Assembly (NCBI GenBank): GCA_030697685.1
Contig: JAUYPF010000043.1
Span: forward strand, 1 to 26,257
Length of the DNA: 26,257 bases
Source: a bacterium
Lineage (GTDB): Archaea; Nanobdellota; Nanobdellia; SCGC-AAA011-G17; GW2011-AR17
Reading direction: 5' to 3'
In this document: piece by piece, positions 1 to 26,257 of the stretch
Layout of the letters: each line of letters opens with the position of its first letter
How positions within the stretch are numbered: position 1 is the first letter of the stretch
Translations under genes and position numbers: made by a program
The notes under the pieces: model-generated
Databases searched by the model: none
Told to the model about the DNA's origin: nothing
Seen by the model: the letters and a program-made list of their open reading frames with translations, nothing else

Positions 1-994
1 TTTGACTATTTCCTAATAAAATTTCTAAATCAGAAATACCAAGTATTGCTACTTCAAAAGTGTCTTTATCTTTTCTTTTCAATGCAAGTCTGCTTGCTTC
101 ATAATAAGAATTCTTTGCAATTTTCCACTGTCCATATTGTGTGCTAATTCTTCCTAACAATAAAAGACTTGGACTGTGAGTGCTATCTTCTCCTAATGCT
201 ACGCGCACTTCCCGTAGTGCAAGGCTATAGTTTTTTACAGAAAATTGTTCTTCTGCCATACGAAATTTTTCTCTTGCTTTAAGATTAAATGGCCTATGTG
301 CAAGATCTGTAACAACATCGATAAGCTCTTTATGGCGTTGTTCTTGACCTTGGTTTAAGATATTGAGTTGTGTATGTATACCTTTAAGGATCATTCTGTG
401 TTTTTTTTGTTCGTAATGGATATCTGCAAGAGACTCATCCAAAGTATCAAAACCCCATTCAAGTGATCCAGAAATAGATCGTAAAAGAAATGTTTGTAAT
501 CGTAATTCATCATGGATCTCTTCTGTTTCTCCTAAAAGAGATGTTTGCACTCCAAGACTTAAGGAAGCTATCCCTACACCAAATTCCGCAATACTCTCTA
601 AATTCCCCAAGGATTCTGCTATGTCATAAAGCTCCTCAGTATTATCTCCTATTTTTCTAAGTTCTTCATTTCCTTCCTCATGTAAATGTTGTATATTCTC
701 TAAAGTAAAATTTGCTTTCCTTTGTAGTTCCTGAATCTCTTCTAAAGTATAATTCCCATCAGAGATCATTCCTCCAATATAATTCAAAGTATCCTCTAAA
801 CCTCCAAAGTCTATATTTACTTCAAACGGTCCAGGAGAATCAGAATAGGCATAAGAGCCAACATTTTCTTCATAGGTTTCTCGAATTGTTGCAATGTCTT
901 TACCAATATTTTTTACAAGAGCAGTTTGTTGATTGAGATCATAACTCTCTGGAAGTCTTTCACGAAGAAGAGATACTAAATTTTCATCTGCCAT
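1..994 (-). CDS. Hypothetical protein, C-terminus runs off the window start. Predicted N-terminus MADENLVSLLRERLPESYDLNQQ...
   Basis: Continuous minus-strand reading frame from an ATG (complement of 992-994) to position 1, with an in-frame stop just upstream. It is not in the ORF track because it has no in-window stop. No recognisable family. Confidence 0.5.
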   Translation of the reverse strand, partial: MADENLVSLLRERLPESYDLNQQTALVKNIGKDIATIRETYEENVGSYAYSDSPGPFEVNIDFGGLEDTLNYIGGMISDGNYTLEEIQELQRKANFTLENIQHLHEEGNEELRKIGDNTEELYDIAESLGNLESIAEFGVGIASLSLGVQTSLLGETEEIHDELRLQTFLLRSISGSLEWGFDTLDESLADIHYEQKKHRMILKGIHTQLNILNQGQEQRHKELIDVVTDLAHRPFNLKAREKFRMAEEQFSVKNYSLALREVRVALGEDSTHSPSLLLLGRISTQYGQWKIAKNSYYEASRLALKRKDKDTFEVAILGISDLEILLGNSQ

Positions 995-1108
995 GTTCAC
1001 TTATAAGGAATAACTCTTTTATTTAAGTATATCTTTTCTAACACACCACCAAAACCCTTATAAAGAAAGAAAAAAACCAAAAAGCTACTCGTAAACACTA
1101 CCTAGAGT

Positions 1109-1114
1109 AGGAGA
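1109..1114 (+). promoter_or_regulatory. Shine-Dalgarno-like GGAGAG 5 nt upstream of the L1 start
   Basis: GGAGAG is seen directly. Similar GGAGG motifs precede P1 (2639-2644) and ndk (22956-22961). Confidence 0.5.
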
Positions 1115-1119
1115 GCATT

Positions 1120-1785
1120 ATGGAAAAAAAAGAAATTTTAGAAGCAATACAACAACTGAAGAAAGATTCTCCAAAAAGAAATTTCTCTCAAAGTTATGAC
1201 TTTCTCGTAAAATTACAGCATTTTGATCCAAAAAAGAATGAGAATAAAGTGGATGTATTCGTTGCTTTGCCATATTCTCTAGGAAGAAAACAAACAGTTT
1301 GTGGCTTAGTCGGCGGTACTTTGTACAACGATGCAAAAGCAAATTGTGATCATACTATTGGCCAGGAAGAATTTAAATCAATGGCAGGCAATGCAAAAGA
1401 ATTAAAAAAGCTTGCACGAAAATATGATTTCTTTATCGCTCAGGCAGATATCATGGGGCCTATTGCAACTACTTTCGGAAGATACCTTGGTCCAAAAGGG
1501 AGAATGCCAAATCCAAAAGCAGGAGCAATTGTTCCTCCAAAGGGCTCTACAAAACCAATTGTAGAAAAATTACAAAAAACTGTTCGCTTAGCAATTAAAA
1601 ACAATGAGATGGCAGTGCGTTGCCCTATTGGAAAAGATTCAATGAAAGATGAAGAAGTCGCAGAGAATATTCTCACTGCATATACTTCTCTAGTCCAAGT
1701 TCTTCCCCAGCACGAACAAAACATCAAATTCATACTTCTCAAACTTACCATGAGCAAGGCTGTTGCCATAGGTGGCAAAAAATGA
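1120..1785 (+). CDS. rpl1: 50S ribosomal protein L1
   Basis: 221 aa with L1 family motifs (GPKGRMPNPKAGAIV and others). It overlaps the next gene in an ATGA start/stop, as in the L1-L10-L12 operon. Confidence 0.9.
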   Translation: MEKKEILEAIQQLKKDSPKRNFSQSYDFLVKLQHFDPKKNENKVDVFVALPYSLGRKQTVCGLVGGTLYNDAKANCDHTIGQEEFKSMAGNAKELKKLARKYDFFIAQADIMGPIATTFGRYLGPKGRMPNPKAGAIVPPKGSTKPIVEKLQKTVRLAIKNNEMAVRCPIGKDSMKDEEVAENILTAYTSLVQVLPQHEQNIKFILLKLTMSKAVAIGGKK

Positions 1786-2636
1786 ACAAGCCAAAAGCTT
1801 ATGTTAATGATGCAAAGAAGCAAGTAGTCAAATCCTTGTCAAAGCAAATTCAAGAATATCCTATTATTGGCCTTGTAGACATGGAAAATCTTCCTGCAAT
1901 GCAATTACAAAAAATGAAGAAATCCCTTCGTGGAAAAGTAGTGATTGCAATGGCAAAGAAGAGATTGATTAAACTGGCATTAAAACAATCTCCAAAAGGA
2001 TTAACAGAACTATCTGAGAGAATTCGTGGTATGCCTGCACTTATTTTCACAAAAGAAAATCCTTTCAAACTCTACAAAACTCTTTCAGCAAGCAAAAGCC
2101 CAGCACCTGCAAAAGCAGGACAGCATGCACCAAAAGATATTATTGTTCCAGCAGGAAAAACCAGCTTTGCCCCTGGGCCAATTATTGGAGAGCTTGGTCA
2201 ACTAGGTATCAAGGCTGGTATTGAAGATGGAAAAGTTGCAATTAAACAAGATAAAGTTCTTCTGAAAGAAGGAGAACTAGTAACAAAAAAAATTGCAGAA
2301 GTATTAACACGATTAAATATTCTTCCTATGGAAGTAGGTTTGAATATTGTTGCAGTTTTTGAGAATGGTATTATTTTCGATAGAAAAGTTCTTGAGATTG
2401 ATGACAAGATCTATCTTGCAAACCTCATTAAATCACATAATGAAGCAATGAACTTAGCTGTTAAAATTGGTTATATTTCAAAAGACACGATTAATGTACT
2501 ACTCAGCAAAGCACATAGAGAGGCAATGGCCCTTGCAGATGGAAAAGATATCCTGACAAGCGACAATGTCAACAAACTCTTGGCAAAAGCTGAAGCACAA
2601 GCAAATGCTTTAAAGAAAAAAGCACATATTGAATAG
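1782..2636 (+). CDS. rplP0: Ribosomal stalk protein P0 (L10 family, archaeal)
   Basis: 284 aa. The N-terminal L10 domain and an alanine/lysine-rich C-terminal tail are typical of archaeal P0. Position between L1 and P1 fits. Confidence 0.9.
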   Translation: MNKPKAYVNDAKKQVVKSLSKQIQEYPIIGLVDMENLPAMQLQKMKKSLRGKVVIAMAKKRLIKLALKQSPKGLTELSERIRGMPALIFTKENPFKLYKTLSASKSPAPAKAGQHAPKDIIVPAGKTSFAPGPIIGELGQLGIKAGIEDGKVAIKQDKVLLKEGELVTKKIAEVLTRLNILPMEVGLNIVAVFENGIIFDRKVLEIDDKIYLANLIKSHNEAMNLAVKIGYISKDTINVLLSKAHREAMALADGKDILTSDNVNKLLAKAEAQANALKKKAHIE

Positions 2637-2651
2637 TAGGAGGAAAACAAG

Positions 2652-2948
2652 ATGGAATATGTATATGCAAGCCTGCTTTTATTTCGAGCAAAAAAAGAAA
2701 TTAATGAAGCGAATGTAAAAAAAGTCTTAGAAGCTGCTGGAGTCAAGGTTGACGATGGAAGAGTGAAAGCTTTAGTTGCTGCACTTGATGGCGTAAACAT
2801 CGAACAAGCAATCAAAGAAGCTGTTGTTCCAATGGCTGCTGCACCAGTTGCACATGGCCATGCACCAGAAGCTAAGAAAGAAGAGAAGAAAGAAGAGAAA
2901 AAATCTGCTGAAGAATCCGTAGCTGGACTTGGGAGCTTGTTTGGATAA
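2652..2948 (+). CDS. rpl12: Ribosomal stalk protein P1 (archaeal L12)
   Basis: 98 aa. Acidic alanine-rich hinge, [10 protein letters not shown] region and the conserved C-terminal GLGSLFG tail. A GGAGGA Shine-Dalgarno sits 8 nt upstream. Confidence 0.9.
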
Positions 2949-2951
2949 ACA

Positions 2952-2985
2952 ATTTGTTTTTTTTATTTGTTTTTCTTACTTTTCT
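2952..2985 (+). terminator. T-rich tract downstream of the stalk operon (archaeal oligo-T terminator candidate)
   Basis: Runs of T8 and T5 immediately after the rpl12 stop. The genome is AT-rich, so specificity is modest. Confidence 0.4.
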
Positions 2986-3058
2986 CGTCTCCAAAAGCTA
3001 TTTAAAGAGGAACTAATTTAACAATATCAAGACGCAAACAACGAACAGAGGATTTCTC

Positions 3059-3940
3059 ATGGGAGAGGAAAATACACAAGAACCAACACAGGATATTTCT
3101 AGCCTAAAGGCAAAATTAGATTTACTTAATTCTGAAAAGGAAAAATGGTTTGCAAGAAAAGAAGAACTCAAGCAAAAGATTGCCGATCTTATTAAAGAAG
3201 TCCGTGAAGTAAAAACAAAGAATGATTCATTTTCTAATTCTATTAAAGAACTCAAAGAAAAAAGAGATGCACAGAATGCAGATGTAAGGAGACTTATTGA
3301 TGAAATTAAAGAAATGAATAAGAAAAAGGACAATAAAGTTGTTTTGGATAAAAAAGACCCTATTGCCATAAAAAGACGTATAGAACAACTTACTACAAGA
3401 ATAGAAACAGCTGCAGTATCTTTTGATGATGAAAAGAAATGTATGAAAGAAATTAAACAGCTCAAAAAAGAGTTGGAGCTTGCAAAGTCTTTTATGGATG
3501 CAGGAAAAGCAGCAAGTGAAGTTTCTAAAAAAATTGATATTTCAAAAAATAAAGCCGAAGAATTCCATGCACAAATTTCTGGATTAGCAAAAGAAAATAA
3601 GGAATCCTATAAAGAATTTACAAGATTATCAAAAGAAATTAATCGAGTAAAAAAAGAACAAGAAGATGCTTTTGACAAATTTATAAAATTTAAACAAGAG
3701 TTTTCTGAAGTAAATAAAGGCTTCAAAGATGAAATTAAGAAAGTAAATGTAAATCAAAGAGATCATAAACAAGTCCAAAAGAAGCGAAAAGAAAGAGCTG
3801 TCAGTGAAAGAAAAGAACTGGATCACAGAAAAATTGAAGAGAAGAAAGTAAAAGTTGAAGAAAAAATAAAGAGTAAAGGAAAGAAAATTCTAACAACAGA
3901 AGATCTCATTGCATTCCAAGCTAGCGAAGAAGAGAAATAA
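3059..3940 (+). CDS. Lys/Glu-rich coiled-coil protein, function unknown
   Basis: 293 aa, extreme K/E content with heptad-like periodicity throughout and no enzymatic motifs. Its stop abuts the stop of the convergent membrane gene. Confidence 0.5.
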   Translation: MGEENTQEPTQDISSLKAKLDLLNSEKEKWFARKEELKQKIADLIKEVREVKTKNDSFSNSIKELKEKRDAQNADVRRLIDEIKEMNKKKDNKVVLDKKDPIAIKRRIEQLTTRIETAAVSFDDEKKCMKEIKQLKKELELAKSFMDAGKAASEVSKKIDISKNKAEEFHAQISGLAKENKESYKEFTRLSKEINRVKKEQEDAFDKFIKFKQEFSEVNKGFKDEIKKVNVNQRDHKQVQKKRKERAVSERKELDHRKIEEKKVKVEEKIKSKGKKILTTEDLIAFQASEEEK

Positions 3941-4444
3941 TTACTTCTTCACAATTTCTTGAACATCACTCCAAATAGGAATAGTTTTAACTTTATATTT
4001 TTCTACAAGCAAAATCCACACTCCTGCAACAAAAATTGTTGATACAAGATGCCAAAATAAAATATGCACTGCATCAAAATAGTTATTCCCATAGTTAATA
4101 TAAACGAAAATGAGTACTAATATTCGTACTATATTCAAAGAAAAAATAAAAATACTTCCTAAAAAAAACATTTTCAGTCCTTGAAGAAAAGAAATACCTC
4201 TAGTAAGAAGAAGTAATTCTAAAAGCAGTACATATGCCAATGTTGCAGCACATGCAGGGATAAAAGAAAAACTCACCTCTGCAAATTGCACGCTCATTCC
4301 ATATATTTGTACATCATAAAAAATTTGTAAAAGAAAATAACTCACATAAAAAGTAATAGGTAAGAAAAATAAAGAAAACAATCCGCTGCTTAATCCAACA
4401 AGCAAAGCGAAACTATAACGAATAAGAATGGATTTCATAAGCAT
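3941..4444 (-). CDS. Short exosortase/archaeosortase-family membrane protein (putative)
   Basis: 167 aa, about 5 TM helices. Cys in a TM helix (FIPACAATLAY), Asn-x-x-Arg-Ile (SLNIVRILVL) and a later His (FWHLV) match the Cys/Arg/His signature of exosortase/archaeosortase transpeptidases. Recognised by motif order only. Confidence 0.45.
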   Translation of the reverse strand: MLMKSILIRYSFALLVGLSSGLFSLFFLPITFYVSYFLLQIFYDVQIYGMSVQFAEVSFSFIPACAATLAYVLLLELLLLTRGISFLQGLKMFFLGSIFIFSLNIVRILVLIFVYINYGNNYFDAVHILFWHLVSTIFVAGVWILLVEKYKVKTIPIWSDVQEIVKK

Positions 4445-5490
4445 ATTTTAGGGGGATGTTTTAGAAGTTCATCAATAATTGTTATGCCAGATAAAATGTC
4501 TTTACTATTTACAATCCCAATGCCGCTATGCACATTTCTTACAGGAACTCCCAATACTGTGGTTGGAATTCCTCCTTTTGAAAGAGAAATATACAAAGCA
4601 TCTGTTGTTCCGAAATCACTAACCCCTGGTTGTAAACCTAGTTTTTTCTTTTTAGCAATATCCTTAATATTGTTATTTAAACAGCTATTAGAAAGTGTCT
4701 GCGAATCCATAATAGAAAGTACAGGACCTTTTCCTAATGCTCGTGTCATATCACCGCCTATATCATTGGCATCAAGTACATCAATGACAAGCGCCCACTC
4801 AGGATTAAGATTATATACAGAAGTCTTTGCTCCATACAAGCCAACTTCTTCTTGTACTGTAAACACAAAATAAATTTCTCCAGGATATTTTTTTACTTTT
4901 TTAATCAATTCCAGAAGTATAAAACAACCAACTCTATCATCAGCCGCCTTTCCCATAATATAATCTTTTGATCCTAAATAATGAGCTCTTTTTTCAAATT
5001 CAACAAATGTTCCAACTTCAACACCTATTTTCTGTAATTCAATTTTACTCAGCCCTGTATCCACAAATAAGTCTTCTTTTTTTGGAAGTTCTGTTATTGT
5101 TTCTCCAGAGCTAAGTTTTGAAGTAGAAATAATCCCCATAATTGTTTTTTTTCCATTAACTGGAATGAGAACTTTTTGATTAAGACATGCAAGTGTATCA
5201 ATGCCACCTATAGGAGAAATTTTAAGAGTCCCATCTACATTAATTTTATTTACCATAAGTCCAACTTCATCCATGTGTGCAACAAGCATCACACTTTGTC
5301 CTTTCCCTTTCTTATGCACAATTAAATTTCCGAACTTATCTACTTGCATATCTTTACAATAAGGCTTAATTTTTTTCATAAGATATGAACGAATAGCACT
5401 TTCATGTCCACTTGTAGAAAGAACATTCATTAGGGAAATCAACTCTTCCATAGGATTATATAAAGAAATAATCCTTATAAACTTTTGCAA
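4435..5490 (-). CDS. M42 family (TET/FrvX-like) aminopeptidase
   Basis: 351 aa with motifs typical of M42 peptidases (HMDEVGLMV, GKAADDRVGC, QEEVGLYGA). The true start may be the internal Met at 5451 (MEELISLMN...). Confidence 0.85.
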   Translation of the reverse strand: MQKFIRIISLYNPMEELISLMNVLSTSGHESAIRSYLMKKIKPYCKDMQVDKFGNLIVHKKGKGQSVMLVAHMDEVGLMVNKINVDGTLKISPIGGIDTLACLNQKVLIPVNGKKTIMGIISTSKLSSGETITELPKKEDLFVDTGLSKIELQKIGVEVGTFVEFEKRAHYLGSKDYIMGKAADDRVGCFILLELIKKVKKYPGEIYFVFTVQEEVGLYGAKTSVYNLNPEWALVIDVLDANDIGGDMTRALGKGPVLSIMDSQTLSNSCLNNNIKDIAKKKKLGLQPGVSDFGTTDALYISLSKGGIPTTVLGVPVRNVHSGIGIVNSKDILSGITIIDELLKHPPKICL

Positions 5491-6525
5491 ACTTTTTTAA
5501 ATACTGCCTTTAAACTGAAGTGTATGCATATACACAAAGCTTATTTCCAAGAGCCTACGAAAGGAGAAATTTCTCAATACACAAGAAGAGAAGCACAGAA
5601 TAATCTTGTAGATAGAATTAGTTCACTCGGAGAACAAGAACATATTTTAATAAATAGAATACTCATTCCTGAAAATTATAATAATAGCTGGCATTTTCTT
5701 CGTCATGGAGACAGAGTACATCTCAGATTTAGAGATCTTATTCAAAGATCAATAAGTAAAAGAAACGCAGCTGTTCCTGTAGATCTTCGTATCAGAGAGT
5801 TTGATGCTTTAAAAGAAAAAGCAGGTGCTTTCTCAGGCTATGACTATACACCTTTAGATATAAAACCATATAACCATCAAGATACAAGAACACGAAGAGT
5901 CAGCCTTGTTGAATGTCTCGAGGGTGCAAGGATCTATGCCTATACACACCAAGTGCCTATGCCACCTATTGAAGTGGAGCAATATACAGATGCAAAAGCA
6001 GTAGAAAAAGATGGGGCATTTTTTCATGTACATGTCCCGAGTAGAATCAAAGGACAGGGAAGATACCGCTTTAATCTTACTTCAGTTCCTATACGAGATA
6101 ATCTCAATAAATGGAGCATTGCCTGGGCAACTGCAAGTGAAGGACATGATTGTCTTCGAGGGATGTACATGGGCATTCGTTATGCACAAAAAGAAGACTC
6201 ACAGATATTTAATTGGTGTGCACATGAAATAGCTGCATACATTGCAACGATGAATAAGATGAATCACCGAGGAACGCGAACACCTTTACAAATGTCACAA
6301 ATTGCTTTACCAACACAATTAACAGTTAACTTTTACAAACGCCTTTGCGATAGTGTTCTTATTAACGATGCCAAAGTTGGAGAAAAAGAAAATATTCGAG
6401 TACTCAATAAAGCAGAGCAAGAATATCTCCTTTGGGGTCTGGTACATAAAAAAGGTCATAATCCAACATTTTTTGCAGAAGCAAATCTAAAAAATTATGA
6501 TTGGAAACTTAGGCACTTGGTTTGA
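5485..6525 (+). CDS. Hypothetical protein with atypical composition. Its 3' end carries the 43-bp repeat copy 1.
   Basis: 346 aa, rich in R/H/Q/T/G. This contrasts with neighbours rich in K/I/N/E. A likely start is Met at 5524. No confident family. The C-terminal HKKGHNPTFFAEANLKNYDWKL is vaguely reminiscent of the GH...Y box of tyrosine recombinases, not established. Confidence 0.55.
   Translation: MQTFLNTAFKLKCMHIHKAYFQEPTKGEISQYTRREAQNNLVDRISSLGEQEHILINRILIPENYNNSWHFLRHGDRVHLRFRDLIQRSISKRNAAVPVDLRIREFDALKEKAGAFSGYDYTPLDIKPYNHQDTRTRRVSLVECLEGARIYAYTHQVPMPPIEVEQYTDAKAVEKDGAFFHVHVPSRIKGQGRYRFNLTSVPIRDNLNKWSIAWATASEGHDCLRGMYMGIRYAQKEDSQIFNWCAHEIAAYIATMNKMNHRGTRTPLQMSQIALPTQLTVNFYKRLCDSVLINDAKVGEKENIRVLNKAEQEYLLWGLVHKKGHNPTFFAEANLKNYDWKLRHLV
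6470..6512 (+). repeat. 43-bp perfect direct repeat, copy 1 (inside the 3' coding end of 5485..6525)
   Basis: TTTTTGCAGAAGCAAATCTAAAAAATTATGATTGGAAACTTAG is identical to 9066-9108. Confidence 0.85.
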
Positions 6526-6600
6526 GAACATCGTTTTAATCTATAGTTTGTTGTATGTATTTTTTTAGTTTTAAATTTGGTGAAGTTTAGGTATTAATCC

Positions 6601-7647
6601 TTACCGTAACAATCCTGAAAACTTGACTAAATATTCAGCCATGTTAAATTTTTCTATAGATGGAAAATCACTAAACACTTGTACTTCTACAACACGAGGA
6701 CGCTCAAATATTTCATCAAACATGATATCTACACCTAATAAATTATAATTTAGTGCATGGGCAGTTTTCTTGGCAATCTCACGCATATTCATCAATGATG
6801 TATGAGGTAATAGCGACAAAGGGTGATGTTTAACATTCCCTCCTTGCGAAAAATTTGTTAAAATATTTTCTAAAGTATTAAATCGTGTAAAAAAATGAGG
6901 CACAATACCATTGACCACATACGCACGTACATCAAATTTACATCCCTCTTTGAGCAGAGGTGTTTTTATTTCTTTCTCAATAATTACTTCTCCTTCCAAA
7001 ATTTGTTGAAGTAATTCACTTCTATTAGTAATATCTGTAAATGGCCATCTTTCATTTTTCTCATAATTATTTAATTTATTATTCCCAACCTTATAATTAG
7101 TAAACCATCCTGATGCACCAAGATAGGTAATGCCTTTGCCTTCCGCACCATAGCGACATTTTACAAAAACGCCACGTTCTGATGAAATATGTTCTAAAAC
7201 ATTTAATATATTTCTATCTAAAATTTGTTCTGTAGTAGATATATTATTATATTGTAACGCTTTCACAACTTTAATCTTATCACGATCAAATGCTGCTTGT
7301 TGTGGTGTAATAATATACTCCAATCGTTCCTCATGGTATGCTTGACATAGTGATTCGTGTACTCCCTTAAAAAAATTATCAAGATTTTTGTAAATCAGAA
7401 AAGATGTACCATATAATGATCCATCTTTAGGCACTTCACATTCCTTATTCCAGAACGTATATGGAAAAAATAATAGAATAGTGATTTTCTCTTTGGAAAA
7501 ATGAGGCAATGTATCACCATACTCACAATGCTTCACTTCAAAACCTATTTTCTGAGCAAATTCATACACACTCAGTGCGTTTCGGTTTGTATACTGCGTA
7601 TCACCTTTTCCTAAAAGGAACAATCCTTTATCCATTGAATGTAGCAT
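6601..7647 (-). CDS. ATP-grasp family ligase (TTL / YheC-YheD-like)
   Basis: 348 aa. VFVKCRYGAEGKGITYL resembles the ATP-grasp central Gly-rich segment. C-terminal LLGVDIMFDEIFERPRVVEVQVFSDF matches the fELfGfDfmiD...EvN..P motif of TTL-like ATP-grasp enzymes. Confidence 0.6.
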   Translation of the reverse strand: MLHSMDKGLFLLGKGDTQYTNRNALSVYEFAQKIGFEVKHCEYGDTLPHFSKEKITILLFFPYTFWNKECEVPKDGSLYGTSFLIYKNLDNFFKGVHESLCQAYHEERLEYIITPQQAAFDRDKIKVVKALQYNNISTTEQILDRNILNVLEHISSERGVFVKCRYGAEGKGITYLGASGWFTNYKVGNNKLNNYEKNERWPFTDITNRSELLQQILEGEVIIEKEIKTPLLKEGCKFDVRAYVVNGIVPHFFTRFNTLENILTNFSQGGNVKHHPLSLLPHTSLMNMREIAKKTAHALNYNLLGVDIMFDEIFERPRVVEVQVFSDFPSIEKFNMAEYLVKFSGLLR

Positions 7648-7801
7648 CTTTTCTTAAAATCCTCAAGAAGTCTCCGAAAAAACTAAATCAATGATTAGAC
7701 AGGTTGCCAGTTCAACGTTTTTAAAATAAAAATCTTTTCTTTTGTGAAAATCCAATATAAATTTATTATGCTCTTCTGTCATTTTTTATATATCCTTTAA
7801 T

Positions 7802-8815
7802 TTACTCAATCTTACTCCCATTAAGAACATCCTGTGGCTTGTATTTTTCCCAGTCTTCTTTTTGCGGATCAAGAATCGCTTTTTTAATGGCCATTCCTAA
7901 ATCACCACAATTGCCAATGCTTCGTAACCCATTATTTTGTGCAATCATAGAGAGGACGGGATATATTTGTTGGCTATAAATTTTTGTTGATGTAATTGGT
8001 ACGAGACCAGGATAGCCATACAAGCTAATATGTACTCTTCCCTCTTCTAAATAGTAAGGTTGTGAATATGTTGTTGGTCGAATAGTTTCAATAGGATTTG
8101 GAAAATCAACGGAAAGATCAAGAATAATTAAATGTGGTGATGCTTTCTTGAGATGTTTTTTTGTGACAATATATTCGCGTCTGACACGAGCACTATCTGG
8201 CCAGGAAATACCATTAATCAACAAATCTAGGTCTTCGAGATGATGTTCAATGTATTTAAATTCCGACTTACGTAGAATCTTTGTCTCAATTCCTAGTCGA
8301 TGGCACGCTTTTAATGCTCCAGTTGAAACATTTCCATATCCTAGAACAAGCGCTTTCATGTCCCAAGGCATCTTTTGGCTATGTCTCAGAGCATAATAAA
8401 CCCCTATTTCCCCTGTAATTCCTGTTTGATTAATGATTCGATGATTTTTTTCATCACGAATATTTTCCAACTCAACTATGATAAGATTTTGTAACCCAGC
8501 ATAATAAATTCTTTCATGGTTTTGTTCACTGTGCATCATACATATAAGAATTTTTTTATTCATCAGCGTAAACTCCTCCGTTGATGGCGCTTTGAGTTTA
8601 ACAATCATATCGATATTTTCATACATTCTACGTGCATCACTCATAATTTGTGCGCCACTTTTCACATATTGTTCATCAGAAATGTGTACACCCTCACCTG
8701 CTCCCATTTCCACAAAAACATCATGCCCTTCTTCCACTAACTTCTGTATAGCATCTGGCATTACCGCCACACGTTTTTCTAATGGATACCTTTCTTTTGA
8801 TACTGCAATTCTCAT
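7802..8815 (-). CDS. AlaDH/PNT-family NAD(P)-dependent dehydrogenase (N5-carboxyethyl-ornithine synthase / saccharopine dehydrogenase-like)
   Basis: 337 aa. N-terminus MRIAVSKERYPLEKRVAVMPDAIQKLVEEGHDVFVEMGAGEGVHISDEQYVKSGAQI aligns by eye to the alanine dehydrogenase N-terminal domain. A Rossmann-like LVLGYGNVSTGALKACHRLG segment follows. It is too short and divergent for a canonical alanine dehydrogenase. Confidence 0.75.
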   Translation of the reverse strand: MRIAVSKERYPLEKRVAVMPDAIQKLVEEGHDVFVEMGAGEGVHISDEQYVKSGAQIMSDARRMYENIDMIVKLKAPSTEEFTLMNKKILICMMHSEQNHERIYYAGLQNLIIVELENIRDEKNHRIINQTGITGEIGVYYALRHSQKMPWDMKALVLGYGNVSTGALKACHRLGIETKILRKSEFKYIEHHLEDLDLLINGISWPDSARVRREYIVTKKHLKKASPHLIILDLSVDFPNPIETIRPTTYSQPYYLEEGRVHISLYGYPGLVPITSTKIYSQQIYPVLSMIAQNNGLRSIGNCGDLGMAIKKAILDPQKEDWEKYKPQDVLNGSKIE

Positions 8816-9065
8816 TATTTTTTAGGCAGAGAAAGGTCTTATATAAACTTAATGGAACTAACAGTATTTCCTAGTGATGCATTCTTTTAAATTTTTTAGG
8901 TGGTATTTCATCTATTCAGTTCACTATTCTTCCTTCAAGTTCCATATATTTGACCAACAAAACACACTACTAGACAGAGCCTTTCATTTGTTTTTCATAG
9001 GATGTTCGAGCAATGAATTACAGATTTTTTGCATTTCGATGATGTATTCCTTGAAATTGACCTGA

Positions 9066-9108
9066 TTTTTGCAGAAGCAAATCTAAAAAATTATGATTGG
9101 AAACTTAG
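9066..9108 (+). repeat. 43-bp perfect direct repeat, copy 2 (detached gene tail)
   Basis: Identical to 6470-6512. The same reading frame continues to a stop at 9119-9121 and encodes FAEANLKNYDWKLRHLH. Copy 1 encodes ...RHLV. Confidence 0.85.
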
Positions 9109-9117
9109 ACATCTTCA

Positions 9118-10122
9118 TTAAACTTCTTGAAAGAAATAAAACCCGCCTCGCTTCATAATTTTTTCTTCAGTGTTAAGAAAATTAGGAACAACTTTTTTTG
9201 TCACACGAATGATTCCATTTTGCAAACTAAAATAATCATCAACACTTCTATGAAGGTCATTCGTAGTAAATACATCTAAAGAATCACTCCACCCAAAAAT
9301 TCTTCCTGGCTGAACAAGAGTATGATTTAAAGTATCAAGGTCTTCTCGAAGTGTGAGAGCATAGTTTTTATATTTATATGTAGCCCACATTACAGAAACA
9401 TCTTCTTTTATTTTAAATTGAATTCCTCTATCATAAAACTTTGTTTGATAAGAGAGTTCCCCAGAATCTTCTAGAATTCCAATTGCATGAAAAAAGTTTT
9501 GTAAGGAAGTATAAGCATGAGCATCAGCTTCTGGACTATTATTAACTCCAGTTTCTACAAGCACTGCAGTAGTTCTCTTTCCCATCTTTTCTAATAATGA
9601 TCCAAGGTTCATATCTACAAGAAAAGCTGTAGGACTCAGTCTTTGTATCAAACGTTTTGTTTTAAAATCCATCTTTGGAATAACACCATGAGGAGGAATG
9701 CTCTTAGCAATATAGGAATGAATATCTAAAAAACCAATAAGAGGAAGCCTTTCAAAAAATGCTGCCATCTCTGCTGCAGTCCTTTGATCTTCTGTCTTTG
9801 GAGAATCAACCCACACACGATTAAAATCTTCTTTTCCAGGAACATCTCTTTGGTTAAAATAAGGTTTTAGTTGTGCTGCATGCACATTTCCAACAGAGAA
9901 ATACACATCAAAAAGATAGCTTCTTTTTTCTTCCGCTTCCTTAAGAAATGCACGAAATCCTGAAGGCTCTCTTCCATGAAGTAGTGTGGAAACAAGAACT
10001 GCACGAGAATGATCCTCCCCAGGAAGATGAAATAAAGTTGGCTTATCCATGGTAAAAAGTGCTTCTTTATCACTCAATCCACAAATACTTGTCACGCCTT
10101 CTCTATATTCAAAAAGACTCAT
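9118..10122 (-). CDS. AstE/AspA-family zinc hydrolase (succinylglutamate desuccinylase / aspartoacylase-like, M14-related)
   Basis: 334 aa. LLHGREPSG matches the HGNEpxG zinc-binding motif. A later DIHS matches the second His ligand region. Confidence 0.7.
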   Translation of the reverse strand: MSLFEYREGVTSICGLSDKEALFTMDKPTLFHLPGEDHSRAVLVSTLLHGREPSGFRAFLKEAEEKRSYLFDVYFSVGNVHAAQLKPYFNQRDVPGKEDFNRVWVDSPKTEDQRTAAEMAAFFERLPLIGFLDIHSYIAKSIPPHGVIPKMDFKTKRLIQRLSPTAFLVDMNLGSLLEKMGKRTTAVLVETGVNNSPEADAHAYTSLQNFFHAIGILEDSGELSYQTKFYDRGIQFKIKEDVSVMWATYKYKNYALTLREDLDTLNHTLVQPGRIFGWSDSLDVFTTNDLHRSVDDYFSLQNGIIRVTKKVVPNFLNTEEKIMKRGGFYFFQEV

Positions 10123-10200
10123 AGAAGAAGAAATTTTCCTTCTCTTTAAAAAGTTTTAGCATAAGAAAAGTTTATAAGAGAATTTTCCTTAAGATAAAAA

Positions 10201-10611
10201 ATGGTTTTATCATTACGAGTATACGAAAGGGCACTGCCACAAGGAGCAAAAGAATGGCAGCAAAAGATTCTTGGTGTTATTCGTTTAGGCAGTAATGTAA
10301 AAGAATTTATCTTTGGAAGAAATGCAGAAACAAGAGGTTTCTTATCAGGAATAGACAAGTATACATTTTTGGATTCTATGCATGGTAAATTTAAAATGTG
10401 GGCAACAGGGAATATCTATAAATTTACAGACATAAGTAAAAGTGGCGTTGCATTAAGAACAAACTTATCATTATGGATAATAAATTTTGGTCCAAGAGAA
10501 GCAATGTTAGAAAAAAATGATCCAACACAAATTAAAGTTGGCGACCAATTAATAATGAGGGATAAAACCAAAAGAAAAGAAATTATTTTAGAAGTCGTAC
10601 AAATCTATTGA
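10201..10611 (+). CDS. Hypothetical protein
   Basis: 136 aa, no confident family. The D-I-S-K-S-G segment only loosely resembles small beta-barrel nucleotide-binding domains. Confidence 0.35.
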   Translation: MVLSLRVYERALPQGAKEWQQKILGVIRLGSNVKEFIFGRNAETRGFLSGIDKYTFLDSMHGKFKMWATGNIYKFTDISKSGVALRTNLSLWIINFGPREAMLEKNDPTQIKVGDQLIMRDKTKRKEIILEVVQIY

Positions 10612-11075
10612 TCCTCTTCATCTTGCGAAGCAGTAATACTATGTAACCTTCTTTCCTTAGGCACCATGTTTCGCAGAAGATCATTCTTTAACATTCCACA
10701 TCCAAGAATATCATTTTCATGCTGAAGAATAACAAATCCACTATTCCCTTCAAAAGGAATATCTCCTCCTTTCATCCACAGCTCTGCTTGTGCTTTATTT
10801 ACAGGAATAATATTCTTTCGTATATCTAAGAGTTGTGCTCCTTCTATGCTTAAACGCAAGCCTTCTCTTTCTTTCTTTGCGAAATACATGCCAGAATTAT
10901 TAATGCGCATTCCTTGAGTATCTATTTGTGCAAAATCCTTACTCAAAACAAATATCTTATCCTGGGAATTTTCAAAAAATAACACATCAGGTTCTTCTGT
11001 AACACCAAACTGTTCTTTCAATTGGTGAAATAGCTCTTTTTTTTCCTTGCCATTATAGAATCCTACGCGTTGCAT
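10605..11075 (-). CDS. Nip7-like PUA-domain RNA-binding protein (archaeal ribosome biogenesis factor homolog)
   Basis: The C-terminal segment ENDILGCGMLKNDLLRNMVPKERRLHS aligns with the PUA region of archaeal Nip7. The ORF-track start at 11135 is probably too long. I placed the start at Met 11075 (MQRVGFYNG...). Confidence 0.55.
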   Translation of the reverse strand: MQRVGFYNGKEKKELFHQLKEQFGVTEEPDVLFFENSQDKIFVLSKDFAQIDTQGMRINNSGMYFAKKEREGLRLSIEGAQLLDIRKNIIPVNKAQAELWMKGGDIPFEGNSGFVILQHENDILGCGMLKNDLLRNMVPKERRLHSITASQDEEDQ

Positions 11076-11127
11076 GGAAAAAGAAAAGAGGAATATCTTT
11101 ATAAATTCTATGTTCTCCAAAGGATGT

Positions 11128-12765
11128 ATGGACAAGGAGATAGAAAAATGGGCTTTGCATAATGCAGTTAAATTCCAAGGAAAAGCAAATCCAGGTGCAG
11201 TACTAGGTCAACTGTTTGCAGAGAATCCCAAACTCAAAGAACAAGCAAAAGAACTCTCAAAAAAGATCCAAGAGATTGTCAAGCAAGTTAACAGTCTTTC
11301 TCCTGAAGAACAAAGAAAAAAATTAGAGAAGCTAGCTCCAGAACTTCTCGAAGAAAAGAAAGAAAAGAAAAAAAGGGAATTACCAGAGCTTCCAAATGTG
11401 CATGGAACTGTTGTAACAAGAATTCCTCCTGAACCTAGTAAATATTTACATTTAGGCCATGCAATGTCTTTCTTAATTAATTATATGTATGCAAAAAAAT
11501 ACAATGGGAAATGTATTCTTCGCATAGATGATACAAATCCGGACAAAGCAAAAAAAGAATATTACGATGCTTTGCATGAAGATCTTCTCTGGTTACGCAT
11601 TGCTCCAGATAAAACAATTATTGCTTCTCAAGAGATGGAAACTTTTTACAAATATGCAGAGCTACTCATAAACAAAGAACGTGCATATGTTTGTTTTTGT
11701 GATAAAGAAAAAGTAAGTAAATTTAGAATGCAGGCAAAAATCTGTGACCATAGAACGCAGAATCCAGAAAAAAATATGATTCTTTGGAAAGATATGCTTG
11801 CAAAGAAATACAAAGCTGGAGAAGTAACTTTACGTTTAGTTGGAGAAATGGACTGTACAAATGCAGTCATGCGTGATCCTATTCTCTTTAGAATTGTCAA
11901 AGCACAACATACTCTAACAAAAGATAAATATGTAGTCTGGCCAACCTATGATTTCGAAACAGTGATTGGAGAAGAGATTACTGGAGTAACGCATATTTTA
12001 CGAAGTAATGAATTTGGAGAAATGCGTATAGAACTCCAAGATTATATTAAAGATATTTTAGGATTTAAAAAACAAGAAGTTTTGCAATATGGAAGAATGA
12101 CAGTTCATGGTTTTGAAACGCATGGTCGTGTGATTAGAGAGAAAATAGAGAATGGTGAAGTAGAAGGCTGGGATGATCCAAGATTGATGACTTTGAAAGC
12201 CCTTCGAAGAAGAGGTATTGTTCCAGAAACTTTTTATGAGTTAGTCTTAGAAGTTGGTCTTTCTCCAACTGCAACAAATCTTGATTGGAGTGTTGTTGCT
12301 TCTATTAACAGAAAAATTATCGATCCAACAACGAAAAGATATTTTTTCGTGAAAGATCCTAAAAAAATAAAAATAAATAATACTTTGAAACAAGCAAAAG
12401 CTCCATTACATCCTGAACATAAAGAAATGGGCTTCAAAACAATTCATTTTGATGATGAGTTTTATGTGCAAGATGATATTGAGAATGGAAAAATATATCG
12501 TTTTATGCATCTCTTTAACTTTAAAGATAATAGTTATGTATCAGAAGAATACGATCCTGAGCTAAAAGCAAAAATTATTCATTGTGTTCCAATCAAAGAT
12601 GCTGTGGATATTCATGTTCTCATGGCAGATGGTTCTCTTATAAAAGGAAAAGGAGAGAAGGCTTTAAAAGAACTCAAAGAAGGTGAAGTTATCCAATTTG
12701 AACGATTATTCTTCTGTCGTTTGGATAATAAAGAAAAAATGCTTTTTGTGTATACGCATGATTAA
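11128..12765 (+). CDS. gltX: Glutamyl-tRNA synthetase, archaeal type
   Basis: Class I HIGH motif in PEPSKYLHLGHA and archaeal or eukaryotic-type GluRS architecture. I placed the start at the internal Met (MDKEIEKWALHNAV...). That is the conserved archaeal GluRS N-terminus. The ORF-track start at 11074 adds 18 residues. Confidence 0.88.
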   Translation: MDKEIEKWALHNAVKFQGKANPGAVLGQLFAENPKLKEQAKELSKKIQEIVKQVNSLSPEEQRKKLEKLAPELLEEKKEKKKRELPELPNVHGTVVTRIPPEPSKYLHLGHAMSFLINYMYAKKYNGKCILRIDDTNPDKAKKEYYDALHEDLLWLRIAPDKTIIASQEMETFYKYAELLINKERAYVCFCDKEKVSKFRMQAKICDHRTQNPEKNMILWKDMLAKKYKAGEVTLRLVGEMDCTNAVMRDPILFRIVKAQHTLTKDKYVVWPTYDFETVIGEEITGVTHILRSNEFGEMRIELQDYIKDILGFKKQEVLQYGRMTVHGFETHGRVIREKIENGEVEGWDDPRLMTLKALRRRGIVPETFYELVLEVGLSPTATNLDWSVVASINRKIIDPTTKRYFFVKDPKKIKINNTLKQAKAPLHPEHKEMGFKTIHFDDEFYVQDDIENGKIYRFMHLFNFKDNSYVSEEYDPELKAKIIHCVPIKDAVDIHVLMADGSLIKGKGEKALKELKEGEVIQFERLFFCRLDNKEKMLFVYTHD

Positions 12766-12828
12766 ACTATTTTCACTACTCTTTCTAAATAAACTAGGTA
12801 TATAAACACCTTTAAAATTTCATTTCTT

Positions 12829-13503
12829 ATGGAACTTCTCAAGTTAGAAAATGTATATAAGATATATTCTTTAGGAGAAGAAAACATAGCCGCAATAAAC
12901 GGCATTTCTTTATTGATAAATAAAGGCGACTTTGTTGCTTTGATTGGCCCATCTGGTTCAGGAAAAAGTACTGCAATGAATTTAATTGGTTGCTTAGACA
13001 TTGCGAGCAAAGGAAATATGTATCTCAATGGTCTAAACATTCAAAACCTTCCTGAAAGTAACCTCGCACAAATTCGTGGAAAGAAGATTGGCTTCATTTT
13101 TCAAACATTTAATCTCATTCCAAGCTTAGACGCTCTAGAGAATGTTGCCCTTCCTATGACTTTCCAAAATGTTCCAAGACCTATTCGCATAAAAAGAGCA
13201 AAAGAATTGCTAAAACAAGTAGGTCTTGCAGATAGAATCTACCATTTACCAAATCAACTTTCTGGAGGCCAAAAACAAAGAGTCGCAATCGCTCGTTCTC
13301 TAATAAATGATCCAGATATTATCCTTGCAGATGAGCCAACAGGAAATTTAGATACAAAAACTGGTGATGAAATTATGAATATCTTAGTAGATCTCAACAA
13401 AAAAGGAAAAACAATAATCCTTGTAACACATAATCATGAACTTACCAAGTTAGCAAATAAAATAATTACACTCAAAGATGGAAAAGCTATGGAGGCACAA
13501 TGA
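12829..13503 (+). CDS. ABC transporter ATP-binding protein (LolD/MacB-like)
   Basis: Walker [11 protein letters not shown]-loop, signature [15 protein letters not shown], Walker [13 protein letters not shown]-loop VTHN. Confidence 0.9.
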
Positions 13504-14336
13504 AAACACAAAAACAACTGCTATTACTTTTATTTATATTAAGTATAACTCTGCATATAGTCTCTGCACAAATTGCAATAGATTCTTTTTCTGCAAATAC
13601 AGTACAGCCAGGTGAAGAAGCTGAATTAACTATTAGTTTAGAAAACGTAGGTGATGAAGATATAAAAAATATAATTATAAGCCTTGATTTAGCAGAACTT
13701 CCTTTTGCACCTATAGAATCTTCAAGTGAACAGATTATAGAAGAGATTCAGGAAAATGAAGAAGAAACAGTTTCTTTCCAGCTTCAAGCATTAGCAGATG
13801 CGGAGCCACGAACTTATAAAATCCCAGTCACTATTAGTTATGAAAATACTACTAAAAGTTCTCTAGTGAGCATTGAAGTAAGCACGGAGGCCAGTATAGA
13901 AGTATTCGCAGAAAGCTTTGATCTTCTCATGCAGAATGAACAAGGTAAAGTTACAATAAAAATTATCAATACTGGATTAACAAAAATAAAATTTTTACAA
14001 ATGACACTTCAAGAAAGTTCTGGCTATGAAATTCTTTCTTCGAGTTCAGCATACATAGGTGATATTGATATTGGCGATTTTGAAACAGAAGAATTTACCA
14101 TTATACCTCTAAAAAAGAGTACAGAGTTAGAAGTAGAAATAGAATATAGGGATGCAAACAATGAACTTTTTACAGAAAAGTTAGAGCTGCCTTTAACAGT
14201 ATACACTGAAGAACAGGCAAAAGAACTGGGCTTGTCTCAAGATGGCCATACTTTCACATGGATTCTGATATTAGGGGTCATCATCATTGCATCCATAGTC
14301 TTCTTTAGAAGGAAGAGAAAAAAAAATGTTTACTGA
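13500..14336 (+). CDS. Secreted/anchored protein with two COG1361/CARDB-like beta-sandwich repeats
   Basis: N-terminal signal/TM (LLLLLFILSITLHIVSA). Two similar repeats (ELTISLENVGDEDIKNIIISL... and KVTIKIINTGLTKIKFLQMTL...). C-terminal TM plus RRKRKK basic tail. Overlaps both transporter genes (ATGA / ATG overlaps). Confidence 0.55.
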   Translation: MKTQKQLLLLLFILSITLHIVSAQIAIDSFSANTVQPGEEAELTISLENVGDEDIKNIIISLDLAELPFAPIESSSEQIIEEIQENEEETVSFQLQALADAEPRTYKIPVTISYENTTKSSLVSIEVSTEASIEVFAESFDLLMQNEQGKVTIKIINTGLTKIKFLQMTLQESSGYEILSSSSAYIGDIDIGDFETEEFTIIPLKKSTELEVEIEYRDANNELFTEKLELPLTVYTEEQAKELGLSQDGHTFTWILILGVIIIASIVFFRRKRKKNVY

Positions 14337-15510
14337 TTACTTTTTACTCTCTCTAAAAAGTATTCGCCATAGAAAATTACGTTCTTGGCTTACAGTAATT
14401 GGTATTGTGATTGGAGTTGCAGCAATTATCTCTCTAATGACATTATCAAGAAGTTTAGAAAACACAATTGAAGATCAGTTCGAAACATTTGGTGCAAATA
14501 GAATACTTATTTCAGCAAAAGGTTTTCATGGCCCAGGATCATTATCTCAAGGTCTAACAACAGAAGATGCTGAAACAATAAAAAAGATATCTGGTTTTGA
14601 GTATGTTATCTCTGGAATTTTTCGTTCGGCAGAAGTAAGATATAAAAATGAAATAGGATTTACAATTATAGGTGGCATTCCTTCAGAAATGTATGAAGAA
14701 TTCTATGGAGATACAGGTATTGAAATAGAAGGTGGGAGAAACATAAGAGAGGATGAGAAATATGTTGCAATTATTGGTTCTAGAGTTGCAACAGACATGT
14801 TTGAGAAAGATGTTCATGTAGGAGATAAGATTGAAATTGCACAGCAAGAGTTTCGTGTTGTTGGAATTCTTGAAGAAATTGGAAATGCACAGGATGATAA
14901 TCAAATTTCCATTTCTCTAGATGCTGCACGAGAAATTTTTGATGAAGAAGAAAGTATAGATCTAATTATTGCACAGGTAAAATCTACTTCTGATATTCCT
15001 CAATTGCAAGAAAAAATAGAAAAAGAATTAGAAAGAAAACGTGGTGATACAAATTTTCAAGTACTTACAGCCTCACAAATTCTAGAACAAATTAATCAAA
15101 TACTTGGGATTATGCAAATCGTCCTTGTAGGGATTGCAGCAATCTCCTTGATTGTTGGAGCAATTGGAATAATGAATTCAATGTATACTTCTGTCTTAGA
15201 GAGAACAAAAGAAATTGGTATTATGAAAGCAATTGGCGCACAAAATAAAGATATACTTACTATTTTCCTTATTGAATCTGGACTCATTGGTTTGGTCGGA
15301 GGGATTATTGGAACTATTTTAGGAACCTCTTTAGCATTAGCAGTAGGCCCTTTTTCAAAGAGTGCAGGTTTTACATTAAATATTACTATTGAACCTTTAG
15401 TGATTATTCTAGGATTACTCTTTGCATTTTGTGTAGGAATTATCGCAGGAGTATTACCTGCATGGCAAGCGTCAAGATTAAAACCAATTGATGCACTGCG
15501 GTATGAGTAA
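14326..15510 (+). CDS. ABC transporter permease, FtsX/MacB-like
   Basis: 394 aa with an N-terminal TM, a large extracytoplasmic domain and three C-terminal TM helices with the FtsX-family pattern. Confidence 0.85.
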   Translation: MFTDYFLLSLKSIRHRKLRSWLTVIGIVIGVAAIISLMTLSRSLENTIEDQFETFGANRILISAKGFHGPGSLSQGLTTEDAETIKKISGFEYVISGIFRSAEVRYKNEIGFTIIGGIPSEMYEEFYGDTGIEIEGGRNIREDEKYVAIIGSRVATDMFEKDVHVGDKIEIAQQEFRVVGILEEIGNAQDDNQISISLDAAREIFDEEESIDLIIAQVKSTSDIPQLQEKIEKELERKRGDTNFQVLTASQILEQINQILGIMQIVLVGIAAISLIVGAIGIMNSMYTSVLERTKEIGIMKAIGAQNKDILTIFLIESGLIGLVGGIIGTILGTSLALAVGPFSKSAGFTLNITIEPLVIILGLLFAFCVGIIAGVLPAWQASRLKPIDALRYE

Positions 15511-16173
15511 CTAAAGAATCTCTATGATTTCGCCTATTCTTTTCTTAAATTTATAGAGCATTGCTGGTCGATGAGAAACACCTTCAGTAAATTCCCCACT
15601 TTCTTCAACAATATCCAAAGAGAGTAGTTTTTTCCGAAAATTTCTTTTATCCAGTTGTTTGTGAAGAATGATCTCATAAATGTTTTGAAGTTGTGAAAGC
15701 GTAAATGTTTTAGGAAGGAGCTGAAATCCTACAGTGGTATATTCTAATTTCCAACGAAGTCTTTGAAGTCCATAATCAAGTATTTTTTTATGATCAAAGG
15801 CAAGCTTGGGGATTTTATTCACAGAGTACCATTGTGCTTCAGAAACATCCGTACTCGCTCTAATTTTTTGTATTTGTGAATTAATCAAAGCAAAGTATGC
15901 AACAGTAATAACCCTCCCCCTTGGATCCCTTCCAGGTTCTCCAAAAGTATAGAGCTGCTCTAAATAAATATCCTTAACCCCTGTTTCTTCGACGAGTTCC
16001 CTTTTTGCAGCATCTTCTAAAGATTCATCCTCTAAAACAAATCCTCCTGGAAGCGCCCACATATTCTTGAAAGGTTCAATTCCTCTTTTAATAAGAAGCA
16101 CTTTAAGGCTGTTATCAGTAATAGTAAAGACAATAAGATCAACAGTAACAGAAGATTTAGGGAATGCATGCAT
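15511..16173 (-). CDS. Nudix hydrolase fused to a C-terminal NrtR-type winged-helix domain (NrtR-like regulator)
   Basis: Nudix box GGFVLEDESLEDAAKRELVEETG. The C-terminal region with LDKRNFRKKLLSLDIVEESGE...HRPAMLYKF matches the winged-helix domain of Nudix-related transcriptional regulators. Confidence 0.7.
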   Translation of the reverse strand: MHAFPKSSVTVDLIVFTITDNSLKVLLIKRGIEPFKNMWALPGGFVLEDESLEDAAKRELVEETGVKDIYLEQLYTFGEPGRDPRGRVITVAYFALINSQIQKIRASTDVSEAQWYSVNKIPKLAFDHKKILDYGLQRLRWKLEYTTVGFQLLPKTFTLSQLQNIYEIILHKQLDKRNFRKKLLSLDIVEESGEFTEGVSHRPAMLYKFKKRIGEIIEIL

Positions 16174-16225
16174 CTTTGTGTATAAAGAACAATAAATATT
16201 TAAATCTAATGGTCAAATTCTATAA

Positions 16226-17173
16226 TCATGTAGTGCCTTTCTTTAATTTAACAATCCCCACTTGCATCTTTGCCGGTTGTATAGTCACTTTTTTTCCAGC
16301 AGTAAATTCCAAACAATCATTTTCAATTCCATCACTAAAGATAATACCATTTTCAGGCATGTGAGACACAATCTCCAGAGGTTGAGAATCACAAACTTTC
16401 CCATATACAAGTTTTGTTCCTGTAATTTTTGAAGAAAAAGGTTCACGAACACTATATACAAGGTATGGAGCATCATAGGGAAAAAGAGCCTCATTTTTTC
16501 TTTCTTCAACTTTTTCTTCTAATGCATCAACAATCCCTCTTGCACCACGAATAATAGAAGTAAGCCAACCACTAGATCCAGTACCTGTTGAGACAATAAT
16601 ACCGCTTGTAGATTGTTTTTCACTTTTACCAATATGTTTTATTGTATACCTTGAAGAGCTATGATTTCTTTTTCCAATAAATAAATCATTTAATGCATAC
16701 AGAACCTGTCCATCTTCTAATTGTGCTTCCGCCATAGTATGATATTCTAAAGCCCATGGTTCTCCAAGATATGACTTTGCAAGCATTTCAAATTCTGTGG
16801 GTGTACAAGAAGCAAGAACTCCATCAAATCTTTCAGTGTCAGTATTAACAAAGATCACTGGTTGTGCTTGGGCATATTTTGCTGTATTAACAAGTAACCC
16901 ATCATCACCTGCAACAATAATAAGATCCTTATCACTAAATTGATAGGTGCCAAGAAACTCTTTTTCAACTTGTTCTATACGCATTCCTCTTGGAATTCCA
17001 GCAAGTGTTTTTTTCATTCCATCTTTATACGCACTATCAGCTGCAACATAGTTCTCAAAAGATTCCCCTCTGCTTTCTAAATAAAAACGAACCTGAGAAA
17101 GCGTCGCATGACGCCGAATAAGCTCATCTAGTCCTGTTCTTCGATGTATAACAACTGCTTTCTCAAGTCCCAT
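16226..17173 (-). CDS. NAD kinase-family (ATP-NAD/diacylglycerol kinase fold) protein, divergent
   Basis: IIVAGDDGLL resembles the GGDGT motif. ALNDLFIGKR resembles the NE/D motif. GIIVSTGTGSSGWLTSI resembles the conserved DGlivsTPtGSTAYslSA segment. GGDGT is replaced by GDDG, so the substrate is uncertain. Confidence 0.6.
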   Translation of the reverse strand: MGLEKAVVIHRRTGLDELIRRHATLSQVRFYLESRGESFENYVAADSAYKDGMKKTLAGIPRGMRIEQVEKEFLGTYQFSDKDLIIVAGDDGLLVNTAKYAQAQPVIFVNTDTERFDGVLASCTPTEFEMLAKSYLGEPWALEYHTMAEAQLEDGQVLYALNDLFIGKRNHSSSRYTIKHIGKSEKQSTSGIIVSTGTGSSGWLTSIIRGARGIVDALEEKVEERKNEALFPYDAPYLVYSVREPFSSKITGTKLVYGKVCDSQPLEIVSHMPENGIIFSDGIENDCLEFTAGKKVTIQPAKMQVGIVKLKKGTT

Positions 17174-17181
17174 TTTTTCTC

Positions 17182-18048
17182 CTAACTCTTGAGTCCTGCA
17201 AGGACTTCAGGAACAATAGTAAGAGTTCCAATATTTTCTGCATTCTTACCAAGCAAATAAAGTGCATGTGCTCGAAGCTTTTCTGCGTCTATTCCTTCAA
17301 AAGCTTCCAATTCTAATTTAAGAGCCTTTGCTTTTGCCTGTGCTTCTGCTTCTATATTTCTTGCTTGTAAAGCAATAAGGTCTACTCGTCCTCTTTCTAG
17401 CTGTACATCAGTAGCGAGTTCATTTTCTTTAATAGCTCTTTCTTTTTCAACAGCAGCTGCACGTCTTGCATAAGAGGCTTCATCTGCTCTAGCTAAAAGA
17501 CTTTCTCTATAAGGTGTTTCCAATCCTGCAGCAATTTCCCTTTTTGGGGCTATAGATGAAAAATGAATAACATCAACAACAAGACCTCTTTCTTTGAAGA
17601 GAGAAGCTCTTTGTATCCCTTCTAAAACAGTATCAGAAAGTTCCGTACTTGCCATAAGTATTTCTTCTAATGGTCTTCCTTGAACAATAGCTCTTGTTTT
17701 TGCTCGTATCATTTCAAGTACAGCATCTGGCATTTTTTGTGGGCCATCCCCTTTGTATACACCTGTATGAGGATCAATTGCAAAGTTATAATGGTCCAAT
17801 ACTACACTTGGTTCTTTAACATTATATACAAAAGTCCCCTGAAGAGTAGCCTCTTGGTTATCTGCCGTTATTTCCTTAAATGAAAATGGTTGATCCAGAG
17901 CAGTCATGGCAAGTGATTCTACATTTGTTCGAAAAGGGAAATAAATACATGCAAGTCCTTTTCCTGTAGCAACAACTTTGCCATTAACAGTCATTCTTTG
18001 GTGATGTGTTGGTTCTCCCTTAAAATATCCAATAAAATTTTGTACCAT
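17182..18048 (-). CDS. SPFH/band-7 domain protein (flotillin/YqiK-like), no N-terminal TM evident
   Basis: Central SPFH-like region followed by an Ala/Glu-rich coiled coil (EAEAQAKAKALKLELEAFEG), typical of flotillin-like proteins. Codon composition is GC-richer than the window average. Confidence 0.7.
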   Translation of the reverse strand: MVQNFIGYFKGEPTHHQRMTVNGKVVATGKGLACIYFPFRTNVESLAMTALDQPFSFKEITADNQEATLQGTFVYNVKEPSVVLDHYNFAIDPHTGVYKGDGPQKMPDAVLEMIRAKTRAIVQGRPLEEILMASTELSDTVLEGIQRASLFKERGLVVDVIHFSSIAPKREIAAGLETPYRESLLARADEASYARRAAAVEKERAIKENELATDVQLERGRVDLIALQARNIEAEAQAKAKALKLELEAFEGIDAEKLRAHALYLLGKNAENIGTLTIVPEVLAGLKS

Positions 18049-18292
18049 TTTTGTCTCCTAAGTGTGTTTTATACACTTTAATACTGTAAAGAATACACTA
18101 ACATATATTTAAACCTTTCGAAAAGATAAAAGTAAGCTTATAAATACTTAAGGCTTAGTGAATTCCTTGACAGTAAATATGTACGAATGATTTTCTCATG
18201 GTCAAATGCAAATTTATTTTTTCCAAGCATATCAACGAGTTCTTCGAGACTGCAGAGCCATGCACTAGCTGCGTCATCACCAGAGCAGATTC

Positions 18293-18484
18293 TTGGCTCA
18301 GCTCTTTGCATTTGGTTTTTTCATTAACACATGGTTAGCAATATTTAATATGCTTCCTTTCTGGATTTTAGATGGAAAAAAGGTCTGGAGTTGGAATAAA
18401 ACTATCTACATCATCACTATGGTCTTTGCCATTGGTCTTTTAGTTATAGGCCAGTTCATTCCTTTACAATCATTAGGTATATAA
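18293..18484 (+). pseudogene. Remnant of a site-2 protease (M50 family) gene, C-terminal ~60 aa only
   Basis: NTWLAIFNMLPFWILDGKKV matches the conserved NxxxAxxNLLPxxxLDGG C-terminal motif of M50 metalloproteases. There is no HExxH-bearing upstream part. An in-frame stop lies a few codons upstream and the ORF needs a TTG start. Confidence 0.5.
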
Positions 18485-18508
18485 GTAAGTGAGAAATTCT
18501 CTGAAACA

Positions 18509-18853
18509 ATGGAAGATATTTATCGCTGGGGCATCGGATTTTTAATGGCGGATAGTCGATTAACTTCAGGACAAACAAGATATCTTATTGTTCAAGCTGC
18601 AACAATGTTTTGGGATGGTGAAGAAGAAAGAGACCTTCATCTAAAAATTGAAGGCAGAGATGATTTATGCTTAGAAGGAAGAATAACAACAAAAGGTGAA
18701 CCTGCTATCTTAGGTGGTCTCGTAGGAATACAATATGATGCAGAGATAAGTCTTGTAAGAGGAAAAGCAAAAGTGCGTTTTCTGATAAGTGAACAAACAG
18801 GAAGAGTATTTGGACAAGCAACGGGATCTTCTCTTGATGATTATAGCAACTAA
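18509..18853 (+). CDS. Hypothetical protein upstream of the ABC1 kinase
   Basis: 114 aa, no confident family. Same strand and close spacing to the kinase suggest co-transcription. Confidence 0.4.
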   Translation: MEDIYRWGIGFLMADSRLTSGQTRYLIVQAATMFWDGEEERDLHLKIEGRDDLCLEGRITTKGEPAILGGLVGIQYDAEISLVRGKAKVRFLISEQTGRVFGQATGSSLDDYSN

Positions 18854-18892
18854 ACAAAAACATTTTTAAACTTCCTCGGCTCAAGATGAACT

Positions 18893-20566
18893 ATGGCTTT
18901 CATAAGTGCAATACGAAGATTTTCTCGATTAAAAGAAATAGTAAATCTTTTGATGAAAGAAGGCTTTGAAGAAATAATTCAACAATTGCATTTTCATACA
19001 CCTCTTCTCATAAGCAAAGTATCTTTAGAACCAACAAAAAAACAAACAAACAACATTCCAATACGCTTACGTAGAGTTATGGAGAATGCAGGTGGTGCTT
19101 TGGTAAAAGTAGGACAAATGCTTTCCTTGCGTGCAGATCTTATCCCTCAAGAGTATTGTGATGAGTTTGCAAAATTACAAGATTCTGTCAAACCTTTTCC
19201 TTATGCACAAATAAAAACCATACTTGAAGCAGAATATAAAAAACCTTTAAAAGATGTTTTCAAAGAATTTGAAGAAAAACCTATTGCTGCTGCATCCATA
19301 GGCCAAGTACATAAAGCTCGCTTAAAAACTGGAGAACTTGTTGCAGTAAAAGTACAAAGACCTGATATCAAGAAAACCTTTGAAGCAGATATAGATCTTC
19401 TCTATTACATTGCGGAGGAAGCAGAAAAATATATCCCAGACTTGAAAGCTTTCAAACCAAAAAAAATTGTTGGAGAGTTTGAGAAATACACAGAAAAAGA
19501 ACTAGACTTTCTTGCAGAAGCGAAGAACATTGATATTTTCTATGAAAAATACAAATATAGTCCACAAATAAAAATTCCAAAAGTCTACTGGGAATATACA
19601 ACCAGTAAAGTAATTACTATGGAATTTATTGATGGAAAAAAAATCTCAGAAATAGATACTTTAACCAAAGAAGAGAAAAAGAAAATTACTATGACTTTGT
19701 ACAAAAGCATTATAGAACAAGTATTTGAAATGCATATTTTTCATGCAGACCCACATCCAGGAAATATTTTCTTAATGAAAAATGGAAAAATAGCTTTTTT
19801 AGATTTTGGCATTGTTGGAAGATTGTCTCCAGATCTCAAAGAAAATGTAGAATACATGCTTGTTGGCTTGGTAAAAGGTGATACTGACCTTTTAGTACGA
19901 AGTTTCAATGGCTTAGGCATGATAGGAGACATTGATGAGCAAAAATTCAAAGAAGATTTGTTTGAAGCTTGGGGGGAGTTTCATAGTTCTTCATTGAAAC
20001 AAATAAATATGAAGCGTTTCTTTAATAGTACATTTGAAATAGGAAGAAAATACAATATTGAGTTTCCACATAATTTCGTTCTATTAGTAAAGGCAGTGGT
20101 CACCACAGAGGGCTTTGCAAAACAGCTTTATCCTGAAGCAAACTTTATAGAAGTCTGCAAATCACAAGTGGAGCATCTTTTGCAAAAAGAACGTGATCCA
20201 AAAAATTTGTATAACTCCTTCAAGAAAGGAGCCTTTGATTTTACTACTACTTTGAAAAAATTTCCGCAAGATTTAAGAACTCTTGTGCATCTATTAAAGA
20301 CAGGAACAAAAGTTAAAGTTGAGATTGATCACAAAGAGTTGAATGATCTGACTTTAGAACTAGATCGTTCCAGCAATCGCCTAACATTTGGTGTTATCAT
20401 TGGAGGCCTTTCAATTACCACAGGTTTATTGATTGTTGCTGATGTCCATCCAAAACTTTGGGGACTTCCTATCTATGCTTGGGGAAGTGCAGCATTGATA
20501 TTCATATTGTCATTAATTTTGACAGTGTCTATATTTAGAGAAAAAAGGAGAGGTGAAGAAGAGTGA
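18893..20566 (+). CDS. ABC1/UbiB-family atypical protein kinase with C-terminal TM helices
   Basis: The ATP-binding region AAASIGQVHKARLKTGELVAVKVQRPDI is diagnostic of the ABC1/aarF/UbiB family. The catalytic region includes HADPHPGNIF. Two C-terminal TM helices. Confidence 0.85.
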   Translation: MAFISAIRRFSRLKEIVNLLMKEGFEEIIQQLHFHTPLLISKVSLEPTKKQTNNIPIRLRRVMENAGGALVKVGQMLSLRADLIPQEYCDEFAKLQDSVKPFPYAQIKTILEAEYKKPLKDVFKEFEEKPIAAASIGQVHKARLKTGELVAVKVQRPDIKKTFEADIDLLYYIAEEAEKYIPDLKAFKPKKIVGEFEKYTEKELDFLAEAKNIDIFYEKYKYSPQIKIPKVYWEYTTSKVITMEFIDGKKISEIDTLTKEEKKKITMTLYKSIIEQVFEMHIFHADPHPGNIFLMKNGKIAFLDFGIVGRLSPDLKENVEYMLVGLVKGDTDLLVRSFNGLGMIGDIDEQKFKEDLFEAWGEFHSSSLKQINMKRFFNSTFEIGRKYNIEFPHNFVLLVKAVVTTEGFAKQLYPEANFIEVCKSQVEHLLQKERDPKNLYNSFKKGAFDFTTTLKKFPQDLRTLVHLLKTGTKVKVEIDHKELNDLTLELDRSSNRLTFGVIIGGLSITTGLLIVADVHPKLWGLPIYAWGSAALIFILSLILTVSIFREKRRGEEE

Positions 20567-20880
20567 GAGAAAAAGTACGTGAATTAAGTCTTGCAGGTCT
20601 CGGTCTTGCAGTAACAGTAAAAGAAAAAGCACAGAGCTTAGGAAGAAAGCTTATTCGTAAGGGTGAAGCAAATGAAAAGAGAATTCTCAGTCATCCAAAA
20701 CAAAAATTTATTGCCGGTGCACATTTTGCAGGAAAAGAAGCTTTAGTAATTTCTCGAAAAAGTTTGCAAATGCTTGAAAGAGAATTAAAGAAATTAGAAG
20801 CAGAAGCACGAAAAGCAGAAAAAATAGTAAAGAAAACAATAAGAAAACCTGCACGGAAAAAAGCAAAGAAAAGGCTTTAA
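20563..20880 (+). CDS. Phasin-like small basic coiled-coil protein (GTG start, overlaps the kinase stop by 4 nt)
   Basis: The N-terminal LAGLGLAVTVKEKAQSLGRKLIRKGE resembles the phasin / PHA-granule-associated protein N-terminal motif (LAGLGAxxLTKEKAEELVDELVKRGE). The rest is a K/E/A-rich coiled coil with a KKAKKRL tail. Confidence 0.5.
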   Translation: MREKVRELSLAGLGLAVTVKEKAQSLGRKLIRKGEANEKRILSHPKQKFIAGAHFAGKEALVISRKSLQMLERELKKLEAEARKAEKIVKKTIRKPARKKAKKRL

Positions 20881-20904
20881 TTTTTTTTAAGTTTCTAATG
20901 GTGA

Positions 20905-20939
20905 CCGAAAATCTTCCTGATTTTTCGGAAATCTTCCTG
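20905..20939 (+). promoter_or_regulatory. Tandem 20-bp direct repeat carrying the inverted-repeat motif CGRAAATCTTCCTG, 2 copies
   Basis: CCGAAAATCTTCCTG at 20905-20919 and TCGGAAATCTTCCTG at 20925-20939, each followed by a T-run. GGAA-ATC-TTCC is an inverted repeat with a 3-nt spacer. Located between the phasin-like stop (plus a T8 run) and the PIN gene start. Confidence 0.5.
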
Positions 20940-20985
20940 TTTTTTGGTGTAAGAGTTTATTAAAACACTTTTCATAAAATGTTCT

Positions 20986-21411
20986 ATGGCTCCGTATTAT
21001 GTTGATACTTGTATTTGGCTGAACATAATAAAAAAGGAAGAAAAAGAATATGAGTCCTCAAAAAAATTCTTAGATGCCTTGATGACATTAAAATGCACAG
21101 TCTTGTACTCTGGAGCAATTTTAAGAGAATTAGAAATAAAGCTTCCCAAACAAGAGTTTCAAAAGGTAAAAAATCAATTAAATAATGGCAGCTCATTTCG
21201 AGAAGTAGAGTCTTCAGTTGAAGATAGGAATAAAGCAAGAAGAATTGAGTCTCAATATAACTTTTCGATAAGCTTTTATGATCTTTTACATATGGTTCTT
21301 GCAAGAAAGGAAAATGCTATTTTGGTGACAAGAGATGAATTCTTACTAGATGTTGCTAAAGTGTATAAAATCCAAACTATGAAACCAGAAGATTTTCTAA
21401 GCACTATTTAA
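20986..21411 (+). CDS. PIN-domain ribonuclease (VapC-like toxin candidate)
   Basis: 141 aa. N-terminal YYVDTCIWLNII gives the first acidic residue in the PIN position. C-terminal ILVTRDEFL gives the T/S-x-D motif. No RHH/AbrB antitoxin gene lies upstream. Confidence 0.6.
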   Translation: MAPYYVDTCIWLNIIKKEEKEYESSKKFLDALMTLKCTVLYSGAILRELEIKLPKQEFQKVKNQLNNGSSFREVESSVEDRNKARRIESQYNFSISFYDLLHMVLARKENAILVTRDEFLLDVAKVYKIQTMKPEDFLSTI

Positions 21412-21570
21412 AAAGTGAATAAACTCTTCATCACTCATATCTTTACATTGTTCAGAAAGTTTCTTTCGTATTTCTCTAACTTCTATAACTGAATCTATTC
21501 CATTATCAGGAATGATCCCTACCCAATCATTAATATTCATTTTTCTTTTCATAACAGTTTCTGTTTCCAT
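21397..21570 (-). CDS. Small acidic ORF (58 aa), convergent with and overlapping the PIN gene 3' end. Possible antitoxin-like partner or spurious.
   Basis: ATG is the complement of 21568-21570, stop the complement of 21397-21399. Protein METETVMKRKMNINDWVGIIPDNGIDSVIEVREIRKKLSEQCKDMSDEEFIHFLNSA. Below the 60-aa cutoff of the ORF track. Confidence 0.25.
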   Translation of the reverse strand: METETVMKRKMNINDWVGIIPDNGIDSVIEVREIRKKLSEQCKDMSDEEFIHFLNSA

Positions 21571-21616
21571 GCTTTATCTATAACACCCATACTTAATAAG
21601 CTTTTTCAAGCAATTT

Positions 21617-21631
21617 CCGGAAATCTTCCGG
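21617..21631 (+). promoter_or_regulatory. Third copy of the motif, here a perfect palindrome: CCGGAAATCTTCCGG
   Basis: Inverted repeat CCGGAA-ATC-TTCCGG. The same GGAAATCTTCC core occurs at 20905-20939. It sits 8 nt downstream of the stop of 21639..22013. Confidence 0.5.
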
Positions 21632-21638
21632 ATTATCT

Positions 21639-22013
21639 TTACTTGTACAACATTCCTCTCTGCTCTTTAAGCCATCTTTCAAAATCGAGTACAGAAAGAT
21701 CCTTTTGAGGGTTTGAGCTGTAATAATCAAAATGAATATCTAGGTCTCTATAAACCAAATACCATTCTTGCCTATCTGTAAAAGAATTCTTATCAATATT
21801 CGCTTCAAGAGAAACAGTCTTGTAAAGTGTATCCTTCTTTTGTTCGTATTCTACATAGTCTTCAACAACTGCACTCAATTTCTGAAAAATTGGGTATGCA
21901 TATTTGCTAGATATACAAGTAACACCAATAGATGTTCCTAAAATTCCTAAAAGTACACGATCAATAGTATTCATCTTTTTAGGATTTAAGAAGAGGTTAA
22001 TAAGCCTTTGCAA
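21639..22013 (-). CDS. Hypothetical protein, possible lipoprotein or membrane-anchored
   Basis: 124 aa. An internal Met (MNTIDRVLLGILGTSIGVTCISS) gives a signal/lipobox-like N-terminus. No family recognised. Divergent from rpl7ae. Confidence 0.4.
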   Translation of the reverse strand: MQRLINLFLNPKKMNTIDRVLLGILGTSIGVTCISSKYAYPIFQKLSAVVEDYVEYEQKKDTLYKTVSLEANIDKNSFTDRQEWYLVYRDLDIHFDYYSSNPQKDLSVLDFERWLKEQRGMLYK

Positions 22014-22080
22014 GGGAAACCTTTATAAGGAGCCTCTTTCTCCTCATCTGAAAACCAATGACAGGTTGGAGGTTTATATC

Positions 22081-22428
22081 ATGGATGAAAAACAATTAGC
22101 TGAGAAGGCCTATGAAGCTGTTGAAATAGCAAAAACTTCTGGGAAACTTAAACGTGGAACAAACGAAGTAACAAAGACAGTAGAAAAAGGTCTTGCAAAA
22201 CTTGTAGTAGTTGCAAAAGATACTGCTCCTGCAGAAATAATCATGCACCTTGGTCCTTTATGCAAGGAAAAGAAAGTTCCTATGGTAACAGTTCCAAGTA
22301 AAGTAGAATTAGGAACCGCAGCAGGAATGCCGATTGGTGCAAGTGCAATTGCAATTGTGCAAGAAGGCGAAGCAAAGAATATAATTAAACAAATTTCAGA
22401 TTATGTAAACGAAAATGGCAGCTCCTAA
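22081..22428 (+). CDS. rpl7ae: 50S ribosomal protein L7Ae
   Basis: [55 protein letters not shown] is the L7Ae/L30e K-turn binding fold. I placed the start at the internal Met 22081. The ORF-track start at 21904 adds an implausible extension. Confidence 0.9.
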
Positions 22429-22744
22429 AAAAGAAGGTAAAGAAGAGAAAAAACCAGCTCAAACTGATGGAAAACCAGTAGTAGCGCAAGCTCCTGCAGT
22501 AAATCCAACAGACAAGCCTAGAGCTTCTATTTTCACAGAAGCTGTCCCTGCACGTGTAGAAGAAATCATTGGCAGAACAGGAACACGAGGAGAAATTATC
22601 CAAGTGCGCTGTAAAATTCTTGATGGCAGAGATGTAAACAAAATTCTCTCTCGAAACGTGAAAGGTCCAGTGCGCTTAAAGGACATTCTTATGTTGAGAG
22701 AAACAGAAATTGAAGCAAGAAAGCTCAATAAGGGGAAACGATAA
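22415..22744 (+). CDS. rps28e: 30S ribosomal protein S28e with a ~40-aa Lys/Pro/Ala-rich N-terminal extension
   Basis: The core [49 protein letters not shown] matches S28e. The only in-frame start is ATG 22415, which overlaps the rpl7ae 3' end by 14 nt. Confidence 0.85.
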
Positions 22745-22929
22745 TGGTAAAATGTAGTTTTTGTACAAAAGAGATTTCTCCAGGAACAGGAATGATTTTT
22801 GTCTACAAGACTGGTAAAATTGCAAATTTCTGTTCTAGAAAATGTGAACTTCATACATTAAAGTTACATAGAAAACCTCAAAATATGAAATGGGTAACCT
22901 CTGCTGGTAAGGATAAGAGCAAAAAATAA
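22744..22929 (+). CDS. rpl24e: 50S ribosomal protein L24e
   Basis: CSFCTKEISPGTGMIFVYKTGKIANFCSRKC is the L24e C4 zinc-ribbon signature. Its start overlaps the S28e stop. Confidence 0.85.
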   Translation: MVKCSFCTKEISPGTGMIFVYKTGKIANFCSRKCELHTLKLHRKPQNMKWVTSAGKDKSKK

Positions 22930-22950
22930 ATTTTTTATTTTTTAAAATTA
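22927..22950 (+). terminator. T-rich tract after rpl24e. An ndk GGAGG SD follows, so read-through or a weak terminator.
   Basis: TAAATTTTTTATTTTTTAAAATT. AGGAGG sits at 22956-22961, 8 nt before the ndk ATG. Confidence 0.3.
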
Positions 22951-22969
22951 TTTCAAGGAGGAATATACA

Positions 22970-23461
22970 ATGATAGAAAGAACATTTGTTATGATAAAAC
23001 CTGATGGAGTAAAAAGATCTCTTATTGGGGAAGTTATTAAAAGATTTGAGAATGTAGGTTTAAAATTAATTGGAATGAAAATGCTTTGGATTGATAAAGA
23101 CTTTGCAAGTAAGCATTATACAGAAGATATTTCAATAAGGCGTGGTGAAAGAGTAAGAAATGATATGATAAGTTATGCTGTTGAAGGTCCAGTTATTGCA
23201 ATGGTTTGGGAAGGTGTGCAAGCTATTGAAGTGGTCAGAAAACTTGTTGGTGGCACAGAACCAAAACTTGCTCTTCCAGGAACAATTCGAGGAGATTTTA
23301 CACATGTTTCCTTTGCATATGCAGATAATAAAAGAATTGCTGTAAGAAATGTCATTCATGCTTCTGGAGATGCAAAAGATGCTGCATATGAAATTCAATT
23401 ATGGTTTTCAGAAGAAGATCTTTTCAAATATAAAACAGTACATGAACAGGAATTACATTAA
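22970..23461 (+). CDS. ndk: Nucleoside diphosphate kinase
   Basis: MIKPDGVKRSLIGEVIKRFE, GPVIAMVWEG, GTIRGDF and the catalytic NVIHASGD motif. Conserved archaeal position after L7Ae-S28e-L24e. Confidence 0.9.
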   Translation: MIERTFVMIKPDGVKRSLIGEVIKRFENVGLKLIGMKMLWIDKDFASKHYTEDISIRRGERVRNDMISYAVEGPVIAMVWEGVQAIEVVRKLVGGTEPKLALPGTIRGDFTHVSFAYADNKRIAVRNVIHASGDAKDAAYEIQLWFSEEDLFKYKTVHEQELH

Positions 23462-23853
23462 AAATGTAGTTTTTTATCTATTTCTTTTGCTTTTTCTTCC
23501 ATTTCTTCATATGCAGAAAGCACATCTTGTTTCATTTTTTTCAATGTTTGTTCTAAGTTTTTCGCTCTAAGAACATATTTATCATCTTCAATAACAACAA
23601 GTCCGGAAGCAATCAATTTAGAAAGATGATGAATCACTGTAGCTCTACTCAAATCTAATTTATACGCCAATTCATCTGAAGATAATGATTTTTTTGATTG
23701 TAATATGGCTAGAAATAAACGAAAACAGGATTTATCTTTATCTCTCTCAGAAAATAGCCCAAGAGATTCTGACAACCACTGTATTTCTGGATTCAACGCC
23801 TTCTCTGGGCTGCGAATACGAACAATAGTAATCCTTTGGAACCTAGTTATCAT
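23458..23853 (-). CDS. Winged helix-turn-helix transcriptional regulator (ArsR/MarR-like)
   Basis: ELAYKLDLSRATVIHHLSKLIASGLVVIEDDKYVL is a typical recognition helix plus wing. Convergent 4-nt overlap with the ndk stop. Confidence 0.6.
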   Translation of the reverse strand: MITRFQRITIVRIRSPEKALNPEIQWLSESLGLFSERDKDKSCFRLFLAILQSKKSLSSDELAYKLDLSRATVIHHLSKLIASGLVVIEDDKYVLRAKNLEQTLKKMKQDVLSAYEEMEEKAKEIDKKLHF

Positions 23854-23894
23854 AGCTTTAGAAATAGTCTTAAGATATTTAAAACTTTATGCTT

Positions 23895-24731
23895 TTAAAC
23901 TCTTTTTGTAAGGATAATCCCATGCACGTCAAAGAGCATAGTAAAGAGAGATTCAAGGCTTTCTTCTCCATGAATACTTTTCTTTATTTCTTTTGCGTGC
24001 TTCCCAAAATGTTCTAGTTTTTCTAGGCTAAAAGCAAAATAGAGATCATATAAAAGCTCTATCATTTCATTAATTTTTTTGAGTTTCTCTTGAGAAAGGA
24101 GATGTTTTTTTTCCTTTGCTTTGTTTTTATACCAATCCCCTATGTTTTCTAGTTGTTCAGCAAGTGCATAGTTCAAAGGATCTTTTTGTTCTTTATTGAG
24201 ATAACGACGGACAGTATCAGCCAAGCGGTTTGTTTGATCATCTTTTTTTATAACAGAAAGAAAATCTTCTTTTTTATTGCTGTACAGTGCAAGAAGAAAA
24301 TCTTGTGCAGTACTTTGAAGCGTGAAGAACATACGTTTGATAAGATTTTCCACATCAATATCTTCTAAGTGTGCAATTCTATGGATATGTACTTCTGTAT
24401 CTGTTGTTTTGATTATTTCTAAGCCTATACATGTTCTTTCTAATGTTGCTTGGATAATAGGGATTTGTTTTTTCTTAACCTTGAGTATGATCTTATCATA
24501 GCCTGCTTTATACAAAGCCCCCATATACCTATTAGTCATTTCTTCAAGTTCTTGTATATTTTCCTCTTTTAGAGATTCTTTTCTATTTTCTGTAAGGGAA
24601 AGAGAAATCCAATTTCCATGTTCTTCCAGTTCAAGGAAGTCTCCTGCCTTAAGTTCCTTTTCTCTAAGCCAAGCGCTTGGAAGTGTTGTTACTGCTGTTC
24701 TTTTGCCTAAAGCAATGATTTTTCTTTTCAC
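23895..24731 (-). CDS. AbrB/MazE/SpoVT-type swapped-hairpin DNA-binding domain protein with a helical C-terminal region (possibly PhoU-like)
   Basis: N-terminal KRKIIALGKRTAVTTLPSAWLREKELKAGDFLELEE fits the AbrB/SpoVT fold. The rest is helical and K/E-rich, like archaeal AbrB-PhoU regulators. The PhoU assignment is tentative. Confidence 0.45.
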   Translation of the reverse strand: MKRKIIALGKRTAVTTLPSAWLREKELKAGDFLELEEHGNWISLSLTENRKESLKEENIQELEEMTNRYMGALYKAGYDKIILKVKKKQIPIIQATLERTCIGLEIIKTTDTEVHIHRIAHLEDIDVENLIKRMFFTLQSTAQDFLLALYSNKKEDFLSVIKKDDQTNRLADTVRRYLNKEQKDPLNYALAEQLENIGDWYKNKAKEKKHLLSQEKLKKINEMIELLYDLYFAFSLEKLEHFGKHAKEIKKSIHGEESLESLFTMLFDVHGIILTKRV

Positions 24732-24834
24732 AGTTTTTCAGAGAATGTTGGAGTATTTAAACTTTGCCCTAAGACTGCCCTTATTTGCCTTTAAGTAGCT
24801 TTGAAATAGTCTCCTTTATCATTAATTAGAGACA

Positions 24835-25527
24835 ATGGAGAAGATTAAACAAAGCTTAGAAGATCTGTTAGAAAAACGAATTATTAGTGGTTATAATATA
24901 TTTGAAAAACCTCTAGAAAGAAAAGGCTATACTTTTATCTTATCTAATTTACATGAAACAGAAGCATATTTAGCAGATGTAAAACAAGATCTTAAAAGTT
25001 TAGATTTTAAAGTACTCTTAACTGTAAGAAATCGTGCAACTACTTTTCGTTGGGTTTATGATTATATTATAAGAGACGATAATGGCAATATTTTAAAAAA
25101 TTTAAGGATTAGAAAAAGAAAAGAATATTTAGACTTATTAAAATACCCTGGAAATACTTTATTCGAATCAGGATTAAATAAAGAGCAATGTGAAGAATTA
25201 ATAGGAGAAACTAAAGGTTATGATATTGCAATTTTTTCTAATTCTAAAGAAGAAATAGTAAATTTAGTCTCTCTTTTTACTATCAGGACTGAAAAAGGTA
25301 AAAGCTATTCTTGGAAAGACGCTTATAAAACACCTTTTATTCTTGTTCAAGGATTAAGAGGAGAATTGAATAATTTCGAAGAAGTAAATCTTTATTCTAT
25401 TAAGAATAATAAAGAATTTGCGTTTATTTCAAAAGAAAAAGTTCAATTAAAAGAATTTACTCAAGAAGATTGTTATATAAATAAGAGTTTATTTCAAATG
25501 GAAAATAAAGATTCAGAAAGTATTTAA
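24835..25527 (+). CDS. Hypothetical protein
   Basis: 230 aa, no recognisable motifs. Typical local codon usage, so probably a real gene. Confidence 0.4.
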   Translation: MEKIKQSLEDLLEKRIISGYNIFEKPLERKGYTFILSNLHETEAYLADVKQDLKSLDFKVLLTVRNRATTFRWVYDYIIRDDNGNILKNLRIRKRKEYLDLLKYPGNTLFESGLNKEQCEELIGETKGYDIAIFSNSKEEIVNLVSLFTIRTEKGKSYSWKDAYKTPFILVQGLRGELNNFEEVNLYSIKNNKEFAFISKEKVQLKEFTQEDCYINKSLFQMENKDSESI

Positions 25528-25550
25528 ATTCATATTGGTTTAAAACAAAC

Positions 25551-25892
25551 ATGATAAGATTAAATCTTGATATCCTTGGTTCAGAAATAAGAAAAGCATA
25601 CGAAAAAGATATGGCTATAAAATGTTTAGAGGACTATTTTACCTTTGGAAAAGTAACACCAAAAGAGGTTTTATTTAGTAAACCTTACTTAGCAAAGAAA
25701 GCAATTAATTTGTTAAATCAAATAAAAGAATTAACTGGAGAAGAATATACCTTTGTTCGAATTCAGTGTTTGCCATTTACAGGAATATCTTGTAGTCCTT
25801 ATCCTATTAATTATGATCCTCAAGATGCAGTAAATCATGTTTTAGGGAGATATGATAGACAATATTTCGTGGATTTTTTAGCTCAAAATTAA
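25551..25892 (+). CDS. Hypothetical protein
   Basis: 113 aa. Weak N-terminal resemblance to small pyruvoyl-enzyme proenzymes, but no ESH/FTCG motifs. Unassigned. Confidence 0.35.
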   Translation: MIRLNLDILGSEIRKAYEKDMAIKCLEDYFTFGKVTPKEVLFSKPYLAKKAINLLNQIKELTGEEYTFVRIQCLPFTGISCSPYPINYDPQDAVNHVLGRYDRQYFVDFLAQN

Positions 25893-25894
25893 AA

Positions 25895-26257
25895 CTATTG
25901 AGGCTTCGTAGTAATAATCACTTTATCTGTATCCACATAAATAACATCTTCAAATTGTGCAATTTTTGATCCAGGAACTTCTAATAAAATTGGATATTCC
26001 ATAATATTTCCTGATCTTTTTAAGTTCAAAAAATCTACTTTAGAATATTTCAAATGTTCAACTACATATCTTTCAGTAAAAGGAAGACGTTTTCTTTTCT
26101 CAGAAATTGTTTTGCAAAGTTGTCTCAACCTCATATCTCTCATAGGAATAATACTTTTTTTCAATGCATAAATCACTGCATTAGGTGAGGATTTGATAAA
26201 CCCAGTTCCATTAGTGATAAAAATTTCAATAGCAAATGCATCTCCTGCTTCCATAAT
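25895..26257 (-). CDS. map: Methionine aminopeptidase type 2, C-terminal part (N-terminus beyond the window end)
   Basis: GDAFAIEIFITNGTG and IAQFEDVIYV match the conserved C-terminal MetAP2 pita-bread motifs (EVYAIEtFgSTG, AQFEHT). The frame is open to the window edge. Confidence 0.7.
   Translation of the reverse strand: MMEAGDAFAIEIFITNGTGFIKSSPNAVIYALKKSIIPMRDMRLRQLCKTISEKRKRLPFTERYVVEHLKYSKVDFLNLKRSGNIMEYPILLEVPGSKIAQFEDVIYVDTDKVIITTKPQ

Follow-up and report, generated by a model that had tools for sequence, protein, structure and literature searches.

A conserved dehydrogenase–ATP-grasp operon within an apparently inserted cassette of a DPANN archaeal chromosome

Do neighboring genes for amide-bond and amino-acid chemistry on a DPANN archaeal chromosome (Pace-/Woesearchaeota-type) form one pathway, or did they meet by insertion? 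In the window, that is to say the whole analyzed stretch of 26,257 nt, the original prediction described four adjacent genes, encoding an M42-family aminopeptidase (4435–5490), an ATP-grasp ligase (6601–7647), a dehydrogenase (7802–8815) and an AstE/AspA-like hydrolase (9118–10122), as one module that makes and breaks amino-acid conjugates. All four ORFs, each on the minus strand, are present at these coordinates, but a fifth, ORF5485 (5485–6525, plus strand), was passed over and lies between the M42 gene and the ligase gene. We consider it fairly probable that the region is a composite of a resident backbone and an inserted cassette, whose conserved operon would make a small amide compound. 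Three sets of observations carry this reading: the gene families, the conservation of the operon, and the insertion with its repeats. A literature search found nothing on any member of these dehydrogenase and ligase families.

Among 34 distinct ATP-grasp loci that were collected, 28 were informative, and in all 28 an AlaDH-like gene lies just upstream of the ATP-grasp gene on the same strand. The two genes are directly adjacent in 23 of the 28, separated in the alignments by −6 to 161 nt; in three loci (L005, L006 and L008) the gene calls overlap or sit 3–4 nt apart. More distant AlaDH-like clades (L047/L048 and L049) retain the association. The dehydrogenase (proximal) and the ATP-grasp ligase (distal) thus form a conserved operon that recurs across DPANN archaea in unrelated contexts, and their proposed functional pairing held up wherever the neighborhood could be read. 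In 5 of the 28 informative loci, a second ATP-grasp gene (grasp2) lies between them; its product matches the cyanophycin synthetase G-domain (6e-66), GshF (2e-58) and NAGGN synthetase (2e-37). The gene is intact in six loci other than the window, where the segment 7687–7785 (minus strand) matches the start of grasp2 from L020 (tblastx, 73% over 33 aa, E = 1e-11). The segment is a relic comprising the first 33 codons of a cyanophycin-synthetase/GshF/NAGGN-synthetase-type second ligase, the remainder of which was deleted. The window operon, having lost grasp2 and with a spacer of 154 nt, may thus represent a reduced form or one in decay. Accessory genes vary: a stand-alone class-I GATase adjoins the ligase in 5 loci, a GNAT is present in L047, and downstream of the pair in L049 come genes for an amine oxidase, GT4, Glycos_transf_4 and an ABC-2/Wzt exporter. 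The expectation of a hydrolase or amidotransferase beside the ligase finds some echo, but the partners that recur are grasp2 and the GATase rather than AstE or M42.

The ligase has a RimK/LysX-like fold and a borderline YheCD/TTL assignment in Pfam, where its TTL score is above the gathering score and its RimK score below; against TIGR00768 it scores 31.1 (cut-off 143.4). The nearest folds to its predicted model (pLDDT 92.8) are RimK, ArgX/LysX, DcsG and GshB, and the nucleotide- and Mg-binding positions K163, G167, G170-K171-G172, E224, D239, R241, N265, D307 and E321 are invariant in 47 homologues. It differs from RimK and LysX/ArgX in that (i) it is only 12–17% identical to them; (ii) it lacks a LysW-like or S6 context; and (iii) its N-terminus carries a highly conserved motif not shared with them (FFFPYTFWN..CE, DRDK). 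As a RimK/LysX/TTL-like or sugar-acid amidoligase, it could instead decorate a protein tail, a carrier protein or a surface-glycan uronic acid with an amino acid made by the dehydrogenase, a possibility that we regard as unlikely. RimK and ArgX/LysX work on protein C-termini, which together with the TTL score and the glycan genes of L049 would fit such a role, and a recurring ORF5485-family gene beside the ligase could be the target. Against this, only 1 of about 36 contexts has glycan genes beside the pair, no conserved LysW-like small ORF was found adjoining the pair, the small-molecule ligases DcsG, GshB and Ddl score almost equal to RimK against the ligase model, and the recurrent CphA/GshF/Ngg-type ligase, GATase and GNAT are typical of small-peptide pathways. 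ORF5485, whose probable start is M14 at 5524, is uncharacterized and has no match in Pfam, NCBIfam, PHROG or PDB; its family comprises 303 representative clusters at E ≤ 1e-3. An orthologue in the close relative L003 is 81% identical, and a homologue with 32% identity is convergent with the ATP-grasp gene in the unrelated context of L001. This recurrence, together with an ORF5485-family relic beside the pair in L003, could mean that the family belongs to the module.

The dehydrogenase (337 aa) matches both the N- and C-terminal AlaDh_PNT domains in Pfam and scores 117.7 against the AlaDH equivalog model of NCBIfam, below the cut-off of 391.85. It had been placed nearer to the branch of N5-(1-carboxyethyl)ornithine synthase (CEOS) and saccharopine dehydrogenase (SDH, LYS1) than to alanine dehydrogenase; for SDH, the structural comparisons reverse this order. 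Against solved structures, the family profile matches AlaDH over its full length (5e-49) and SDH in the N-domain only (about 4e-14), and the best Foldseek match of the predicted model (pLDDT 92.1) is AlaDH (TM 0.83), SDH being absent among the best 50 matches. The enzyme is thus nearer to alanine dehydrogenase than to SDH; CEOS and SDH share its Pfam superfamily. The pyruvate-binding and catalytic residues of AlaDH (PDB 1pjb, 2vhx and 2eez) are kept: R15, H95, D233 and D237 are invariant in the family, K73 is nearly so, K75 also lines up with the AlaDH lysine, and the "DLSVD" segment carrying D233 and D237 aligns with "DVAVD" of AlaDH. Where AlaDH has "GGGxVG ... ILD", the family has "GYGxVxSGA ... 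KILRKSE" with an invariant R182, followed by K183, from which NADP(H) is predicted as the cofactor; M93 and G267-Y268 are invariant family-specific substitutions near the active site. The protein represents a distinct 337-aa AlaDH/PNT subfamily with an NADP-type dinucleotide motif. CEOS, which is short (~313 aa), as is this subfamily, and NADPH-dependent, as this subfamily is predicted to be, also lends its name to a fragmentary relative in one JGI record, and an opine-type product is considered because of this similarity.

The dehydrogenase could nevertheless be a plain alanine dehydrogenase that has diverged and works in catabolism. A broader version appears improbable to us: the enzyme would merely interconvert alanine and pyruvate for the organism, its adjacency to the ligase would serve to supply or remove the alanine of a Ddl-like or L-amino-acid-ligase reaction without novel chemistry, and the repeat described below would be left from one old duplication, the cassette no longer being mobile. 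AlaDH is indeed the best match in sequence and structure, and its catalytic residues are kept, but the equivalog cut-off is missed by a wide margin, identity is 24%, the protein is ~35 residues shorter, the NADP-type motif and the substitutions are its own, and the gene always lies beside ATP-grasp ligases.

The pair is enclosed by a 46-nt direct repeat on the plus strand (6470–6515 and 9066–9111), whose copies are 45/46 identical; none is expected by chance. Copy 1 is the functional 3′ end of ORF5485, and copy 2 with 10 further nucleotides (9066–9121), reading FAEANLKNYDWKLRHLH up to a stop codon at 9119–9121, is a relic duplicate of this end that overlaps the stop codon (9118–9120) of the convergent AstE-like gene. 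In L003 the roles are exchanged: the hydrolase gene has supplied the repeat from its 3′ end, over 136 nt that include an exact core of 76 nt. Two further relatives (L009 and L010) are syntenic with the window yet lack the cassette. These flanking repeats and empty sites bear out the suggestion of a cassette that is bounded by repeats and seems to be mobile. Over the 46 nt of the window repeat, L003 differs from the window at 8 positions, so that the near identity of the copies within the window argues for recent recombination between them and against an old duplication. Contig L004 joins the ATP-grasp gene, the repeat and the start of the AlaDH-like gene, as expected from an excised circle or a tandem copy, and likewise points to recent recombination; with a coverage of 3x, the contig could also be chimeric, misassembled across the exact repeat of 76 nt. 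In favor of a single old event, no recombinase was found inside the cassette and no flanking repeats in most loci (L001 and L005–L008); no cassette homologues were found on IMG/VR viral contigs. Of the 250-nt spacer upstream of the dehydrogenase (8816–9065), the first ~80 nt are alignable to the orthologous spacer of L003, and the remaining ~170–220 nt are window-specific, with no similarity to other fetched loci.

For the mode of movement, we infer that a ~2.6-kb cassette entered a resident context consisting of the backbone chromosome together with ORF5485, at the former junction of the convergent hydrolase gene and ORF5485, whose stop codons overlapped. This junction would have been duplicated at insertion, so that both genes remained intact, and the 46-nt repeat would be a remnant of the duplication. 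The insertion boundaries set the pair apart from the hydrolase and M42, whose backbone runs in the order GluRS, PUA protein, small ORF, AstE/AspA-like hydrolase, M42, pacearchaeosortase, DUF7121 and the L12/L10/L1 ribosomal genes.

The M42 assignment was confirmed (Peptidase_M42, E = 4.5e-77; true start probably ATG at 5451), with scores below every NCBIfam equivalog cut-off. The AstE/AspA assignment was upheld by profile methods only, the window protein alone having no match in Pfam, NCBIfam or PDB: the family profile matches succinylglutamate desuccinylase 2g9d (E = 1.2e-3), and 7 of 20 members match PF24827 (best 3e-12). In this divergent, M14-like zinc hydrolase family, H49, E52, N101, D133, H135 and E190 are invariant and R102 is nearly so, which preserves the HxxE...H zinc ligands, the N-R motif and the catalytic Glu of AstE/AspA. 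The family is rare (22 clusters) and has no conserved partner. L009 and L010 carry the hydrolase without the pair; in L010 an M42 orthologue (77% identical) lies 33 bp downstream of it. Neither family occurs among 123 neighbors of 27 other loci, and no ATP-grasp gene adjoins the bacterial AstE-like homologues, the RimK gene of L028 being ~6 kb off. Because the backbone exists without the pair, the hydrolase and M42 are resident genes outside the cassette pathway. The single four-gene module, despite the physical proximity of its genes in the window and L003 and the pairing of an ATP-grasp with M42 in the NAGGN osmolyte system (trio_acet_GNAT and trio_M42_hydro match weakly in NCBIfam), is largely refuted by these gene-neighborhood data and is very improbable, the four genes co-occurring in a single lineage among the 34 loci.

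The NAGGN osmoprotectant system comprises Ngg (a GNAT–ATP-grasp fusion), the amidotransferase AsnO and an M42 peptidase. Extended archaeal clusters resemble it in carrying a CphA/Ngg-type ATP-grasp (trio_acet_GNAT, 2e-37 to 2e-40), a GNAT and a glutamine-amidotransferase-type protein, and the window has a nearby M42 peptidase. They differ in that (i) no model reaches its cut-off; (ii) ligase and GNAT are separate proteins, and the amidotransferase is class I rather than AsnO-like; (iii) the invariant core is the AlaDH-family dehydrogenase with a second, RimK-like ligase, neither of which NAGGN has; and (iv) the window M42 is not of the NAGGN type (61.8 against a cut-off of 397.75 bits) and has no link to the pair elsewhere. 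Pyrrolysine biosynthesis likewise combines an ATP-grasp amide ligase (PylC) with an NAD-dependent dehydrogenase acting on the ligated amine (PylD); the archaeal pair differs in gene order, sizes and taxa, and no PylC or PylD match was found in NCBIfam.

For the cassette operon, composed of the AlaDH-family dehydrogenase, an optional CphA/GshF/Ngg-type ATP-grasp (of which only the relic survives here) and the RimK/LysX-like ATP-grasp, we infer substrates, product and direction of the dehydrogenase reaction as follows. With the 2-oxo-acid and hydride-transfer residues of AlaDH, the dehydrogenase may reductively aminate pyruvate and thereby supply alanine; alternatively, its product may be an N-(1-carboxyethyl) "opine" amino acid. 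Ligation, by one or both ATP-grasp enzymes, would then convert a carboxylate to its acyl phosphate and couple the amino acid from the dehydrogenase to it. The resulting small amide, resembling a di- or tripeptide, may in some lineages subsequently be amidated by the class-I GATase or acetylated by the GNAT.

The AlaDH-like dehydrogenase gene (7802–8815, minus strand) and the ATP-grasp ligase gene (6601–7647, minus strand) constitute a strongly supported two-gene core. Homologs of the ligase grouped into 71 clusters, all labeled DPANN where named, and their loci, traced through contigs, GTDB species genomes, and JGI metagenomes, comprised 34 distinct loci after removal of duplicates. Upstream sequence was sufficient in 28 loci, and in every one of them an AlaDH-like gene precedes the ligase gene on the same strand; the proposal that the two genes form a unit is thereby upheld. 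The two genes are adjacent in 23 loci, where alignment gaps range from −6 to 161 nt, and are separated by a second ATP-grasp gene, designated grasp2, in 5 loci; in L005, L006, and L008, their gene calls overlap or lie 3–4 nt from each other. An all-against-all comparison of neighbors in the first 19 loci revealed no other widely shared gene. Distant AlaDH-like clades retain the association with ATP-grasp ligases. In L047 and L048, the dehydrogenase gene is convergent with genes for a GATase-like protein, a GNAT, and two ligases, one grasp2-like (34% identical) and one YheCD-like (33% identical to that of the window). A stand-alone class-I glutamine amidotransferase gene (approximately 180 aa) lies convergent with, and directly after, the ligase gene in five distinct loci (L024, 6835–7377; L038, 2291–2872; L039, 3536–4075; L040, 1935–2474; and L043, 2967–3512; all minus strand). 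With 109–123 bits against a cut-off of 198, its product does not qualify as a true GuaA subunit.

The original prediction described four adjacent genes whose products act together. All four ORFs are present at their predicted positions, that is to say, the pair, the M42 peptidase gene (4435–5490, minus strand), and the AstE/AspA-like hydrolase gene (9118–10122, minus strand), but they are not adjacent, because a fifth gene, ORF5485 (5485–6525, plus strand), had been missed between the M42 and ligase genes. The joint action of the four was not supported either. Only the window and its syntenic relative L003 (68%–90% protein identity) have the hydrolase and M42 genes together with the pair, and a Pfam scan of 123 neighbors in 27 loci found neither AstE/AspA nor M42. 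In the syntenic relatives L009 and L010, whose hydrolases are 69% and 50% identical to that of the window, the backbone of GluRS, a PUA protein, a small ORF, the hydrolase, and the L12 ribosomal gene lacks the dehydrogenase, the ligase, and ORF5485. Therefore, a four-gene module is not supported, and the main practical result is a negative one: the apparent four-enzyme "make and break" module is, for the most part, an insertion accident. The structural conclusions taken jointly (a composite region, a conserved pair, and an insertion) are very probably correct. A 328-aa protein encoded upstream of the pair in L005 was considered as an AstE-like or ORF5485 homolog and was rejected for want of similarity.

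The host of the window is a DPANN archaeon of the Pace-/Woesearchaeota type. The source MAG is registered as "bacterium" in the public record; the window genes are archaeal and DPANN-like, including those for a pacearchaeosortase (NF033505, 123.7 bits against a cut-off of 80), an archaeal-type GluRS, and the L1/L10/L12 stalk operon with Ribosomal_60s. A sigma-70 promoter and terminator scan of the window gave output at chance level, the model being inapplicable to archaea. A 20-nt unit, CGAAAATCTTCCTGATTTTT, occurs as a tandem pair at 20906–20945 and as a third copy at 21618–21637, approximately 700 nt downstream, in an intergenic stretch.

The dehydrogenase contains both AlaDh_PNT domains (Pfam). 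It had been likened to the CEOS/SDH branch more than to AlaDH, and for SDH the comparison points the other way: its family profile matches AlaDH over the full length at 5e-49, with transhydrogenase dI ranking next, whereas SDH is matched by the N-domain only (residues 5–140, approximately 4e-14). The structural model (pLDDT 92.1) superposes on AlaDH with a TM score of 0.83, and SDH is absent from its top 50 Foldseek matches. The protein is approximately 35 residues shorter than AlaDH and scores 117.7 bits against the AlaDH equivalog TIGR00518, below the cut-off of 391.85. The catalytic and pyruvate-binding residues of AlaDH are Arg15, Lys75, His96, and Asp270 (M. tuberculosis numbering). In an HMM alignment to 2eez, R15, K73/K75, H95, and D233/D237 of the dehydrogenase line up with the AlaDH positions; among 42 dehydrogenase homologs, R15, H95, D233, and D237 are invariant, and K73 is nearly so. 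The second Rossmann strand does not end in the acidic residue that typifies NAD enzymes, since "KILRKSE", with an invariant R182, aligns with AlaDH "TILDVN". From this invariant motif in place of the NAD-type "ILD", we infer that the dehydrogenase uses NADP(H). The enzyme is thus an AlaDH relative that falls outside AlaDH itself on score and cofactor motif. A tblastn search against plasmids returned annotated AlaDH only, at 26%–29% identity.

The closest fold to the ligase is that of RimK, and the resemblance to RimK/LysX is in fold only: neither the Pfam RimK model PF08443 (17.9 against a gathering score of 21) nor TIGR00768 (31.1 against 143.4 bits) was reached. The YheC/YheD family PF14398 was passed marginally (29.3 against 26.8 bits), and most ligase homologs carry a precomputed PF14398 match. 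The TTL model PF03133 also exceeds its gathering score, at a borderline level. L036 (1–2062) carries two YheCD-like ATP-grasp paralogs in tandem, and over 301 aa the upstream copy shares 42% identity with the window protein. Grasp2 is intact between the dehydrogenase and ligase genes in L006, L013, L016, L020, and L023 and is also present in L019. Its matches, all under cut-off, are to the ATP-grasp domain of cyanophycin synthetase (6e-66), GshF (2e-58), and N-acetylglutaminylglutamine synthetase (2e-37). The 154-nt dehydrogenase–ligase spacer of the window holds the first 33 grasp2 codons as a relic (7687–7785, minus strand), which reads MTEEHNKFILDFHKRKDFYFKNVELATCLIID against MPEEHNVFKLNFHQRKDFNCKGVELTTCLIIDEA in L020; therefore, the window lineage has lost grasp2.

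The prediction that the pair sits on a repeat-bounded cassette was borne out. The pair is flanked by two copies of a 46-nt repeat (6470–6515 and 9066–9111), which are identical at 45 of 46 positions, have sharp edges, and are expected zero times by chance. Copy 1 is the functional 3′ end of ORF5485. Copy 2 and the following 10 nt read FAEANLKNYDWKLRHLH, followed by a stop (9119–9121) that overlaps the stop of the convergent hydrolase gene (9118–9120). Copy 2 is an in-place relic, and it shows that the hydrolase gene and ORF5485 formerly met tail to tail. L003 is the mirror image: its pair lies between copies of a 136-nt repeat (86% identity, including a 76-nt core that is exact) whose source is the hydrolase 3′ end, and the relic copy adjoins the ORF5485 ortholog. 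The simplest reading is one insertion that duplicated at least approximately 170 nt of the junction, followed by differing deletions in the window and L003 lineages. The spacer upstream of the window dehydrogenase gene (8816–9065, 250 nt) includes approximately 170–220 nt that are absent from L003 and unlike any fetched locus, and a mechanical 63-aa ORF (8874–9065) in this spacer ends exactly at the repeat.

The window repeat copies differ at 1 of 46 positions, whereas a comparison of the orthologous 46 nt in the window and L003 shows 8 differences, which points to continuing recombination between the copies. L004, a 1565-bp contig at 3× coverage from Hainich groundwater (ENA ERZ1292621), is 99.8% identical to L003 and runs (1–1565) from the end of the ATP-grasp gene through the 76-nt exact repeat core into the upstream region and start of the dehydrogenase gene. 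Such a junction would be expected of an excised 2460-bp circle or of a tandem duplicate of the L003 cassette; at 3× coverage, an assembly chimera at the 76-nt repeat may also account for it. The cassette itself carries no recombinase, and no integrase-like gene was matched by Pfam or PHROG in 3941–12765. No tRNA gene is present within the window, no relatives of the cassette were found on viral contigs in IMG/VR, and no exact match to the 46-nt repeat in other configurations was found in JGI metagenomes. No flanking repeats were found at five other loci, L001 and L005–L008.

ORF5485 belongs to a large, uncharacterized family of 303 representative clusters, for which searches with 43 members and the profile gave no Pfam or PDB match. 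A SWIM-like CxC...CxH motif was considered in ORF5485; its cysteines are not conserved across the family, and so, together with the absence of matches, this idea was dropped. At the unrelated locus L001, a family member of 32% identity (11069–12412, minus strand) is again convergent with the ATP-grasp gene, and in L003 the ligase stop is directly followed by a 25-codon C-terminal relic of an L001-type member (6104–6178, minus strand). It therefore appears that the cassette either moved together with genes of this family or inserted next to them more than once. The lengths of orthologs, together with a database protein that starts at M14, indicate a start at 5524 for ORF5485. The likely M42 start, also judged from ortholog lengths, is the ATG at 5451; the two mechanical ORFs with TTL starts show a head-to-head overlap (5485–5490), and the two revised starts leave a 72-nt divergent promoter region.

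The assignments of the two remaining enzymes were correct at the family or superfamily level. The M42 protein matches PF05343 unambiguously (259.4 bits against a gathering score of 23.2; 4.5e-77) and lies under every NCBIfam equivalog cut-off, including that of the NAGGN-system M42 TIGR03106 (61.8 against 397.75 bits). The hydrolase, as a single query, had no match in Pfam (E ≤ 10, including PF24827), NCBIfam, or the PDB (phmmer). Its family is rare (22 clusters), and the family profile matches succinylglutamate desuccinylase 2g9d (E = 1.2e-3) and also carboxypeptidase A4 across the zinc motifs; PF24827 (AstE_AspA_cat) is matched by 7 of 20 family members, at best 3e-12. The zinc and catalytic residues (HxxE, NR, DxH, E) are kept, with H49, E52, N101, D133, H135, and E190 invariant and R102 nearly so. 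Therefore, the motif-based AstE/AspA call is right at the superfamily level. The neighborhoods of bacterial homologs revealed no consistent partner gene. In L010 (6995–10114), a beta-lactamase-like gene, the AstE-like hydrolase gene, and the M42 gene stand in a row on one strand, with 33 bp between the last two; hence, the hydrolase and M42 genes may be the true ancestral pair.

The retained AlaDH-type active-site residues suggest that the dehydrogenase would catalyze reductive amination of a 2-oxo acid (pyruvate-type) or the reverse reaction; the R182/K183 motif suggests NADPH and would favor the biosynthetic direction. The nucleotide- and Mg-binding residues of the ligase are intact, so the enzyme should convert a carboxylate to the acyl phosphate and then join an amine to it. 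Among the accessory genes, those that recur encode a CphA/GshF/Ngg-type ligase, an amidotransferase, and a GNAT; they are the same small-peptide toolkit as that of the NAGGN, glutathione, and cyanophycin pathways and therefore favor a small peptide-like amide. By this analogy, we tentatively propose that the product is a small amide resembling a di- or tripeptide, which would contain alanine or carry an N-carboxyethyl cap. The main rival, that the pair decorates a protein tail or a surface glycan, is rather unlikely. Downstream of a distant pair in L049 (6001–12936) lie, on the same strand, genes for an FAD amine oxidase, a GT4 glycosyltransferase, a Glycos_transf_4 protein, and an ABC-2/Wzt exporter, and there are hints that the pair of this lineage has a role in surface-glycan decoration. 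The nearest working parallel is the bacterial NAGGN system. No model that defines this system reached its cut-off here, Pfam and NCBIfam searches found neither of the trio partners Ngg and AsnO in the window, and the NAGGN system has no dehydrogenase, whereas the pair includes one of the AlaDH family. The literature searched contains no description of AlaDH/CEOS-type enzymes linked with ATP-grasp ligases.

We regard the pair as a candidate ATP-grasp pathway of the small-amide type on an unusual repeat-bounded, possibly mobile, recombinase-free cassette. The fullest version, in which a recombinase-free two-gene cassette would excise as a circle via duplicated gene ends, spread in DPANN, and encode a new NADPH-AlaDH-type and ATP-grasp pathway to an alanine/opine solute, a cofactor-like peptide, or a surface decoration, is improbable as a whole. 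The repeat structure offers a concrete case in which to study gene gain and loss in DPANN archaea where no recombinase is evident. Genomes in this group are very small and encode few biosynthetic pathways. The operon is retained across Woese-, Pace-, Nano-, and Micrarchaeota and apparently moves as a cassette, and its product is likely needed by the cells, with osmotic balance, surface chemistry, and host interaction as candidate needs. The dehydrogenase–ligase pair is a clean, conserved, and directly testable two-enzyme DPANN system.

Follow-up and report, generated by a model that had tools for sequence, protein, structure and literature searches.

A perfect 43-bp direct repeat in a 26,257-nt contig stretch (GCA_030697685.1, JAUYPF010000043.1:1-26257; the whole stretch analysed, hereafter the window) marks an insertion scar, at which a two-gene operon fragment is wedged between the tail-to-tail overlapping genes X and Y of a DPANN archaeon. 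From its sequence the repeat looks like a scar and not like the recombination site of a dedicated enzyme. It looks like a product of ordinary recombination and genome evolution, the leftover of a larger target duplication. We consider it reasonably probable that a single, old insertion by non-homologous joining left the X/Y junction in duplicate, that the descendant lineages trimmed the duplicate differently, and that local gene conversion made the perfect cores.

Features of the locus

The features are listed below by window coordinates. L001 (with L002) denotes the sister genome carrying the same cassette, L116 and L117 are loci that carry the operon elsewhere, and L120 is an independent assembly.

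5524..6525, plus strand: gene X, an ORF encoding 333 aa, a hypothetical protein conserved in DPANN, with 42 homologues; its 3' end was duplicated by the insertion
6470..6512, plus strand: left repeat copy (43 bp, perfect), encoding the functional C-terminus of X
6513..6525, plus strand: tail of X, G CAC TTG GTT TGA, unlike the right-copy tail at 7/13 nt
6526..6563, no strand: spacer, aligning to L001 10493-10660 at z 1.5 (suggestive at most)
6564..6600, plus strand: 3'-end pseudogene fragment (last ~36 bp) of X2, a distant paralogue of X; 89% to L001 10657-10692
6601..7647, minus strand: cassette gene 1, YheC/D/TTL-type ATP-grasp ligase (Pfam and NCBIfam matches)
7663..7782, minus strand: stump of a deleted cyanophycin-synthetase-like ATP-grasp gene, 39 codons in frame, in the spacer 7648-7801
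7802..8815, minus strand: cassette gene 2, AlaDH/PNT-family dehydrogenase (AlaDh_PNT_N and AlaDh_PNT_C in Pfam)
8816..8895, minus strand: putative promoter region of the dehydrogenase gene and right end of the inserted DNA (blastn: L001 12843-12923, L116 144-101)
8896..9065, no strand: 170 bp between the insert and the right repeat copy, with no similarity to X, Y, X2 or the other loci compared
9066..9108, plus strand: right copy of the 43-bp repeat, a remnant of the X end; also present in L120
9109..9121, plus strand: tail of the remnant, A CAT CTT CAT TAA, overlapping the stop codon of Y
9118-10122, minus strand: gene Y, a remote AstE/AspA-like protein, convergent with X

The repeat pair

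The initial annotation had described a perfect 43-bp direct repeat, and re-measurement gave 43/43 identities between 6470-6512 and 9066-9108, with a start-to-start distance of 2596 bp. A scan of the whole 26-kb window returned this pair as its sole long near-perfect direct repeat, the 43-mer occurs twice in the window and at no other place there, and 100 dinucleotide shuffles produced no match to it at ≤3 mismatches. Translation bears out that both copies encode the same peptide in frame, FAEANLKNYDWKLRH, the C-terminus of X. The nine nucleotides past the core differ at four positions between left and right, all of them synonymous (AGG/AGA, CAC/CAT, TTG/CTT), before the tails end in GTT TGA on the left and CAT TAA on the right, again as first described; over their full length the tails agree at 6 of 13 nt.

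The pair had been read as two homologous gene ends, which holds for the left copy, the real end of X, but not for the right one, a 56-bp fragment with an in-frame stop 18 codons 5' of its core. The right copy is a non-functional remnant of the X end and not a gene end in its own right. Further 5' of the right core the sequence bears no resemblance to X; a decayed upstream part of X was sought at 8880-9065, and global alignment, local alignment and nhmmer were all negative.

Divergence starting exactly at the core edge had been taken to exclude a simple duplication, but it has another explanation in the hypervariability of the tail between orthologues. Among X orthologues 5-9 of the 15 nt of the tail are unlike, against 5-7 of 43 nt in the core, and because the tail varies so strongly even between orthologues, the unusual part is, judging from this comparison, the homogenised core and not the diverged tail. 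A substitution specific to the window, at core position 13, is present in both copies, and the left edge of the perfect tract is also the left edge of any detectable homology between them. The left tail resembles that of the relative L003 and the right tail that of L001.

Gene X had been given as 5485..6525; its end stands, whereas its start is probably the ATG at 5524, as in the database entry and most homologues. Searches of Pfam, NCBIfam and PDB returned no sequence match for X, and its confident AF2 model has no fold neighbour and no recombinase-like fold match, so that the suggested tyrosine recombinase fold is not borne out. Together X and X2 form a widespread DPANN protein family without a structural match, which repeatedly adjoins the AlaDH-like/ATP-grasp operon. 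The assignment of the downstream gene to the AstE/AspA family stands in part: Y itself has no Pfam match, but one orthologue matches AstE_AspA_cat (E 4.8e-8) and the motif H49-G50-x-E52 is invariant in Y.

Empty sites in relatives

The predicted empty site, with X running straight into the AstE/AspA-like gene and a single tail, was found in five related Woesearchaeota loci (L003/L005, L004, L036, L007 and L037), so the repeat copies and cassette are not shared by all relatives. Each reads M42 peptidase, X, then Y tail-to-tail, with one tail and no cassette, and X and Y overlap there by 9-17 bp. The empty loci include both outgroups, L007 and L037.

The cassette as a piece of another operon

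As first described, the cargo consists of an ATP-grasp ligase and an AlaDH/PNT dehydrogenase, both families being found by Pfam, and it includes no recognisable integrase: the cassette holds these two genes alone. The ATP-grasp protein shares 78% amino-acid identity with L001, 79% with L116 and 72% with L117, and the dehydrogenase gene 86.6%, 83% and 78% nucleotide identity, respectively. A complete X2 adjoins the operon tail-to-tail at both L116 and L117, its end being next to the ATP-grasp stop just as the X2 fragment is in the cassette. The L001 segment 10657-10692, matched by the window's X2 fragment, falls within a stretch of ~88 bp that aligns to the X2 3' ends of L116, L117 and L121, and the fragment, by this alignment, arrived together with the cassette.

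The stump between the two cassette genes comprises 30 N-terminal and 9 C-terminal codons; against the intact L116 gene (1184-2215) its 5' end matches at 82% over 111 bp and its 3' end at 80% over 46 bp, and its deletion junction lies at a repeated SLI-coding motif. At the other end of the insert, 8816..8895 is conserved in L001 and L116, and this putative dehydrogenase promoter region contains a TATA-like TTTATATA (minus strand, 8847-8840). The insert is thus contiguous DNA of another locus, non-functional pieces of neighbouring genes included. Because the X2 fragment and the stump of the third gene both have intact counterparts at the L116 locus, the cassette is, as far as sequence comparison goes, a chunk of another chromosomal operon. 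That operon is patchily distributed and elsewhere sits in variable regions.

The sister genome

Nucleotide identities between window and L001 in the flanking genes (M42 88%, PUA 87%, GluRS 85%) make the two genomes sisters. The cassettes are mutual closest relatives at 86.6% and 85.0%, the same level as the flanks, and this equal divergence fits co-divergence since one insertion. L001 and L002 share the cassette with the window, identically placed and oriented and with the X2 fragment attached, but the repeat that flanks it is another one. Its perfect part, 76 bp, joins the final 18 bp of X to Y 3'-end sequence; in full length it adds 31/42 matches, so that it covers the X tail and ~100 bp of the Y 3' end. 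No second copy of the 43-mer was found in L001 at ≤8 mismatches. A 30-bp internal X fragment lies at the right junction of L001 (27/30 against window X; z 4.3 against shuffles), and it better explains what had appeared to be a trace of the 43-bp core there.

In both genomes target sequence thus stands on both sides of the insert, the X end in the window and the X tail plus Y end in L001, with a duplication of at least 56 bp in the former and at least ~118 bp in the latter. In L001 the 76/76 tract adjoins stretches matching at 31/42 and 25/30, giving ~78% (56/72) outside the perfect tract, which is as diverged as the window and L001 genomes are from each other. Aligned directly, the junction sequences of window and L001 give no significant alignment (z 1.5), and the spacer at 6526..6563 may be left over from a Y-end copy together with the initial half of the X2 fragment. 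The window's left tail was also considered as the distal part of a lost Y-end copy, since L001 10556-10600 would give RHLV* after a 5-bp deletion, but the alignment is not significant (z 1.5) and the tail is equally L003-like.

Proposed history of the insertion

In the ancestral state, as the comparison shows, X and Y are convergent with overlapping 3' ends. The insertion between them would predate the split of the window organism from L001; we infer this single origin by parsimony from the two filled genomes known. The inserted DNA would have carried, in order, the last ~90 bp of X2, the YheC/D ATP-grasp gene, the cyanophycin-synthetase-like ATP-grasp gene, and the AlaDH-like dehydrogenase gene with its promoter. 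It would have been joined non-homologously, through repair of a break, a template switch or unequal joining of chromosome copies; the mechanism is what we infer, because any microhomology would no longer be visible at the decayed junctions. Since X and Y overlap, both stay whole only if the insertion duplicates their junction, and the duplicated segment would have extended at least ~220 bp into X and ~100 bp into Y.

The duplicate then decayed differently in the two lineages, as the comparison shows. What remains in the window is 56 bp of the X end beside Y, the Y-end copy beside X having been lost; the sister retains ~100 bp of the Y end on the X side and, on the Y side, only 30 + 18 bp of X. 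Both lineages have deleted the cassette's middle gene. Against the background of an old and diverged duplicate, perfect tracts are not expected: at 20% divergence, 0/43 and 0/76 differences have P of about 7e-5 and 4e-8. The identity pattern points to gene conversion of the flanking repeats, and the tracts of 43 bp in the window and 76 bp in the sister would be recent intrachromosomal conversion tracts, whose limits are the end of homology at one edge and the hypervariable tail at the other. A block of 43 bp is a short substrate for gene conversion. The 3' part of Y is closer to L003 and L004 than to the sister L001, in conflict with the flank phylogeny, and because of this and the L003-like left tail, homologous recombination with relatives may have reshaped the X/Y junction.

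The two filled genomes might instead reflect two independent recent insertions of the same operon at an X/Y hotspot, or lateral spread by Campbell-type integration of a junction-bearing circle, which we regard as unlikely. Such events would account for the duplication of different segments in the two genomes, each with its own perfect core, and for the combination of L003-like left and L001-like right tails, as in a chimera of donor and recipient; the discordant 3' part of Y and the patchy occurrence of the operon in variable regions would fit as well. However, the cassettes diverge as much as the flanks and are each other's closest relatives, site, orientation and attached X2 fragment are the same in both, and the duplication in L001 is old, because outside its perfect tract it is ~22% diverged. 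A related and improbable reading makes the AlaDH-like/ATP-grasp operon a recombinase-less DPANN islet that moves from the 3' end of one X-family (SWIM-like) gene to that of another; host recombination would use the duplicated gene end as an att-like site, so that the islet could leave as a circle and re-enter relatives by homology.

The initial annotation had favoured site-specific integration at a 43-bp att core by an element bringing a replacement 3' end. In the form of an islet integrated by a recombinase acting in trans at a ~43-bp core in the X 3' end, this now appears distinctly improbable, even though the core is perfect and sharp-edged with homologous but diverged tails, relatives have empty sites, and the cassette adjoins 3' ends of X-family genes in three contexts. 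Pfam searches of the 30 ORFs across the 26-kb window detected no integrase, resolvase or transposase, and X shows no recombinase fold. No defined element ends were found: terminal inverted repeats are absent from the cassette ends, tRNA genes and known RNAs were not detected around the cassette (a weak C/D-box match, E 0.45, at 9035-9088 is put down to chance), and what the cassette holds is pseudogene debris and not element functions. The two integrants share no single core, because the repeat flanking the sister's cassette is a different segment and a second 43-mer is missing there, and the X tail, the sole segment common to both repeats, is not identical between the copies in the window. 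At the X2 loci the operon stands without flanking gene-end repeats, and in L119 the gene upstream of the operon is not a Y homologue. The likeness once drawn to SSV-type elements with attP inside the integrase gene falls away with X intact at 333 aa and without a recombinase-like fold or a Pfam or PDB match. The proposed search for the 43-mer on viruses gave no match in viral contigs, where the ATP-grasp gene also has no relative.

That the cassette is ancestral at the site, the empty genomes having lost it by recombination between the flanking repeats, is very improbable: direct repeats of 43-76 bp can mediate deletion, as in the analogous H47 island (PMC5426353), and Y has the same direction as both cassette genes (dehydrogenase and ATP-grasp), but empty sites with overlapping X and Y occur in both outgroups and throughout a sister clade, and the X2 fragment inside the cassette shows an origin at the X2 locus. 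The repeat retained under the preferred single-insertion history could still allow rare loss of the cassette by repeat-mediated deletion.

An assembly artefact, whether through strains collapsed into one sequence or through a mis-join (e.g. of a separate circle of 2.6 kb to an empty site), can practically be dismissed. In its favour, only the window contig contains the left junction (X body, core, left tail), and the independent Logan assembly L120 (SRR13727529) ends 5 bp right of the left core. However, L120 is 99.98% identical to window 6517-11431 and reproduces the left tail, the whole cassette, the right junction, and the right copy with its flanks; reads, and the larger of the assembly k-mers, exceed the 43-bp repeat in length; the filled architecture recurs in both assemblies of the sister (L001 and L002); and the C-terminal end that X needs is assembled in frame.

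Comparison with known systems

In SSV1-type fuselloviruses a 44-bp att core lies in a tRNA gene, and P4-like and other tRNA-targeting islands as well as dusA-targeting islands use the 3' end of a target gene and carry a replacement end. As in these elements, a gene-end direct repeat brackets foreign DNA here, the target is intact and relatives have empty sites. In contrast to them, the present locus has no integrase and no core common to two integrants, its repeat would be the remnant of a several-hundred-bp duplication across two genes, and its cargo an eroding piece of a chromosomal operon. A direct repeat of the target at both ends of an insert also recalls transposons and insertion sequences; however, this repeat far exceeds any duplication made by a transposase, and terminal inverted repeats and a transposase are missing. 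Template switching, microhomology-mediated break-induced replication and unequal joining generate inserts with long flanking target duplications, which then undergo concerted evolution. The locus resembles such insertions in the target sequence that borders each side of DNA copied from another locus, in its perfect tracts beside ~20% divergence, and in later deletions at short repeats.

The H47 genomic island of E. coli lacks a recombinase and excises between short direct repeats (PMC5426353). The cassette is similarly a small insert without its own recombinase whose direct repeats could support host-mediated deletion, but its empty sites are ancestral and not revertants, its repeats differ between lineages, and excision is only putative.

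Significance

The locus offers a clean and datable case of an accessory operon wedged between overlapping convergent genes of a streamlined DPANN genome with neither gene broken, and empty, filled and donor-like loci are all available for this insertion. It also shows how the decay of a duplicate can take different courses in sister lineages, with short tracts remaining identical. For genome scans it is a caution that a perfect gene-end repeat around cargo is insufficient to call site-specific integration. The X/X2 family and its operon neighbourhood may be worth more than the repeat itself.

A Two-Gene Cassette Between Duplicated Gene Ends

The initial annotation had reported a direct repeat in which positions 6470–6512 and 9066–9108 are identical over 43 bp at a spacing of 2596 bp, and this observation stands as written, with 43/43 identity. 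No other long near-perfect direct repeat is present in the window, and since shuffled sequences gave zero matches to the 43-mer even at up to 3 mismatches, the repeat is not a product of chance. The left copy is the C-terminal coding end of gene X (5524–6525, + strand), which codes for a DPANN hypothetical protein ending in ...FFAEANLKNYDWKLRHLV before the stop codon. The right copy, a fragment of 56 bp, keeps the reading frame of X (IFAEANLKNYDWKLRHLH, then stop); an in-frame stop codon lies 18 codons upstream of the right core, and to the left of this copy similarity to X is undetectable. In the short tails that follow the 43-bp core, 7 of the 13 coding nucleotides differ, the first four differences being synonymous. 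An independent Logan assembly (L120) is 99.98% identical to window positions 6517–11431. A weak match to SNORD37, a C/D-box snoRNA-like Rfam entry, runs over the left edge of the right copy (9035–9088, + strand); with 23 bits versus a gathering score of 45, an E-value of 0.45 and poor box spacing, it is probably a chance match.

Features between the repeat copies (L001, sister genome carrying the cassette; L116, locus with a cassette-like operon; X2, distant paralogue of X)
6564–6599: last ~36 bp of an X2 3' end, the remainder in the window of an ~88-bp stretch of L001
6601–7647, − strand: YheC/D/TTL-type ATP-grasp gene
7663–7782, − strand, within the 154-bp spacer 7648–7801: 39-codon middle-gene stump, 30 N-terminal and 9 C-terminal codons in frame, matching L116 1184–2215
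7802–8815, − strand: AlaDH/PNT-family dehydrogenase gene

Empty Sites in Related Genomes

X is a member of a protein family conserved in DPANN, and the locus was compared across contigs that encode the closest relatives of X. The empty site that had been predicted is present in five relatives (L003/L005, L004, L036, L007 and L037), which lack the cassette and share the order M42 peptidase gene, X, and the convergent AstE/AspA-like gene Y (in the window 9118–10122, − strand). In these genomes X runs tail-to-tail into Y with an overlap of 17 bp in L003/L005 and L004, 9 bp in L036, and 11 bp in L007 and L037; identity of their X to that of the window is 79–80% for L003/L005, L004 and L036, 66% for L007 and 57% for L037. 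Both cassette genes are found in the same place and orientation in L001 (and in its independent assembly L002 and duplicate record L006), whose flanking genes identify it as the sister of the window (nucleotide identity of 88% for M42, 87% for PUA and 85% for GluRS), while nucleotide grouping of the flanking genes unites L003, L036 and L004 in a second clade and leaves L007 and L037 as outgroups. Taken with the empty relatives, this grouping indicates that the empty, overlapping arrangement came first and that the cassette was inserted into it. The window and L001 cassettes are mutual closest relatives (86.6% and 85.0% nucleotide identity), followed by those of L116 (83% and 82–83.5%) and then of L117, another locus with such an operon (78% and 74%), and the divergence between the window and L001 cassettes equals that of the flanking genes. 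A single insertion in the common ancestor of the two would fit these comparisons.

The source MAG is labelled '[bacterium]' by NCBI (entry Q8R18_04365); the contig, with a GC content of ~33%, is archaeal. It encodes L1, L10P/P0, acidic stalk protein P1, L7Ae, S28e and an archaeal-type GluRS, and its closest relatives are Woesearchaeota MAGs, a profile that is Woesearchaeota-like within DPANN. The P1 gene and the N-terminus of the S28e gene contain Lys/Glu-rich low-complexity coding repeats (2870–2924 and 22420–22462). A 21-nt motif that is partly palindromic (TTTCCGGAAATCTTCCGGATT-like) occurs three times, at 20902–20942 and 21614–21634, on either side of a PIN-domain gene (20986–21411); the copies could be operator sites. 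Just beyond Y, a 136-aa hypothetical gene (10201–10611) has a nucleotide identity of just 47–65% to its orthologues, which are 77–84% identical among themselves, suggesting that it was replaced in this lineage or has evolved at a strongly accelerated rate.

Source of the Insert

Comparable operons were found through close homologues of the cassette ATP-grasp protein. In L116, an AlaDH-like gene (83% aa) is followed by a cyanophycin-synthetase-like ATP-grasp gene, a YheC/D ATP-grasp gene (79% aa) and convergent X2, and L117/L118 carry PIN, AlaDH-like (79%), ATP-grasp (72%) and again convergent X2, in that order. X2, a protein of 447 aa that is widespread in Woesearchaeota, is 32% identical to X over the C-terminal half and represents a distant paralogue. 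In L001, the ~88-bp stretch, located between a remnant of the Y end and the ATP-grasp stop codon, aligns to the X2 3' ends of L116, L117 and L121. The stump in the window derives from the cyanophycin-synthetase-like gene that is intact in L116 (identity of 82% over 111 bp and 80% over 46 bp), and in L001 the middle gene is gone with no trace left. Hence, the X2 fragment and the stump identify the insert as a contiguous piece of a three-gene operon adjacent to X2, which has been eroding since. The deletion junction of the stump coincides with a repeated SLI-coding motif.

L121, L122 and L124 have X2 but no operon, and flanking gene-end repeats around the operon were not found at X2 loci; the operon is therefore an accessory, patchily distributed unit, and nothing marks it as self-mobile. 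The region from X2 to a conserved radical-SAM gene is variable (L117 6525–8879 versus L122 5337–7732), comprising HicAB, MazE/PIN and the AlaDH/ATP-grasp operon in L117, and a 176-aa gene, a rhodanese gene and a 165-aa gene instead in the related L122.

The Repeat in the Sister Genome

Integration by a site-specific recombinase at an att core, as proposed initially, is not supported. Gene-3'-end-targeting integrative elements are defined by a recombinase, a shared core and a free attP form, and the locus, which is alike in outline only, has none of the three: integrase, resolvase and transposase domains are absent from all window ORFs, no core is common with the sister, and no free attP form turned up in viral contigs or at the X2 loci. 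The predicted structure of X (a confident AlphaFold model with pLDDT 84.7 and pTM 0.89) argues against X itself being a recombinase. Inverted repeats were not found at the cassette ends, and the 43-mer and the ATP-grasp gene were unmatched in viral contigs.

At the level of sequence, the decisive comparison against an att site is that the sister repeats a different segment. L001 contains only one copy of the 43-mer equivalent, at the X end, and its flanking repeat is a perfect 76-bp tract (10475–10550 = 12935–13010) made up of the last 18 bp of X and 58 bp of the Y 3' end, beyond which the next 42 bp match at 31/42. Thus, a Y-end remnant adjoins X in L001, whereas an X-end remnant adjoins Y in the window. 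The only segment common to both repeats is the X tail, and it is precisely there that the two window copies differ.

At the right junction of L001, a 30-bp fragment of the X interior (27/30 to window X 6316–6345 and 25/30 to its own X; z of 4.3 against shuffles) directly abuts the 18-bp tail. It follows from this fragment and the Y-end repeat that the original duplication took in ~220 bp or more of the X end and ~100 bp of the Y end. Beyond the perfect tract, identity in the L001 duplicate falls to 56/72 (78%), comparable to the identity between window and L001 at X (82%) and Y (74%), and the duplication is therefore old. Two tracts free of differences would not be expected in such a duplicate: at 20% divergence, the chance of 0/43 and 0/76 differences is about 7e-5 and 4e-8, respectively. 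Orthologues differ at 5–9 of 15 tail positions and at 5–7 of 43 core positions, so that, judged against them, the identical core and not the diverged tail is the anomaly. At core position 13, both window copies carry a substitution that is specific to the window. No fetched sequence resembles the 170-bp segment (8896–9065) that separates the dehydrogenase promoter from the right copy; its length is close to that of the X segment expected there from the ancestral duplication, and a 63-codon ORF (8874–9065) stops precisely at the repeat edge.

Proposed History of the Locus

As read from the alignments, the locus shows an ancestral X/Y overlap, an insertion from an X2-type locus, a junction duplication and differential decay. 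We further infer that the insertion arose once, by a non-homologous mechanism, and that gene conversion took place. The insertion would have occurred by template switching or by unequal joining between chromosome copies. Later deletions cut the duplicate differently in the window and L001 lineages. In both lineages, the repeats bounding the cassette would recently have undergone gene conversion, which would account for the perfect tracts; conversion would have been halted at one edge by the hypervariable tail and at the other where homology runs out. Lateral transfer between relatives, through homologous integration of the Campbell type, may also have contributed to the pattern, given that in the window the left tail is L003-like, the right tail is L001-like and the 3' part of Y is nearer to that of L003/L004 than to that of the sister L001.

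The locus fits a known pattern in which a segment is inserted, its target is duplicated, and the copies then decay and evolve in concert. The H47 island of E. coli is a recombinase-less islet bounded by short repeats (PMC5426353), and the locus shares with it both the short bounding repeats and the lack of a recombinase, although no excision is seen here. The locus adds one example to an already known class of event and is of modest interest.

What the first reader, a model, noticed from the sequence alone, without database searches (positions are those of the whole stretch)
15511..18484. GC-richer block with bacterial-flavoured genes (NrtR-like Nudix regulator, NAD-kinase-family protein, SPFH protein) next to an M50 protease gene remnant
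Three co-directional minus-strand genes run 18048 to 15511 with tight spacing. They encode proteins rich in A/R/G/L, unlike the rest of the window.

The Nudix protein carries the C-terminal winged-helix domain characteristic of NrtR NAD-metabolism regulators (NFRKK...HRPA motif). From established knowledge these are mainly bacterial. It sits directly downstream of a divergent NAD-kinase-fold enzyme, where GDDG replaces GGDGT. An NrtR-like regulator plus an NAD(P)-related kinase plus an SPFH scaffold is not a described operon.

Immediately upstream lies only the last ~60 codons of an M50 site-2 protease. It carries the NxxxAxxNLLPxxxLDG motif, needs a TTG start and has an upstream in-frame stop. 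That suggests the block was inserted into, or recombined next to, a disrupted protease gene.

A 56-codon minus-strand ORF (about 18148-18315, MQRAEPRICSGDD...) overlaps the GC-rich patch and could be a leader peptide of the operon.
Basis: partly seen in the sequence, partly recalled or inferred. Interest (0 to 1): 0.55.

Follow-up and report, generated by a model that had tools for sequence, protein, structure and literature searches.

The report
Archaeal NrtR-controlled SPFH–NAD-kinase operon
This is an archaeal copy of a widespread, long-noticed but still uncharacterised three-gene unit (an NAD-sensing repressor, a scaffold protein and a mitochondrial-type NAD kinase), sitting in its ancestral place next to a rearrangement scar, not a recently imported bacterial island.

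Summary
The three minus-strand genes are real and the domain calls are right: an NrtR-family Nudix regulator, an NAD-kinase-fold protein and an SPFH protein. The interpretation mostly fails.

- **Composition:** GC and GC3 are ordinary for this window.
- **Origin:** the contig is archaeal and Woesearchaeota-like. The kinase falls in an archaeal clade, and two relatives carry the same genes between the same neighbours (M50/ABC1 and GluRS). The block is therefore ancestral, not inserted.
- **Novelty of the operon:** SPFH lies directly upstream of the kinase in 71 of 80 genome loci, and NrtR is nearby in 30. The layout in Proteus mirabilis matches the "nrtR<#>nrtX-nrtY" unit of unknown function predicted by Rodionov et al. 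in 2008.
- **Operator:** The same layout is conserved in relatives.
- **Kinase:** its closest solved relative is human mitochondrial NADK2. In Woesearchaeota the pair sits inside NAD-salvage operons.
- **M50 piece:** it is a true remnant, matching residues 139–204 of a 204-residue protease.
- **"Leader peptide":** this ORF is the C-terminal remnant of a Nudix gene. The two remnants meet at 18287|18288, exactly where an independent assembly of the sample breaks.

The parts
15511..16173 (-). nrtR: Nudix-related transcriptional regulator (220 aa). The Nudix box is intact (G-x5-E-x7-RELVEETGV) and a C-terminal winged helix is present. It is the last gene of the operon.
   Evidence: Pfam NUDIX 7.3e-23 and NrtR_WHD 1.4e-27. 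PDB: AraR 5bs6 at E 3.7e-52 and Shewanella NrtR 3gz5 at 4.2e-39, both full length. NCBIfam NF050029 scores 195 bits, below its 400-bit cut-off. It is 66% identical to the NrtR of syntenic L083.
16226..17173 (-). nrtY-like NADK2-type NAD-kinase-fold protein (315 aa). Motifs: GDDGL, NDLFIG, GTGSSGW, IFSDGIE.
   Evidence: The family profile's best PDB match is human NADK2 7r4j, E 2.8e-18; canonical NadK scores about 1e-4. AF2 pLDDT is 87.6. Foldseek top hits are NADK2 at E 5e-21 and TM 0.72-0.74, and all top 50 hits are NAD kinases. More than 2600 homologues were found.
17182..18048 (-). nrtX-like SPFH/Band-7 protein (288 aa). It has an SPFH domain and a roughly 70-residue coiled-coil helix, with no membrane anchor. 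It is the first gene of the operon.
   Evidence: Pfam Band_7 6e-12. AF2 pLDDT is 82.8, with a helix at 177-248. Foldseek matches HflK/C, stomatin, erlin and prohibitin at 1e-13 to 1e-10. The maximum 19-residue hydropathy is 0.87. An SPFH gene lies directly upstream of the kinase in 71 of 80 loci.
18055..18059 (-). Shine-Dalgarno-like AGGAG, 6 nt upstream of the SPFH ATG.
   Evidence: Read directly from the sequence. It is conserved in L083 and L084.
18059..18079 (.). Proximal NrtR box AAAGTGTATAAAACACACTTA (minus strand).
   Evidence: Exact match to AGTGT-N7-ACACT. The core agrees with the NrtR consensus in PMC2330246. The same box is found in L083, and similar boxes in many bacterial loci.
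18081..18101 (.). Distal, weaker NrtR box TTAGTGTATTCTTTACAGTAT (minus strand), 22 nt start-to-start from the proximal box.
   Evidence: It is the only other match with at most 1 mismatch in the 26-kb window. It is conserved in L083 as TTAGTGTACTATTTACATCAT. Tandem boxes 22-33 nt apart also occur in Proteus, Streptomyces and several gammaproteobacterial loci.
18104..18120 (-). Archaeal-type promoter: TATA box TTTAAATATA (18113 to 18104) preceded by a purine-rich BRE-like CGAAAGG (18120 to 18114).
   Evidence: Read directly from the sequence. The region 18049-18123 is 76% identical over 75 nt to the promoter region of L083, and CGAAAG plus an A/T-rich TATA box also occur in L084/L091. Promoter function is inferred, not shown.
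18138..18287 (-). Remnant of a Nudix (ADP-ribose pyrophosphatase type, possibly NMNAT-Nudix) gene. Only the last roughly 49 codons and the natural stop remain.
   Evidence: 44% identity over 43 aa (E 4e-11) to the Nudix domain of the Nudix-NMNAT protein of Woesearchaeota locus L003. A weaker match covers the C-terminus of the L089 NMNAT-Nudix protein.
18288..18484 (+). Remnant of an M50 metalloprotease gene, the last roughly 65 codons. The HExxH half and the start are missing.
   Evidence: 84% identity to residues 139-204 of 204-aa M50 proteins such as P0145. The M50 gene is intact in L083, L084 and L091. There is an in-frame stop at 18266-18268. The junction with the Nudix remnant at 18287|18288 coincides with the 30-nt overlap (18288-18317) of Logan contigs L001 and L002.

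Best explanation
Region 15511-18120 is a Woesearchaeota-type copy of the NrtR-controlled nrtX-nrtY unit. A single archaeal promoter (BRE/TATA at 18104-18120) drives three genes: SPFH (nrtX), an NADK2-like kinase (nrtY) and nrtR.

**Proposed mechanism**
- NrtR dimers bind the two AGTGT-N7-ACACT boxes, which lie between the TATA box and the start codon. Binding there would block transcription initiation, so the regulator represses its own operon.
- An NAD-derived effector is expected to release the repressor. ADP-ribose is the effector of characterised NrtR proteins.
- The kinase then most likely phosphorylates NAD(H) to NADP(H).
- The anchor-less SPFH protein most likely forms an oligomeric ring or cage that organises or restrains the kinase.

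**History of the locus**
- The unit is inherited vertically in this lineage and sits in its ancestral position.
- Compared with relatives, this lineage has lost nadE from the operon.
- A deletion or replacement fused the 3' part of an upstream Nudix gene to the 3' part of the divergent M50 gene, at 18287|18288. It left two dead fragments and preserved the operon promoter.

**Shown:** gene content, families, folds, conservation of the gene pair, conservation and position of the boxes, synteny, and the two remnants.

**Inferred:** repression, the effector, kinase substrate, SPFH-kinase interaction, and the order of evolutionary events.
For: - **Families and folds:**
- **Gene pairing:** SPFH is co-directional and directly upstream of the kinase in 71 of 80 genome loci from many bacterial phyla and some archaea. 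NrtR is within the locus in 30 of 80.
- **Operator:** boxes of the form GT-N7-AC with palindromic flanks are 10-fold enriched in the 280-nt zones around the SPFH, NrtR and kinase gene starts (0.66 against 0.066 per kb) and share the TTAGTGT...ACACTAA form. In this window the only two matches lie side by side upstream of SPFH. This fits the published NrtR consensus.
- **Prior description:** PMC2330246 lists 'nrtR<#>nrtX-nrtY' for Proteus mirabilis. The P. mirabilis locus L085 has a divergent NrtR, two boxes, then SPFH and the kinase.
- **Link to NAD metabolism:** in Woesearchaeota the pair is embedded among pncB, pncA, NAMPT, nadE, NMNAT/Nudix and ADP-ribosylglycohydrolase genes.
- **Vertical descent:** L083 and L091 share the neighbourhood ABC1-M50 | SPFH-kinase(-nadE)-NrtR ... 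GluRS-PUA ... M42 ... L10. Identities to L083 for the module (57-66%) are in line with the flanking ABC1 at 76%. The promoter is 76% identical over 75 nt. The kinase falls in an archaeal clade. GC3 is ordinary.
- **Remnants:**
- **The junction is read-supported:** every 31-mer that spans it lies inside Logan contig L001.
Against: - No experiment exists for any nrtX or nrtY protein.
- The kinase misses Pfam's NAD_kinase threshold. About a quarter of family members (41 of 154) have GDPG, GDAG or GDSG, which lack the canonical third-position Asp of GGDG. The substrate could therefore be something other than NAD.
- The regulator's best solved relative is the arabinose-responsive AraR rather than an ADP-ribose-responsive NrtR. 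It also scores below the NCBIfam equivalog cut-off. The effector is therefore uncertain.
- That nrtX-nrtY means SPFH plus kinase is inferred from the matching arrangement. The held text of the paper gives no locus tags.
- The two closest relatives have no Nudix gene between M50 and the promoter. Whether the Nudix piece is ancestral or was brought in by recombination is unresolved.
- The tree is a neighbour-joining sketch without support values.
Confidence: 0.8

Rival explanations
1. A GC-richer block of bacterial genes was recently transferred into this archaeal genome and landed in, or recombined next to, the M50 protease gene, disrupting it.
For: - The NrtR family and the nrtXY pair are mostly bacterial.
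- The regulator is more similar to some gammaproteobacterial NrtRs (56-58%) than to the one in Woesearchaeota locus L003 (49%).
- M50 is truncated right next to the block.
Against: - GC and GC3 are within the window's normal range.
- The same operon sits beside an intact M50, between the same flanking genes, in L083 and L091/L084.
- The kinase clusters with Woesearchaeota sequences.
- The promoter is archaeal in form and conserved with L083.
- An ancient bacterial origin of the module is not excluded. Recent insertion is.
Confidence: 0.04
2. The M50/Nudix junction is an assembly artefact, or represents only a minority strain. The real or dominant genome carries an intact M50 gene, and perhaps an intact Nudix gene.
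For: - An independent k=31 assembly of run SRR13727529 breaks exactly here. Contig L001 ends at 18317 and L002 starts at 18288, an overlap of 30 nt, which is k-1. This means the 30-mer has a second left-hand context in that sample, as an intact M50 allele would give.
- This roughly 200-aa M50 is highly conserved across the clade, at 55-85% identity.
Against: - All 31-mers that span the junction are contained in L001, so sequenced molecules carry it.
- The NCBI contig, produced independently, has the same join with 1 mismatch in 6915 nt.
- The 30-mer is unique within the window.
- No contig carrying the alternative context was found among the listed M50 homologues, and the exact 26-mer from the junction was absent from JGI metagenome contigs.
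Confidence: 0.12
3. The module is not about NADP synthesis. In this view the kinase-fold protein acts on another substrate, such as ADP-ribose, NaAD or a lipid, or is a non-catalytic ligand sensor. The SPFH-kinase pair would then be a stress or defence device triggered by NAD breakdown products.
For: - Many bacteria that carry the pair are culturable genera such as Paenibacillus, Rhizobium and Proteus, which from general knowledge also have a canonical NadK. The pair would then be accessory. I did not test this here.
- Variants such as GDPG lack the canonical Asp.
- In most bacterial loci no other NAD gene lies nearby.
- The unit occurs on plasmids.
- ADP-ribose, the known NrtR effector, is a product of NAD cleavage (PMC2330246).
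Against: - All top structural matches are NAD kinases, and NADK2 is matched along the full length.
- The nucleotide-site motifs NDxxxG and GxGSTGW are nearly invariant.
- In Woesearchaeota the pair sits inside NAD-salvage operons, where an NAD kinase is the logical last step.
- There are no PADLOC hits for the kinase or SPFH.
Confidence: 0.25
4. The 57-codon ORF at 18138-18311 is a functional leader peptide or small protein of the operon.
For: It is an open frame with an ATG, lying upstream of and co-directional with the operon.
Against: - Residues 7-49 align with the C-terminus of Nudix domains.
- Its first 8 codons are the reverse complement of bona fide M50 coding sequence.
- It lies upstream of the conserved promoter, not between promoter and operon.
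- Relatives L084 and L091 lack it entirely.
Confidence: 0.02

Closest known systems
nrtR / nrtX-nrtY units predicted by Rodionov et al. 2008 (PMC2330246): Proteus mirabilis, Hahella chejuensis, Streptomyces, Kineococcus, Frankia
   Same: - A Nudix/winged-helix regulator lies next to a two-gene operon.
- That operon is preceded by palindromic boxes with a GT-N7-AC core.
- P. mirabilis locus L085 shows NrtR <two boxes> SPFH-kinase. A Streptomyces plasmid shows two boxes followed by an 'SPFH domain-containing protein' and a 'hypothetical protein'.
   Different: - Here the host is a DPANN-type archaeon.
- The regulator is the last gene of the same operon rather than divergent or separate.
- The boxes lie downstream of an archaeal TATA box.
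- The paper left the function as '?' and, in the held text, does not say what nrtX and nrtY encode.
Human mitochondrial NAD kinase NADK2 (PDB 7r4j, 7n29) and, from general knowledge, plant NADK3
   Same: - It is the best sequence-profile match (E 2.8e-18, from residue 4 onwards) and the best structural match (TM 0.72-0.74).
- Both share a long N-terminal helical extension and a GTGS-x-x-W motif.
   Different: - Identity is only 20-22%.
- The motif is GDDG or GxDG instead of GGDGT.
- Activity is untested.
- The protein is obligatorily paired with an SPFH gene, which is not known for NADK2.
Characterised NrtR/AraR regulators (Shewanella NrtR 3gz5; Bacteroides AraR 5bs6)
   Same: Full-length similarity, the same two-domain architecture and the same type of operator.
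   Different: - The target genes are SPFH and the kinase, rather than nadV/prs/pncB or arabinose genes.
- The effector is unknown.
- It scores below the NCBIfam equivalog cut-off.
Cage-forming SPFH proteins (HflK/C, stomatin, QmcA-YbbJ, prohibitin, erlin, flotillin)
   Same: SPFH domain followed by a long coiled-coil helix and a C-terminal segment.
   Different: - No N-terminal membrane anchor.
- No NfeD or FtsH partner gene adjacent.
- The conserved partner is a kinase.

Membership tests
NrtR family of Nudix-related transcriptional regulators | N-terminal Nudix-like domain | tested here: met
   Pfam NUDIX 7.3e-23, residues 14-133. The Nudix box G-x5-E-x7-REUxEExGU is intact by direct reading.
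NrtR family of Nudix-related transcriptional regulators | C-terminal NrtR-type winged-helix DNA-binding domain | tested here: met
   PF21906 NrtR_WHD at 1.4e-27, covering model positions 1-61 of 61. Full-length alignment to 5bs6 and 3gz5.
NrtR family of Nudix-related transcriptional regulators | Roughly 21-bp palindromic operator with a GT-N7-AC core upstream of regulated genes (PMC2330246) | tested here: met
   Two boxes at 18059-18079 and 18081-18101. They are the only matches in the window, are conserved in L083, and are enriched 10-fold in the start zones of homologous loci.
NrtR family of Nudix-related transcriptional regulators | NCBIfam equivalog NF050029 (ADP-ribose-responsive repressor), score at or above the cut-off | tested here: not met
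   195 bits against a 400-bit cut-off. It is a family member but not that equivalog.
NrtR family of Nudix-related transcriptional regulators | DNA binding relieved by ADP-ribose | not testable with these tools
   Needs EMSA or a reporter assay.
nrtX-nrtY operon (Rodionov 2008) | Two-gene operon of unknown function preceded by NrtR box(es), adjacent to or co-occurring with nrtR | tested here: met
nrtX-nrtY operon (Rodionov 2008) | The genes are the same families as the published nrtX and nrtY | tested here: inconclusive
   The P. mirabilis arrangement matches the published 'nrtR<#>nrtX-nrtY'. No locus tags or supplement were available.
NAD kinase (NadK / NADK2) family | Two-domain NAD-kinase fold | tested here: met
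   All Foldseek top-50 hits are NAD kinases, with NADK2 at E 5e-21 and TM 0.72-0.74.
NAD kinase (NadK / NADK2) family | Pfam PF01513 at or above the gathering score | tested here: not met
   17.9 bits against 25.5. NCBIfam NadK equivalogs score 17-36 bits against cut-offs above 200.
NAD kinase (NadK / NADK2) family | GGDG(T/N) motif | tested here: not met
   GDDGL here. Family counts: GDDGL 39, GDPGL 35, GQDGL 33 and GPDGL 29 of 154.
NAD kinase (NadK / NADK2) family | NAD(H) phosphorylation activity | not testable with these tools
   Enzyme assay needed.
SPFH / Band 7 | SPFH domain above the Pfam threshold, followed by a coiled coil | tested here: met
   46.4 bits against 23.6. Helix at 177-248 and matches to HflK/C and stomatin.
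SPFH / Band 7 | N-terminal membrane anchor, typical of stomatin, HflK/C and prohibitin | tested here: not met
   Maximum 19-residue hydropathy is 0.87. 110 of 120 homologues also lack a hydrophobic segment.
Intact M50 (site-2-type) metalloprotease gene | HExxH zinc site in the N-terminal half | tested here: not met
   Only the equivalent of residues 139-204 of 204 is present. No M50 sequence is found upstream in any frame.
Intact M50 (site-2-type) metalloprotease gene | C-terminal N-x3-A-x2-N-x-x-P-x3-LDG segment | tested here: met
   INTWLAIFNMLPFWILDG. Pfam M50 positions 161-190.

The most novel reading that the evidence does not exclude
nrtX-nrtY may encode a previously unrecognised, widespread prokaryotic device. 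It would be an NADK2-type NAD(H) kinase that works inside or on a soluble, membrane-free SPFH cage and is switched on by an NAD-breakdown signal through NrtR. In genome-reduced Woesearchaeota it would be the NADP-forming step of the salvage operon. The family may also represent the prokaryotic stock from which mitochondrial NADK2 and plant NADK3 derive.
Probability: 0.3. Interest if true: 0.55.

Novelty: new member of a known kind. Interest (0 to 1): 0.3.

Why it matters
**For this window:** the apparent foreign island is ordinary. It is a vertically inherited regulon member with a small rearrangement scar beside it.

**More broadly:**
- The nrtX-nrtY pair has stood as "function unknown" since 2008, although it occurs in many bacterial phyla, on plasmids and in several archaeal lineages.
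- The kinase partner is of the mitochondrial NADK2 type, and the SPFH partner has no membrane anchor.
- In Woesearchaeota the pair sits inside NAD-salvage operons.
- Together these points give a concrete hypothesis that could be tested with two recombinant proteins and one DNA fragment.
- The locus is also an example of an NrtR-type repressor working on an archaeal TATA promoter.

Tried and rejected
- **Rfam:** a scan of the window, L083 and L084 for a structured RNA under the "GC-rich patch" gave no matches.
- **PADLOC:** no defence-system hit for the kinase or SPFH. There was only a generic Nudix hit for NrtR.
- **tRNA scan:** none found, so there is no integration-site signature.
- **Literature:** SPFH+NrtR, SPFH+"NAD kinase" and NADK2+stomatin returned nothing relevant. 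PMC9503650 mentions NrtR but not this pair. The supplements of PMC2330246 are not held.
- **Search for the second context of the junction 30-mer:**
  - It is not in the window.
  - Its core 26-mer is not in JGI metagenome contigs.
  - No N-terminal M50 fragment ending in the junction sequence was among the 120 best M50 homologues.
- **Search for a close full-length relative of the Nudix remnant** in metagenome contigs gave nothing.
- **L083's 105-codon ORF** between promoter and SPFH has no Pfam family and no Nudix similarity.
- **Standalone Nudix of L087** as the source of the remnant: similarity is not significant, E 3.5.
- **SPFH by sequence against the PDB:** no hit. Only the fold comparison worked.

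Full report
**1. What is at the coordinates**

Three minus-strand ORFs run from 18048 to 15511, with gaps of 8 and 52 nt.
- **15511-16173 (220 aa):** Pfam NUDIX (7.3e-23) plus the complete NrtR winged-helix domain (1.4e-27). It aligns over its full length with Bacteroides AraR (5bs6, E 3.7e-52) and Shewanella NrtR (3gz5, E 4.2e-39). It scores 195 bits on NCBIfam NF050029, below the 400-bit equivalog cut-off.
- **16226-17173 (315 aa):** a sub-threshold NAD_kinase hit only.
- **17182-18048 (288 aa):** Band_7/SPFH (6e-12).

The M50 fragment, its upstream in-frame stop, the small minus-strand ORF (actually 18138-18311) and the palindrome at 18060-18078 are all present.

**2. Composition**

- The window averages 33.4% GC.
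- The three genes have GC of 0.354, 0.363 and 0.376, against 0.336 +/- 0.036 for the other 27 ORFs that I treated as genes.
- Third-position GC is 0.253, 0.177 and 0.159, against 0.214 +/- 0.044.
- The small excess lies in codon positions 1 and 2 of the SPFH gene, so it reflects amino-acid content.
- Equal or higher GC windows occur elsewhere in the window.

There is no compositional signal of recent transfer.

**3. Host**

The contig encodes L1, L10/P0 with the archaeal/eukaryotic insertion domain, L7Ae, S28e and a class-Ic GluRS. It is therefore archaeal, although the public record names its proteins "[bacterium]". The nearest homologues of the kinase are from Candidatus Woesearchaeota.

**4. 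The gene pair is a conserved module**

I searched one genome per species with an alignment of kinase homologues. This gave at least 586 loci, of which the best 80 were kept.
- In 71 of the 80, an SPFH gene lies directly upstream and co-directional. The distance from the SPFH match start to the kinase start is 855-1874 nt, median 1013.
- In 30 of the 80, an NrtR homologue is within the locus, either upstream, divergent or downstream.
- The hosts span Pseudomonadota, Bacillota, Planctomycetota, Abditibacteriota, Chloroflexota, Bacteroidota and others, plus Woesearchaeota, Methanosarcinales and Heimdallarchaeota.
- The unit also occurs on plasmids of Rhizobium, Streptomyces and others, where it is annotated "sugar kinase" or "hypothetical protein" next to an "SPFH domain-containing protein".

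**5. It has been noticed before**

Rodionov et al. 2008 (PMC2330246) state that most NrtR sites are 21-bp palindromes with the core GT-N7-AC. Their table lists a two-gene operon of unknown function, nrtX-nrtY. It appears as "nrtR<#>nrtX-nrtY" in Proteus mirabilis and also in Hahella, Streptomyces, Kineococcus and Frankia.

In a P. mirabilis record (L085) I find:
- an NrtR homologue on the opposite strand (2750 to 2136);
- two palindromic boxes at 2902 and 2927;
- SPFH from 2969 and the kinase at 4001-4906.

This is exactly the published arrangement, so nrtX is very probably the SPFH gene and nrtY the kinase gene. That identification is inferred: the held text gives no locus tags and no supplement is available. 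I found no later paper on nrtX or nrtY, and none linking SPFH with NrtR or NAD kinase.

**6. The operator**

I scanned all loci for 21-mers with GT-N7-AC and at least 4 of 5 complementary outer pairs.
- There were 34 sites in the 51 kb within 250 nt upstream to 30 nt downstream of the SPFH, NrtR or kinase gene starts, against 62 in the remaining 941 kb. That is 0.66 against 0.066 per kb.
- The sites share one form, TTAGTGT-N7-ACACTAA, across phyla. They often occur as tandem pairs 22-33 nt apart.
- In the window, AGTGT-N7-ACACT with at most 1 mismatch occurs only twice in 26 kb, at 18061-18077 (exact) and 18083-18099. Both are in the 89-nt region upstream of SPFH. The whole window is expected to contain 0.68 by chance.

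On the coding strand the region reads as follows:

CGAAAGG-TTTAAATATA-TG-TTAGTGTATTCTTTACAGTAT-T-AAAGTGTATAAAACACACTTA-GGAG-ACAAAA-ATG

This is a BRE/TATA-like element followed by two boxes that cover the expected start site and leader. Such a layout suits repression by promoter occlusion.

The same architecture is 76% identical over 75 nt in relative L083, and it recurs in L084/L091 with diverged boxes. Binding itself is untested.

**7. What the kinase is**

- The family has more than 2600 members in the word-indexed search.
- Its near-invariant motifs are GxDGL-VN-AKY, NDLFIG, SSSGIIVSTGxGSTGW and IFSDGIE.
- A profile of 19 members hits human mitochondrial NADK2 best (7r4j, E 2.8e-18, aligned from residue 4). 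Canonical NadK proteins follow at about 1e-4.
- An AlphaFold model (pLDDT 87.6) matches NADK2 best (E 5e-21, TM 0.72-0.74). All 50 top hits are NAD kinases.
- GDDG is a common family variant: GDDGL 39, GDPGL 35, GQDGL 33 and GPDGL 29 of 154. Notably, many archaeal members lack the third-position Asp.

**8. Context in Woesearchaeota**

| Locus | Gene order |
|---|---|
| L003 | NrtR - SPFH - kinase - PncB - PncA - NadE - Nudix/NMNAT |
| L087 | NAMPT/NAPRT - Nudix - SPFH - kinase - ADP-ribosylglycohydrolase - ... - NadE, with an NrtR gene 7 kb upstream |
| L089 | PncB-like - PncA - SPFH - kinase - NadE - NMNAT/Nudix |
| L083 | SPFH - kinase - NadE - NrtR |

An NAD kinase is the logical last step of such operons. 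This is the main reason I favour NAD(H) phosphorylation as the function. In most bacterial loci no other NAD gene is adjacent.

**9. The SPFH protein**

- The model (pLDDT 82.8) has the SPFH domain, a helix of about 70 residues (177-248) and short C-terminal helices.
- It matches HflK/C, stomatin, erlin, prohibitin, QmcA and flotillin at E 1e-13 to 1e-8, and also major vault protein at about 1e-8 to 1e-6.
- It has no hydrophobic segment (maximum 19-residue hydropathy 0.87), and neither do 110 of 120 homologues.
- A soluble or peripheral ring or cage that holds the kinase is a reasonable inference, but nothing more than that.

**10. Not an insertion**

L083 comes from a different sample. Its identities to the window are kinase 59%, SPFH 57%, NrtR 66% and ABC1 76%. 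Its gene order is:

ABC1 <- M50 (205 aa) <- | -> ORF105 -> SPFH -> kinase -> NadE -> NrtR | DUF2127, GluRS, PUA, ..., M42 peptidase, ..., L10

This is the same neighbourhood and order as the window.

The closest relative (L091/L084; kinase 78%, SPFH 72%) has ABC1 <- 62-aa ORF <- M50 (200 aa) <- 119 nt -> SPFH -> kinase.

A neighbour-joining tree places the window's kinase with all named Woesearchaeota sequences. The named bacteria fall outside, except for one MAG contig. The module has therefore been at this site since before these lineages split. An ancient bacterial origin remains possible.

**11. The scar**

- **M50 side.** The fragment is 84% identical to residues 139-204 of 204-aa M50 proteins such as P0145. 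Nothing upstream in any frame resembles the HExxH half.
- **Nudix side.** Residues 7-49 of the 57-codon ORF align with the end of the Nudix domain of L003's Nudix-NMNAT protein (44% over 43 aa, E 4e-11). They align more weakly with L089's NMNAT-Nudix C-terminus. Its first 8 codons are simply the reverse complement of M50 codons (FLAQLFAFG, as in L084 and P0145).
- **Junction.** Two 5'-truncated genes thus abut at 18287|18288.
- **What was replaced.** The conserved promoter begins about 15 nt beyond the Nudix stop codon. Compared with relatives, the first ~138 codons of M50 and the short spacer upstream of M50 are replaced by about 150 nt of Nudix 3' end.
- **Unresolved.** A Nudix gene directly upstream of SPFH exists in L087, but not in the two closest relatives. 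I cannot say whether a Nudix gene stood here ancestrally or the piece arrived by recombination.
- **nadE.** It is present between the kinase and NrtR in L083 and is absent here, where the gap is only 52 nt.

**12. Is the junction real?**

Two Logan contigs from run SRR13727529 match the window:
- L001 = 11403-18317, with 1 mismatch;
- L002 = 18288-20028, with 0 mismatches.

Their 30-nt overlap (k-1 for k=31) starts exactly at the inferred junction.

All junction-spanning 31-mers lie inside L001, so sequenced molecules contain the join. The break means the first 31-mer of L002 has a second predecessor in that sample. The simplest reading is a co-existing sequence with M50 continuing leftwards, either an intact allele or a close strain.

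I could not recover that sequence. Read mapping would settle it.

**13. Verdict**

The interpretation as a foreign, undescribed island inserted into a protease gene is not.

The region is an archaeal member of the NrtR / nrtX-nrtY unit, in its ancestral position. It has a conserved TATA-plus-two-box promoter, flanked by a small rearrangement that killed M50 and a Nudix gene on this haplotype.

What remains interesting is general rather than local: the function of the very widespread pairing of an SPFH protein with an NADK2-like kinase is still untested.

Noticed in passing
window 1120-2636 and 21904-22744: The contig encodes archaeal ribosomal proteins (L10/P0 with the RL10P insert, L7Ae, S28e). 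The public record nevertheless labels its proteins 'MAG: ... [bacterium]', so the taxonomic label appears to be wrong.
   Followed up: partly
window 18288-18317; Logan contigs L001 and L002: An independent k=31 assembly of SRR13727529 breaks with a k-1 overlap exactly at the M50/Nudix junction. This implies a second sequence context for this 30-mer in the sample, possibly an intact M50 allele.
   Followed up: partly
window 16174-16225, compared with L083 8287-10011: Relative L083 carries a 574-aa NadE (CN_hydrolase + NAD_synthase) between the kinase and NrtR. The window has only a 52-nt gap there, so nadE has been lost from this operon.
   Followed up: partly
kinase family alignment (window residues 89-93): About a quarter of family members, mostly in the archaeal clade, have GDPG, GDAG or GDSG. 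These lack the Asp at the third position of the canonical GGDG motif but carry Asp at the second position. This may be a shifted catalytic residue or inactive members.
   Followed up: partly
L004 (CAZIWT010000111.1, 'Thermodesulfobacteriota' MAG): Its kinase nests deep inside the Woesearchaeota clade in the neighbour-joining tree. This could be bin contamination or an archaeon-to-bacterium transfer.
   Followed up: no
window 18509-18853 (+): A 114-codon ORF between the M50 remnant and ABC1 has no family in Pfam, NCBIfam or PADLOC. L083 has only a degenerate 45-aa match at the same place, and L091 has a 62-aa ORF there.
   Followed up: partly
L083 6163-6480: In relative L083 the conserved TATA, two-box and SD promoter is followed by a 105-codon ORF with no detectable family, ahead of SPFH. 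It could be an extra small gene or a spurious ORF.
   Followed up: partly
L085 (NZ_OL790811.1 in the plasmid collection): This record is called a Proteus mirabilis 'plasmid' but is 4.08 Mb long, so it is evidently a chromosome. A tet(J) gene lies about 0.7 kb downstream of the kinase.
   Followed up: no
window 17182-18048 and its homologues: This SPFH subfamily lacks any membrane anchor in 110 of 120 homologues, which is unusual for SPFH proteins. Among the fold matches are vault (MVP) structures solved with PARP4 and ADP-ribose. I record this as a coincidence and do not interpret it.
   Followed up: partly
window 12829-15510: A three-gene MacB-type ABC transporter cluster (ATPase, a 278-aa secreted or anchored protein, and an FtsX/MacB permease) lies between GluRS and NrtR. 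It is absent from the syntenic position in L083, which has DUF2127 there.
   Followed up: no

What the first reader, a model, noticed from the sequence alone, without database searches (positions are those of the whole stretch)
20881..21640. Orphan PIN (VapC-like) gene flanked by three copies of a palindromic GGAAATCTTCC motif. No canonical upstream antitoxin.
The PIN protein (20986..21411) has the expected N-terminal Asp and C-terminal T-x-D motifs but no VapB-type gene upstream. A tandem 20-bp repeat lies upstream at 20905-20939, each unit containing CG(R)AAATCTTCCTG followed by a T-run. The perfect palindrome CCGGAAATCTTCCGG lies downstream at 21617-21631. All share the inverted-repeat core GGAA-ATC-TTCC, a typical dimeric transcription-factor site.

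The motif occurs only around this gene in 26 kb. This suggests dedicated regulation, or remnants of a small mobile cassette's ends.

A 58-codon acidic ORF (21397..21570, minus strand) converges on and overlaps the PIN 3' end by about 15 nt. Its overlapping antisense transcript could act as an unconventional antitoxin, either the protein or the antisense RNA. All of this is inference from sequence alone.
Basis: partly seen in the sequence, partly recalled or inferred. Interest (0 to 1): 0.55.

Follow-up and report, generated by a model that had tools for sequence, protein, structure and literature searches.

The report
Tail-to-tail PIN toxin–antitoxin pair
The PIN nuclease gene is not an orphan: its partner is the small gene that runs into it from the opposite strand, an arrangement kept in about 80 related archaeal loci. 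The flanking palindromes are copies of a promoter signal shared by many genes, often toxin-antitoxin genes, in this archaeal lineage.

Summary
The window comes from a Woesearchaeota-like DPANN archaeon, although NCBI labels it 'bacterium'.

**PIN gene.** The gene at 20986..21411 is a VapC/FitB-like PIN with its acidic residues intact.

**Small ORF.** The 57-aa convergent ORF (21397..21570, minus strand) is a real gene and the PIN's conserved partner.
- In 76 of 80 related metagenomic loci, and 3 of 3 loci reached from the small protein, a homologue lies tail-to-tail with the PIN. The 3' ends overlap, most often by 6 nt, and the two genes are never on the same strand.
- Most homologues are 80-aa ribbon-helix-helix (RHH) proteins.
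- The window's copy has lost the RHH domain but keeps the conserved segment G-x-IP..G..SV..VREIRKKLS.

**Motif.** CCGGAA-ATC-TTCCGG is neither private to this gene nor a cassette end.
- It is a lineage-wide element centred 54 nt upstream of leaderless start codons, about 27 nt upstream of the TATA box.
- It occurs many times per genome in Woesearchaeota/Nanoarchaeia MAGs.
- The genes it precedes are about 44% toxin-antitoxin components.
- In the window it sits at -54 of both convergent genes.

**Verdict.** This is a new variant of the VapBC/FitAB type. Toxicity, neutralisation and the motif-binding factor are all inferred, not shown.

The parts
20905..20919 (+). Motif copy 1 (CCGAAAATCTTCCTG), centre 74 nt upstream of the PIN ATG. 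It is the distal member of a tandem pair with a 20-bp period.
   Evidence: L003 has the same tandem pair. Tandem copies 20-21 bp apart occur at other promoters.
20925..20939 (+). Motif copy 2 (TCGGAAATCTTCCTG), centre 54 nt upstream of the PIN ATG, followed by T6 (20940-20945).
   Evidence: The motif sits in the same column (-54) upstream of the PIN in window, L002, L003, L007, L008, L013 and L076.
20956..20965 (+). TATA-like box TTTATTAAAA of the PIN promoter, starting 30 nt before the ATG. This spacing implies a leaderless or near-leaderless mRNA.
   Evidence: Direct reading. A conserved YTTATTAAA/TTTTAAGG element lies at the same column in the other loci. The leaderless reading is an inference from established archaeal promoter geometry.
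20986..21411 (+). PIN-domain (VapC/FitB-like) nuclease gene, 141 aa, the putative toxin.
   Evidence: Pfam PF01850 at E 1e-14. AF2 model with pLDDT 93. The top Foldseek hits in the PDB are FitB, VapC2, VapC4 and Shigella and M. tuberculosis VapCs. The acidic residues D7, E48, D99 and D117 are conserved.
21397..21570 (-). 57-aa minimal antitoxin-like gene. It is homologous to the C-terminal part of the RHH proteins that always converge on PINs of this subfamily, and its own RHH domain is absent.
   Evidence: G18, I20, G24, V28, R32, R35, K36, L38 and S39 are invariant. The gene is called independently in a Logan assembly.
21397..21411 (.). 15-nt overlap of the two convergent coding regions.
   Evidence: The overlap or abutment is conserved in 78 non-redundant loci (mode 6 nt).
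21591..21600 (-). TATA-like box CTTATTAAGT of the small gene, starting 30 nt before its ATG. It mirrors the PIN promoter.
   Evidence: Direct reading. The same column is conserved in L003 and L007.
21617..21631 (+). Motif copy 3 (CCGGAAATCTTCCGG), centre 54 nt upstream of the small gene's ATG. Seen from that gene it reads GAT rather than ATC.
   Evidence: The motif sits at the same position upstream of the RHH-less small genes in L003 and L007. It forms a 7-bp hairpin as RNA and matches the terminator-like scan on the + strand.

Best explanation
The region is a two-gene toxin-antitoxin-like module of the VapBC/FitAB kind with an unusual but conserved layout.

- **Layout.** The PIN nuclease gene and its small partner gene are transcribed towards each other from two separate leaderless promoters, and their 3' ends overlap.
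- **Neutralisation (inferred).** The partner protein probably neutralises the PIN through its conserved segment G-x-IP-x-x-G-x-SV-x-x-VREIRKKLS. Its two invariant arginines are candidates for insertion into the acidic PIN active site, as in solved VapBC complexes.
- **Loss of the DNA-binding domain.** In most relatives the partner also carries an N-terminal RHH DNA-binding domain, and its own promoter carries an ATTAC...GTAAT operator. The window's copy has lost both.
- **The three palindromes.** They are copies of a promoter-upstream element widespread in Woesearchaeota/Nanoarchaeia (CCGRAA-N3-TTYCGG, centre -54 from the start codon, about 27 bp upstream of the TATA box, often in tandem at 20-21 bp).
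- **Regulation (inferred).** The element is most likely the binding site of an unidentified dimeric host transcription factor. It places the PIN gene, the small gene, and many other (often toxin-antitoxin) genes of these organisms under common control.

Shown: gene homology, gene arrangement, and motif positions and distribution. Inferred: toxicity, protein-protein neutralisation, factor binding, and the transcript ends.
For: **PIN identity**
- Pfam PIN at E 1e-14.
- A confident AF2 model whose best PDB neighbours are FitB, VapC2 and VapC4.

**Partner gene**
- The five first loci all show a convergent small gene sharing the GxIP..G..SV..VRxxRKxLS motif.
- A profile search finds 461 proteins. 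Nearly all are 78-90 aa RHH_8/RHH_1 proteins, and those that carry a source name are from Woesearchaeota/Nanoarchaeota.
- In 80 loci fetched with the PIN profile, 76 have the small gene convergent and overlapping or abutting, none has it on the same strand, and the 4 exceptions are contig ends or short flanks.
- Three of 3 loci reached from the small protein show the same layout in independent gene calls.
- RHH-less versions keep the motif and are scattered on the PIN tree.
- VapB arginines flanked by acidic residues enter VapC active sites (PMC5389673).

**Operator**
- ATTAC-N3-5-GTAAT lies over the start of 43 of 62 RHH-bearing small genes, 0 of 62 PIN promoters and 0 of 8 RHH-less genes.

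**Motif**
- It sits at -54 of the PIN in all five first loci and at -54 of the small gene in the three RHH-less ones.
- An exact 20-nt scan of GTDB genomes gave at least 112 loci. Of these, 57 are Woesearchaeota/Nanoarchaeia-type MAGs, with up to 11 copies per MAG.
- In 60 archaeal instances the start codon lies 53-55 nt from the motif centre in 34, against about 3 expected.
- A further 29 copies with up to 2 mismatches occur in the same 415 kb.
- Of 39 downstream proteins, 17 are toxin-antitoxin families, against 13 of 100 size-matched neighbours (Fisher p 2e-4).
Against: - No experiment or transcript data are available.
- A model of the complex could not be run.
- The two invariant arginines are 3 residues apart, not the 8 seen in the solved VapBs that were cited.
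- The factor that binds the motif is unknown.
- Most motif copies are followed by a T-run on the ATC strand, and copy 3 matches a hairpin-plus-T terminator scan. A terminator or insulator role cannot be excluded and may coexist with factor binding.
- Motif orientation is biased (ATC towards the gene in 8 of 9 extra copies), whereas the small gene uses the opposite orientation.
- The regulon sample came from one strict pattern that required the T-run.
- Toxin-antitoxin genes are also common in the background, so the enrichment is about 3-fold, not exclusive.
Confidence: 0.7

Rival explanations
1. The palindromes act as hairpin-plus-T-run transcription terminators or insulators. The tandem pair would stop read-through from the upstream kinase operon into the toxin gene. 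The third copy would stop PIN-sense transcription after it has crossed the small gene.
For: - All three copies share the same absolute orientation, with T-rich sequence after them on the + strand.
- Copy 3 matches the terminator-like scan and folds as a 7-bp hairpin with z -3.25.
- L003 has T9 after its third copy.
- Oligo-T is the established archaeal termination signal.
Against: - The tandem copies do not fold into their own hairpins (z -1.2), and the L003 third copy does not fold better than shuffles (z -0.03).
- Half-site changes (CCGAAA/CCTG) break pairing but preserve a degenerate dimer site.
- The 15-mer is identical across genomes of different G+C content, and its spacing to the TATA box and ATG is fixed at 53-55 nt. 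A terminator has no reason to show either property.
- Some copies at -54 are followed by A-rich rather than T-rich spacers.
Confidence: 0.15
2. The direct repeats are the ends of a small mobile cassette (attachment-site, target-duplication or REP/MITE-like elements) that brought in the PIN pair.
For: - The repeats flank the two-gene unit in direct orientation in window, L003 and L007.
- The pair sits in different housekeeping neighbourhoods in different genomes.
- Synteny between window and L003 ends soon after copy 3.
Against: - Only about 14 of 84 PIN-family loci have the motif, and RHH-bearing pairs have it on the PIN side only.
- The motif precedes many unrelated single genes at a fixed distance from their start codons.
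- DNA similarity between window and L003 continues about 20 nt past copy 3.
- No transposase or integrase lies nearby, and there are no hits in viral contigs.
Confidence: 0.05
3. The small gene works mainly as an antisense RNA (type I-like, as in convergent txpA/RatA-type loci), with the encoded peptide being secondary.
For: - The 3' overlap is conserved in 78 non-redundant loci.
- In the window the first T5 run lies 128 nt past the PIN stop on the PIN strand and 223 nt past the small gene's stop on the other strand. Long antisense overlap is therefore plausible.
Against: - Conservation is at the protein level: there are invariant residues, DNA identity between loci is low, and the gene carries an RHH domain in most members.
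- In most loci a T5 run occurs within 60 nt of each stop (median 42-47 nt), which predicts only short overlaps.
- The PIN is not a small membrane peptide like type I toxins.
Confidence: 0.1
4. The pair is not a toxin-antitoxin module. It is a PIN RNase with a dedicated regulatory or inhibitory subunit that serves a housekeeping RNA-processing role in DPANN archaea.
For: - The pairs lie among housekeeping genes such as IF5A, Sua5, GINS, L44e and the L7Ae cluster.
- They match no PADLOC model.
- The subfamily is narrow (483 cluster representatives).
Against: - Genomic positions are patchy and variable.
- One close relative (L003) has lost the conserved Glu, which is typical of dispensable toxin-antitoxin genes.
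- The nearest structures are VapC/FitB toxins.
- The pair shares its promoter element with bona fide toxin-antitoxin families.
Confidence: 0.15

Closest known systems
FitAB (Neisseria gonorrhoeae) and VapBC type II toxin-antitoxin modules
   Same: - Both have a PIN-domain toxin with four acidic residues.
- FitB, R. felis VapC2 and P. horikoshii VapC4 are the top structural neighbours.
- Homologues of the partner carry an N-terminal RHH domain like FitA, plus a C-terminal tail with conserved arginines next to glutamate. In the solved VapBC complexes discussed in PMC5389673, such arginines enter the VapC active site.
   Different: - The genes are convergent with overlapping 3' ends and separate promoters, not an antitoxin-first operon (0 of 76 on the same strand).
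- The operator is found only at the antitoxin gene.
- The window's antitoxin has no DNA-binding domain at all.
- There is no sequence-level match to any solved VapB or FitA.
- The PIN profile has only a marginal match to one PDB chain.
Type I toxin-antitoxin loci with convergent, 3'-overlapping genes (B. subtilis txpA/RatA, bsrG/SR4; own knowledge)
   Same: The two genes are transcribed convergently, so some complementarity between the 3' ends of the two transcripts is unavoidable.
   Different: - Here both genes encode conserved proteins.
- The toxin is an enzyme, not a membrane peptide.
- No RNA-level evidence is available.
NrpR operator GGAA-N6-TTCC of Methanococcus maripaludis (PMC2723118)
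   Same: It is an archaeal palindromic operator with GGAA/TTCC half-sites that marks a regulon.
   Different: - The spacer is 3 nt, not 6.
- The arms are longer (CCGGAA).
- The site lies upstream of BRE/TATA at a fixed -54, rather than at or after the TATA box or TSS (own knowledge).
- The genes controlled are toxin-antitoxin and small accessory genes, not nitrogen genes.
13-bp abcde-WWW-edcba sites of archaeal Lrp/AsnC (FFRP) regulators, e.g. FL11 TGAAAWWWTTTCA (own knowledge, not checked here)
   Same: - Both have 5+3+5 palindrome geometry (CGGAA-ATC-TTCCG).
- Both occur as tandem sites about two helical turns apart.
- Both take promoter-upstream positions typical of archaeal activators.
   Different: - The half-site sequence differs.
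- No Lrp/AsnC gene was identified in the window.
- Binding was not tested.

Membership tests
PIN domain (Pfam PF01850) | Match to the family HMM above its gathering score. | tested here: met
   55.6 bits against a cutoff of 23.6, E 1e-14, covering residues 4-125.
PIN domain (Pfam PF01850) | Alpha/beta/alpha PIN fold. | tested here: met
   AF2 model with pLDDT 93.3 and pTM 0.86. Foldseek probability is 1.00 to FitB, VapC2, VapC4 and the M. tuberculosis and Shigella VapCs, with TM 0.6-0.78.
PIN domain (Pfam PF01850) | Conserved acidic residues for metal binding (Asp in strand 1, Glu, Asp, Asp/Glu near the C-terminus). | tested here: met
   D7, D99 and D117 are invariant and E48 is nearly invariant in the family alignments. 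Their geometry in the model was not inspected.
VapBC/FitAB type II toxin-antitoxin module | An adjacent gene for a protein antitoxin that binds the toxin. | tested here: inconclusive
   A conserved adjacent partner gene is found in 76 of 80 loci and carries an invariant Arg-containing motif.
VapBC/FitAB type II toxin-antitoxin module | Antitoxin and toxin co-transcribed as one operon, usually antitoxin first. | tested here: not met
   The genes are always convergent with overlapping 3' ends, and each has its own TATA-like box.
VapBC/FitAB type II toxin-antitoxin module | The antitoxin has an N-terminal DNA-binding domain (RHH, AbrB, HTH or Phd) that autoregulates the module. | tested here: not met
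   The window's 57-aa protein has no Pfam or NCBIfam DNA-binding domain and lacks the RHH columns in the alignment. Its homologues do have RHH and an ATTAC..GTAAT operator, but only at their own gene.
VapBC/FitAB type II toxin-antitoxin module | The toxin arrests growth and the antitoxin relieves the arrest. | not testable with these tools
   Needs expression assays.
Ribbon-helix-helix (CopG/Arc/MetJ) proteins | A beta-strand plus two helices forming the RHH domain. | tested here: not met
   There is no RHH hit for the window protein, and only about 17 residues precede the conserved motif. Homologues hit RHH_1/RHH_8.
Type I (antisense RNA) toxin-antitoxin loci | A small hydrophobic toxin peptide and a non-coding antisense antitoxin. 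| tested here: not met
   The toxin candidate is a 141-aa enzyme, and the partner is a conserved protein-coding gene. Antisense overlap of the transcripts was not measurable.
Intrinsic (hairpin plus T-run) terminator | A stable G+C-rich stem followed directly by a T-run. | tested here: inconclusive
   Copy 3 meets the scan criteria. The tandem copies and the L003 third copy do not fold better than shuffles. The organism is archaeal.
REP/MITE-like or cassette-end repeat | Copies mark element boundaries or lie at variable intergenic positions, unrelated to promoter geometry. | tested here: not met
   The distance to the start codon is fixed at 53-55 nt in 34 of 60 archaeal copies. The motif is absent from most PIN-pair loci.
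NrpR operator | GGAA-N6-TTCC. | tested here: not met
   The spacer here is 3 nt. The consensus was taken from PMC2723118.

The most novel reading that the evidence does not exclude
DPANN (Woesearchaeota/Nanoarchaeia) archaea may carry a class of PIN toxin-antitoxin modules whose two genes are obligatorily convergent, with separate promoters and overlapping 3' ends. Control of the toxin would then rest on transcriptional interference or antisense pairing plus a protein antitoxin, not on operon autoregulation. In part of this lineage, a single palindromic upstream element and its unknown factor would tie dozens of different toxin-antitoxin modules (PIN, VapB, AbrB/MazE, DUF4258) into one host-controlled regulon. 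The window would show the end state: an antitoxin stripped of its own DNA-binding domain and handed over to that host control.
Probability: 0.35. Interest if true: 0.75.

Novelty: new variant of a known kind. Interest (0 to 1): 0.6.

Why it matters
- **Definition of type II modules.** Type II toxin-antitoxin modules are defined and searched for as co-directional operons autoregulated by the antitoxin. A family that is always tail-to-tail escapes such searches, and its PINs get labelled 'orphan'. The layout also raises the question of how toxin and antitoxin levels are balanced without a shared promoter.
- **Minimal antitoxin.** The repeated loss of the RHH domain, with retention of a segment of about 35 aa, marks out a minimal neutralising peptide for this PIN family.
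- **Promoter element.** The fixed-position palindrome is a concrete, testable cis-element for transcription regulation in uncultivated DPANN archaea, where almost nothing is known. It appears to connect many toxin-antitoxin modules to a common signal.

Tried and rejected
- **Viral or plasmid origin.** Neither the motif nor the PIN family was found in viral contigs.
- **Defence-system membership.** There are no PADLOC hits. NCBIfam gives only domain-level RHH matches below cutoff (CdrS, ParD, NikR) for the homologues.
- **A fourth, inverted motif copy at the PIN 3' end (21382-21400).** This is a by-product of the conserved K-P-E-D/E-F/L codons. Lineages that use the motif are no closer to it there than lineages that do not.
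- **RNA hairpin reading of the motif.** The hairpin is not consistently stable.
- **Rfam and tRNA scans of the window.** Nothing was found.
- **Shared right-hand synteny with L003.** The two 288-aa genes are unrelated.
- **Sigma-70 promoter scan.** Not informative for an archaeon.
- **Literature.** Searches for convergent type II modules, DPANN PIN modules and a Woesearchaeota promoter palindrome found nothing relevant in the held library. This is not proof of absence.
- **Degenerate pattern.** CGRAANNNTTYCG alone is not over-represented in the window (3 hits against 1.47 expected). The signal lies in the longer shared sequence and its positions.
Full report
**1. Observation**

- A 141-aa ORF at 20986..21411 (+).
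- Two tandem 20-nt units, CGAAAATCTTCCTGATTTTT at 20906-20925 and CGGAAATCTTCCTGTTTTTT at 20926-20945.
- A third copy, CCGGAAATCTTCCGG, at 21617-21631.
- A 57-aa ORF at 21397..21570 on the minus strand that overlaps the PIN 3' end by 15 nt.

GGAAATCTTCC with up to one mismatch occurs 4 times in 26 kb against 0.66 expected, and no shuffle of 100 reaches 4. Three hits flank this pair, and the fourth (1884-1894) lies inside an ORF. The third copy is not a perfect palindrome. It has two complementary 6-nt arms around an asymmetric ATC.

**2. Organism**

The window is an NCBI MAG contig labelled 'bacterium'. It carries the archaeal L7Ae-S28e-L24e-NDK cluster just downstream. All relatives of the pair that carry a source name are from Woesearchaeota or Nanoarchaeota. 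It is therefore a DPANN archaeon, so archaeal promoter logic applies: BRE/TATA about 26 nt before the transcription start, with frequent leaderless mRNAs.

**3. The PIN**

- Pfam PIN scores E 1e-14.
- An AF2 model from a 4-sequence alignment has pLDDT 93.
- The best PDB neighbours by Foldseek are FitB, R. felis VapC2, P. horikoshii VapC4, and Shigella and M. tuberculosis VapCs.
- D7, D99 and D117 are invariant, and E48 is nearly invariant, across the subfamily.
- The subfamily is narrow. The profile finds 483 cluster representatives among 1.84 billion, 28 of them at E 1e-30 or better.
- It has only a marginal sequence match in the PDB.

**4. The partner**

The exact 57-aa protein is called in an independent assembly. 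Four other loci that hold a PIN relative (39-45% identity) or a relative of the small protein (77%) all show a small gene converging on the PIN 3' end.

The five small proteins share G-x-I-P/S-x-x-G-(x)-[DN]-[SA]-V-x-x-[VI]-R-x-x-R-K-x-L-S. G18, I20, G24, V28, R32, R35, K36, L38 and S39 are invariant. Two of the five carry an N-terminal RHH domain.

A profile search returns 461 proteins. Nearly all are 78-90 aa and carry Pfam RHH_8 or RHH_1.

With the PIN profile I fetched 80 metagenomic loci.
- In 76 of them the small gene is convergent and overlaps or abuts the PIN gene.
- In none is it on the same strand.
- The four exceptions end at, or within about 400 nt of, the contig end.
- Over 78 non-redundant loci the overlap has a mode of 6 nt (40 loci), and all but two lie between -9 and +24 nt.
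- Three of three look-ups that started from the small protein give the same layout in NCBI and JGI gene calls, in different housekeeping neighbourhoods.

RHH-less versions (50-60 aa: window, L003, L007, L122, L166, L176, L196) keep the conserved segment behind unrelated short N-termini. They are scattered on a PIN neighbour-joining tree. This suggests repeated loss of the DNA-binding domain and retention of the part that matters for the PIN.

In solved VapBC complexes, C-terminal VapB arginines flanked by acidic residues enter the VapC active site (PMC5389673). The invariant V-R-E-I-R-K fits that mode, but this is inference. A complex model could not be run.

**5. Promoters and operators**

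Both genes have a TATA-like box starting 30 nt before the ATG: TTTATTAAAA at 20956-20965, and CTTATTAAGT at 21591-21600 on the minus strand. This implies leaderless transcripts.

In RHH-bearing relatives the small gene's promoter carries CATTAC-N5-ATTAC-N4-GTAAT, spanning the predicted start site and the ATG.
- 43 of 62 non-redundant RHH-bearing loci have it.
- 0 of 62 PIN promoters have it.
- 0 of 8 RHH-less genes have it.

Autoregulation, where it is present, therefore covers only the antitoxin gene. The toxin gene has an independent promoter.

**6. The motif**

*Position in the PIN-pair loci.* When all five first loci are right-aligned on the start codons, the palindrome falls in the same column, centred 54 nt before the PIN ATG. 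In the three RHH-less loci it is also centred 54 nt before the small gene's ATG. In the window the centres are 20932 to 20986 and 21624 to 21570. However, only about 14 of 84 PIN-family loci have the motif (up to 3 mismatches), and perhaps 10 more have looser CGRAA..TTYCG variants at the same place. It is therefore a property of some host lineages, not of the cassette.

About 9 are expected for uniform composition. Of these, 57 are MAGs labelled Woesearchaeota, Nanoarchaeota/Nanoarchaeia, 'archaeon', or (five MAGs) Methanosarcinales, and several contigs per MAG are hit. Counts by MAG are 11 copies in ERP125453_co1_324, 6 contigs in UBA10136, and 5 copies each in SMAG_U8158 and SB9152_S1_bin_12. 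The bacterial hits lie in coding regions or look like ordinary terminators.

*Promoter geometry.* In the archaeal loci the motif is followed by a short T-rich spacer, a BRE/TATA-like element and a start codon. The start lies 53-55 nt from the motif centre in 34 of 60 instances, 20 of them at exactly 54, against about 3 expected. The same 415 kb holds 29 further copies with up to 2 mismatches, where chance predicts none. Nine of these sit at 53-55 nt from a start, eight with ATC pointing to the gene. Tandem copies 20-21 bp apart recur at other promoters (L022, L026, L063). That spacing is two helical turns, as expected for cooperative binding of dimers.

*Genes controlled.* Pfam assigns 17 of the 39 downstream proteins to toxin-antitoxin families: MazE/AbrB 6, VAPB_antitox 4, PIN/PIN_3 4, DUF4258 2 and DUF5678 1. 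This compares with about 13 of 100 size-matched ORFs from the same loci (Fisher p 2e-4). The rest are small membrane or unknown proteins and a few enzymes.

*Reading.* The motif is best read as the site of a dimeric transcription factor upstream of BRE/TATA, shared by a regulon rich in toxin-antitoxin modules. The factor is unknown.

**7. Rivals**

*Terminator or insulator.* This has some support. Copy 3 passes the terminator scan and folds well. But the tandem copies and the L003 third copy do not fold. Sequence identity across genomes and fixed promoter spacing are also not expected of terminators. Both roles could coexist.

*Cassette end or REP-like repeat.* This is contradicted by the motif's absence from most pairs, by its fixed promoter geometry, and by similarity between window and L003 that continues about 20 nt beyond copy 3.

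*Mainly antisense-RNA antitoxin.* This is unlikely given protein-level conservation. Some antisense pairing of the 3' ends is nevertheless unavoidable. T5 runs occur within 60 nt of each stop in about 58% of loci. In the window they occur only 128 nt and 223 nt past the stops.

*Housekeeping RNase with an inhibitor subunit.* This cannot be excluded without experiments.

**8. Comparison with known systems and novelty**

The module works like VapBC/FitAB: a PIN toxin, with an RHH antitoxin in the relatives. It fails two defining features of that family as usually stated, namely the operon arrangement and, in the window, a DNA-binding antitoxin.

The palindrome resembles the NrpR operator GGAA-N6-TTCC (PMC2723118) only in its half-site core. 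Its 5+3+5 geometry recalls Lrp/AsnC sites (own knowledge, untested).

I found no description of an obligatorily convergent type II module, or of this promoter element, in the searchable library.

I classify the finding as a new variant of a known kind, of moderate to good interest. The gene-level facts are solid. The mechanism (neutralisation, factor binding, antisense contribution) is inferred.

Noticed in passing
window 22110-23461, and the whole contig: NCBI labels the contig 'MAG: bacterium', but it carries the archaeal L7Ae-S28e-L24e-NDK cluster. Its PIN pair and promoter motif are typical of Woesearchaeota, so the taxonomic label looks wrong.
   Followed up: partly
L121-L200 (e.g. L152, L141, L186), upstream of the small genes: RHH-bearing homologues have a conserved CATTAC-N5-ATTAC-N4(ATG)-GTAAT element spanning the predicted start site and the start codon (M-V-M-D/E...). 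It is present in 43 of 62 non-redundant loci and never at the PIN promoter. It is probably the RHH autoregulatory operator.
   Followed up: partly
L003 1834-2283 (also L004, L005, L130): The closest relative's PIN has LKKMK in place of LRELE, so it has lost the conserved Glu (E48). It may be an inactive toxin whose partner gene is still intact.
   Followed up: no
L014, L033, L047, L086 (genes downstream of the motif): AbrB-type and RHH-like antitoxin candidates from different MAGs share a C-terminal 'SLAKEW..(K/E)ED.AWK.L' tail. This may be a common toxin-binding module on different DNA-binding domains.
   Followed up: no
window 21639-22013 (-): A 124-aa ORF lies directly upstream of the small gene. 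It has no match in Pfam, NCBIfam or PADLOC and was seen only in the same organism's other assembly (L001). Its last roughly 6 codons resemble the end of an unrelated 288-aa gene at the same position in L003.
   Followed up: partly
window 20563-20880 (+): A 105-aa weakly phasin-like ORF starts (GTG) 4 nt before the stop of the ABC1/UbiB kinase gene. The pairing is conserved in L003, so this is probably an operon partner of the kinase.
   Followed up: no
window 21382-21400: An inverted motif-like sequence (CCAGAAGATTTTC) lies at the PIN 3' end. It is explained by the conserved K-P-E-D-F-L codons, because the motif read in frame would encode P-E-D-F-R. It is not enriched in lineages that use the motif.
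   Followed up: yes
window 1884-1894: A one-mismatch copy, GAAAATCTTCC, lies inside ORF 1782..2636 with no TATA-like box after it. It is probably chance.
   Followed up: partly
L002, L008, L121 small proteins: The RHH domain of the homologues scores best against the NCBIfam model for the haloarchaeal cell-division regulator CdrS (45 bits, cutoff 100), and weakly against aCcr1. The similarity is at domain level only.
   Followed up: no
L021, L057 (genes at +54 of the motif): Two different MAGs have the motif in front of homologous membrane proteins of 195-237 aa (M-[DE]-[EK]-V-P-Y-I-G...) and homologous proteins of 142-146 aa (..YV.F..P..). These are recurrent regulon members of unknown function.
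   Followed up: no
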